DNA of 64,000 nt from Octopus vulgaris. Its lineage: Eukaryota. The first letter of the stretch is position 1, and each line of letters starts with the position of its first letter. Shown here piece after piece: positions 1 to 64,000 of this stretch. The position numbers and the translations under genes are program-made. The stretch is taken from positions 61,132,001 to 61,196,000 of the forward strand of contig OX597827.1 in assembly GCA_951406725.2 (NCBI GenBank), written 5' to 3'. The notes under the pieces are model-generated. The model was not told the DNA's origin, did no database searches, and worked only from the letters and a program-made list of their open reading frames with translations.

Positions 1-569
1 TGGTATTGAACATAAGGTCTTGTAATTTGAAGTGAACTTTTTAACCATACTGCCATTTAGTAACATCATCCTGAACATGAGTGAACATGTTAGTTCGATT
101 CTATGGAACCACTGTGTTTCGGCTTTGTGTTTCATAATCCAATAAAAAGACCTCTACATGGTAGCTCGCCCTGTTAAAAATAACAGCTGAGTCTCACTCA
201 AACCCCTTCCATAATCCTTGGAGTGTCCATCAGAGAGCTTGTTTTGTAATGGAAACAGGTTTTTGTGTGACATGTCACAGCCAAACCCCGTTTCTTCCTC
301 ATTATAAAATAGCAACATCTTAAAACAGGCACACACACACACACACACATATACACACAGAAACACGCACATACACACTAGATAATATTGTTCCAGATAT
401 GCTATGTCTGGAACACCTCATTCACAGGTCTGTGCTCAACTAGGACTGACCTGGGGTTAAACAACAATAACGATAACAACAACGATAACTGCATAACTAG
501 TATCCTGTCTATCCGTGTCTGCCTGTCTTGTCAGTGTAATCTCTTCTCAATTAATTCTTCAACTAATAC

Positions 570-663
570 CATCTCCTCCTCCTCCTCCTCATCGTCACCG
601 TCATCATCATCATCATCATCATCATTGTCATCATCATCATCTTCATCATCATCGTTGTCGTCG

Positions 664-708
<45 letters not shown>

Positions 709-1171
709 CCACCATCATCATTGTCATCATCGTCGTCATCATCATCATCGTCATCATCATTGTCCTCATCGTCATCATCATCATCATTGTCATCGTCGTC
801 GTCATCATCATCATCATAATTGTTGTTGTCATCATCTTCATCATCATTATTGTCATTAGCATCATCATCATTGTTATCACCATCATCACCATCGTCATTG
901 TCGTCGTGATCCTCCCCATCATCACCTACGCAAATATTGTCTGTCCCTTTCTCTCTTCTCATTATTTCTTATACATTCTCTCCCTCTTCTTCCTCTTCCT
1001 CCTCATCATCATCAACATCATCGTCATAATCAATATCATTATACTCTCTACATCTGCTCCTCAGTGATGTTGTGGAATAGATTTTAATGTATTCTGCTGT
1101 TCCTCATCATCATTGTAGTCATCATCATCATCATTGTCATCATCACCATTATCATCATCATCATCACCATT

Positions 1172-1208
<37 letters not shown>

Positions 1209-1890
1209 ATATCAATGGCTGTCAATATGTCATAATTATAGTTTTTATCCTATACATCATCATCTGCATCAAACACTACCATTTGTAATCCTCGTCATCA
1301 TAATCTCATCGCATCTTCAGTTCCTCTGCCTCTTCCATCATCATCATCACCACCACTACCACCAGCACCAGCAGTAGCACCACCACCATCACCATCATCC
1401 CCATTCTCTTTCTTCTCATCATCATCATCGCTATCACTATAACGAATATGACAACCAGCACAACCACCAGCATCAGCGTCGTTTTCGCCACCACCACCAC
1501 CACCACTACCATTCTCCTCCTCCTCATCATCACTGTGACAAATATGACAGCCACCAGCACCAACATCAACACCACCATCAAACTCTGCCTCCATCCTCCA
1601 CCACCATCATCACCATCACCATCATCATCATTGTCATTGTGATTGCTGTCATCATCATCACCATCATTATCACCATCATCATCACCATCACCATCTCATC
1701 GGAATCACCATCATTGTCATTATTCTCCCCATCATATCATTGACATCACCACCATCTCCATTAGCCACATTATTGTTGACTTTCTTCTTCTTCTACATCA
1801 CCAGTGTTGTCATTATTATTATTGCTGTTGTTCTTGTTGTTGATGTCATTGTCGGCGACGGCGGCGGCAGTGGCAGTGGTGGTGGTGTTG
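570..1890. repeat. Degenerate (CAT/CAC/CGT)n trinucleotide microsatellite field
   Basis: Directly visible; source of the poly-S/H/D/M ORFs. Confidence 0.95.
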
Positions 1891-2284
1891 GTCGTGTTTT
1901 ACATTTGATCCATTCTTCCATACAGATCTATCTTAATAAATCCCTTCATATTTATATCCGTCTCATTTCCTTAGATAATCCTTATCTTTAGTCTAATTCT
2001 TCAGCTCATTTTCATTTCTTTTTTTTTTTATCTCACCACTACTATCTTCAGCATTTTCGTCTTCAGAGCTTCCTTAACTCCTGATACATTTTAAAAATAT
2101 TTTTTATAATTTTATGGTTTGCATTCAGACGGTGAATTGGTGGAATCTGTTAAGCATCAGATAGAATGCTTTTTGGTAAGCTACATTCAGATTTTCAGTA
2201 CTCTGCACCCTGATTTCAAATCATGCCAAAGTCAACTCTTTTCATAATCATTAATTCATATCATAATTATTCATTAATTCCTTT

Positions 2285-3420
2285 AACCCCATGTGGAGCA
2301 TAGGGCGCTAACAAGAAATTTTCATCTGTCTTGATCTTTGGCAATGGATTATAGTTATCCCCAGATGTAGCCAGCTGTAAGTGTTTCATTTTCTCTCAAC
2401 CTGCATTGATTTTTCTGGGGTCTTTGAGAGGATCATTGTTTCTGCTCCATAGAGAAGATTGGAGAGGACCAATGCATTGTAAGTATGGAACTTCATCTTC
2501 TGAGAGATAGAGCAGTGGCACCAGAGGGGCTTCCACAAGGAGTCTGTGACTCCAGCTGGATGTGATTGGAGAAAATCTCCAGAGGATCAACGTCACCTAG
2601 GAAGATGCAAAGAGGCTGGCACTGGTGGACCTAGTTGGCTCTATGCATGATGATGCCTCTGGGACCACTAACTTGGACTCCAACTCCATCAAACAAGAAC
2701 ATGTAGCCAAGCCAATGAGTTGTTTTTGGGCTGCTATGCTTCTGTCTCCCTTGGGTGTTGGAAACAAGTTTCCTTAGGATGTGGTCCAGTCCAACCCCCT
2801 TTTCCTCCTTTTAATCTGCTTTTTGATTGGTTGCTGGTTCACCTATTCCTTGTCTTCACAAACGTTTGAAGCTTGTCAGTGCAGTATTTTGTGACTTGCC
2901 ATGTTTCACTTGCTTACAGCAGAACTATCCTCATAGCTCCATGTGAAGCATAGAGTACCAACAAGAGATTTCCATCTGTCTTGATCTTTGGCAATGGTTG
3001 CAGTTATACCCAGATGTAGCCACTTGCCAGTGCTTCAGTTTTTGTGGACCTCCTCCATGTTGCTTTGGTCTGCTATGCTTCTGTCAATCTTGGGGGTTGG
3101 AAACAGGTTTCCTTAGAATGTCTCCTGGTTATCTCCATTTTCTCCTCTTAATCTGTGTTTCAATTGGTTTCTGGTTCATCTAGTCCTACAAGGATTTGTA
3201 TGTCTGTCTTCACAAATGCTTGAAGCTTGTTGATGCAGAACTTTGTGACTTGCCATGTTTCACATGCACACAGCAGAAGGATCTTCATGCTTGTGTTCAA
3301 AATCTTGGAGTTTTGTGTTTGTTGATAAGTCTGTGATCTGGTCTGGTTATCTTGAAGGCACATGTAGCCTTCCCAGTCCTCATTTATATGTTATGTCCAG
3401 GTCTGTTCTACCTTCCTTAT
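2285..3420 (-). mobile_element. Decayed RTE-type LINE 3' fragments, locally duplicated
   Basis: Minus-strand ACETWQVTK..INKLQAFV motif is typical of the RTE C-terminal region. Block 2291-2375 recurs at 2941-3025. Confidence 0.7.
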
Positions 3421-3499
3421 TAACAACAGAATCTAGACTGGTGAATAAGCAGAATTGTTACATCATTGGATAGAATGCCTTATAGTATTTGTTCCCTCT

Positions 3500-3735
3500 A
3501 AGGCGGCGAGCTGGCAGAAACGTTAGCACACCAGGCGAAATGCGTAGCCGTATTTTGTCTGCCATTACGTTCTGAGTTCAAATTCCACCAAGGTCGACTT
3601 TGCCTTTCATCCTTTAGGGGTTGATAAATTAAGTACCAGTTACACACTGGGGTCGATGTAATCGACTAAATCCATTTGTCTGTCCTTGTTTGTCCCCTCT
3701 ATGTTTAGCCCCTTGTGGGTAATAAAGAAACAAGT
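3500..3735 (+). mobile_element. tRNA-derived SINE family A (other copies: 15563-15748 -, 55877-56098 -, 57163-57391 -; decayed at ~18490-18712, ~26300-26455, ~39985-40140, ~58385-58582)
   Basis: A/B-box-like head (GAGTTCAAATTCC), central GCCTTTCATCCTTT.GGGGT.GATAAA domain, multiple near-identical copies in the window. Confidence 0.85.
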
Positions 3736-3919
3736 ATTTGTTCCCACTTTGAGTTCAAATCCCAGCTCCTATCATAAGAAAACCGACCCCCTCCAAAAAA
3801 CAAAATTTAGCGACACTTTTATCAGGTGTTGTGATTAATAGATGCTGTTTCTGTCACCAACCCTCAAGATCATATTTCCCTCTTGGCCAGACATGTTTTA
3901 TCCCAGAAGATTGAAAACA

Positions 3920-4230
3920 GATAAAAAGCACCATCCGAACGTGGCCGATGCCAGCACCGCCTCGACTGGCTTCTGTGCCGGTGGCACATAAAAAGCACCA
4001 ACCGATCGTGGCCGATGCCAGACCCCTCCGGCACCTGTGCAGGTGGCATGTAAAAAGCACCCACTACACTCGCGGAGTGGTTGGCGTTAGGAAGGGCATC
4101 CAGCTGTAGAAACACTGCCAGATCAGACTGGAGCCTGGAGCAGCCCCTGGCTCCCCAGATCCCGGTCGAACCGTCCAACCCGTGCTAGCGCGGAAAACGG
4201 ATGTTAAACGATGATGATGATGATGATGAT
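3920..4230 (+). mobile_element. 5'-truncated RTE LINE 3' UTR ending in (ATG)n (similar: 20295-20947 +, 23797-24180 -, 31357-31738 +, 43020-43555 +, 43778-44085 -, 63590-63963 -)
   Basis: Homologous to the 3' UTR of the long LINE at 49096-49690. Confidence 0.85.
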
Positions 4231-4514
4231 GGCACTGCTTGCATAACTGTGTTATTCATTTACAAGCATTATGTGAAGTCAAGACAAGGAGACACAAATA
4301 AATAAATAAATGAATTCCTGCCTGCCTACATGCCTACCTATTTATCTATCTTATCATCATTCAACACCTGTTTTCTCTGCTGGCTTTATAATTATGAAGA
4401 TGACAACAATGATGGTGATGATGATGATGATGATGATACGTGAGGTGATGGTTGTAATGATGATAATATAGACACACACATATGCACAAGTATGTATACA
4501 CATATATACATACA

Positions 4515-4571
<57 letters not shown>

Positions 4572-4629
4572 TGAATATAAGAAAGGCTTCTTGCAATTTC
4601 CATCAACCAAATCCACATATAAGGCTAGC

Positions 4630-5300
4630 CTTATATGATGGTGATACAACTATCACATCTTGCTATATTGAATGGTATGTTCCTTTTTGTATAGGAAGGA
4701 TGGCAAGATCTAAAACCTAAACATTGGTGTGTGTCTGGGTTCTTGCAGCATAGATCAGCTGTAACTGCTTCATTTTCTTTAAGTATTAGAATGTTCAGTA
4801 AAGGATATTCCCTTTTATTCATTTCCTAAGTGAACTGGATTAATTTGTGAATACTGTTTATTAATTTAAGACATTTTGCAAGGTCCTACTTGCTTTTTCC
4901 AAAATATAAAGTAGTCATCCCAGGATTTTTAAATAGGCTTGGAAATGATGATCAAAAGTAATTCTAGATATTTTTCTTCCAGGTATACCATTACTAGTGT
5001 TGCCAAAATTGGTGCAACTTTCGTCCCTATTGCTGCACCTTGTATTTGTAGGTAATATTGGTTGTCAAAGATGAAACAGTTGTTTTCCAGTTCTAAACAC
5101 AATCCTTCAAGTATAAATGCTTTTTGGAATCTCTCCTGAATTCTTTGTGGACATATGTCTATCCAGATTTCTACTGCTTCTAATCCTAATCCATGGGGAA
5201 TATTTGTATAAAGACTGGTAACATCACAGTTAACTAGGATTTTTGCTTTCTGGAATATGGTTTAGGAAGTCCATGTTATCTTTGATGAAACTAAGAACCA
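4630..5300 (-). mobile_element. Penelope-like retroelement RT relic
   Basis: Minus-strand translation gives DVTSLYTNIPH, YYLQIQGAAIGTKVAP and DLCCKNPDTHQCLGFRSCHPSYTKRNIPF, matching PLE RT and thumb motifs; disrupted. Confidence 0.8.
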
Positions 5301-5559
5301 AGTTGCTTAATCATTGGGTGCTAGATATTTACTTTCTCTAGTGGCAAAACATCCTTATAGAGGAACATTTGGCCACAGGAGTTCCATGGATATGTGAGGA
5401 CTGGTGGACTGAAAGAGGACAGTATTTGAAAATTAAGGAAGAGTTGGTGACAGGAAAAGCATCAAGCCCTAGAAAATACATTTTAATTAGTTTTGGTTTG
5501 TCTCATGCCAGGAATTGAAAAACAAAAGGAAAATGAAAAAAATGGTGGTAGTAACAATG

Positions 5560-5800
5560 AGGACGATGATGATTAGGAGGAGGAGGAGGAAGAGGAAGAA
5601 GAAGGGAAGGAAGAGAAGAGGAAGAAGAAGGGGAAGATGTTGGTGGTAGTGACAATAATAAGAATGGTGAAAGTGATGAGGAGGATGGAGGTGATGATGA
5701 TAATAATGGTAATGATGATGATGATGGTGATGAGGATGAAGATTATTGTGGCAGTGGTGGTAAGGATGATGATGATGATGTTTATGGTGATGATGAAGTA
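5560..5800. repeat. (GGA/GAA/GAT)n microsatellite
   Basis: Directly visible. Confidence 0.9.
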
Positions 5801-5869
5801 AATGCACACACATACATACAAGTTGTTTGACCCTGAGTTACCAAATGTCTAATGCAGTTTTGTTGTATA

Positions 5870-6770
5870 TGTGGTCTGATCAATAAGTATCCGGACTGTT
5901 GCCATAGTAATGAAGCTAAAGCATGCAGAGTGAAGCCGCTAAGCACAGATTGACCTTGAACACTGTTGTGCATGCACACTTAGTTTTAACATTCTAGCTC
6001 ACTTCCACTGTTTACAGCAGTGCTTGGAAGAAGGAAGGTGTGTAGCATATGATCATTGTATTAACCATGACAGAGAAAGTTGAGCAGAGAATCTGCATTG
6101 AATTTTGTCAAAAGCTTGGCAATACCTGCTCAGAGGCCCATGCAATGTTTTCAGAAAGTTTTTCCATCGTTCTCGTCACAATCAAGGAGATCTTGTTGCA
6201 ACTGAAACACGAGTGTATTTTTGGTCAGCTGAAAGCAGTTTTGGCACAAATTTGGCAGATACGTATTTCATACCCAAATCTTCAATGATAATGGATTGAA
6301 CTGAACTGTAACTAATCTGCACATCCTCTGATAACTCACGGATTGTGATTTGATGATTTCCCCTCACAGCTGCATGAAACATCTGCGATGTTTTCTCAGT
6401 TCTGCTGGTTGTGGATCTCCCAGAACGTTCATGAATATCAAAATTTTTTCGGCCATTTTGGAAACATCTGAACCACTTGTACACTTGTGTGCAGCTCATA
6501 CTCTCCTCTCCATGCAATTTCTGTAACTTTGTGTAGACCTCTGAGTAGGTATCGCCATGGCAGCTTTCTCTGTCATGGTTAATGCAACAATCATACGCTA
6601 CACACCTTCCTTCCAAGCACTGCTATAAACAGTGGAAGTGAGCTAGAACGTTAAAACTTAGTGCACATGCACAGCATGGTTCAAGGTCAATCTGTGCCAA
6701 ACCGATTCATTCTGTGTGCTTTAGCTACGTTTCTATGGCAACATTCCAGATGCTTATTGATCAGACCTCG
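5870..6770. mobile_element. Mariner-derived foldback element (two 5' ends in inverted orientation)
   Basis: GGTCTGATCAATAAG termini flanked by TA. Transposase N-terminus EQRICIEFC on +, and VYKWFRCF..GR...KFVPKLLS on -. Confidence 0.85.
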
Positions 6771-7197
6771 TATGGTGTATTTGGCCTACATGCAGTCTTT
6801 CTCCTCTCACTATTTTTTCTGTTGCTACTCTAACAGCCACTGTTCTCCAGAGCTGGCTAGTCTCATACACTTCCATCAATATATCCAGTCCTTCTCCCTA
6901 AAATATTCGCCCTCTGAAATCATTTCCCTGCTCATGTCTTTCCTGCAAGTGGTAACCTGCAACAGTTTGCACAGAACATTAACACTTAGGCCTTCTGTCA
7001 AATGTAATACTTACTTATTCACATTGTTTTGTAATTAACCCTGCATTATCTTGTAGCTTTGATATTTCAATGAGGTTTATTTTGATTGTTTATTTTGAGA
7101 ATGACATTGTAGGATAGATGTGAGAGGCTGGATCTGATCAGTTTGAATATAAAACAAGTAGTATATTTGAGCCAGATATAGCTGATTTAGATGTTAA

Positions 7198-7417
7198 CCC
7201 TTTCGTTACCAACCTGGCTGAAACTGGCTCTGGCTCTGAGTACAAATGTCTCGTTTTCATAAGTTTTGAATTAAAATCTTCCACCAAACCTTAGTCGCAA
7301 TTTACATTCCTAACTCTAGCTTAATGATAACTAAGTTATTTTACTAAATTCTTTGTTATATTTAAAGTATTTGAAAGAAACACAAAGCATCTCAAAATAA
7401 ATATGGTAATGAAAAGG
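7198..7417. mobile_element. piggyBac-like MITE (TTAA TSD, CCCTTT termini); other copies 11992-12195 (partial) and 32608-33038 (inverted, with a nested SINE)
   Basis: TTAA|CCCTTTCGTTACC ... GGTAATGAAAAGG|TTAA. Confidence 0.8.
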
Positions 7418-7461
7418 TTAAAGTGTTGAGCTAATCTTTAGAGATAAAATATTTGTGCTAT

Positions 7462-7669
7462 ACTCTTTACTCTTTTACTTGTTTCAGTCATTTGACTGCG
7501 GCCATGCTGGAGCACCGCCTTTAGTCGAGCAAATCGCCCCCGGGACTTATTCTTTGTAAGCCCAGTACTTATTCTATCGGTCTCTTTTGCCGAACCGCTA
7601 AGTGACGGGGATGTAAACACACCAGCATCGGTTGTCAAGCAATGCTAGGGGGACAAACACAGACACACA

Positions 7670-7707
<38 letters not shown>

Positions 7708-7855
7708 TACGACAGGCTTCTTTCAGTTTCCATCTACCAAATCCACTCACAAGGCATTGGTCGGCTCGGGGCTATAGCAGAAGACACTTGCCCAAGGTGC
7801 CACACAGTGGGACTGAACCCGGAACCATGTGGTTGGTTAGCAAGCTACTTACCAC
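7462..7855 (-). mobile_element. tRNA-derived CORE-like SINE family B, ~400 bp with an internal (TA)n/(TG)n tract
   Basis: tRNA-like head, CACCTTGGGCAAGTGTCTT core and (AAAGAGT)n tail; the most abundant repeat in the window. Confidence 0.88.
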
Positions 7856-9395
7856 GTTTCAATTAGTTTGAAATCTGGGCATTAACAGATGTCTCATTTC
7901 TGTTCCTGGGTGTGTAAATGTCTAAGATGAAGTATTGTTAAAAAAGGATGGTGTTATGGTTCCCCCTAGATTATTAACATCGACTTCAACTCTTTAGCGT
8001 TCAGATTACTCTGTTAACTGTAATACTTGTTTATTCACATTGTTTTGTAAATAATCCTGCATTACCTTTTGATAATTTCATTTTATCACACTGAACACCT
8101 CTCCTGCTAAATTGGTAAACAACTATCTAACTAAAATAGCACCAGTGGGGGGAGGGACCCTTTAAAATGCTGAATGTTAAAAAAATACTGAATACCTCAA
8201 AGCAGGTGAGACACCTTGCCCCACAGGTGATCAAGAATGATGAATATCAATATTTCACTGTTTTTGCAGCTCTTTGGCATCATGTACTCAAGCCATCTCA
8301 GAACAAATTGCAATCACTGGCCTGAGGTTTATATGCAAACATCATAGAATCTATCTGCTGATGTGCAACAGTACTGCACAGTTAAAACAAAATTCAATTT
8401 TGAATTATCAGCAGCTTAAATAATGTAAACATTATCAAAGTCACATACTTACTGTATGTGTTTTGTTTATTGCACCCATTAGATGTGGGGGAATTATCAG
8501 AGAGAAAATTTAAAAATAAAAAAACAGCTCAACTTTGTCTGAGAATTTTTTAAATACCTAAAGCCCATTAATAATTGTAGCATGTGGAGTAGTTCAGTTA
8601 ATGCTTGTTCATAAGTCCTACAGATAAAAATTAAATAAATTGTATGATTTTTTTTTTCTAAAGATAATTTTCACAGCTATAGCTTTAGTGAACTGCAGTT
8701 GGCTGAAATAAAAGGGTTTTGGGCAATTAGCCAAAAAGTCTGTGAGTAATATCCTATTATCTGTACCACATGTTGCAACTAATTCACAAAGTTATTTGAA
8801 GAATATCACTGAATAGAATGCTTCCCCACTGTAATCAATAGTTGGAGTACTGTAAAATTGAGGAGTGTTTTGGTGGATTATGGGGAAAAAAGAAAAAAAA
8901 GAAAGAAAAAGGTATTGGCTCTCAAGGACATAGTCTCTGTATGAAAGTATACTATGACAATAGCCATAACCTCCAACCCCTTCACACTGAGGGAAAAGAG
9001 ACAGTTTTTTTTTCCTTCTTTTATCTTTTATCCTTTACTTGTTCCAGTCTGCAGCTGTGCTGGGGCATGGCCTTGAGGAATTTTAGTTGAACAAATCACC
9101 CCCAGTTGTTGAGTGGTGGTGGTGGTGGACAAACACAGACATAACGGCACACACACACACACATTACAGGCTTATTTCAGTTTCCATCTACCAAATTCAC
9201 TCACAAGGTTTGGGTCAGCTTGAGACTATAATAGAAGACACTTGCTCAAAGTGTGACATAGTGGGACTGAACCCAGAACCATGTGGTTGGGAAGCAATCT
9301 TCTTACCACACAGCTATGCCTGTTCTACTAAATATTTTCTCAAATGTACCATCCATCTTTTTCCACCCATTATTCATGCATTATCTTGAAGCTGT

Positions 9396-9895
9396 GGAGG
9401 CGCAATAGCCCAGTGGTTAGGGCAGTGGACTCGCAGTTGTAGGATCACGGTTTCGATTCCCAGACCAGGCATTGTGAGTGTTTATTGAACAAAAATGTCT
9501 AAAGCTCCACGTCAGGAGGTGGTGGTGAACCCTGCTGTACTCTTTCACCCCAACTTTCTCTCACTCTTTCTTCCTGTTTCTGTTGTACCTGTATTTCAAA
9601 GACCCAGCCTTGTCACACTCTGTGTCACACTGAATCTCCCCGAGAATTACGTTAAGGGTACACGTGTCTGTGGAGTGCTCAGCCACTTGCACGTTAATAA
9701 ATGAGTTGCGACGTCACTGGTACCAAGCTGTATCAGCCTTTGCCTTTCCCTTGGATAACATTGGTGGTGTGGAGAGGGGAGACTGATATGCGTGTGTGAC
9801 TGCTGGTCTTCCATAAACAACCTTGCCCAGACTTGTGCCTTTGGAGGGTAACTTTATAGGTGCAATCCCATGGTCATTCATGACCGAAAGGGGTC
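9396..9895 (+). mobile_element. tRNA-derived SINE family C/D composite (related: 12215-12392, 33570-33810 -, 46390-46700 -, 55482-55775 +, 58622-58948 -)
   Basis: TAGCCCAGTGG A-box and GTTTCGATTCC B-box; shared bodies among the copies. Confidence 0.75.
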
Positions 9896-10051
9896 ACAGA
9901 TTTTGAAGCTACAAGATAATGCATGATTAATTCAAAACAATGTGAATGAATAAGCATTACTTGTGACAGACTAACCTGAATGCGAAAGGGTTAAAATCTG
10001 AAAAATATCCTATATTGCAGTGTTTCTCAATCATTTTTTGTCTAAGGGCCT

Positions 10052-10488
10052 TGTAACAGGATGAAGGGTCTGTAACACTGGATGGGTGCAGCTCTCATCC
10101 TTTACATTAAAATATTAATCGAAGGAAAGAGTCAAGACTTCCGATTAACTTCAACAGCATAAATATTTTTATTTCTGGATTCGCAATATATATATATTCT
10201 TCTTTCAGGGCGAATCGGTAGCCTAGGAGCTCGTCGCAGTAGTCAAGTGGAGTGAGCCAAATCCTGTCCGTTCAAGCATAGCATAGCAACGCCATGAGGT
10301 GGCAGCTTAGGAGAGCTGTTACAACACGTCCGTCCTGTTAGGCTGTCAGCATTCGAGGGACCGATACGTGGGAAATTTTGCCACTGCTAGTTTTCTGCAC
10401 ACGTGCATGAGGGAACTTCTGGCAGGCCTCCCGGAAGAATCTAACTCTGCGCATGTGTGCTGAAGATTTCCAAAATGGCTTCACTACA
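10052..10488. mobile_element. Solo LTR (Gypsy-like, 4-bp TSD)
   Basis: TGTA...TACA termini flanked by GCCT on both sides. Removing it restores a hAT MITE homologous to 12507-12777. Confidence 0.75.
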
Positions 10489-10589
10489 GCCTCTTTGGTT
10501 TTTCTTTTACTCAGATGGGCCCTCATAGCCATTCAATGTTTAAGAAAATCCTTTTATATTTTTATAATTACATGTTATTAGGAATTGTA

Positions 10590-11345
10590 TACATGGCTGT
10601 GTGGTAAGAAGTTTGTTTCCCCACCACATAGTTCTGGGTTTAGTCCCACTGCTTGGCACCTTGGGCAAATGTCTTCTGCTATAGCCTCAGGCAGGCCAAA
10701 GACTTGTGAGTGGATTTGGTAGGTGGAAACTGAAAGAAACCTGTTGTATTCTTTTCTTTTATTTGTTTCAGTCATTTGACTGTGGCCATGCTGGATCACT
10801 GCCTTTAGTCGAGCAAATCGACCCCAGGACTTGTTCTTTGTAAGCCTAGTACTTATTCTATCAGTCTCTCTTGCCAAACCGCTAAGTTATGGAGACGACA
10901 ACACACCAGCATCGGTTGTCAAGGGATGCTGGGGGACAAACACAGACACACAAACATACACATACACACACATATACGACGAGCTTCTTTCAGTGTCCAT
11001 CACAAGGCTTTGGTCGGCCTGAGGCTTTAGTAGAAGACACTTACCCATGGTGCCACACAGTGGGACTGAACCTGGAACCATGTGGTTGGTAAGCAAGCTA
11101 CTTACCACACAGCCACTCCTGTGCCTATACATATACATATGATATATCTATGTGTGTCTTTGTGTCTGTGTTTGTCTCCCACTACTCTTGACAACCAGTG
11201 TTGGTGTTTATGTCCCCATAGCTTAGCGGTTCGGCAAACAGACCGATAGAATAAGAATCAAGCTTTAAAAAGTAAATAAGTACTGGGGTTGAGTCATTTG
11301 ATTAAAGATTCAAGGCAATGCCACAGTCTAATGACTGAAATAAGT
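10590..11345. mobile_element. SINE family B (+) with a second copy (10750-11126, -) nested inside
   Basis: Head and tail of the + copy are separated by a complete inverted copy. Confidence 0.8.
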
Positions 11346-12506
11346 AAAAAAGATTAAAAAAAATATTTTGTGTATTGTAGGAATATAAACAATTTATTGC
11401 AGTTGAACTTTAATAACAAAATTTTATATGGACCCCCAAGGATCATATGGATGGGCCCTGCTGTACAGTATGTAAGACCTGAAAATGCTTATCCTAGCTT
11501 TCATAGTGTTAAAGCAGACAGTTACAAGCTTTTAACTTTTGCAAGAAAGTAACTTAGCATTGCCAGTGCATCTGTTGCCTAGAGCAGTGACTTACATAAT
11601 TTCTTAGATAATTTATTTAAAGCTATATAGACAAGGCTATAAAATATTAAGTCGCTTTACCAGAGACACAATGCCACACCAGCAATGGAACACAGAGTAT
11701 AAACTATTTTTGGAAGACACACACACTGAGAAACAACACGGGCAGTAGTGACTCTCATAATTAACAAAATAAAACCAGCCTCTGAAACTAAACCGTTTTC
11801 TCAAATGACATTATACTATTGTAAACACTTTGTAATTAATCCTGCATTATCTTGTAGCTTTGATATTTCAATGAGGTGATTGTTTATTTTGAGAATGACA
11901 TTGTAGGATAGATGTGAGAGGCTGGATCTGATCAGCTTGACTATAAAACAAGTAGTATATTTGCGCTAGATATAGCTGGTTTAGATGTTAACCCTTTCGT
12001 TACTAACCTGGCTGAAACTGGCTCTGAGTACAAATGTTTTGTTTTCATTAGTTTTGAATTAAAATCTTCCACCAAATCTTAGTCACAATTTATGTTCCTA
12101 ACTCTAGCTTAATGATAACTAAGTTATTTTACTAAATTCCTTGTTATATTTAAAGTAATTGAAAGAAACACAGAGGATCTCAAAATAAATATACTTCAGT
12201 TATTTCTTGTTAATCTGTAGAAATAAGTTGTGATGTCACTTGTGCCAAGCTGTATCGACCTTTGCCTTTCCCTTGGATAACAACGGTAGTACGGAGAGAG
12301 GAGGCTGGTACGCATGAGTGACTGCTGGTCTTCCATAAACAACCTTGCCCAGACTTGTGTCTTGGAGGAAACTTCCTAGGTGCAATCCCATGGACATTTA
12401 TAATCGACAGTGGGGTGTCTTTACCCTTTACCCATTCAACCCAAATGAAGTCTGACCATTTACTGTTGTCATTCATTTTGATTATGGTAATTTCTTTAAT
12501 TTACAA

Positions 12507-12777
12507 CAGTGGTTCCTTAACTATTTTTTGTCCATGGACCCATTTGATCTCTATTTTACTCAGATGGACCCCTGTAACCATTTGTTTAAAAAATCCTTTT
12601 ATATTTTCATAATTAAATATTATCAGGTATTGTGAAAAGGATATTGTTGAAATATTTAGTGCTTTGTAGAAGTAAAACCAATTTATTGGACATAAACTTT
12701 AACAGCAAAATCTTATAAGGACCTACAAGGGTCATATGGAGCCTGAGGGTCATATGAACCCTAGTTGAAAACCAGTG
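12507..12777. mobile_element. hAT/Charlie-like MITE (related: 24339-24603 inverted; 10018-11463 interrupted)
   Basis: CAGTGGTT...AACCAGTG termini and a shared internal sequence. Confidence 0.65.
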
Positions 12778-13009
12778 ATTGAGAGGAATTAGCTCTCGAA
12801 ATACTTTCGAGTATTAGATCAAGCAATCATTTAAACATCAAATCGTTCATAAAATCTGAAGGTAGTGTAGTAATCGAGCACACCTACACAAATATGCCCC
12901 ACCACCAACTCACTCATGATGTGTCAGTATGTATGTGTGTGCGCCCACTGCTTTTTGTTTCCACATGAAATCTTGATATAATCGCAATCTACACTACCTG
13001 AAAGGTATT

Positions 13010-13411
13010 TACTCTTTTATTTGTTTCAGTCATTTGACTGCGGCCATGCTGAAGCACCGCCTTTAGTCGAGCAAATCGACCCCGGGACTTATTCTTTGTA
13101 AGCCCAGTACTTATTCTATCAGTCTCTTTTGCTGAACCGCTAAGTGACGGGGACGTAAACACACCAGCATCGGTTGTCAAGCAATGCTAGGGGGACAAAC
13201 ACAGACACACAAACATGCACACACACACATATATATATACATATATACGACAGGCCTCTTTCAGTTTCCATCTACCAAATCCACTCACAAGGCATTGGTC
13301 GGCCTGGGGCTATAGCAGAAGACACTTGCCCAAGATGCCACGCAGTGGGACTGAACCCGGAACCATGTGGTTGGTTAGCAAGCTACTTACCACACAGCCA
13401 CTCCTGCGCCT
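13010..13411 (-). mobile_element. SINE family B, full length (also - copies 22009-22409, 31148-31900, 45381-45785, 58998-59260; + copies 26957-27160, 44544-44945, 62670-63063, 63283-63590)
   Basis: Near-identical to 7462-7855. Confidence 0.9.
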
Positions 13412-14229
13412 ATTTGTAGAAAGTTTCTTTAAAAAATACCCATTTTGTCTGAAAGTTATGAGGAAACAAAGTCGAATCGAGTGAATTACCTGAAACTCCT
13501 CCGAAAACAATAAATTCCAATATAATCATAATTCACACCATCTAAAGGGTGTTTGCAGAAAATTTCATTGAAAGATAATCATCTTTCTGAAAGTAATGAG
13601 TAAAAATCAAGATGTAGCACAATTGTGTATGTATGCCTAATTGAGTAAGTACAGAGCCACTGGATTGATAGCCTGCAAGAATTTAATGTATATTTAATTC
13701 AAAATATATAAGATCTCAGAAGTATTCCGAGTAATAGAGATCAACTTTAAACACAATCGTTCACGAAAGTTGAAGGCGATTTAGAACTAAATATTTAATA
13801 TTTATTCCTCAAAGGTATTTAGCGCGAGGCCTCTAACAATGCGAGGTCCGTAGCATCATATGTTCTCTCTTGCTACTAGGTCAATCAAGTACAGTCGATA
13901 ACTGATGGAATAATTCAAGGATATTGTCGGGAAAATAGAAAAGAGAAAGAAAATGTGTGATCTTGTCCATACATTAGAAATAATAACAATTATTACTCTT
14001 ATTCTGCGGTAGAAAAAATTGCCTTACAGTGTTTAGTTTCGTCGTTCGTAGTTCAAATCCCGTCGCAGTCGACTGTGTTCGTTACCCTGCAAAGTGTATA
14101 AAACAAGCAGCAGTTGTGCATTGCAGACAATTATTTCGAACCACTATACTTATACTGCGAGTGCGCATTTTTTTTTTTGTCATATTCGTTTAGAGCAAGT
14201 TGTTTTACACATATTACACTATTTTTTGT

Positions 14230-14718
14230 TTGTTTTGGTGCCCGGGTCAGCCCCTCAGATGCTTTCGGAAATTCCCGATGTGAATTTTCCGAGGCCTCTC
14301 CCCCACCCCCCCTTTCGCGTGCGGGAATTTTTTTTTTCATATTCGTTCATAGGAAGTTGTTTTACACCTATTACACACATTTTGTAGCCTTGCGTAATAA
14401 TCTATTATCAAATCTTTCATCAATTACACTTGACATATATCAATCAGCACCGGTAACATTCAGCGATGTTTACAGGAAAAAAATTACCAACGACACCGGT
14501 TCAGAGCTAAGGTTCCAAATAGCAGTGTTTTCCATATTTCTTTTTAACTTTATTCATTTATGATTAAGCCAATAATTAGTACAAGAGGTAAAACTTGTGT
14601 CTGCTTTCTCAACGACTTGGACCCATCAACTTTCCGACAACCCGGTCTCACAAACCGGATGTTGTAGTCACGTGTTTCACAGATTTGACCCCTGCATGGC
14701 GAACTTGGTGTCCTAGCA
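14230..14718 (+). promoter_or_regulatory. Putative PTCD3 promoter / 5' UTR
   Basis: Unique, repeat-free and locally CpG-richer sequence before the predicted ATG. Contains ETS-like CCGGATGT (14655-14662), E-box GTCACGTG (14667-14674) and E2F-like GCGGGAA (~14321). Confidence 0.5.
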
Positions 14719-14744
14719 ATGTCGTCTACAATACTAAGTCTCAA
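14719..14744 (+). CDS. PTCD3: PTCD3 exon 1 (putative start, MSSTILSLK)
   Basis: ATG followed by donor AA|GTATGT. Phase 2 matches exon 2. Lies in the only unique, promoter-like region. No homology support for this peptide. Confidence 0.6.
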
Positions 14745-17169
14745 GTATGTTCTCTCTGTGTTTTTCTCTCCGATTTCATTTTGTCCATCATTCATTTTCT
14801 ATCAAGTTTATACTTCTGTTAAACGTCATCTCTTTTCTCTCTCGAGTGAATTGTATTATACGAAGTGCTTCATCTCCACCAACGTTCCCTTTAATTTGTT
14901 TGCTATCAGTGTGCACAAAAATTTGCCTGTGTGCAAATTTTGTTTATATTTACAAATTATGTGCGCATTCATGTGAAGAACAATTTGTAAAAAAAAAAAA
15001 ATCAGATTTCATCCTGCAAAGGTTGTATGCACTCATATTTTCATTTAAGTGCTACTTGTAAAACGTGTCCGTGCGCGCACAGCTGAGAGACAGCATTGCC
15101 ACAGCTTCTATTTAATACTTGTTTACCCTCTCCCTTTGCAAATAACACAAGGGCACTGAAATTGTGTCTAAGGCCAGCTGGAGACGTCGATCTCCTGGGG
15201 CTAAAAGCGTCAGTAACACCCCACCCCCAGTGGCTAGCCACATTCAGATGGCTAGTACACTTTACAATTTGGTTGTTTCCTATTTTATTACGCCCAAACT
15301 AAGCACGCTTGCAGCATGTAAACGAACTGTGAAGTGTATTTCGCTGTTTTTGTTTCACTTCCGAATCGTTTCGATCTGTTAGTAAAATAGGAAACGACTG
15401 TAATACTTATATACTTTCATCGCCCTCTTCATCGGGGCTAATGCAGTTTCGCACCTCTCCTTGAAACATGCATTTTTTTAAAAACTGCTTTAGCCCCACT
15501 AATTCTTAACTCTAGCCAAACCCCTAAACGTGTCCTAATACTGAATTTTCTAAAGATATATGTTTCTTTATTACCCACAAGGGGCTAAACATAGAGGGGA
15601 CAAACAAGGACAGACAAACGAATTAAGTTGATTACATCGACCTCAGTGCGTAACTGGTACTTAATTTATCGACCCCGAAAGGATGAAAGGCAAAGTCGAC
15701 CTCGGTGGAATTTGAACTCAGAACGTAACGGCAGACGAAATACGGCTATAATCGCATGCACAGAAACTGAATCGGACCGTCATTTCTTTTGAACTTCTGG
15801 GTTTATTCCAATGAGAAAATCAATACTATATTCTTTAGACTGACCGTGTTGAGGAGAGCAGGAACTGTTAATAAAAACTGGTACAAGATAGAAAGAATAC
15901 TTGGCGCAGGAGTGGCTCTGTGGTAAGAAGCTTGCCTCCCAAACACATGGTTCCGGGTACTGGTGCTGCATTAATGCACCTGTGCTGGTGGCACGTAAAC
16001 GCCCAGCAGCACACTCTTTTAACTGGTTGGCTTTTGGAAGGGCATCTTGCCATTGAAACCATGCCTCAACAGACAACTGGTGTTTGGACAGCTCCCTGCT
16101 AGCCGGCTCCATATCAAACCGTCCAACCCATGCCGGCGTGGAAAGCAGACGTTAAATGTTGATGATGATGATACAAGACTTATTTTATACAAATGGATAC
16201 TTGCCATAGAGGTGCTAGAAAAGCTGTAATTAAATGTTGGTGCCTAAATGCTCCTTGTAATAATTAAAATAGCGTAACTTTTAATTTTCTCTATTTTACA
16301 GGTCTTTGAGTAAACTTGCAGCATGTTGTCATTTAAAACAAACAGTGATGGTTATCTCCAGCTGTCAAGTGGTAACACAAACAAAGGAGAAGTCACGTAA
16401 GTAATTGATAATCACTAATATACTTAACCTGCTAGATATAGCAACCAAATCTTGTTCAAATCATAATTTTATCAATAACTAGCAGTATTGCCCGACATTG
16501 TTCGGGTGTGTTTCGACCCTTTAGAATTGGAATTTTTTGAAAAGTAAAAATTTTGCATTATGTAGCATTTTTCTAGTTGAAATACACTGAAAAATGGCGA
16601 CACAGCAGTCAAAAAATCATAAAAAATAGAGATTTTCATAGAAAAAAAACACCTTTTTGATGTAAATAATTTTTGGTGTTAACATGGTCCGATTTGAATC
16701 TTATCTTCTACAGAAGGAAGAGCAAGCCTTCCTCTATCATACTCTCAATTTTGGTCAACTTGCACCGCAGGGTCTCGGAGGAGATAGTGTTAGTTGAAGG
16801 CTACCAAACCTGCCATACACAGACAACTTCAGCTTTATATATATAGAGATATACAAAAAGGACAGGAAAAGCATGACCAAAACATCTTTGATCATGGTTA
16901 AACTAGGGCTAAACAATGTACATCATTATCCTTTGTGCCTGCTTTATATGCTTGCACGGATAGGATAGGTTGTAATGGTCTGAATCATTTTCTTTATTTG
17001 TCTCTGGTCAAAGTTCACATTAATACTACAGTGGTTCAGTTCAGTGTGTGGCACCTTGGACAAGTGTATGCTACTATGGCTTCAGTCTGCTCAGTGTGCC
17101 CTGGAAATGAACTTTGGTAGATGGAAACTGTACACAAGCCTATTGTGCATGTGTGTGTATCTGTGTCTA

Positions 17170-17216
<47 letters not shown>

Positions 17217-17693
17217 CACAAAGTAAGTTAGGGGTTATAGGTGTAACCCACTAAGGGATAGTATTTATCCAATATACTGTTGGTAAAGTACCCAGATTCT
17301 TAATACATAAATGTTTTTAATTGCAATGCAATTAACTTATTTAATTTATTGTATTAAATGGGTGAAGGTAAAGAAATATTTAACCATTAATTTATAATAC
17401 AAATACAAATAAGAAAATGGAGAAACAAATTTAGTTTGTTCATCAACTTTCAGATATTAGAATGTTGGATTATTTATTCATTTAACAAAATGAGAACCTT
17501 AATAGCATACATATATATTTTATATATATATATAGAGGCACAGGTATGGCCGTGTGATAAGAAGCTTGCTTTCCAACCACATGATTCCTGGTTCAGTCTC
17601 ACTCTATGGCACCATGGGCAAATGTCTTCTATAGCCTTGGGCTGACTAAAGCCTTGTGAGTGGATTTGGTAGATGGAAACTGATAGAAGCTCA

Positions 17694-17743
<50 letters not shown>

Positions 17744-20700
17744 GAATTCCCTGTGGCTTTGTGGTTTGAGTTTTTTAGCAATATTTTCACACACTGCATA
17801 ACTAGCTTGAGTTACAGTTTCACTTTCTAGAAGTGGCCTTTTGGAAAAATCTTGTCTTTTGGTCAAGTTTTCTTTCATAAGCATTCATAAGCGTTCATAT
17901 TCTTTCAAATTTTCATAGATCTTTTACTTACTCACAAAATGCCTCTCAATATTATATTTTTTATGAATGACTACTTGTTCATTGCAAATAAGACAAATGC
18001 ACTTGTTATCTATTTCAATGAAAAAATAAAGTTCAGTCCATTTTTCATCAAACCAAGCATGTTCACCAGCACTTCTTTTTTTTTTTAGGATTTTTATAAC
18101 CACTTCCCATATTGATAAATGTATCGACAAATTGATTTAACAAGGTTATTGTTATAAACCCAAACTCAAATATCAAAGGGTTACAATAAAACGAGCAGAG
18201 GTTTCCCCACCCCTGATCTATCTGGTTTGTTGTTCAACCTACAAGAATTAGTAGAGTCGCTAAATTTAACCAGGTTAGAAGGTAATACTCTTCACTAATG
18301 GACTTTAATAATGTATCTATCACATACTGGGCGACTGTTTTATGAAATACACTTCATAGTGTCTAGTTTTAAGGGGATAAAATGACAGATGCTCTGTAGT
18401 GTAATCACTAATACAGTCAGTCTGTAATCAAGAGAAACAGGGTTCATGCCGCACCAGAAGCAGTTAATCCTCATATTGTTGCTTATAATATATATTTGTT
18501 TCAAATTTTAGCACAAGGCCAGCAATTTCGAGGGTGAGGATAAGTCAATTACATTGACCCCAGTGCTCAACTTGTACTTATTTTATCGACCTCTGAATGG
18601 TTGAAAGGCAAAGTTGACTTCAGCAGAATTTGAACTCAGAATGTAGAGACAGATGAAATACCGTTAAGCATTTTGCCCAGCGTATGAACGATTTTGCCAG
18701 TTCATTGCCTTATAATAGATATTAATAATTTCCGACCGAAGCTTTGTGATTGAATTTGGCAGGCGGAAGTTACTGCCGTGTGTGTATATGTGCGTGTAGG
18801 TGCTTGTGCCTCTCCGAAAGAGAGAGAGGGTTCCAGTAATTATCTTATCTTGAATGACTCTTCAACAAATTATTTGTGTTTTTAATTTCTTTTGATACCC
18901 TATATTCTTTTAGGTGATCTCCAGAAAATTGTGATACCCAAGCGAATAAAAAGGTAAGTGTTTTTTATCTATTTATGTTTTACTTTTTACTTGTCTTGGT
19001 CACGGGACTGTGGCCATGCTGGAGCACCCCTCGACGTGTTTAGGCGAATGAATTGAACCCAAAGCAACGCCAGTTGGAAGATAAACATTACACACATAGA
19101 CATTATCATCATCACCATTGTTTAACATCCGCTTTCTATGCATGTTTGATAGGAGTTGGCCAGGTTGCCAACTCCACCAGACTTCTGTGTCTATTTTGGT
19201 ATAGTTTTTACGGTTGGATGCCTTTCCTAACACCAACCACCCTACTGAGGGGACTACATATGTACATACATATGAATGATGGGTTTCTTTCAGTTTCTGT
19301 CTTTCAAACCTGCTCGCAAGTCGTTGGTTGGCCCAAGGTTATAATAGAAGACACTTGCCCAAGTTATCATGTAGTGGAACTGAACCCAGGACCTTATGGC
19401 TGGGAAATGAGACCCTTAACCACTCAACCATACCTGCATCTTTACCTTTATTTTTGTATCCCTTTTTTTTTTTGTGGTTTTTCCCATCGTAATGGTCTCT
19501 ATATTTTCATCCCTGCAACACATTAAAAAAAGTAGAAATTCCAAGGTACCATTTATATATTTCATGCACAACTTTCCCCCACACTCCACCATAGGAGCCA
19601 TGCAGGCATGGAAAAGTGGACGTTAAAACGATGATATTGAGATGGAAGAGGATGATGACAATGATGATGGTGTCAACTTACACTTAGGCACATATTTTTG
19701 GTTCTCAGTGCACAACCACTGTGCAAGAGAAAGATTTGCACACAAGATTTGCAATGCTTATTTTGACCACTTTATTTATTACATTGCTTAGCAGATATCA
19801 TCATCATTTAACATCTGTTTTTCTATGCTGGCATGGATATTGTTGTTGTTGTTGTTAAGCAACAAGACAGGTAAGGGTGACTAGGTGATGGACTAGGGTT
19901 TGGGGGCGGGAGACCTGAGACCTTGGAAAAAAAAAAACTTTGGTCGTCTTGTAGTCGAGGGCTTTTCGTTGACGCCCGACACTACTGGGAGGTGGCCCAC
20001 GAAGTCGCTGGAAATGGAGATCTTCGGGTCCAAATTCTTGAACGGTGCTGGCATGGATTGCATGGTTTGGCAGCATCTGGTGAGTCACAGGACCGCATTA
20101 AGTTGCAATGTCAGCTTTGGCATGGTTCCTATGGCTGGATACCCTTCCTAATACCAACCACTTCAGAGTATGTGCCAGGTGCTTTTCCCATGACACTGGT
20201 GCTTGTGGGGTTGCCAAGTAACTTGCAAGACAAGAAAGAAATAATGGGAAAATGGATGGAAAAGAAAAAAAAGACCCTTGACTATGTAGGGGAGTCTTTG
20301 AGCAGTGGAGATGAGATTTTATGTCGGGGACAAGTGTAGGCATTTTGCTATGAAGAATATACGTAGTCAGACCACCTGTGCATACCTTCCTTCTTGTGAC
20401 ACTTGTGAAGACCTGTTGAGGCAAGTGAAAATCAAATCAAATCAAAACAAATCAAAATAGATGAACATCAATGGAATTTGTATCTTTGTGGTACCAGTGC
20501 CGGTGGCACACAAGAAAACCATCCGAACGTGGCCTTAGCCAGTACCGCATCGACTGGCCTCCGTGCTGTGGGCACGTAACAAACAACATCCGAGCGTGGC
20601 CGTTCGCCAGCCTCGTCTGGCACCTGTGTCGGTGGCACATAAAAACACCATCCGAGCGTGGCCGTCTGCCAGCCTCGTCAGGCACCTGTGTCGGTGGCAC

Positions 20701-22716
20701 ATAAAAAACACCATCCGAGCGTGGCCGTTCGCCAGCCTCGTCTGGCACCTGTGTCGCTGGCACATAAAATCACCCACTACACTCTCGGAGTGGTTGGCGT
20801 TAGGAAGGGCATCCAGCTGTAGAAACACTGCCAGATCTGACTGGCCTGGTGCAGCCTTCGGGCTTCCCAGACCCCAGTTGAACCGTCCAACCCATGCTAG
20901 CATGGAAAGCGGACGTTAAATGATGATGATGATGATGATGATGATGATCCCATATTCACTTTATCTATTGTTATGCTGTTTTCTCATTTTAGTTATACAT
21001 GTTTATTTTCTTCTCTTTTTAAAATCAGAGGTCCCACTGATATTCTGGATGCCTTGTCACAAACAGTTGGAAAGGTGAGTATTTGTCTTTCAAGAATATA
21101 AATATGTGGCTTAGATTTGATTGTCTTACTGGATACTGTCTTCAGAGTCTCTGAACCATCTATCTCCTGTTAATAAATACCGTAAATCCTCGAGTATAAT
21201 CCGCATTTTCCCCCCCAAATTTAAAGGTCAAAATGCCTAGTGCGTACTATATACGAGGTAAAAAATGAAAATTATTTTCTTAGCAATGTCCAAGACTCTA
21301 TTTGCTGTCCGACAATGTTTATTCAGACGCATTTTGTGATATCAGGTGCGAAAATACCTTAAGGTAAGCCTGAAAGCAATGAAGTCATAAAAGAATCATC
21401 CATAACTTGCAATAAGCAACATTTATTAAATGTTATTACTGTTATTTCTTTATTTTCTGCAAACAAAATGCACAAAAAAGCTACACGTTTGCATTATGCT
21501 ATATATACAATAATAATAAAGGACGTTACCGTATACATTTTTACAAACCAAGGACGTTATATAGACCTCTTTGACTCAAGTTAGAGAAGAGGTGCAGGCT
21601 TTTCAGAGGTACAACCCCCTAAAAATCCCCTGCGTATTATACTCAAGGGCGGACTATACTCCAGGATTTACGGTACTGCAGTTCCACTTGTCATTACAGT
21701 GAATGTTTCTCGAGTGTATTCAAGTATAGAGAGTTACTTTATCGAGTTTCAGTTCTCCTTCTCTCCCAAACAGCAATTCAAACAATTGGGAATAAGCTTT
21801 GAAACAGCTGAAGAATTTATTATAAAGTGGTTGGTGTTAGGAAGAGCATTCACTGTAGAAACTGAGCCAAACAGACTATGCAATCCAGTGCAGCTTTCTG
21901 TCAGGCTAGCCAACCCATGCTGGCATGGAAAACGGATGTTAATTAATGATGATGATAATGATATATATATATATAATTAATGATGATGATAATGATATAT
22001 ATATATATTCTTTTACTCTTTTACTTGTTTCAGTCATTTGACTGCGGCCATGTTGGAGCACCGCCTTTAGTCGGGCAAATTGACCCCAGGACTTATTCTT
22101 TGTAAGCCTAGTACTTATTCTATCGGTCTTTTTGCTGAACCACTAAGTTACGGGGACGTAAACACACCAGCATCAGTTGTCAAGCGATGTTGGGGGAACA
22201 AACACAGACACACAAACATATACACACACATACATATATATATATATATACAACGGGCTTCTTTCAGTTTCTGTTTACCAAATCCACTCGCAAGGCTTTG
22301 GTCAGCCCGAGGCTATAGCAGAAGACACCCAAGGTTACACGCAGTGGGACTGAACCCGGAACTGTGTGGTTGGTAAGCAAGCTACTTACCACACAGCCAC
22401 TCCTGCACCTATATATGTATATATATATGTGTGTGTGTATAGCATCATAGATCATCGTCATCATCATAATTTAACATCCAAGTTCCAAGCTGGCATGGGT
22501 TGGACTGCTGATTTTTTTATCCTTTGTGTTTTACTTGTTTTTAGTCATTGGACTATGGCGGTGCTAGGGTACTGCCTTGAAGATACACACGCACGCACAT
22601 TCATATATTCCATACATATTTTGTGTGTACAGTTAGATGTATGATTACAACTGTATGAGTTAGAGTTCCATGTATGTGTGTGTATATATGTATATATACA
22701 TACACACACACATATA

Positions 22717-22766
<50 letters not shown>

Positions 22767-24879
22767 GGTATTAAGTTTCCTGTTTGATCTTTGTAAGTAT
22801 TAGAAATAATATTTTATGTATAACAGTTTCAGAAAATATATTTTGTTTTTACCATTTCAGGATTATACAGCTCCGGCATATCGCTATATAGATGATCCTT
22901 ATCTTATCCCCACCAGTACCTATGCCAAAGTAAGTGTTAGCTTTTTCAAACTCAGCCAAGATGGATACCAAGGGGTGGGTTTTCTTGATGTCCATGTTAA
23001 TATTGACTTATTCCATCCTTCTTATTCACTGTTAACTCATCTGTTGGGAATTTATTTTCAGAACTGTAGGGTTAACCCTTCAGAGCCAAGCATCTTATCC
23101 GCCAGAAGTGTTTTACCTTCCATCTGTTTAACAACTCAGAAACTTGGTCTAAGTACTAGCACAGTTGACCTTAGAGGGCTGTGAATGAATCAATAAACAT
23201 TCAGATTCTATATCAGGCATGGGTAACCTTTTTTGAGAAGTGGGCTGTACGGGATGTTGTTATCAGGAAGGCCATACTACTAAAAATATTCAGAGAACTT
23301 TTTTGTTAAGCATGTTATCCAGAAGGTCTCACAGGCCATGGTTTGCCCATAACTGCTCTTTATAAACAAAACACTTTTTTTTTATTACAATGACTGCTGC
23401 AAATAAGAGAGAACTGTATACTGTTTATGGTATCTTTTTTATAGATTGGGTTCTGATCTTTTATGAGTTTTGTTGCCTCCAAGAACAATACCCTAGCATT
23501 GCTGACTGAATATGAACTGTTCAGCAGCCAATATTCTTATGTTTAAGCAAGCCGTCACTCCCAGAACTTGTTCTCTCTCTCATTTCACTGACTACTGTGA
23601 TCCACTGGGCAAATATTTGTCTCCAGTTTCTGTAGCCTTAAGGAGATGAGTCATGAGCCATAGCTAGGTTTTTCCATCAATGACAGTGAACTTAGTATTG
23701 CAAGCCAAGATATATCTATCAATTTGCTATGGTAATGAATAACTCTTTTCATATCAAACCCACTTGAGGCTGCTTCTTGTTTCACAATACATCACAATCA
23801 TCATCGTTTAATGTCTGCTTTCCATGCTAGCATGGGTTGGACGATTTGACTGAGGGCTGGCAAACCAGATGGCTGCACCAGGCTTCAATCTTGATCTGGC
23901 AGAGTTTCTACAGCTGGATGCCCTTCCTAATGCCAACCACTCCGAGAGTGTAGTGGGTGCTTTTACGTGTCACCGGCATGGGGCCAGTCAGGCAGTACTG
24001 GCAACGACCTCGCTCGAATTTTTTACGCATGCCACGGGCACAGGTGCCAGTAAGGCGATGCTGGTAACGATCATGCTCAAATGATATCTTTTATGTGCCA
24101 CTGGCACGGAAGCCAGATAGCCGCTCTGGCAACGATCACGCTCAGATGGTGCTCTTAATACCCTACTAGCACGGGGCTCATTTTCAATTCTAATCATATT
24201 GTACAGATCTGCAATCTGATTTAGCATATCTATGATCAGAATTTATCATATGTGCTCTTCCATTTTTTTTTTTAAAGAAAAGGGTGTAGTTTGAAGGAAA
24301 CGTGGCTGCTATTTCTAGCAGATAATGACCAGAGAGAGCAGTGGTTCTCAGTCAGAGGCCGTATGGCTTTTGGGGGTCCATATAAGATTTTGTTGTTAAA
24401 ATTTATGTGCAATAAACTGGTTATATTTCTACAACACACAAAATATTTAAATATGTTTTTTTACACAATTCCTAAATTTAATAATATTTAACCATAAAAA
24501 TATAACAGGAGTTTTTAGACATGGAATAGCTATGAGGGTCCCACCTCCTGAGTAAAATAGGAATCGGAGCAGCCCTTAAGCAAAAAATGGTTGAGAACCA
24601 TTGACACAGAGGTTCTTTTGTTGGTTTGTGCTTACCAGAAACTTTTATTTTCCAACATTGGCTTAATAACGACTAAGTTATTTGATTAAGTTACACCTGA
24701 ATTGTTACTTAATTCCCAAATTGTCTGAAAAACAGATGCAGTCCATTTTAATCAAAACTAGCAGTATAACCTGGCTTTGCCCAGGATTAAGTTAAGATTA
24801 TTAAGTTAATCAAGTTCTTTATTTCAAACCAAACCAAGTAACATCAACGTCAAATTTGGGCAAAATCCGTTAAAATTGG

Positions 24880-24920
<41 letters not shown>

Positions 24921-25790
24921 GCAACACACACATATGTATGTACAGCTATTGCATACATGTTTTTTGTATGCATACATGTTCGTGTGTGTGTTGCCCGTAT
25001 ATCAACAAAATACTTTTTTGTTCGATGGAAAAAAACAACAAAAGTCTTAAAAACTTACTCGTCGCTAGAAGGGAACTGAACTCCTGTTTGCAAACAATGG
25101 TGATTTCTCCAACTTGAAAATTGTTAAAAGTTTTGGTTTAAAATTTATTTTTACAGCTATTCGCTTGTGTCTCTGGTAAAAATAAGTTGACGAAAATACA
25201 GCTAGGGTCATGATGAATGTCCTCCTAAAATTGGGGCGACATGCATGTTAATTTGTGGACGTGCATAAATTACATTCACGTACACACACACACACATGCA
25301 TCCTGCCTTTTATATATACAGATAAAGGTGCAGACATGGCTGTGTGGTTGAGAAATTTGATTCCCCCAATTTCTAAATTCTTATGATTTCAACAAAATGA
25401 ATTATATTTTTCTATACTTTTCAGAGAATTTATGCATTATCTAAAGCCTCTGGAAGAAAGACCGCTAACTACATGTTACAGAAATTTCCAAAGAACTTCA
25501 GTCATAATCCAGCAGTTCCTCATGTACCGGTTAGTTTTTCTTTCTTTCTTTTATTCTTTTACTATTTTCAGTCATTTGACTGCAGCCATGCTGGAGCACC
25601 ACCTTTAGTCTAACAAATCAACCCCAGGACTTATTCTTTGTAAGCCTAGTACTTATTCTATCTGTCTCTCTTGCCAAACCACTAAGTTACAGGGACGTAA
25701 ACAAACCATTCGAACACATTTCTCTCCTGTGACATCACAATTTTCTCTCACACACTGTCTTGCAATCCGAAATACCTCAGTTCTTTGGTC

Positions 25791-25851
<61 letters not shown>

Positions 25852-28800
25852 GAAATAGATTGTTCCTGGAAGTTGTTTCTTATATCGGCAATTGATTACA
25901 CCTTGATCCTTGTGTCTTGCCTTTATATACATACACAGACACACATATATATGTATCTATGTATGCATGCATGTATGTGTCACGCCTGTATATATGACAC
26001 AAATCAAATAATACAGGAAACTCTTTTCCAATATTTGGATGGCTTCTAGTCCTCCATGTCAGTTAACTTTTTTCTCAACTACAACTTTAATCTTTATGCT
26101 CTCCAACACCAGTGACTTCACAAATACATCAAGCTGATGTATTGCTTCTGAAAAAAAAAAGGAAGGAAGCATAAAAAAAATCATCCAGTTCAGTCCAAAC
26201 ACCCAATATCTTTTTATCTTTTACTGGTTTCAGTCATTATATAGTAAAAGCAAGTGGCCTATTTTGTGGTCAGGTCAACAGATTTATGATTACAAGGTTG
26301 TGGTTTCAATTTCCAGTCCATTCCACTGAGATTAACTTTCCCTTTTATCCTTTCAGGGTTGATAAGTACCAATTGAGCACTGGGGTCAATTTAATCGACT
26401 AAGCCCCTCTCCCCTCCCCTAAAATTGCCGGCCTTGCACCAAAATTTGAAACCAATATAATGCTGCATCTGTTGTTGTTTATTTACTTTTCTTTTCTCTT
26501 TGTTTAGAGCTTCATGCCTCACGTAGAGAAGGGTTTCCATAAAGCTCCAGCGAACGAGTCAACTTTGTTGGAATGTGTGAAGCTGCGTAAAGTTACCAGT
26601 GCCATGTCAGTCTATGACAGAATTCTTGCTGAAGGTAATAATCTTTGAATCTCTGAAAGAGTTTTAAATCTGACCAGCAATCGTTTTTCAGGGGAACTTC
26701 CTACGTAATGGAGCGGGCTGTTGTATTTAAGTGTCCAGGGGAAATAATTCTCTCAATACGGATGGGAGTAAAATTGGATTACTCACCCATTTGATACCAC
26801 TCTGTCCAAGTCTGCTCTTACATCTGTCAAACAAACTTTCTATATAATATATTCTAAATTAAAATTTCATGTTAATTTATGTTTCAGCAATCAGCTTAAT
26901 AAGGATAAAGATATTTTACTAAATTCTTCATTATTTTCAAAATTAATTGAAGTAAAGGCGTAGGAGTGGCTGTGTGGTAAGTAGCTTGCTTACCAACAAC
27001 ATGGTTTCGGGTTCAGTCCCACTGCGTGGCACCTTGGCCAAGTGTCTTCTACTATAGCCTCGGGCTGACCAAAGCCTTGTGAGTGGATTTGGTAGATAGA
27101 AACTGAAAGAAGCCCGTCGTATATATGTATATATATATGTATGTGTGTGTGTATATGTTTGTTCCATACTTCAGCAACTCTTAGCATGAAAAAATGTTTC
27201 CGAAAGTCATGGGAGCTGTGCTGTTTTCTGACTTTGTAAACATGTCCACGGGTGTTAGACAGGTGGAGTTTGTAAAGGTGCTCAGAGTTATTGTTAGTAA
27301 TTTTATATCATTGTCTCAGAGTCTTAGCCTTCCAACTTTCCAAGACAGAAATGTGAAGACATGTTTGATATCCTTTCATAATTGACTTGTAAATCTAACC
27401 GTCTGTAATCTCTTCCAACATATTTGCTTACAGGAGCAACAGTCTCTTCAGATGTATTTCAACAACTTCTTGACCTGCTCTGTATATACAACTGCCAAAA
27501 TGTAGAAGTGCCCCTGACTCCCGAAGAATATTTTTATCAGCGTGATCTTGATTCCTCCAGGAATCAAAGATCAATCAAGAATACATGGAAGTACGTATGA
27601 TGATAATATTGATCTCTTAATATTATTGGTTTTATCTTTTATTTGTTTCAGTTATTTGACTGCAGCTTTGCTGGGGCACAGCTTTGAAAAATTTTTAGTC
27701 GAATGAATTGACTCCAGTACCTGTCTTTCTTTAAGCCTGGTACTTATTCTTTCAATCTCTTTTGCCGATCTGCTAGGTTACAGGGATGTAAACACACCCA
27801 TACCAGTTGTCAAGTGGTAGTGGAACACTAACACAGGCACAAAGAGACACACATACATACACATATATGATGGATTTCTTTCAGCTTCCATCTGCCAAAT
27901 CCACTCACAAGCTTTTGGTTAGCCTGAGGCTATAGTAGAAGACACTCTCCCAATGTGCCATGTGGTTGGGAAGCAAGCAAACTTCTTACCACACAGCCAT
28001 ACCTAACATGGCCAACACTGATTATTTCTAACAGCTTTTAACTCTTTCAAATTTATGTAATTTATAAAGGTGCAGGTATGGCTATGGGGGTATGGTGTTT
28101 GCTTTGTATTTAAATGGTCTCCAGTTCTATTTCATTGCTTGACACCTTGGACAAATGTCTTCTAATGTAGATTTGGATCTATTAATTCCTTGTAAATGGA
28201 ATTGGTAGATGAAGACTGTATGCAGAATCACACCTCTCTTTGAAAAATGCATTTTTTCGAAAAAAAATTTTCGGTTTTCTATGTTTTAGATATTAGAGAT
28301 TATGAATATGCAAAAAAAAAAAAAAAAACCCACCTTTTCAAATTTCATTCCACCCTGCTCCCTCTCCCCTATTTTAAATTTTGAACGTTTTTGATAATTT
28401 TTTTTTAAAACTACCTTTCCCAAATTTAAAATCCCTGCCTCAACCTCCTCTTCCCCCAAAATGGCGCACAACCCCACTCCCCAACAGACCTTTCCGACTT
28501 TCTATTTTTTTCAGCAGATTCCTATGTCTTCAATGACGGAGATTCTGAATATGCAAGAAACCACATTTTCAAAATTTTAAATTCCACCCTCACCCCCAAA
28601 TTTTAATTTAAAACTTTCTTTTGGGATTTTTATATTTTTGAAAAGGTTTTTTTTTTTTTTTTTTGCATATTCGTAACTCCAATATCTAAAATGTAGGAAT
28701 CCGAAAAATTTTTTTTCAAAAAAAATGCACTTTTCAAGAAGAGGTGCAAATTCTGCATTAACCCCCCACTTACCAATTTTTCTGTTTTTTTAAGTGAAAA

Positions 28801-31800
28801 AAATGTTTTTATTAATTAAAAATTAATTTTAAATTTAAGAAAAAAAAAATTTAAATGTTTAAATTAATTTTTCAGACAGGATGGCATGGCAGAAAAGATA
28901 TTCAATGACATGACGGAAAAGACACCTGAAGCATATTGTTCTTTAATTCAAGGTGCAGCAAAGGTGATTGTAAAGTTGATTTTCTCCATTCTCCCAGAAA
29001 TACACTTCAGAGTTTGATTTATTGTTTTGGGTGCATAAAGTATGAGAAGAATCTTGTGGTTCTAAGTTCCCTCAGAAATCACATAGTTCCAGGTTCAGTC
29101 CCACTGCACAGCTTGAAGGAAGCTTTTAACATGCATCCGGCATGAGTGCCAGTTATACAACACTGGAATTGGCCACAACTATGATCTCTCTTGGCTTGAT
29201 AGGTCTTCTCAAGCACAGTATATTGCCAAAAGTCTTGGTCACTTGTCACTGCTCACCATGCAGGCCTTCATCATCATCATCATTGTTTAACGTCCACTTT
29301 CCATGCTAGCATGGGTTGGACGATTTGACTGAGTTTTGGCGAACCAGATGGCTGCACCAGACTCCAATCTGATCTGGCAGACATTTGTGTGTCTGTGTTT
29401 GTCCCCCCCAACATTGCCTGACAACCAATGCTGGTATGTTTACGTCCCCGTGACTTAGCGGTTCGACAAAAGAGACCGATAGAATAAGTACTAGGCTTAC
29501 AAAGAATAAGTCCTGGGGTCGATTTGCTCGACTAAAGGCGGTGCTCCAGCATGGCCCTGTCAAATGACTGAAACAAGTAAAGAGAGAGAGAGTTACTTGG
29601 TGACCTCACTAGTGCTGGTGCCATGAAAAATGCACCCACTACACTGTGTAAGGTGGCTGGTATTAAGAAGGACATCTAGAAGCAGACACTGGAGACCAAC
29701 ACAGCCCTAAGGCTAGTTGGATCCTGTTGAACCACCCAGCATATGCCGGCATGGAAGAAGGGCATTAAATGATGAGATAATTGTGGTGGTGCTGGTAGCA
29801 GGAAAATCTTTGAGCTATGGTTTTTGGCCATGAGCACAAAGACATTGGTGCTGACAGGATACAAACTATTAGCCTCTTGGTTGATTGCCTTGCCCCTTTT
29901 CACTTAGCTATCTATGCTGTGTACACATGATAAAAAAAAAAAGAAATAAAAGATGGAACTGTAGAGAGCGAATAGAAAATTTCAGTTGATTTGTTGAAGT
30001 ATAGCCTGCCTCTTTTTTTAGGGCTTTTTCTTCATTTGTTTTGTTTTATTTTATTTTTCTGTTGTCATGGGGGTATGGTGTTTGCTTTGTATTTAAATGA
30101 TCTCCAGTTCTATATCATTGCTTGACACCTTATAATATAAGCTATATAGCTTTGGATCTATTAATTCCTTGTAAATGAAATTGGTAGATGAAGACTGTAT
30201 GCAGAATCACACCTCTCCTTGAAAAATTCATTTTTTTGAAAAAAAATTTTCGGTTTTCTATGTTTTAGATATCAGAGATTATGAATATGCAAAAAAAAAA
30301 AACCTACCTTTTCAAATTTCACTTCATCCTGCTCCCTCTCCCCTGTTTTAAATTTTGAACGTTTTCGATAATTTTTTTAAACTACTTTTCTCAAATTTAA
30401 AATCCCTACCTTCCCCCAAATTGTCGCACAACCCCACCCCCCAACAGACCTTTCCGACTTTCTATACAAACCATAGCTGAAAGATTTGTTGAAGTATAGC
30501 CTGCCTCTTTTTTTTAAGGCTTTTTCTCCATTTGTTTTATTTTATTTTATTTTTCTGTTGTAATTTGTTTCAGTATTATAACATGGAACGGGCTTTTAAT
30601 CTGTATGATGAAATGAAAGGGAAAAAATTACCAGGTAAGAAATTTTAGTTTCTCCTTCGTTATTCTTCATTATCATCATCGTTTGCTATGGCTGTTATTA
30701 TCTTATAAATAATTCTGCTTGTTTCTTCATTACTTAGTCTGTCTGTAACGCCTTCATGTGATTGGTCGAAGAGGAAGGGATGGAGCCTGGAGGTGGAGGA
30801 GAGGAGGGTGATGTGGTGTGTGATATGTATAATTTTTTTTGTGTTTTTGAGCTAAGTTTTTTTTCTCTCCATTACTTAACTTGTCTGTAACGCTTTCGCA
30901 TGATTAGCTGAAGAGAAAGGCAAAGAGCGAGAGAAAAAGGACAAAGAGAAAGGAGAGAGAAAAAGAGGGTAAGGTGAAGAGTGAGAGAGAAAGAGGGAGA
31001 GTGCTGTGTATTAAGTCTATAAAATTGTGCATAAAGTATAAAAATGCATTAAGTAGTCATCATGTTCCAATTTCCTTCACTTTTCAATGATTAGCAGAGG
31101 TTTGACTATCTTTTGATACAGACACAACATAAGCTATGCTTTCAGGTTACTCTTTTACTTGTTTCAGTCATTTGACCATGGCCATGCTGGAGCACCGCCT
31201 TTACTCGAGCAAATCGACCCCAGGACTTATTCTTTGTAAGCCTAGTACTTATTCTGTCGGTCTCTTTTGCTGAACCGCTAAGTTACGGGGACGTAAACAC
31301 TCCAGCATCGGTTGTCAAGTGATGTTGGAGGGACAAACACAGACACACACACACATGCTCCGTGCTGGTGGCATGTAAAAAGCACCATTTGAGCGTGATC
31401 GTTACCAGCGTTGCCTTATTAGCACTTGTGGCACATGAAAAACACATTCGAGTGAGGTCGTTGCCAGTGCCGCTGGACTGGCTCCTGTGCAGGTGGCACA
31501 TAAAAAGCACCATTTGAGCGTGGCCGTTGCTAGTACCGCCTGACTGGCCCTCATGCCAGTGGTATGTAAAAGCAGCCACTGCACTCTCGGAGTGGTTGGT
31601 ATTAGGAAGGGCATCCAGCTGTAGAAACTCTGCCAGATCAAGATTGGAGCCTGGTGCAGCCATCTGATTTGACAATCCTCAGTCAAATCATCCAACCCAT
31701 GCTAGCATGGAAAGCGGATGTTAAACAATGATGATGATATACATATATACGACGGGCTTCTCTCAGTCTCCATCTACCAAATCCACTCACAAGGCTTTGG

Positions 31801-33822
31801 TCAGCCTGAGGCTGTAGTAGAAGACACTTGCCCAAGGTGCCATGCAGTGGGACTGAGCCCAGAACCATGTAGTTCGTAAGCAAGCTACTTACCACACTAC
31901 CAAGATTTCTTTAGATAAAGTTTTCAAAAATAACCCAAAATGTTTAACCATTAATTCCATGAAATATTTACGGGTCCTGCTAGTCTTTATTATTATCACT
32001 TATTGTCATCTTCATCATTGTCTTTATCCTTGTTACTGTTTCCTGGCATACAAGTCGAATTTTTTAGGCCAAAATTTAAAGCCAAAAATGAAAGGTCAAC
32101 TTTAGATACCAAGCAACTTTGGAAGACTGAAAATTCCATGTGAAATGCAGAGTAGGATTTGGAATGAAAGTGATGATGTTTGAATGTTTACACCTGTACA
32201 CCATATAATATGCTGACTTGTATTTTGGAAAATACATCATCATTTTCGTTGTCATCTTTGTTTTATTTTTTTTAATAGCAAAAATATCTCAAATGGTCAA
32301 GACAATGTCATTGCTCCGCATCCACTCTAAACATATGCAGCATTTGAAATAAAGTATTTTTGCTCAAGAATACAACACACTGTCCAGTCCAGAAATCAAA
32401 ATCACACTCTTGCAATCGTTAGAGTAACTCCCTAAGCGCTATTCAGTATATTCTCTTCTCAGACTCACACACTTATTGCAGCAGTCCTTTAGTTTTTCTA
32501 AGCCCTGTAAAAGAACTTGGAATGTTAGGTCTCCAACCAGGGCCTTTCATGATACCCTTAAAGCCAGGAACTTTTCAACACCCTTTGTATATGATACACA
32601 TTCTTAACCCTTTTGTTACTGTATTTATTTTGAGATGTTCTGTGTTTCTTTCAATTACTTTAAATATAACAAAGAGGCGCGGGCATGGCTGTGTGGTTAG
32701 GGAGCTTGCTTCCTAGCTACATGGTTTCGGGTTCAGTCCCACTGCGTGGCACTTTGGGTAGGTGTCTTCCGCTATAGCCCCGAGCCGACCGGAGCTTTGT
32801 GATTGAATTCGGTAGGTGGAAGTTACTGCCGTGTGTGTATGTGTGTGTATAGCTGCTCAGTGCCTCTCCGAAAGAGAGAGAGAGGGAATTTAGTAAAATA
32901 ACTTAGTTATCATTCAGCTAGTGTTAGGAATATAAATTGTGACTAAGGTTTGGTGGAAGATTTTAATTCAAAACTTATGAAAACAATACATTTGTACTCA
33001 AGCCAGAGCCGGTTTCAGCCGGGTTGGTAACGAAAGGGTTAATCCTGTTTTCAATCACCGGAGTAAATTGGGACTTATGGAAAGAAATCCCTGTATTACT
33101 CAGAATATATGAAACAAGAGCTAACTAAAAGTCTGGAAACATGAAGGGACATTTAGGGCAAACTTATGAAATTGAACAGGCAAAGGGGTTAAAATGTGCT
33201 TTGAGTAAACCTTAGAAGAGACAAGGAGTAGGAAGTTAGATTTACTTATATGAAATGACTTCTGGTTTTCATTTTCTTTTTTTTTTTGTTTTCTTTTCCA
33301 GTGAGTTTATCAGCTTACAACAGCCTTCTGCATGTAGCTGTGTATCATGGTGATACATACCCCATGAAGTGGAATCTCATTCTTGTGAGTAATAATTTTG
33401 GTAGAAGCTTGCTGTTGTTGTTATGTCACTTGTTATTTGTTGTTAGTTTCAATTATTGTCAGTCATCATCATCATCATCATCCCCATCATTATTGTCACT
33501 ACCCCACCACCACCACCACCACCACAATCAAATATATATATATATATATATATATATAATAATTGTACCCTTTTAAAGCCTAGCCAGGCTCATGGGCCCG
33601 GTTTCCCGGTTTCAATGGCGTATGTGTTCCCCAGCTGGACAGGACGCCAGTCCATCACAGCGTTACTCATTTTTGCCAGCTGAGTGGACTGGAGCAACGG
33701 GAAATGAAGTGTTTTGCTCAAGAACGCAACACGTCGCCTGGTCCAGGAATCGAAACCACAATCTTACGATCATGATGCTGACATCCTAACCACTAAGCCA
33801 CGCGCCTCCACACACACATACA

Positions 33823-33857
<35 letters not shown>

Positions 33858-34647
33858 TACATATGTGGGGAATTCTGTCTGAGTGTGCTTGCTGAGTTGT
33901 TAGCTGACTCCTCCTTCATCGTTTTATCAATTTTGATGAAACTTGGCACATGAGTAGAACTCATGTCTGGAAACCTCACGGCATACTCAGATTGTTGAAA
34001 AAATAAAATCAATAGTAGGGCCCCTGGAAGGGATCCTTATATATAACTAATATATTTTCTTTTAACAGCCAAGGGAGATAACCCATTCATATTCCTATAT
34101 TATTTGGTATAAATCAAATTGAGTATGCTTATTTCTTAGTATTTGAACTGTTAGAGTTATTTTTGCAATTTATCCAGTACTACCCTTAAACAAGTAAATA
34201 GTATTTTCCTAAACAATAGCTCCACTTATTAAATAATTTACTGAATAAGTTAGTGACTTTTTTATGAATATACCAACAAGCCTGTTATTACATAACATGC
34301 TTCATGAATTTAGCATACATACCATATTGGCATTTCCTCCTAAGTTTTATTTACTCTGGGAACGCATTAAAGCCCTTTTTGGGGCTACTTTATTTGAATT
34401 CTTACTATTGGGTAACTAATTTCATATTATTACATAACTGACTTCACAATTTGGGTATTCATCACTTATTGGGAATTCTTAAAAACAAGATCCTGTGTAA
34501 GACAGTTCGGTATTCTCAGTAAATGCTCAAAAACCATTTTAAGGGCTACATACTTTGTATTGTTGTTATTGGATTAGCAAAACAATTATGAGAATGCAAC
34601 CAATGGATAAGTCCCATTTTCTCAGGAATTACTGGGAACATCAGCTA

Positions 34648-34686
<39 letters not shown>

Positions 34687-35685
34687 AGAGAGAGAGAGAG
34701 ATAAGTAGATATAAAGATATATATATATATGTGATATAAAGATATATATATCATATATATCTTTATATATGCTCAGACAGGCATTGAAACTTTTCTCCTC
34801 CCTGCTTTCTCTTTTCCTCTTCCGCCTCATCTTCACCTCCTTCCTCTTCATCTTCACTTTCTTCGTCTTCACCTTTCTCCTCCCCTCCTCCTTTCCTTCC
34901 TTCCTTCCCATTTTCTCTCCCTCCTCTTCATTCTCCTCTCCCCCTGTCCTCCTCCCTCCTCCAAAGGTAAACAAGTATCATTACTATTATTATTTCCATT
35001 ATCAATCAATTCTTCGTTTTGTCATTAATTTTTAGAACCTTTTAAAAGACATGAAATCTTCGAAATTACAACCTAACTTAGCGACTTTCAATGCAGTTCT
35101 AAACAGCCTTTCAAGAATGACTCGCTTCGGCAAATGCCGAATGATTGCACACAATGTTTTGACTGAAATGAAGAACTGTGGTATTGGTAAGCATTGCTTT
35201 TTGGTGGCGGCTTTTATTAATTTTGTTTGTAATATTTTTCATCTTTTTATGTTTAGTGTGTAATATTGTGTGAAATCATGGGCCAAGTTTTATTAATCTA
35301 CTACCTTAGTCTATCATTTTGTGTTAATTAAGGAGCATCACTGAAGTCAATTGACTGTTAGAAATAATAGCTGTGTCTCACTCAAATCACAACATACTGT
35401 CTTAAATATAGAAAAGGCTCCGTTAGGTAATATAGTCTTAGATATTCTTGTAATGACAGGGTGGTTACAATTGGAATGTCTTTGATCATAGGTTTGCCAG
35501 TTTAGGGTTACCTAGGGCTAAACATTAGATGTAGGTATGGCTGTGTGGTTAGGAAGTTTGCAACCACATTGGTTTGATTTCAGTCCCATTGCACACCACT
35601 TGAGCAAGAGTCTTCTATAACCTTGGGCTGACCAATATCTTTGAGTGAATTTAGTCAATAGAAATTGTGTGGAAGCCTTTCTTTA

Positions 35686-35717
<32 letters not shown>

Positions 35718-38700
35718 AATATGAGGGAATATTATTCCAAACTTACAGGGAAAAATTCAATTTAGAAATACTAAATCAAATTTCACGAAATATAATATAT
35801 ACATATATATAAATTAGAAAAAAACCACCTTTTATCAATTCAATAATGAAAAATTAAATTATACCATTTAGAAAAATTACATACATACATACATACATAC
35901 ATATAGTATCGAACAGTAAGAATAAGTGGTCAACACTGCATTTAGTATTTTATGTATGGTTTAACAAGCTACCTAATGTTTCATGTGGAAGAATATCCAC
36001 AATTCTTCAAGTGGTTCACTTAAAAATGCAGGTGATCGCCTCCATTTTGGGTTACCAGTGACACCTTTTTTAATCAACAAATAAAGTAAATATAGATAGA
36101 TAGATAGACAGACAGACAGGCAGACAAACAGACAGATAGATAGATAGATAGATAGAGAGAGAGATAGATAGATAGATAGATAGATGCATGCATGCATATA
36201 TGTATGTGTGTGGATGTATGTATGTACGTATACGACGGACTTCTTTTAATTTCCTCTAGCAAATCCTTACAAAGCATTGGTCGGCCTGAGCGATCGCTGA
36301 AGACACTTGCCGAAAGGGATGATTTTAAAAAGAAATTATTTTAAAACTTAGATAAACCAAGAGCTAAACCTGGTTAGAAATTTTCAGGCTAACCTATCCT
36401 GCGATATGATGATTGTTTTTCACACCACGTAGAATATAAAAGTAGTGTATGGTACTGATTGACAAGTCCATATGTCATGCCTTTCAGCACTCTTTTAAAC
36501 TATATGTATGTTAATGTGTGTGTATGCTTGCATCTATAAATAATAAATAAATAATCATATAAAACATATGAATGTGAACATCTGAACGTTTGTGAGTGTG
36601 TGTGTGTGCGCGTGTGATATTCTTGTGAAACGATAGTTGAAATAAATACTCAAAAAAAATTTTTTGGGTAAAATTTTGGAAAAATATTTAGGGAAAATTT
36701 TCAGTGAAAATTTTGGAAAAAGTATGGAAGACCAGCGGTGCCAAATTCACAAAATATGGAAAGCCAGCGGTGCCAAAATCACAAAATATGGCAAAAATTT
36801 TCGAAAAATCTGTTGAAAAATTTTTGTTGAAAATTTTCGAAAAATTTTCGGTGGAAATTTTTGAAAAAGTATGGAAAGCCAGCGGTGCCAAAATCACAAA
36901 GTGAAAATTTTCGAAAACTTTTTGGGGAAAATTTTCGGTGGAAATTTTCGAAAAATTTTTGGGGAAAATTTTCGGTGGAAATTTTCAAAAAATTTTTAGG
37001 GAAAATTTTCGAAAAATATTTAGGTAAAAATTTCGGCGAAAATTTTTTTTTTGGAAAAAGTTTTCGAAAAATCTGTTGAAAAATTTTTGGGGAAAATTTT
37101 CGAAAAATTCTTTGGGAAAATTTTTGAAAAAGTATGGAAAGCCAGCGGTGCCAAAATCACAAAGTGAAAATTTTCGAAAACTTTTTGGGGAAAATTTACG
37201 AAAAATTTTTGGGGAAAATTTTCGGTGAAAATTTTTGGGGAAAATGTTCGGTGAAAATTTTCGGTGGAAATTTTCAAAAAATTTTTAGGGAAAATTTTCG
37301 AAAAATATTTTGGTAAAAATTTCGGCGAAAATTTTTTTTTGGAAAAAGTTTTCGAAAATTCTGTTAAAAAATTTTTGGGGAAAATTTTCGAAAAATTATT
37401 TGGGAAAATTTTTGAAAAAGTATGGAAAGCCAGCGGTGCCAAAATCACAAAGTGAAAATTTTGGAAAAATTATTGGGGAAATTTTCGGTGAAAAGTTTTG
37501 AAAAGTGTGGGACCACTTCTCAGCTGCTACTATTCCCTCGTCCTCTCTGACCTGAGTGGTAGCAAAATCACAAAGTATGGCAAAAATTTTCGAAAAATCT
37601 GTTGAAAAATTTTCGAGAAAAATTTTTGTGGAAAATTTTCGAAAACTTTTTGGGGAAAATTTTCGGTGGAAATTTTCGAAAAATTTTTGGGGAAAATTTT
37701 TGGTGAAAATTTTCGGTGAAAATTTTGGAAAAATTTTTGGTTAAAATTTTCGAAAACTTTTTGGGGAAAATGTTCGGTGAAAATTTTCGAAAAATTTTTG
37801 GGGAAAATTTTCAAAAAATTTTTAGGGAAAATTTTCGAAAAATTTTGAGGTAAAAATTTCGGTGAAAATTTTCAAAAAATTGTGGAAAATTTACGAGAAA
37901 CTCTTGGGTAAAATTTTGAAAAATTTTTGTGGAAAAGTTAGGAAAGATTTTTGGGGAAAATTTTGGAAAAAGTATGGAAGGCCAGCGGTGCCAAAATCAC
38001 AAAGTATGGAAGGCCAGCGGTGCCAAAATCACAAAGTATGCAAGGCCAGCGGTGCCAAAATTACAAAGTATGGAAAGCCAGCGGTGCCAAAATCAAGAGT
38101 ATGGCAAAAATTTTCGAAAAATCTCTTGAAAAATTTTTGAGAAAAATTTTTGTGGAAAATTTTCGAAAAATTTTGGGGAAAATCTTTGGTGAAAATTTTC
38201 AAAAAAAATTTTCGTGGAAAATTTTCGGTGAAAATTTTGAAAAATTTTTGGTTAAAATTTTCGAAAACTTTTTGGGGAAAATGTTCGGTGAAAATTTTCG
38301 AAAAATTTCCGGTGGAAATTTTCAAAAAATTTTTAGGGAAAATTTTCGAAAAATTTTTATGTAAAAATTCGGTGAAAATTTTCAAAAAATTTTTGTGGAA
38401 AATTTACGAAAAATTTCGAGAAAATTCTCGGTGAAAATTTTCCAAAAAATTTTGGGTAAAATTTTCGATGAAAATTTTGGAAAAATCTTTGTGTAAAATT
38501 TTCGGTGAAAATTTTAGAAAAAGTATGGAAAGCCAGCGGAGCCAAAATCACAAAGTATGGAAGGCCAGCGGTGCCAAAATCACAAAGTATGTCAAAAACT
38601 TTCCAAAAATCTGTTGAAAAATTTTTGCGAAAAATTTTTGGGAAATTTTCGAAAAATTTTTGGAGAAAATTTTCGAAAACTTTATGGGGAAAATGTTCAG

Positions 38701-39931
38701 TGAAAATTTTCGAAAAATTTTTGTGTAAAATTTTGGAAAAAGTATGGAAGGCCAGCGGTGCCAAAATCACAAAGTATGCAAGGCCAGCGGTGCCAAAACC
38801 ACAAAGTATGGAAAGCCAGCGGTGCCAAAATCAAAGTATGGAGAGCCAGCGGTGCCAAAATCACAAAGTATGGCAAAAATTTTCGAAAAATCTGTTGAAA
38901 AATTTTTGAGAAAAATTTTTGTGGAAAATTTTCGAAAACTTTTTGGGGAAAATTTTCGGTGGAAATTTTCGAAAAATTTTTGGGGAAAATTTTTGGTGAA
39001 AATTTTCGGTGAAAATTTTGGAAAAATTTTTGGTTAAAATTTTCGAAAACTTTTTGGGGAAAATGTTCGGTGAAAATTTTCAAAAAATTTTTGAGGAAAA
39101 TTTTCGGTGGAAATTTTCAAAAAATTTTTAGGGAAAATTTTCGAAAAATTTTGAGGTAAAAATTTCGGTGGAAAATTTACGAAAAACTTTTGGGTAAAAT
39201 TTTGAAAAATTTTTGTGGAAAAGTTAGGAAAGATTTTTGGGGAAAAGTATGGAAGGCCAGCGGTGCCAAAATCACAAAGTATCGAAGACCAGCGTTGCCA
39301 AAATCACAAAGTATGGAAAGCCAGTGGTGCCAAAATGACAAAGTATGGCAAAAATTTTCGAAAAATCTGTTTTTGAGAAAAATTTTTCGGGTTTAATTTT
39401 CGGTGAAAATTTTCGGTAAAAATTTTGGGGGAAAATGTTGGAAAAATTTTTGGGGAAAATATAATATGTAATTTTTCTAAATGGTATAATTTAATTTTTC
39501 ATTATTGAATTGATAAAAGGTGTTTTTTTTTCTAATTTATATATATATATAAAGAATGAGGAGAAAATGGAGAAGCAATTAATAAAATTATTTATTGATT
39601 ATAAAATATGACAGTTAACATGTCAAGGAATTTTCCTTTTGATTTTTACAGAACCTAGTTTGGCAAGCTGGAGTATGTTTATAAACATCATCTATTTCAA
39701 TGAGAGTGAGTAATTTTTCAGTTTTCTTTTATCTTTTTATATGTATATATATATCGTCTGCTAAAACTAGAACTCTAACACAGAACTGAACTACACACGA
39801 TGAAAAATAATATAAGTCCATTCGAAGAATTTAAGTCAGGTCACTATATGTTAATAGCACTACCAGTAAATAATGTAGGCTGGTACTACCTGCGGCATTT
39901 TGAAGAAAAAATATGGTTCTGTGTAGAACAA

Positions 39932-39963
<32 letters not shown>

Positions 39964-41350
39964 TAACAACAACAACAATAAGTCTGTTCGAAGGACAGAC
40001 AAAGGGATTAAGTTGACTATATCGACTCCAGTGCGTAACTGGAACTTAATTTATTGACTCCGAAAGGATGAAAGGTAAAGTCGACCTTGGCGGTGTGCAT
40101 TTCGCCTGGTGTGCTAACGTTTCTGCCAGTTTGCTGCATTATTGTCATACAAATGATGTTTGTTTCTGGTCTGCTATAGAAAACATGCCTGGCCATAGGG
40201 ATATATTAACTTGCTTGGAATCATGCAACAGTTGATGACAGGAACGGCATCTGGATGTAGAAAATTTTGCCGCAACAAAATTCCACCTGACCAATGCAAA
40301 CATGGAAAAGTGGATGTTAAAATGTTGATGAACTAAAACAATGGAGGCACATGGCTTAGTTGTTAGAGTATTTGGCTCACAATTGTCTGGCTGTGAGTTT
40401 GATTCCTGAAGGAGTGTTGTGTCCTTGAGCAAGACACTTTATTTCACATTGCTCCAGTCTACTCAGCTGACAAAACTGAGTGGTACATGTATTTCAAAAG
40501 GCCAGCCTTCTCACATTGTGTCATCCTAAATCTCCCTGAGAGCTACATTAACCCTTTAGCATTTAAACTGGCCGTATTCTGCCTGTTTTATGTTCAAACT
40601 GGCCAGATCTGGTCTCTCACACCAACCCTACAATATCATTTTAAAAATTAACAGCTACCTCATCAAAATCTCATAGCTACAAGATAATGCCTGATTAGTT
40701 CAAAACAATGTGGATAAAGAAGCATTAATTTTGGCAGAATAATGTGAACACTAAAGGGTTAAGGGTATGCATGTCTGTTGGGTGCTCAGCCCCTTACATA
40801 TTAATTTTACAAGCAGGCTGTTCTGTTGATTGGATCAAATGGAACTCTTGTCACATTAACTGACAGAAGGCCAGTATAAAAGAGGTTTTTTTTTTGCAGA
40901 CAGATTGGGCCATGGCACAATAAAGGGCTCTACATTTCTATTGCGTCCTAGCTAAAGCTAAATGCTCATCCTGTCTATCTCTCTATTTTCTCATGACAGA
41001 TGTGGAGTCCCAGGTTATTTATCAAATCATGGACCACCTGAAGGATAAGGAAATGACACTGCAACATCCAGCTGATTGTGAGTATCCATCAACATGTCTG
41101 TTTTGTGTGTGTGTTTGTATGTGTGTGTGTATCTTTTATCTTTCACTTGTCTCAATCATTAGACTGCAGCCATGCTAGAGCACTGCCTGGAAGAATTTTT
41201 AGTCGAATGACGTGACCCCAATAGTTTTTTTTTTCTTTCTTTAAAAACCTGCTATTAATTCTGTCAATCTCTTTGCTGAACTTCTAAGTTACAAGTATGA
41301 CACCGGCACTAGTTGTCAAATGGTGGTAGGGACATACACAGACAGAAAGG

Positions 41351-41396
<46 letters not shown>

Positions 41397-43197
41397 GGCT
41401 TCTTTCATTTCTGTCTACCAAATACATTTACAAGGCTTTGGTTGGTTCAAGGCTTTAGTAAAAGACATTTTCTCAAGGTGCCATGCAGTGGGACTGAACC
41501 CAGAAGCATGTGTTTGGAAAGCAAGCTTCTTACTACACACACACATATGGTGTTAGGAAGGGTGTCCAACCATAGAAACCATTCCACAGCAGACATCTGG
41601 TGTCTGGACAGCTTCCTGCTAGTCAGCTCCATGTCAAACTATCCAACTCATGGCAGCATGGAAAGTGGATGTTAAACGATGATACACACACACTGTCCCG
41701 GGTATGGTTTAGATTGCATCTGGCTGTGAGGCCCTGGTCTTGGAGTTCCTGGGTTTTGAAAAGTGTGGGACCACTTCTCAGCCGCTACTATTCCCTCGTC
41801 CTCTCTGACCTGAGTGGTAGCACCTGTCAGGGTCCCAGCTGTGGGTTAATTAGCATGGCATGGTAGAAACTCCCAGTACAAACCGTCACTGGCTTCTGAG
41901 CACCTTGGGAAAGGAAAAAAGCTTAGGGTGTCGACCTGGACAGTAAATTGAGGAGCGGAGTCGCTCGGAAGGTCCAGTGCTCTTTTTGGTACCCTTCTAG
42001 CAACTCTAAGGTAGATGAAGCTCTTCAGCTTTGTGAGGCATCTCCAATGTAATACCTATAGTTTGCTGGTCACTGCAGCCATCTTTTTCTACTTAGTCAA
42101 TGTGGTCAGGCCTCCACGTTTAAAGAGTAGGATTGGCTTGCATGGCCTGACTCTCATAATAAAAATTGAATATTCTTCTATTCTCTGTATATATTCATGA
42201 AAGGCTTCTTTCAGTTTCCATCTACCAAATCCACTCACAAGACTTTGGTTGGCCCAAGGCTATAGTAGAAGACACTTGCCCAAGGTGCTACACAATGGGA
42301 CTGAACCCGGAACCATGTGGTTGGGAAAGAAGCTTCTTACCTCACAGCTATACCTGCACCTATTCATTCTATCCATTCTTAATACATCTGGTAGAATATT
42401 TGTTAATTTTAAAAACATTTTGTATTTTTCTTTTCCAGTTGATTTCTTTGCAAATGCTATGGCTAAGGTAAGTTTTTAAACTTTTAGCTTGTGTTTACTA
42501 ATTCAGCATTTGTTTTTGGTTTGTTGTGAATTTGATGGCAATTGAGAAACAGTAGCTGAAATAATAGTACAAACAGACAGCTTATCTTGTTTGTAGCTGT
42601 GTATTATTCTGTGGTGTGTGTGTGTGTGTGTGTGTGTGTGTATTTGCTTTTGTGTAAAGATGGGTTGAGCTACGCTTGTTGCTTTGTGTTTTTAAAGAGG
42701 ATTATTTCTTCATACTTAAAGGTTTTCTGTGATTAAAGTCTATGAATTTGGTAAGAATTTGATATGTAGGTATATACACACACTCACATATAAAAATACA
42801 TACATACATATGTAGATAGATAGATAGATAGACAGATAGATAGATAAATAGATAGATAGTTAGATAGATAGGAAGAAATGGGATGAGGGGGTGAGATGTT
42901 GAATCTCATGGAGGCAATAAGTCATCAAGACCTTTGGCGATTTGCTGTGCTTGAGAAGACATGTCAAACCGGAGTCATGACCAGTGTCGGTGGCACTTAT
43001 AAGGCATCTATGTTTATAATGCATAAAAGGCACCCATTATGCTTTTGGAGTGGTTGGCATCAGGAAGGGCATCCAGCCATAGAGAACCAAGCCAAGTCAG
43101 ACTGGAGCCTGGTGCAGCTCTCCAGCTTACCGGACCCAGTCAAACCGTCTAACCCATGCCAGCATGGAAAATGGATACTAACTGATGGTGATGACAA

Positions 43198-43231
<34 letters not shown>

Positions 43232-43730
43232 TCAGGTGGCACATAAAAAGCACCATTTGAGCATTGAGCCACATGGAGGCAGCGACAGGTGACCAAGACC
43301 TTTAGTGATATACCATGCTTTAAGACTGTGGTCATGGCTGATTCTAGTGTTAGGTCAATGGCACCTGTGTTGGTGGCATGTAAAAATCACCCACTACATT
43401 CTCAGAGTGGTTGGCATTAGGAAGGGCATCCAGCTGTAGAAACCTTGTCAAATCAGATCGGAACCTGGTGCAGCTCCCTGGCTTACTAGTTTTCAGTCAA
43501 ACCATCCGACCCAAGCTAGCATGTTAAACGGACGTTAAATGATGATCATGATGATTTAATGTCCTTTCTTTGCTGGATGAAAATTCTTGAATCAGAAATC
43601 AAGGCGACCAGGTTTTTTTCTTTCAAGTTACTCGGTAATGTTACTAATACCAGTTCATTTTTGCGTAATTTAGACAATATATTCACTGCACCCTGTACAT
43701 ATATAAACACACACACACATATGTATAGAA

Positions 43731-43780
<50 letters not shown>

Positions 43781-44703
43781 TCATCATCGTTTAATGTCCG
43801 TTTTCCATGCTAGCATGGGTTGGATGGTTCGACCAGGGTCTGGGAAGCCAGGAGGCTGCACCAGGCTCCAGTCTGATCTGGCATTGTTTCTACAGCTGGA
43901 TGCTCTTCCTAATGCCAACCACTCCATGAGTGTAGTGGGTGCTTTTTACGTGCCACCAGCACAGGGGCCAGAGGAGGCTGGCAACAGCCACAATTGGTTG
44001 GTGCTTTTTACATGCCACTGGTACAGATGCCAGTCAAGGTGGCGCTGGCATCGGCTATGTTCGGATGGTGCTTTTTATGTGCCGTGTGTGTATGCATAGT
44101 AGTATGCGTGTGAGTATATAGTGAGAGACAGAGATGTATATATGTGTGTATATATACACAAATATATGTATGTATATATATCTGCATGTATATATGCGTG
44201 CACACACACCTGTATATGTGTACTTTGTTTTTGTATTTAGTCTGTTTTATATATATACATATATATACTTACTTACTTACTTGTATACCCATGTTTTTCT
44301 GCAGTGCTATATCCAAATTAAAGACTTGGAATTGGCCTACAAAATCGATGAATTCCTCCACTGTGGTTCTAACTACAAATTCCTTGGTGATGCCTTCAAG
44401 GAAGGAATCTATTAGTGAGTAGTAAATTTAATATACATACAATCATTGCTTTCAATTAACCAAAATAACTACCCTGCCTCCTACGACACATACGCACATT
44501 CATTAAATCACTAACTTCTTTATATTATATGGTTGCTATCATCAGGAGTGGCTGTGTGGTAAGTAGCTTGTTTACCAACCACATGGTTCCGGGTTCAGTC
44601 CAACTGTGTGGAACCTTGGGCAAGTGTCTTCTACTGTAGCCTCGGGCCGACCAAAGCCTTGTGAGTGGATTTGGTAGACGGAAACTGAAAGAAGCCCGTC
44701 GTA

Positions 44704-44749
<46 letters not shown>

Positions 44750-45581
44750 TGTGTGTGTTTGTGTGTCTGTGTTTGTCCCCCTAGCATTGCTTGACAACCG
44801 ATGCTGGTGTGTTTATGTCCCCGTTACTTAGTGGTTTGGCAAAAGAGACCGATAGAATAAGTACTGGGCTTACAAAAGAATAAGTCCTGGGGTCGAGTTG
44901 CTCAATTAAAGGCGGTGCTCCAGTAAAAGAGTAAAAGAGAGTAAAGAGTATCATCATTTAATGTCTGGTGTCCATGCTGGCATGGTTTGGACGGTGTGAC
45001 CTGAGCTGGCAAGCTGAGGGGCTGCACCAGATTCCAGTCTGATCTGGCATGGTTTCTGTGGCTGGATGCCCTTCCTAACACCAACCACTTTACAGAGTGT
45101 GCTGGAAGCTTTTACATGGCACTGTATGGGCGCTTTTACATGTCACAGCACAGGTGCTCCTATGTGGCATTGTCATGAATGCTTTATGCAACCAGAGGGA
45201 TGAGTCTTAACACTTCTGCTCTAGAGTGTGGGTCTTCATGAGTACGCCCAGGCGTCCTTGCCTCAAAGGTTCAGCTTCCTGAGGTTGCTCTTCAGTACTT
45301 CATCCCATGCCTTCCGGGGTCTCCCACTTCCACGAGTTCCATCCACTTTGAGAGATCAGCACTTCTTTATGGAGCTCTCTTTACTCTTTTACTTGTTTCA
45401 GTCATTTGACTGCGGTCATGCTGGAGCACCGCCTTTAGTCGAGCAAATCGACCCCAGGACTTATTCTTTGTAAGCCTAGTACTTATTCTATCGGTCTCTT
45501 TTGCTGAACCGCTAAGTTACGGGGATGTAAACACACCAGCATCAGTTGTCAAGCGATGTTGGGGAGAGGGAACAAACATAT

Positions 45582-45616
<35 letters not shown>

Positions 45617-48600
45617 TGCATATATACAACGGGCTTCTTTCAGTTTCCGTCTACCAAATCCACTCACAAGGCTTTGGTCGGCCCGAGGCTATAGTAGAAG
45701 ACACTTGCCCAAGGTACCATGCAGTGGGATTGAACCCAGAACCATGTGGCTGGTAAGCAAGCTACTTACCACACAGCCACTCCTGTGGCCAGCAGGAGCT
45801 GTCAGCATCCATTTACATACTGTCTAGAAATAGTGAGCAGATTTTCTTCCTGCTGTATTAAATATGGAATGACAAATTTGAGTGCATAGCCTGAAATAGA
45901 ATACTTATCTTTCACTTGCAAGTCAGGCCACCTCACCATTACCACCACTACCACACATGCACATATGTACATATACACAGATATACACCACTTATATCCC
46001 CACCTCCAACATGTTTATACTTATATATGTATATACACACACATTTATACATTTAAATTTATTTCAGTTCGTTCTTTTTCCGCCTAATTTGTCAATTTGA
46101 GACTCTGGAGAAAATCATGTACTACTATGACTTGTTCGCCCCAAATGTAAGTAAGCCACTCCACCTTTCTTTATCAACCACTTTGTTTTGATTATTTTAA
46201 ACTATCTATAACTCGGACTTACAGATTGGGTTGTAGTGACACTGTTGCGGGTTGTGGTGGTGTTTTCTTTCTGTTGGCTAATGTTGGTGTCATGTAACCG
46301 GCACCTTTTGAGTGTTGGCTGGCCTCATGGAAGCAGTGTGGCCGATGCTGGTGTCACATAACTAGCATCCATGCCAGTGTCATGTGCTGAGACCCCCTTC
46401 GGTCATGACTGACTATGAAATTGCACCTAGAAAGTTACCCTCCCAGGCACAAGTCCGGGCAAGGTTGTTTATGGAAGACCAGCAGTCGCCCATGCATACC
46501 GGCCTCCCCTCTCCACACCACCAGTGTTATCCAAGGGAAAGGCATAGGGCTGATACAGCTTGGCACCAGTGATGTTGCAACTCATTTCTACAGCTGAGTT
46601 AACTGGAGCAATGTGAAATAAAGTGTCTTGCTCAAGAACACAACACTCAGCCCAGTCTGGGATTCAAACTCGATGCTCTAACCACTGAGCCATGCACCTT
46701 CACAGTGTCATGTAGAAAGCACCTTTTGAGCATTGGGCCTCACGGAGGCAATGAAAAATTACTGAGAACTTGGCAATATACTATACTTGAGAAGAAGACC
46801 CATTAAACCAAGTGAAATTGTTGTCATGGCAGATACTATTGTTGTGCAACTGGCACATAGAAGCACCCATTACACTCTCAGAGTATTGTCCTTGCATTGG
46901 CCTATGTTATGATTATATATATTTTGACTGCTGTGCTTAAAGGTGTTATTTAGGTAATATGAATTAAGTTTATGCTTAGTAGATGAGGCAACAATAGATT
47001 CTATATTGGGTGGAGAGGAGTAGGATAATTTCAGAGTAGTACTGTGCCATGCAGTAAGACTGAACCTGGAACCACTTGGTTGGGAAGCAAGCTTCTTACT
47101 ACACAGCCGCACTTTCGCCTATACACACACATGCATGCACACATGATGGGCTTTCAGTTACCATCCACTAAATCCGATCAGAAGGCTTTGTTTGACCTAA
47201 GGCTATAGTAGAAGATACGTGTCCAATGTGCCATGTGTTTGGGAAGAACACTTTTTAACCACACAGCCATGAGGGCCATGCCTGCAGGTTATTATTAAAC
47301 TTGTGTTTGGAACATAAATTGATAAATACCGTAAATCCTCGAGTATAATCTGCATTTTTTTCCCAAAATTTAAAGGTCAAAATCCCTAGTGCGTACTATA
47401 TATGAGGTTAAAAATGAAAATTATTTTCTAAGCAACATCCGAGTCTCTATTTGCTGTCCGGCAATGTTTATTCAGATCCATTTTGTGATGTTGGGTGCGA
47501 AAATACCTTAAGCTAAGCCTGAAAGCAATGAAGTCATAAAAAAATCATCCATAACTTGCAATAAGCAACATTTACTAAATGTTATTAGTGTTATTTCTTT
47601 ATTTTCTGCAAACAACATGCACAAAAAAGCTACACGTTTGCATTATGTTATATATACAATAGTAAAAAAGTACGTTACCATATACAGTTTTACAAACCAA
47701 GGACGTTAGATAGACCTCCTTGACTCAAGTTAGAGAAGGGGTACGTATTATACACAAGGTTTAGGTTTTTCAGAGGTACAGCCCCCTAAAAATCCACTGC
47801 GTATTATACTCAAGGGTGGACTATACTCGAGGATTTACGGTATAAATTAACATGAAATATTAATTTATATAATCCATATATGTTTTCTTTGCTGTAGATG
47901 TGGACACCAAACACTTTGGCACTGTCTGAACTGTTGAAGGCAATTCAACTTCATGATGGCCAAGAACATCTTCCTCGAATATGGTCTGGTAAGTATGAGA
48001 CCTCGCATGTCTTTCCACTTGTCTGAGTGTCATCACCGTTGTCGTTGTCACTTGTTCTGGTCCTTTGTCGTCTCCTTTGTGAAATTCCCCACCCTTCTGA
48101 AATTGAGATCCTCCTCTCCATCCCATGCCTTCTTCAGTTTTCTTTCTCTGTAGGTTATTTATATTGAGATTGCTTGGACACTTTCATCAGCTGTGTGTGC
48201 ATATGTGTATCTGTATATAAAAATATGTATGAGAAATTGCAATAAACACAAGTTCATATTATTTGTATGTATATATATAAATATATAATAATAATAATAT
48301 TAGGGAGCATTATTCCAAACTTACAGGGAAAAATTCAATTTAGTAATACTAAATCAAATTTCACAATAATATATATATATGAATTAGAGAAGAACCACCT
48401 TTTATCAATTCAACAATGAAATAACACTGATATAATTAAATTATACCATATAGGAAAAAAATTAAATATATGATAAAAACATATAGCAATAATTAAGTAA
48501 TGTACAAAATAATAAATAAAAAGTATATAATTGTTAAAAGGACTACACGTGTTTCGTGGCTATATTTTCAAACTGATAACAGTAAAATTAATTCAATTTA

Positions 48601-48920
48601 AATATAGTCACTCTTTAGGTCTTAGATAAAAACAATAAGATTAAATAAATAAATATACGTATATAATCTTGTAAGAAAATATAAATAAATATAAAAATAT
48701 ATAATTTTACAATAAAAATCAAAGAAAATACAATAATATATCATAAAATAAAACACAAAATATCTTAACAAATGCATTCTGATATAAATAAAACTAGAAT
48801 AAATAGGTATAAATATTTATTATATCTATGAGAATAAATTTTAACTTATATAAGAAAAGAATAACAAACTATAATATATCATTACTAGAAAATTAAAATA
48901 CAATTAATTAAAATATTTAA

Positions 48921-48967
<47 letters not shown>

Positions 48968-51900
48968 CAAAATATACATTAAGTGAAAACTAAAATACTA
49001 TAATCTATATACATTAAATTAAATTATTTATTTATTTAATAAACGTCTAAGTTAAATCTTATTCTAATTATAATTATATATAGATATGTATAATATCATC
49101 ATCATCATCATCATCATTTAGCGTCCGTTTTCCATGCTAGCATGGGTTGGACGGTTCTGCTGGGGTCTGTGAAGCCAGAAGGCTTCATCAGGCCCAGTCA
49201 AATCTGGCAGTGTTTCTACGGCTGGATGCCCTTCCTAACGCCAACCACTCCGTGAGTGTAGTGGGTGCTTTTTACGTGCCACCCGCACTGGTGCCAGCCA
49301 GAGCTGGCAAACGGCCACGAACGGATGGTGTTTTTTATGTGCCACCGGCACGAGGGCCAGGCGAGGCTGGCAACGAACACGAAACGGGGCGGTGCTGGCA
49401 ACGGTCGCGAAACGGAAGGTTCTCTTACATGCCACCGGCACTGGTAACACATCTGCAATTTCCATTGATCGATTTCGATTCTGATCCTCACTTGCCTCAA
49501 TGGGTCTTCACAAGCAGAGTTTCGACATGCCACCGGCACTGGTAGCACATCCGCAATTTCCATTGATCGATTTCGATTCTGATCCTCACTTGCCTCAACA
49601 CGTCTTCACAAGTAGAGTTTTGTGTCCCAAGAAGGGAAGGTATGCATACGTAGGCTGGCTCCATCCCATGTAGAAGGCCACGGGTTGTGGACTCACTTGT
49701 CCTGCCGGGTCTTCTCGCGCACAGCACACTTCCAGAGGTCTCGGTCTCTAGTCATTTCCTCGGTGAGACCTAAAGTTCGAAGGTCGTGCTTCACCACCTC
49801 GTCCCAGGTTTTCCTGGGTCTGCCTCTTCCACAGGTTCCCTCAACCGCTAGGGTGTGGCACTTTTTCACACAACTATCTTCATCCATTCTCGCCACATGA
49901 CCATACCAGCGCAAACGTCTCTCTTGCACACCACAACTGATGCTTCTTAGGTCCAGCTTTTCTCTCAAGGTACTTACACTCTGCCGAGTGTGAGTACTGG
50001 CATTACACATCCATCGGAGCATACTGGCTTCATTTCTAGCGAGCTTACGCATATCCTCAGCAGTCACGGCCCATGTTTCACTGCCATGTAGCATGGCTGT
50101 TCGTACACACGCATCATACAGTCTGCCTTTCACTCTGTGCGAGAGGCCTTTTGTCACCAGCAGAGGTAAGAGCTCTCTGAACTTTGCCCAAGCTATTCTT
50201 ACTCTAGCAGTTACACTTTCAGCACACCCGCCCCCGCTGCTGACTTGGTCACCTAGGTAACGGAAACTATCAACTATTTCTAGTTTTTCTCCCTGGAAAG
50301 TGACAGAAGTTGGTCTCAGAGCATTTTCAGTGTTTATTGTTCCTGAGCATCTGCCACATACAAAAACCATCTTCCTAGTTAGCCTTCCTTTGACATTGCT
50401 GCATCTCTTATGTGTCCATAGCTTACACTTGGTGCATCTTATAGAGTTTCTACCTACACCTTTTCTACAGATCGAGCAGGGCCATCTACCTGAAGGTGTT
50501 TGTGATTTGTCTACCTTCCTACTGATTACGACTTTGGTTTTAGCTAGATTGACTCTGAGGCCCTTCGATTCTAATCCTTGTTTCCACACCTGAAACTTCT
50601 CCTCCAGTTCTGATAGCGACTCAGCAATTAGAGCAAGGTCATCAGCATAGAGGAGCTCCCAAGGGCATCCTGTCTTGAATTCCTCCGTTATTGCCTGGAG
50701 GACTATGATAAATAGGAGGGGGCTGAGTACTGAGCCTTGGTGGACCCCTACCTCTACCCGGAATTCTTCACTGTACTCATTTCCAACCCTCACCCTACTA
50801 GCGGCGTCCCTATACATGGCCCGCACAGCTCTCACTAACCATTCATCTATCCCTAGTTTTCTCATTGCCCACCAGATAAGGGATCGGGGGACCCTGTCGA
50901 AGGCTTTCTCCATGTCAACAAAAGCCAGGTACAGGGGCTTATCTTTGGCTAGGTATTTCTCCTGCAGCTGCCTTACCAGGAATATAGCATCAGTAGTACT
51001 TTTCCCTGGCACAAACCCAAACTGCATCTCATCTAAACTAACTCTCTCTAATTAGTTGGGCTATGACCCTCTCCGTAACCTTCATCACCTGGTCCAACAG
51101 CTTGATACCTCTGTAGTTGTTTGTATCTAGGGCATCACCTTTACCTTTGTAGCAGTTGACTATTATACTGCTACACCAGTCATTGGGTATGACCCCTTTG
51201 TGTATCACCTGATTAACTATATGGGTGACTAGGCTATAGCCGACACTACCAGACATTTTGAGCATCTCTGCAGTGATTCCTGATGGGCCTGGGGCTTTCC
51301 CTGTCTTCATGCTTCTAATTGCCTTAGCTACCACAGAACTATCAACTCGGATAGCTGGTCCCTCTGTTGGGTCAACATTCGGCAGACTCTCTTTATCCCA
51401 TTCATTTTCTTCATTCAGCAACCTTTCATAGTGGCATCTCCAAACCTCTCTCTTTGCATCCTCATTTAGCGCAAGTGAACCATCTTCCATGCGAACACAC
51501 TTCTCTCCTACCACATCACGATTCTCTCTCACACACTGTCTTGCAACACGAAACACCTCCAGTCTTTGGTCCTCACGGCGCAGAACATTGGCAAATTTTT
51601 TCTTATCTGCTTCCCCTCTGGCTAAATAAACCTGTCTCCTAGCTTCTCTTTTGGCAGTCTGATACAATTCCCTGCTACCCCCATTTTTCCAGACCTTCCA
51701 AGCCTGTCTCTTTTCTCTAATAGCCCTGTCTACAATATTGTTCCACCACCACGTTATTCTAGGTCGAGAGGGGACTTTTCACCAGCCACAGATCTGGTCA
51801 GTGGCTCTCAGCAGGTTGTCCCTTAGAAACGTCCAGCTGTCTTCTACCCCCTGTGATGCTCTATCCCCTTCTACTTCGTCAGAGGCTTCAAGTAATATGT

Positions 51901-54561
51901 CCCTAAATCTCTGTCCATTTGCAGGATCTTTAAGCTTCCAGATCCTTCTTCTCCATATTTGTCGTCTTCTGGTTGTCCTCCTAGTCCTGATCCTAAAGTC
52001 ACTAACTACCAGTCTATGTTGTGGGGTACATTCTTCACCTGGGAAGGTTTTGGCATTTATAAGCAGCCATCTCTCCCTTTGCCTTGTAAGGATGTAGTCA
52101 ATTTGGCTGGTATGTTGGCCCGATTGGTAAGTGACTAGGTGGCTGGTAGGTTTCCTGAAGTTAGTGTTGCAAATCATAAGATTATTTGCATCGCAGAACT
52201 CCAGCAGCCTGGTTCCCTCCTCGTTGCGGGAGCCATAGCCGTAGCCTCCATGTACGCCATGGAAGCCCCCAGCATGTCGTCCAACGTGACCATTGAAGTC
52301 ACCAGCCACAAAGATAAGGTCTCTGTCGTTCGTCAATGAGGTAGTCTGCAGTAGAGTGTCATAGAATCGGTCTTTCTGTCCATCGGGTAGCCCCGACTGA
52401 GGAGCATAGGCTGATATAATGGTTGCTAAACTATGATGAAGCACTAATCTAATCTTAAGTATTCTGTCACTTACTCTGATTACCTCAATTACTTTATCTA
52501 CCCATTTCTCAGCGATAAGTATACCCACGCCACCAACCCCGTCAGTATTCCCTGCCCAGAAAATCTTGTACCTGCGTTCCTTGCCTGTGAGGAACCTAGC
52601 TGATCCTCCTCTCCACCTTATTTCTTGCATGCAACATATATCCACACATCTCCGTTCAAGCATCTCGACTATCTCACCAGACCTACCTTTCAGAGTGCCA
52701 ACGTTGAGGGTGCCAACCCTGAGGGTGTGGAAGGCATGGGCTCTAGAGACCCTGGGACGGTGGACAGTAGCTTCGTGTACCTGAAAAGAAAGCTCGCATT
52801 TGGCAGAATTCATGTGCAAAAAATGAAGTAGTAAAGTAGCCTTCAGTACAACCTGCATAACGCTAGCCTTTCATATTTTGCACTGTATGAACATTACCTT
52901 ACATAGGTCGAGACTAGGGGTAGGGAGGGGTAGGGATGGTGAGAGCATTTGCAGTCTTCATGGGAAGCAACCCCGGAATGGAAGAGAATAGGAACTTCCG
53001 GCATGCGTGGTGGGGGTGGGAGGGCGGGTGCACCGTAGCTGAGTAAAGAGGTTCTGTTAATCGTGAGCTAGCAAATGGGTTAGTATGAATCGGGAGACAA
53101 TACTAAACGAAAAATTGAAAAATTGAAAAATTGAAAAATTGAAAAATTGAAAAATCAGAGTGGCTATGAACCTGGAGACAAGTCTAAACGAAAAAAATGT
53201 TTGAGCTAGACAGGGTAATGAGGGAATACTGAAAGAATGAGGGACAATACAATGAGATGGAAATTGAAGAATAGAGAAAGAGTAAGGATAAGTGCAAGAA
53301 AGAAGGTAGTCGTAGCGAGGTTGAACGATTCACTTAACTTTTAGCCATTCATGATCTGTGCGTATTCTTTAGATATTTTGAAGCGAGTGGGGTTAACGAT
53401 AAATGCGATCGCTCTTTTATGTATGGCGATGATGGTTTTGGGGAGTGGGGGGGGGGCATAGAGGACCATGGCGATGATGGTTATGGGAAGGGGGGAACAT
53501 AGCGAGAGAGAGATAGGGTTAGTTAGAGAGAGAGGTCAAGGGACACGTGACAATAAGCGGTGTGAGGGAATTTGACTGGGGACGGCATTGTCGATAAATA
53601 AACATTAGATAAATAGGTTTGAAAATCAGAAAAATCAGAGGGAATATCATTATTGATAGCTAATATAACACCGTAGCTGAGTAAAGAGGTTCTGTTAATC
53701 GTGAGCTAGCAAATGGGTTAGTATGAATCGGGAGACAATACTAAACGAAAAATTGAAAAATTGAAAAATTGAAAAATCAGAGTGGCTATGAACCTGGAGA
53801 CAAGTCTAAACGAAAAAAATGTTTGAGCTAGACAGGGTAATGAGGGAATACTGAAAGAATGAGGGACAATACAATGAGATGGAAATTGAAGAATAGAGAA
53901 AGAGTAAGGATAAGTGCAAGAAAGAAGGTAGTCGTAGCGAGGTTGAACGATTCACTTAACTTTTAGCCATTCATGATCTGTGCGTATTCTTTAGATATTT
54001 TGAAGCGAGTGGGGTTAACGATAAATGCGATCGCTCTTTTATGTATGGCGATGATGGTTTTGGGGAGTGGGGGGGGGGCATAGAGGACCATGGCGATGAT
54101 GGTTATGGGAAGGGGGGAACATAGCGAGAGAGAGATAGGGTTAGTTAGAGAGAGAGTCAAGGGACACGTGACAATAAGCGGTGTGAGGGAATTTGACTGG
54201 GGACGGCATTGTCGATAAATAAACATTAGATAAATAGGTTTGATATATATATATATATATATATATGCATATATAAATATATGTGTGTGTGTGATGTATT
54301 TGTATATATGTGTGTGCATATGTATGTGTGTATATAGATGTATTTATATATGTACACACATACACCTTCATCATCATCATTGTTTAACGTCCGTTGTCCA
54401 TGTTGGCATGGGTTAGACAGTTTGATCAGAGCTGGGGAGCTGCACCAGATTCCTGTCTGATTTGGCATGGTTTCTATAGCTGGATGCTCTTCCTAATGCA
54501 AATCACTTTACAGAGTGTGCTGGGTGCTTTTTTGATATATATGTATATATATATATATATG

Positions 54562-54598
<37 letters not shown>

Positions 54599-57500
54599 CT
54601 CTCTCTCTTTTGGAGAGGCACTGAGCAGCTATACGCACACATACACACACGGCAGTAACTTCCACCTACCGAATTCAATCACAAAGCTCCGGTCGGCTCG
54701 GGGCTATAGTGGAAGACACCTACCCAAAGTGCCACGCAGTGGAACTGAACCCGAAACCATGTAGCTAGGAAGCAAGCTCCCTAACCACACAGCCATGTAT
54801 ATATATATATATATATATTCCATTTTGCTTCTGTTTTAGACCTGGTTATGTTTCAATTCACACGAGGAGAAGAAACTGGGACAATATTTAAGTTAATGGC
54901 TGATGAGAGCCGGCCTGAGGTAAGTAATGTCTTATTTTCTTGTCCCCCACTTAACAAAATGTTTTATGGAAATAATATATTAGACTAACTGGCAGCTACT
55001 TGAATCAGTGTGGGAGAGGAGAGGCCTTAGACTGGTCACCAAGCTGGTGGTGTACCAAGCAGCTGTACTGCTTATGCTACTGTACTTTTTCTTCAACTCC
55101 AGTATACACACACAAAAAAACCCATCTTGTGAGATGATTTCTTTCGGATGTGTATACTGGCGTTGAAAAATTGATGTGACCATAAATTTTCTGTAGATCT
55201 GAAGAGCTAGCCTTCTATATCTGCACGCACACGTGCATACGCACGCACACACATATAGCCCTGTTTTGATGTGTGTTGGGATGCCAGCTAACCACAAATA
55301 CATCATAGTTTTCCGCCACAATAAAAATAATTGACTTAGTGAATAGTCCAGTGACTTTGTACGTTTGAAAAACAGCATCCTGTGTTGGTTCCAAATTTTT
55401 GGCCCAGGGCCAGCAATTTCAGGGATAGGGAAGAAGTCTATTACATCTACCTTAGTACTCAACTGGTACTTATTTTTATTGTGGAGGCACATGGCCTAGG
55501 GGTTAGAGCAGCGCACTTGCAGTTGAGGAATCGTGGGTTCGAATCTCAGACCGGGCGATGTACGTGTTTATGAGCAAAACACCTAAGCTCCACGTGGCTC
55601 TGGTAGAAGGTAATGATGAACTTCTGCTGACTCTTTCGCCACAACTTTCTCTCACTCTTTCCTGCAGCTCACCTGCGATGGACCAGCATCCCGTCCAGGT
55701 GGGGAATCAATACGCCAAGGAAACCGGGAAACCGGCCCTTATGAGCCAGGCATGGCTCGAGAAGGAACAAACAAAAACTTATTTTTATTGACCATGAAAG
55801 GCAAAGTCAACCTCAGCAGCATTTGAACTCAGAATGTAAAGATGGATAAAAAGCCACTAAGGATGGTGGCAATTCTTATTTCTTTACTACCCACAAAGGG
55901 CTACACACAGAGGGGACAAACAAACGGATTAAGTCGATTTTATCGACCCCAGTGCGTAACGTACTTATTTAATCGACCTCGAAAGGATGAAAGGCAAAGT
56001 CGACCTCGGCGGAATTTGAACTCAGAACGTAGCGGCAGACGAAATACTGCTAAGCATTTCACCCGGTGTGCTAACGATTCTGCTAGCTTGTCGCCTTATG
56101 TGTCAATTCTGCTAGCTCGCTTCCTTGAGCAGCATCCTATATTGAACAGCTTGTACATTTTCTACCGTCCCTGTCTAGCTTACACAATACTAGTAAACTG
56201 CCATTTTCATTGGCTCTCTTGTTTTTCAGCTCCTCTCGCAGTTTGCTGATGTTGCAGTGAAAATTATTGAGAGATGGACAGAAGAAAACGATGCAAACAT
56301 AAGAGAGTTTATTGTGTAAGTTTGTTATTCTGCTATTTTTGTTTATCTTTTATCTGTTTCAGGCTGCGACCGTGCTGGAGCACTACTTTGAAGAATTTTA
56401 CTCAAACGAATTGATCCCAGTCCTTGTTTTTTTACTTTTTATTTTTCAAGCCTGGTACTTATTATGTCAGTCCCTTTTTTCTGAACTGCTAAATTACAGA
56501 GACTTAAACACACCAATACTGGTTGTCAGAGGGACACAGATACAAAGAAACATGCGCGCGACGCACACACACACACACACACACATGATGGGCTTTTTTC
56601 GGTTTCCGTCTACCAAATCCACTCACAAGGCTTTGGTTGGCCCGAGGCTATAGCAGAAGACACTTGCCCAAGGTGCCACGCAGTGGGACTGAACCCAGAA
56701 CCATGTGGTTGAGAAGCAAGCTTCTTACCACGCAGCCTCTCCTGCAGCTATATTTAGCATCCGTTTTTCCATGTAGGCATGGGTTGGATGGTTTGACTGG
56801 AACTGATAAGCAGGAGAGCTGCACCAGACTCCAGTTGTCTGTTTCGGCTTGGTTTTTACAGCTGGATGCCCTTCTTAATGCCAACCACTCCACAGAGTGT
56901 AGTGGGTGCTTTTTACATGTCACCAGCACTAGCTATGACTGTGATTTCACTTGGCTTGATATGTCTTCTCAAGCACAGCAAATAAACCAAAGATCTCGGT
57001 CATTTTTCACCACTTCTGTGAGACTCAACATCCGATGATCATACTTCACCACTTTGTCCCATGTCTTCATGAGTCTACCTCTTCCACAGGTTCTCTCCAC
57101 AGTTAGAGATTGACACTTCCTTACACAGCAGTCCTTGTTCATATGCATCACATGACCATACCTATTTCTTTACTACCCACAAGGGGCTAAACACTGAGAG
57201 GACAAACAAGGACAGACAAACGGATTAAGTCGATTACATTGACCCCAGTGCATAACTGGTACTTATTTAATCGACCCCGAAAGGATGAAAGGCAAAGTCG
57301 ACCTCGGCGGAATTTGAACTCAGAACGTAAAGACAGACGAAATACCGCTAAGTATTTCGACCGGTGCGCTAACATGTCTGCCAGCTCGCCGTGTATGGTC
57401 GCATCACATGACCATACCAGTGCAGTCTTCTCTCTTGCACACCACATCTGATGCCTCTAAAACCCACTCTCTCTCTCTCTCAAGACGCTTTGAATTTATC

Positions 57501-58956
57501 CTGACGAATTTATCAAGTTGTTTTGATTTTATCCTGCATTATCATGTAGCCTTGAGATTTCAATGAAGTGATTGTTTATCTTTTTAGACAGATTTTGTAT
57601 GGTAAGTGTGGGAAGCCAGATCTGGCCAGTTTGAACATAAAACAGAATATTTTGGTTTGATGTGGCTGGTTTAAATGCTAAACAGTTAATGTTTTTGTCT
57701 TTTTTTTTTCTTTATTCTAGATTAACAGGTGAACTCCTTGGAAATATGATGGTAATTGTTATGAAAGCTGATCGTTTTAGTGATGCCTGGTATGTTATTG
57801 TTTACAGATTTCTTACATTGACCAATCAAAAGTCATTTAACAATTGTCATAAAATTTTGGTGTACGCTTTTCATATACTAGCAGTATCACCCAGCGTTGC
57901 TTGGGTTTGTTTCAACCCTTTAGAATTGGCATTTTTGAAAAGTAAAAATTTTGTATTATGTAGCTTGTTATTCTCTTTAAGTGAACATTTTTCTGGTTGA
58001 AATACACTGAAAAATGGCGACACAGCAGTCAAAAAATCATAAAAAATAGGGATTTTCATAGAAAAAAAAGCACATTTTTGATATAAATAATTTTTGGTCT
58101 TAACATGGTTTGATTTGAATTTTGTTCTTCTATGGAAGGAAGAGCAAGCCTTCTTGTATCATACTGTCAATTTTGGTCAACTTGCACCGCAGGGTCTTGG
58201 AGGAGACAGTGTTAGTTGAAGGCTACCAAGCCTGCCACACACAGAAAACTTCAGCTTTATATATATAGAGATATCTAATTTAAGTAACATATTTTTTCCT
58301 TGCTGATTTTTGTTGAAAATAATTCAAGCTATATGAACGTTCTCAACAAGTTCCTTTGCAAAATATTGGTTTGCAACTTTAGTGGAAGGCCAGCAATTTC
58401 AGGGGTGGGAGATAAGTCGATTAGCTCAACCCTAGTGCTCAACTGGTACTTATTTTATTAACCTTGAAAGGATGACAGCCAAAGTTGACCTCGACAGTAT
58501 TTGAACACAGAACGTAAAGACTGATGAAATGCCAGTAGGCATTTTGTCCCGCACACTAACAAAATTGCCATCTTGCTGCCTTTCTTTCACAAATATCAAA
58601 GATATTTAGGTGTAGGCTGCTGAGACCCCCTTCGGTCATGACTGACCGTGGGATTGCATCTAGAAAGTTACCCTCCCAGGCACAAGTCCAGGCAAGGTTT
58701 TATGGGAGACCAGCAGTCGCCGATGCACACCGGACTTCCCTCTCCACACCACTGGTGTTATCCAAGTGAAAGGCAAAGGGCGATACAGCTTGGCACCTGT
58801 GACGTTGTAACTCATGTCTACAGCTGAGTGAACTGGAGCAATGTGAAATAAAGTGTCTTGCTCAAGAACACAACACGCAGCCCGGTCTGGGATTCGAACT
58901 CACAACCTCACGATTGTAAGCTCGACGCTCTAACCACTGAGCCATGTGTAGGCACG

Positions 58957-58999
<43 letters not shown>

Positions 59000-59801
59000 T
59001 CTCTTTTACTCTTTTACTTGTTTCAGTCATTTGACTGCGGCCATGCTGGAGCACCACCTTTAGTCGAGCAAAACGACCCCGGGACTTATTGTTTGCAAGC
59101 CCAGTACTTATTCTATCGGTCTCTTTTTGCCGAACCACTAAGTGACAGGGACGTAAACACACCAGCATCGGTTGTCAAGCAATGCTAGGGAGACAAACAC
59201 AGACACACAAACATATACACACACATATATATATATATATACATATATACGACAGGCTTCTTATTGTTTTTGTTTTTTTGGGTGAGGTTCCAGGACAATG
59301 GAGATAGATAGACAGGTAGATGGATAGCTAGGTAGATAGATAGGCAGGCGGGCGGGTGGGCAGGCAGGCAGGCAAAAGGAGGGTGGAGGGATTTCATTTC
59401 AATTTGGAATGTTTTTTTTACCATTTATTTAGTTTTTTTTTAGCATTGTATAGCTACTGCTATTGGACATGAGTTCAAGGATGGTGACCTCTTTTAGGAT
59501 GGGGAAAATAATGGAAAAAGGATAGGGTGCAGTCATCACTGAAAGCATTTTTTTTTCTTAAGGTGCCAAGAAGGAAGATAAGAAGTTCTATGAAGAATTA
59601 AATATGTATGTGTGTATGTATGTGTGTGTGTGTGCGTGTGTGTGAGTTCATGTGTTTGAAGATGTCTATGTCTACACTGTGTAATTTCGATGTTTTGCAT
59701 TGAAAAATAATGTCAATCTTTTTGTCAACCCTTGTTAATCATCGTTATCATCATCATCTCCTCCTCCTCCTCATCATCATCATCTTCATCATCATCATCA
59801 T

Positions 59802-59832
<31 letters not shown>

Positions 59833-60343
59833 TTCATTATCATCATCATTCAGTAGTCTTATTTTTATCAAATGCTTTCACTGCATGACCAAGTACAGCT
59901 CTCTGTGCCTTGGGTATGTAATGTGGTTTGTTGTGGTGCTCTTATTTTCGCTATATTGAAAGTGCGTTACATAGGATGTGTGTGGTGCCTAGTAGTATTA
60001 TTTTCTGTATGTCATATACATTTGTAAGTCCTGGCGTTTTGGTTCTGTATTTGTCTGAATGATTTTTTTTATCATACTTAATGAACCTACTATTACAGGA
60101 ATTGTTTCTGTTTTTAGGCTCCACATTCGAGTTACCTTTATTTCCAGATCTTTATTATTATTTCTATTGTTGTTGTTATTATTGTTATTATCTATTCACT
60201 CTTATAGGAATATATTCCAACTGTATGAGAAACATTCTCCAAAACTTTCTAATGTGCCCAGGTAAGTTACTTTTAAAAATTTTGAACTATCATGAAAATG
60301 GTGGCTAGCAGTCAACCTTCCCCTTCTCTCTTCTCTTCTTCCT

Positions 60344-60385
<42 letters not shown>

Positions 60386-62466
60386 CAATAATAATAAAGG
60401 GTAAAATTAATTAATCAATTAATAATTTAATAATTTTACCAAGTACTTCCGTATGCTAAAAGAACCATTATCAGTAAACTTATACAAAAATTCTATAATT
60501 ATGAGCATAATTATAATTAGGGTTCAGCAAAATTTGCTTCACCACACACTGAAATTTAGAAATAGCAGTTAAAATACTATTCTGCTACCATAAGTTATTT
60601 TCCAGACAGCAATACTCTACAACTCATGCAGGTAAAGAGAAAAAATAACGAATCCACCCGGCTTTTAATTTACAAGGGTGCATAAGATATTTGAGGACAG
60701 ATTTATGTTTATAAAAAACAGATATATAATAACAGATAATATCTTTATTTATCAAAAAATGCTATGAGGATAAAAATAAACCTTCTTTTCTATAATGTTA
60801 TTCAATGAAGCCACATTCAAATTCAACAACTGCTTCTATATGAAATCTAAATTATCTACATGCTTGAATCAAGTGGTCCTGGTTCATTTTGGTTATTACT
60901 CTGACCATGGTAGCTTTCAAAGAATCTTTGGTGTTATGGGCATGTTCACTGAACTCTCAACAAAGCTGCACATGTAATAGTCCAATGGATTGTGATCTGG
61001 GGAATTAGGAGGCCAAATGTTAGGGGTTATGTGATCATGAAAATTTTCAGCCATCCATTCCTGTATTATTAGAGCCATGTGTGATAGTGCAGAGTCTTAC
61101 TGAAACACATATGGCCTTCCATTGCATACACTGTCTATTCAGGGTTTAACAATTATTTCCAGGACCTCAATGTAGGCAGCAGAGTTAACTCTAAGGTCTT
61201 GTGGAAAGAATTAAGGAGGCATCACATGTCCTTCATTACTGTCAACCCCACCAAACCATGACAGTTGCAGGAAATTTTGTATGCATAGCACTTGGAACTT
61301 CAGAAGGGTCTGCACATAACCATCTGTCATTTCTTCTGTTAGCTTTTTGATCTTGGTCGAAGTTTTTCTTGTTTGAGAAAAACCAAATCAAATCTTCTGC
61401 TGGATTTTTCAGTTTATTTAAAAGCCTTTTAGATCTGATGTGGTGATTTTCTTTTGCTTTATCTGACCTTTTCTCATCATATAAAACTTATATTATGTCT
61501 TCGTGGATAACATTTCTGACTGTTCCTTCTGACACATGGAGATCTTTTTTTTTGCAATTGACCTCATGGACTTTCTGGGATTGTAATCAATGGTCTGTTG
61601 AACTTGTTGGATAAATTCAGGTGTTCTGAAAGTGAGTAACACATGAACTGAATGAGCATCAAATGGCATGTCTTGAAACTTGCTGTCATGGTATTAAAGC
61701 GAACCATTTTGCATTGTAATGTCACGAGTGATGAAAAATGGATTCTTTTCAACAATAGCAAGTGTTCTCCACAGTGGTTGGATAGAAACAAAGTGCCAAA
61801 ACACAATCCAAAAAGGAATATTCACCGAAAAAAAGCTGATGGGGTCTGCTTGGTGGTCCAGTGCTGGTGTCATCCACTACAGCTTCATGAGACCTGGTAA
61901 GTTAATTGCAGTGGACATATACAATAACCAATTGGATGAAATGACGAGTGAACTTGCAATTAAACAACCAAGATTGGTCAATAGGGACAGGCCAATTCTC
62001 TTGCAAGACAATGCTTGACCTCATGTTGGACAAAGAATGCTACTCAAGTTACAGGAACTGAACTTCGAAGTACTCTGTCATCCACCATATTCACCAGACC
62101 TTGCACCAACTGACTATAATGTTTTCCAGGCATTAGACAACTTTTTGCGAGGGGAAAAAACTTCAAATCTGAAGAGGATGCAAAAACAGCCTTTTATGAT
62201 TTCATCACCTCTTGCTCTCCAGAATTCTTTGCTGCCAGCATAAATAAGCTTCTGATAAAATGGCAAAATTGTGTTGATAATTTAGGTGCATACTTCGATT
62301 AACTGCATTGCTTTTTGTTGAGATAGAGTAAAATAAATTTTCAATTCAAAATCGGACATTTCATTCTTAATGACCTGATATATACACACATTTGTTTTTC
62401 AGTGAGAGTGCCATGTCGATGCTGTTGGATGGTTGCCTGAATGAAAAGCACACTAAAAATCTGTTG
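14719..62466 (+). CDS. PTCD3: Spliced gene (23 coding exons in window, 3' incomplete): pentatricopeptide repeat domain-containing protein 3, mitochondrial (mS39/MRPS39)
   Basis: Hand-spliced GT-AG exons give one uninterrupted 614-codon frame. It contains IVIPKRIKRGPTDILDALSQTVGKDYTAPAYRYIDDPYLIP, LLDLLCIYN, PPR repeats (PEAYCSLIQGAAKYYNMERAFNLYDEMKGKKLPVS; PNLATFNAVL...EMKNCGIEPSLAS) and KDLELAY, colinear with the human PTCD3 sequence as recalled from memory. Confidence 0.95.
16302..16396 (+). CDS. PTCD3: PTCD3 exon 2 (SLSKLAACCHLKQ...TKEKS; likely mitochondrial presequence)
   Basis: ttttacAG acceptor, GTAAGT donor, open frame, phase 2 to 1 fits exon 3. Confidence 0.75.
16479..16849 (-). mobile_element. 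Non-autonomous Helitron
   Basis: On the - strand it starts A|TC and ends with hairpin CCCGA-n6-TCGGG plus CTAG|T; no TSD; second copy at 57878-58271. Confidence 0.8.
17745..18215 (-). mobile_element. hAT (Charlie/SPIN/Buster-type) transposase 5' relic
   Basis: TIR CAGGGGTGGGGAAAC; BED-like finger WTELYFF...CICLIC...KKYNIERHF and ASYAVCENIAKKLKP; disrupted. Confidence 0.8.
18914..18953 (+). CDS. PTCD3: PTCD3 exon 3 (DLQKIVIPKRIK)
   Basis: AG/GTAAGT boundaries; matches the VVIPKK motif. Confidence 0.9.
21029..21074 (+). CDS. PTCD3: PTCD3 exon 4 (GPTDILDALSQTVGK)
   Basis: AG/GTGAGT; conserved L.AL..TV motif. Confidence 0.92.
21180..21673. mobile_element. pogo/Tigger-like MITE (TA TSD)
   Basis: TA|CCGTAAATCCTCGAGTATAATCCGC ... 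GCGGACTATACTCCAGGATTTACGG|TA. Confidence 0.85.
22861..22929 (+). CDS. PTCD3: PTCD3 exon 5 (DYTAPAYRYIDDPYLIPTSTYAK)
   Basis: AG/GTAAGT; DDPYL motif. Confidence 0.95.
23214..23355. mobile_element. Short hAT/Charlie-like MITE
   Basis: CAGGCATGGGTAAC...GTTTGCCCATAACTG; imperfect 8-bp flanks TTCTATAT / CTCTTTAT. Confidence 0.6.
24758..25322 (-). mobile_element. Non-autonomous Helitron, second family
   Basis: Same terminal pattern (TC start, CCTGG..CCAGG hairpin, CTAG end) with a different interior. Confidence 0.65.
25425..25529 (+). CDS. PTCD3: PTCD3 exon 6 (RIYALSKASGRKTA...PHVP)
   Basis: AG/GTTAGT; phase 0 to 0. Confidence 0.93.
26508..26634 (+). CDS. PTCD3: PTCD3 exon 7 (SFMP...LRKVTSAMSVYDRILAE)
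   Basis: AG/GTAATA; LRKV motif. Confidence 0.93.
27434..27590 (+). CDS. PTCD3: PTCD3 exon 8 (ATVS...LLDLLCIYN...KNTW)
   Basis: AG/GTACGT; LLDLLC motif. Confidence 0.93.
28222..28757. repeat. Foldback element with ~125-bp imperfect inverted repeats
   Basis: 28222-28345 is the reverse complement of ~28635-28757. Confidence 0.75.
28876..28963 (+). CDS. PTCD3: PTCD3 exon 9 (QDGMAEKIF...AYCSLIQGAAK)
   Basis: AG/GTGATT; start of a PPR motif. Confidence 0.93.
30574..30634 (+). CDS. PTCD3: PTCD3 exon 10 (YYNMERAFNLYDEMKGKKLP)
   Basis: AG/GTAAGA; PPR helix B. Confidence 0.93.
32674..32888 (+). mobile_element. Short variant of SINE B with a (GA)n tail (near-identical - copy at 54594-54797; partial at 18733-18830)
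   Basis: Same tRNA/CORE-like head, different 3' end. Confidence 0.8.
33302..33384 (+). CDS. PTCD3: PTCD3 exon 11 (SLSAYNSLLHVA...KWNLIL)
   Basis: AG/GTGAGT; PPR helix A. Confidence 0.92.
35036..35186 (+). CDS. PTCD3: PTCD3 exon 12 (NLLKDMK...PNLATFNAVL...EMKNCGI)
   Basis: AG/GTAAGC; PPR motif. Confidence 0.95.
36650..39460. repeat. Complex satellite: periodic GAAAATTTTC-type A/T-tract filler punctuated by a 32-bp unit AAAGTATGGAA(A/G)GCCAGCGGTGCCAAAATCAC
   Basis: About 18 copies of the unit counted by eye, singly or in tandem; within PTCD3 intron 12. Confidence 0.95.
39652..39705 (+). CDS. PTCD3: PTCD3 exon 13 (EPSLASWSMFINIIYFNE)
   Basis: AG/GTGAGT; GIEPSLA motif is formed across the junction. 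Confidence 0.92.
40552..40758. mobile_element. piggyBac-like MITE, second family, nested in a SINE
   Basis: TTAA|CCCTTTAG ... CTAAAGGG|TTAA; related to 6990-7195, 11800-11990 and 57520-57685. Confidence 0.75.
41000..41077 (+). CDS. PTCD3: PTCD3 exon 14 (VESQVIYQIMDHL...HPAD)
   Basis: AG/GTGAGT; IY.IM motif. Confidence 0.92.
42439..42467 (+). CDS. PTCD3: PTCD3 exon 15 (29 nt; DFFANAMAK)
   Basis: AG/GTAAGT; FF..AM motif; required to keep the frame. Confidence 0.9.
44305..44414 (+). CDS. PTCD3: PTCD3 exon 16 (CYIQIKDLELAYK...KFLGD...IY)
   Basis: AG/GTGAGT; DLELAY motif. Confidence 0.95.
46068..46146 (+). CDS. PTCD3: PTCD3 exon 17 (SFFFRLICQFE...APN)
   Basis: AG/GTAAGT; FF.LIC motif. Confidence 0.92.
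47329..47840. mobile_element. pogo/Tigger-like MITE, second copy
   Basis: Same TIRs, TA TSD and interior as 21180-21673. Confidence 0.85.
47898..47988 (+). CDS. PTCD3: PTCD3 exon 18 (MWTPNT...LPRIWS)
   Basis: AG/GTAAGT; P.IW.D motif. Confidence 0.92.
48538..48625 (-). ncRNA. Degenerate type I hammerhead ribozyme motif (Penelope-type)
   Basis: Minus strand reads GAC-CUAAAGA-stem II-GAAAC-ACGU-GUA-GUC; core G5 is replaced by A. Confidence 0.55.
49096..54243 (-). mobile_element. Near full-length RTE-clade LINE, antisense in PTCD3 intron 18
   Basis: (ATG)n tail at 49096-49116, repeat-bearing 3' UTR, APE endonuclease plus RT frame, and a 5' region with a duplicated block. The 5' boundary and TSD are not resolved. 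Confidence 0.93.
49693..52858 (-). pseudogene. LINE ORF: APE endonuclease, reverse transcriptase and internal PHD finger; one nonsense codon and one frameshift
   Basis: APE motifs TLNV, MQE, AYAP, GDFNGHVG, IDY and QHR; RT motifs QFGF, DMEKAFD, GVHQGSVLSP, YADD and FRYLG. In-frame TGA at 51779-51781; apparent 2-nt loss in the (AG)n run at ~51040-51050. Confidence 0.92.
54840..54919 (+). CDS. PTCD3: PTCD3 exon 19 (LVMFQF...LMADESRPE)
   Basis: AG/GTAAGT; phase 1 to 0. Confidence 0.9.
56230..56315 (+). CDS. PTCD3: PTCD3 exon 20 (LLSQFADVAVKII...)
   Basis: AG/GTAAGT; FAD.A motif. An in-frame alternative AG lies 12 nt downstream of the acceptor. Confidence 0.88.
56745..57485 (-). mobile_element. 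Older RTE 3' fragment interrupted by SINE A
   Basis: CVRKCQSLTVERTCGRGR..KTW is homologous to the LINE C-terminus; a similar fragment lies at 44950-45375. Confidence 0.8.
57721..57789 (+). CDS. PTCD3: PTCD3 exon 21 (LTGELLGNMM...RFSDAW)
   Basis: AG/GTATGT; phase 2 to 2. Confidence 0.9.
57878..58271 (-). mobile_element. Non-autonomous Helitron (copy of 16479-16849)
   Basis: Colinear high similarity and the same termini. Confidence 0.8.
60208..60261 (+). CDS. PTCD3: PTCD3 exon 22 (NIFQLYEKHSPKLSNVP)
   Basis: AG/GTAAGT; phase 2 to 2. Confidence 0.85.
60670..61560 (-). mobile_element. DD37D (maT) transposon relic
   Basis: YVFQ*DSALSH...WPPNSPDHNPLDY, with 37 residues between the 2nd and 3rd catalytic Asp (counted); boundaries approximate. 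Confidence 0.8.
61560..62380 (+). mobile_element. DD34D mariner transposase 3' relic with right TIR
   Basis: VTSDEKW, QDNA*PH...HPPYSPDLAPTDY with 34-residue spacing; stops and frameshifts; ends ...AATGACCTGATA|TA. Confidence 0.88.
62403..62466 (+). CDS. PTCD3: PTCD3 exon 23 (ESAMSMLLDGCLNEKHTKNLL); gene continues beyond the window
   Basis: AG/GTAAGT; phase 2 to 0; no stop codon reached. Confidence 0.85.
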
Positions 62467-64000
62467 GTAAGTTAGAATATTAAATACCTAGACATAGTTG
62501 GTCCTCACTTTCTGTTTCAGTTCTGTGTGCGTCATGTTGGTCAGGTAACCCTCACTTGGGGCCACAACTAGTTGTTGTTCTTTATGTTGTTTTGTCTCAG
62601 TCATGTTGTTTCCATACTGTAATCAAAGATATTTCAGCTACTTATAATGTGTATGTGTTAAATATATAGAGGCGCAGGAGTGGCTGTGTGGTAAGTAGCT
62701 TGCTTACCAACCACATGGTCCTGGGTTCAGTCCCACTCCATGGCACCTTGGGTAAGTGTCTTCTACTATAGCCTCGGGCCGACCAAAGCCTTGTGAGTGG
62801 ATTTGGTAGACAGAAACTGAAAGAAGCCCGTCGTATATATACATATATGTGTGTGTGTGTGTGTTTGTCCCCCCAACATCGCTTGACAACCAATGCTGGT
62901 GTGTTTACGTCCCCGTAACTTAGCGGTTCGGCAAAACAGACCGATAGAATAAGTACTTGGCTTACAAAGAATAAGCCCTGGGGTTGATTTGCTTGACTAT
63001 AAAGGCGGTGCTCCAGCATGGCCACAGCCAAATGACTGAAACAAGTAAAAGAGTAAAAAGAGTATATCTTGGACTATCTTGGACTATGTTACCCATTGCG
63101 TCCTTCCTAGTCGTTTTGTTGGAAAGAGACTTTGGTTATTATTTCTAGCAGGTTGAGCAACTACTGAGAGTCTACTTTGTTGGTTTGACTTTACACAGTT
63201 GTAATTAATAATAATGTTGATGGTAAGGAGGAGTAGGATGAGGTTGATAAGAAAAGACTGAAAGAAAATCAATAATATGTGTAGGCATGGCTGTGTGGTA
63301 AGTAGCTTGCTTCCCAACCACATCGTCCTGGGTTCTGTCCCACTGCATGGCACCTTGGGCAAGTGCCTTCTTCTATAGCCTCGGGCTGACCTTGTTAGTG
63401 GATTTGGTAGACGAAAACTGAAAGAAGCCTGTTTGTGTGTGTGTGTGTCTTTGTGTCTGTGTTTGTCCTCCCCACCATTGTTTAACAACTGATGTTGGTG
63501 TGTTTACGCTCCTGTAACTTAGTGGTTTGGCAAAAGAGACCGATAGAATAAGTACTACGCTTACAAAGAATAAGTTCTGGGGTTGATTTCATCATCATCA
63601 TCATTTAGCGTCCGCTTTCCATGCTAGCATGGGTTGGACGGTTCAACTGGGGTCTGGGAAGCCAGGAGGCTGCACCAAGTCCAGTCTGATCTGGCCATGT
63701 TTCTACGGCTGGATGCCCTTCCTAACGCCAACCACTCCGTGAGTGTAGTGGGTGCTTTTTACGTGCCACCGGCACAGGTGCCAGACAGGGCTGGCAAATG
63801 GCCACGGACGGATGGTGCATTTTACGTGCCACCGGCAGGGGGGCCAGGCGAGGCTGGTAACAGCCACGATCGGATGGTGCTTTTTACATGCCACTGGCAC
63901 AGAGGCCAGTCGGGGCGGCGCTGGCAACGGCCATGGTCGGGTAGTGCTCTTTACATGCCACCTTCAACTAAAACCCTTTAAGGTGGCGCTCCAGTATGAC

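Follow-up and report, generated by a model that had tools for sequence, protein, structure and literature searches.

A PHD finger embedded in the reverse transcriptase of a branch of RTE LINEs and its possible role as a chromatin tether

Two RTE elements published by Tay et al. in 2010, BfRTE-a02 of Branchiostoma floridae and NvRTE-a01 of Nematostella vectensis, carry in their sequences in supplementary file 2 the same finger at the same place as the octopus element described below, and that paper files both simply as RTE (PMC2887409). Each has a single ORF of ~1,060 aa encoding an APE endonuclease and a reverse transcriptase (RT), while the ORF of the octopus copy is broken. The words "PHD," "zinc," and "cysteine" are absent from the main text of PMC2887409, and the finger architecture has been visible, uncommented, in RTEs published in 2010. 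Finger-less RTEs, including OlRTE-a03, McRTE-a01, GaRex3-a01, and plant elements (plant/animal and Rex3 subgroups), share the ORF layout and the RT motifs of the octopus element and are 34 to 43% identical, over two separate stretches, to the protein encoded by its 3′ part (P0001); they differ from it in the absence of the finger, in a spacer of 23 to 31 aa between RT motifs 6 and 7, and in an FKYLGS-type motif 7.

CR1, L2, and Crack LINEs also possess PHD fingers, but these reside in ORF1 or before the endonuclease and not inside the RT, and for one CR1 subgroup the best structural match of the PHD is Pygo1 (2vpb_A; Table 1 of PMC4120745), as in the family studied here. An ORF1-type PHD of such LINEs is a possible source of the RTE finger. 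The structure of ORF2 was called highly constrained by Metcalfe and Casane in 2014 (PMC4120745). From Octopus vulgaris, Petrosino et al. (2022) reported RTE-2_OV, which resembles the present element in being a single-ORF RTE with UTRs of ~600 nt; its description names a C2H2 finger but not a PHD (PMC9115989), which sets the two apart as described, and a C-terminal zinc pattern was not found in 76 full-length finger-bearing relatives of our element. The literature searched yielded no earlier description of an RT-embedded PHD in RTEs, and the available text of a 2026 review on retrotransposon tools contains no mention of PHD (PMC13708176). Such a description may exist in Repbase, Repbase Reports, Dfam, patents, subscription journals, or genome-paper supplements. 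Pfam already tags many database members of the family as RVT_1 plus PHD.

The window, i.e., the whole 64,000-nt stretch of octopus DNA that was analyzed, contains the element listed in Table 1. Its identity as an RTE, which the initial annotation had proposed, was borne out by the layout recognized by Pfam (one ORF with an N-terminal APE endonuclease followed by the RT), by a 3′ end consisting of a short tandem repeat, (GAT)n, rather than poly(A), and by P0079 of B. floridae, a relative that is 52% identical to P0001 and, in the motif 6-7 segment, matches BfRTE-a02 except at a single residue; neighbors carry the OlRTE-a03-type linker. The three ORF pieces are collinear with intact relatives of 1,048 to 1,102 aa, which indicated that they represent one ORF interrupted by one in-frame stop (51779-51781) and one frameshift (near 51041-51048). 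The octopus copy is dead. Upstream of the ORF there are only short ORFs of 60 to 126 aa, and inspection of both TA-rich flanks by eye revealed no clear target-site duplication.

Table 1. Positions of the RTE element, its embedded finger, and the exons of the host gene in the window
Feature	Position	Strand	Remark or basis
5′ ORF part: APE endonuclease	51779..52870	-	First ATG 52858; Exo_endo_phos above Pfam cut-off
Middle ORF part: linker and RT N-terminal part, 246 aa	51038..51778	-	Frameshift before 3′ part
3′ ORF part: RT motifs 2-7, finger, thumb, C-terminus; 452 aa (P0001)	49693..51051	-	
RT motif 5, catalytic YADD	50638..50649	-	
RT motif 6, GLRVNLAKTK	50533..50562	-	
Motif 6-7 loop (approximate): finger and two variable linkers	50308..50520	-	Spacer lengths; low-confidence linkers in model
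C4HC3 PHD finger, P0001 residues C192-C235	50347..50478	-	Pattern and Pfam; ligands invariant in 118 rows
RT motif 7, FRYLG	50251..50265	-	
3′ UTR, ~575 nt	49095..49692	-	Ends in (GAT)n tail at 49095-49117
Exons, PTCD3/mS39-like pentatricopeptide-repeat gene	35036-35186, 44305-44414, 47898-47988, 56230-56315	+	
Further candidate PTCD3/mS39-like exons	26527-26634, 28876-28969, 40952-41077, 57721-57941		Splice-site scan

The closest named matches to P0001 came from Octopus vulgaris (87%) and O. bimaculoides (84%). Contigs from two public runs aligned on the element in large numbers (7,675 and 1,560), with a depth dropping toward its 5′ end, and other copies among these contigs differ from the window copy at both lesions. 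The family is multicopy and 5′-truncating, and the window copy is one dead member of it. The LINE lies antisense in the intron after 47988 of a PTCD3/mS39-like gene, two exon pieces of which match mS39 in the PDB in the correct order (E 2e-5 at about residues 320 to 368 and E 0.03 at about residues 425 to 450), the exons lacking an mS39 match being candidates from a splice-site scan.

Several repeats were observed around the element. A near-perfect tandem duplication of ~600 nt (53031-53622 and 53669-54243; 97% identical), which contains short internal repeats, lies just upstream of the LINE ORF. It could represent a promoter or 5′ UTR unit that became repeated, or it may have no relation to the element. 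The 3′ UTR contains a second tandem duplication, of 96 nt (49427-49522 and 49525-49620; 94%), close to which a 12-nt motif occurs four times. The last 110 to 290 nt of the 3′ UTR occur at 15 places in the window, including the element itself, with 68 to 90% identity (e.g., 3959-4230, 20657-20942, 43777-44043, and 63589-63869), and these are probably truncated copies or an RTE-mobilized SINE. A dinucleotide microsatellite follows within 24 nt in 6 of the 15, versus 9% of random positions, which hints weakly at a preference for TA-rich targets or at repeats that grew after insertion. Older, related RTE C-terminal coding fragments are present at 56947-57500 and 45266-45361 (62 to 69% amino acid identity).

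The finger reads CSIC-x10-CTKC-x4-H-x2-C-x14-CGRC in the minus-strand ORF, with C1 starting at 50478 and C8 ending at 50347, and it is followed by the LEIVDSFRYLG stretch at 50283-50251. The initial annotation had reported an exact C4HC3 spacing with a W two residues before the His and an F two residues before Cys7, and the same was found here in ORF 49693-51051 at exactly the coordinates it gave; it had omitted the strand, as well as the fact that the LINE copy bearing this intact finger is broken. Upon profile searching, RVT_1 was detected in P0001 at E 1.2e-27, and Pfam PHD (PF00628) scored 28.9 bits (E 1.1e-6; cut-off, 24) on an isolated 60-aa piece and 22.4 bits, below that cut-off, within the whole ORF, the whole-protein cut-off being passed by 6 of 9 relatives. 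The finger is the sole C4HC3 match across the six frames of the window, and shuffled P0001 reproduced the pattern in 0 of 20,000 cases. Sequence matches to solved PHDs agree with a PHD fold, and the C1 and RING identities were ruled out by the ligand order and by lower Pfam scores. The PHD identity is thus supported both by the Pfam score above the cut-off on the isolated piece and by the order and spacing of the C4HC3 ligands.

Among the best 120 matches to P0001, 115 were parsable, and 112 of these retain the strict finger pattern, the remaining 3 having small indels within the finger. The eight zinc ligands are invariant in an alignment of 118 rows whose sequences are ~50% identical, which confirmed that the Cys and His residues are conserved in relatives. 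Named hosts of finger-bearing RTEs are Hydractinia, Mercenaria, Branchiostoma floridae, B. belcheri, Octopus, and the catfish Neoarius, to which the supplement of PMC2887409 adds Nematostella. The length of the motif 6-7 spacer is bimodal among cluster representatives, at 83 to 96 aa with the finger and mostly 23 to 31 aa without it, consistent with the earlier claim that typical RTEs have a short linker at this position. Both RT halves were present in 289 of 388 proteins, of which 40 have the short spacer and 249 the long one, the pattern being present in 247 of the latter.

Since the above matches were found with a query that includes the finger, a finger-blind search was run with residues 1 to 176 of P0001 to remove this bias. 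Its top 120 matches comprised 74 with finger and motif 7 intact, 26 with a damaged, partial, or unanchored finger, 15 that end, leave the frame, or are damaged before a recognizable finger, 4 that could not be parsed, and 1 with a short spacer retaining the first two cysteines (a partial deletion); none of the 120 has a clean finger-less linker. An unrooted tree was then inspected, for which 55 de-duplicated rows and 361 columns without the insert were used and P0131, a partial deletion, was left out. A branch supported at 100/99 set all 37 finger-bearing rows apart, and the sole finger-less row nested among them, P0150, has lost YADD as well. P0131 and P0150 were rejected as natural finger losses, both being damaged copies, and the occurrence of the layout in hundreds of relatives led us to reject a chimeric or misassembled origin of the finger. 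Since the loop is short in sister RTEs and in L1, we infer a single gain of the finger. These data indicated that an entire, old branch of RTEs has the finger as its normal layout and that the octopus element is no oddity in this respect.

Some members of this family are mislabelled in the databases: P0283 is listed as a catfish slc22a21 isoform, P0030 of O. bimaculoides is fused to a LETM1 domain, P0079 is called a ribonuclease H in UniRef, and P0023 is assigned to a Herbaspirillum MAG, presumably reflecting animal contamination.

Conservation was compared along the protein. Pairwise identity was 0.63 for the loop of residues 196 to 205, 0.61 for the RT core, 0.57 for the finger, 0.42 for the thumb, and ~0.2 for the linkers. 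Motif 7 differs between the two groups, reading FCYLG in 93% of the 249 finger-bearing relatives and FKYLG in 80% of the 40 short-linker ones; accordingly, finger-bearing rows have C264 (93%) and D268 (98%) where short-linker rows have K (80%) and S (82%). The octopus P0001 itself has R at 264 (50260-50262) and D at 268 (50248-50250).

The structure of P0001 was predicted by AlphaFold2 from the 118-row alignment with a mean pLDDT of 89.5 (finger, 87 to 95; flanking linkers, 74 to 76). The model superposes on R2 and L1 ORF2p over 340 to 370 of the 452 residues (Z, 13 to 20; rmsd, ~4 Å), and the finger strands 203-205 and 212-214 are confident in the full model. The prediction is therefore of an intact palm from which the finger loops out as a separately folded unit, a point that the initial annotation had proposed to check by structure prediction. 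When the whole model was used for fold searches, all matches were polymerases and none was a PHD structure, and a prediction of the lone finger without an alignment gave a pLDDT of 46.

The finger makes the motif 6-7 loop ~62 residues longer than in finger-less RTEs. In the R2Bm RT, an insert called 6a (residues 672 to 677) lies between motifs 6 and 7, reads an upstream target motif, and is required for nicking, which its deletion blocks, and the 6a loop was called unique to R2 (PMC10499050); in vertebrate R2, 6a wedges into the upstream DNA (PMC12180492). Residue 175 of P0001 aligns to R2Bm 666, and for P0153, a sister without the finger, the alignment extends through motif 7 to residue 711 of R2Bm. 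R2 6a and the finger are therefore both non-LTR RT inserts located between motif 6 and motif 7, an analogy of position only, without sequence homology, since 6a comprises six residues making base-specific contacts and has no homology to PHD. The finger occupies the loop that faces target DNA in R2 and, by this analogy, may have the same orientation in RTE. R2 is site specific and has a C-terminal RLE, whereas RTE has an N-terminal APE, and this difference in the cutter and its position weakens the analogy. The placement of the finger next to the RT active site, as first proposed, thus holds in sequence only, and the site is better specified as the motif 6-7 loop, the R2 counterpart of which faces upstream target DNA.

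A family profile built from the 118-row alignment identified Pygopus 1/2 as the best solved PHDs (E 2e-6 to 9e-5), and the Atlas match for the family, at the strength of a lead, was the PHD/PHD_Pygo cluster (0.91). In Pygo1, the K4me2 pocket has walls formed by W366, Y341, and D352 and a base formed by V350 and A356, I357 contacts Thr3, there is no Arg2 pocket, and mutation of E360 abolishes binding (PMC2726290). Pocket positions were transferred via alignment to Pygo2, and residues were counted in the 234 strict-spacing fingers of 249. The pocket equivalents proved to be aromatic (224/234), V (215/234), I (214/234), and W (230/234), while the A356 position is S in 222/234 and A in 9/234; the aromatic residue, W190 in P0001, is encoded at 50482-50484 within the motif 6-7 loop. 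The most conserved face of the finger thus matches the Pygopus H3K4me2 pocket at 4 of 5 positions.

The RTE finger and the Pygopus PHD (PF27108, PHD_Pygo) are alike in the equivalents of Y341, V350, A356 (mostly Ser here), I357, and W366 and in having no acidic Arg2 pocket. In contrast, the Pygo acidic residues are mostly absent (D352 equivalent in 7/234 and E360 equivalent in 11/234), the face is basic instead of acidic, the loops are shorter, the domain is embedded in an RT, and there is no partner like BCL9-HD1; the Ala1 pocket of Pygo is shaped by this partner domain, for which no counterpart was identified for the RTE finger. The comparison was extended to H3K4me3 cages of the TAF3/ING/BPTF type, in which the TAF3-type floor is a Met (M882; PMC12238850). 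RTE fingers possess the two aromatic walls of such a cage, with a floor of Ser instead of Met and no conserved acid after Cys3. In PHF23, a reader of H3K4me3, Cys3 is likewise followed by Ser, so the lack of the acid is compatible with histone binding.

Based on these sequence comparisons, we propose that the finger could tether the protein to chromatin by reading a methylated H3 tail, with DNA contacts assisting, an explanation to which we give an even chance of being right. The finger in the motif 6-7 loop would hold the protein, with its endonuclease and RT, on a nucleosome next to the site of insertion. Its Pygopus-like pocket (aromatic 190, V199, S203, and W212, with I204 for H3 Thr3) would hold the methylated H3K4 tail, its basic surface would hold nearby DNA, and nicking and priming would then be favored in chromatin with methylated H3K4. 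The position of the loop, the conservation of residues 196 to 205 at about the level of the RT core, and the matches to the Pygopus pocket all support this tether. Against histone reading stand the near absence of the D352 and E360 equivalents, the missing TAF3-type Met floor, and the net positive charge of all 247 fingers, which is a poor match for the basic H3 tail; the conserved face might alternatively contact nucleic acid or be packed against the RT.

The second reading is a histone-blind clamp for nucleic acid, whose basic surface would bind upstream target DNA or element RNA and would aid target capture or processivity, the finger acting on target DNA as an enlarged counterpart of the R2 6a loop; we regard it as possible and less than probable. 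The K/R richness noted initially stood for the octopus finger (net charge +14, no acidic residue) and is lower at the family level, where the net charge is nevertheless positive in 247/247 fingers with a median of +6. K/R residues are kept after the His (H+1 is K in 191/234 and H+2 is K or R in 211/234), and the location in the same loop as R2 6a is in keeping with such a clamp. A precedent is the yeast Hop1 PHD, whose lysine pocket is degenerate; it contacts the DNA of the nucleosome, and no density for a histone tail was seen (PMC10907721). Unlike in Hop1, however, the pocket positions (aromatic, V, S, I, and W) are the best-kept nonligand residues of the RTE finger, and they are hydrophobic or small instead of basic; most basic positions vary among K, R, and other residues. 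Both ideas put forward in the initial annotation, chromatin reading and nucleic acid binding, thus gain specific support at the sequence level.

It is unlikely, in our judgment, that the finger is a protein-interaction or structural module that docks on the APE, the thumb, or a nonhistone host factor, or that it substitutes in part for ORF1. RTEs lack an ORF1 protein, and the change of motif 7 together with the insert (C264 and D268 versus K and S) may reflect packing, but these residues belong to one clade and may share no more than history. PHD fingers are also known to bind nonhistone partners (PMC3241642), and in CR1/L2 LINEs they occur either in ORF1 or where ORF2 begins (PMC4120745). Nevertheless, the variable, lower-confidence linkers fit a flexible reader better than a core element, and sister RTEs work without any finger. 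Finally, a tolerated passenger without function, to which the abundance and success of finger-less RTEs might point, is strongly disfavored and very improbable given the eight invariant ligands across sequences of ~50% identity, a finger better conserved than the thumb, and the lack of a clean loss in the finger-blind matches, the one nested finger-less copy, P0150, being also devoid of YADD.

Taken together, the finger is real, conserved, and lineage defining, and the tethering mechanism proposed from sequence is plausible and specific. Since the finger is small, invariant, and part of the catalytic protein, and since intact members exist along with finger-less sisters as controls, its function is directly testable. 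No LINE is known to read a histone mark itself; parallels outside LINEs are chromovirus integrases and RAG2. The architecture is common in databases, where Pfam annotates it automatically, and it may be noted in Repbase. It also shows that the motif 6-7 loop of a LINE RT can accommodate ~60 residues of folded domain, which is of use for gene-writing tools built on RTEs. APE-type LINEs have been described as inserting broadly (PMC13708176). Tentatively, and with doubt on our side, an old, animal-wide branch of RTEs might choose its insertion sites by reading H3K4 methylation through its own polymerase, and the motif 6-7 loop might then be a recurrent socket for targeting modules in non-LTR RTs, among them R2 6a and this PHD.
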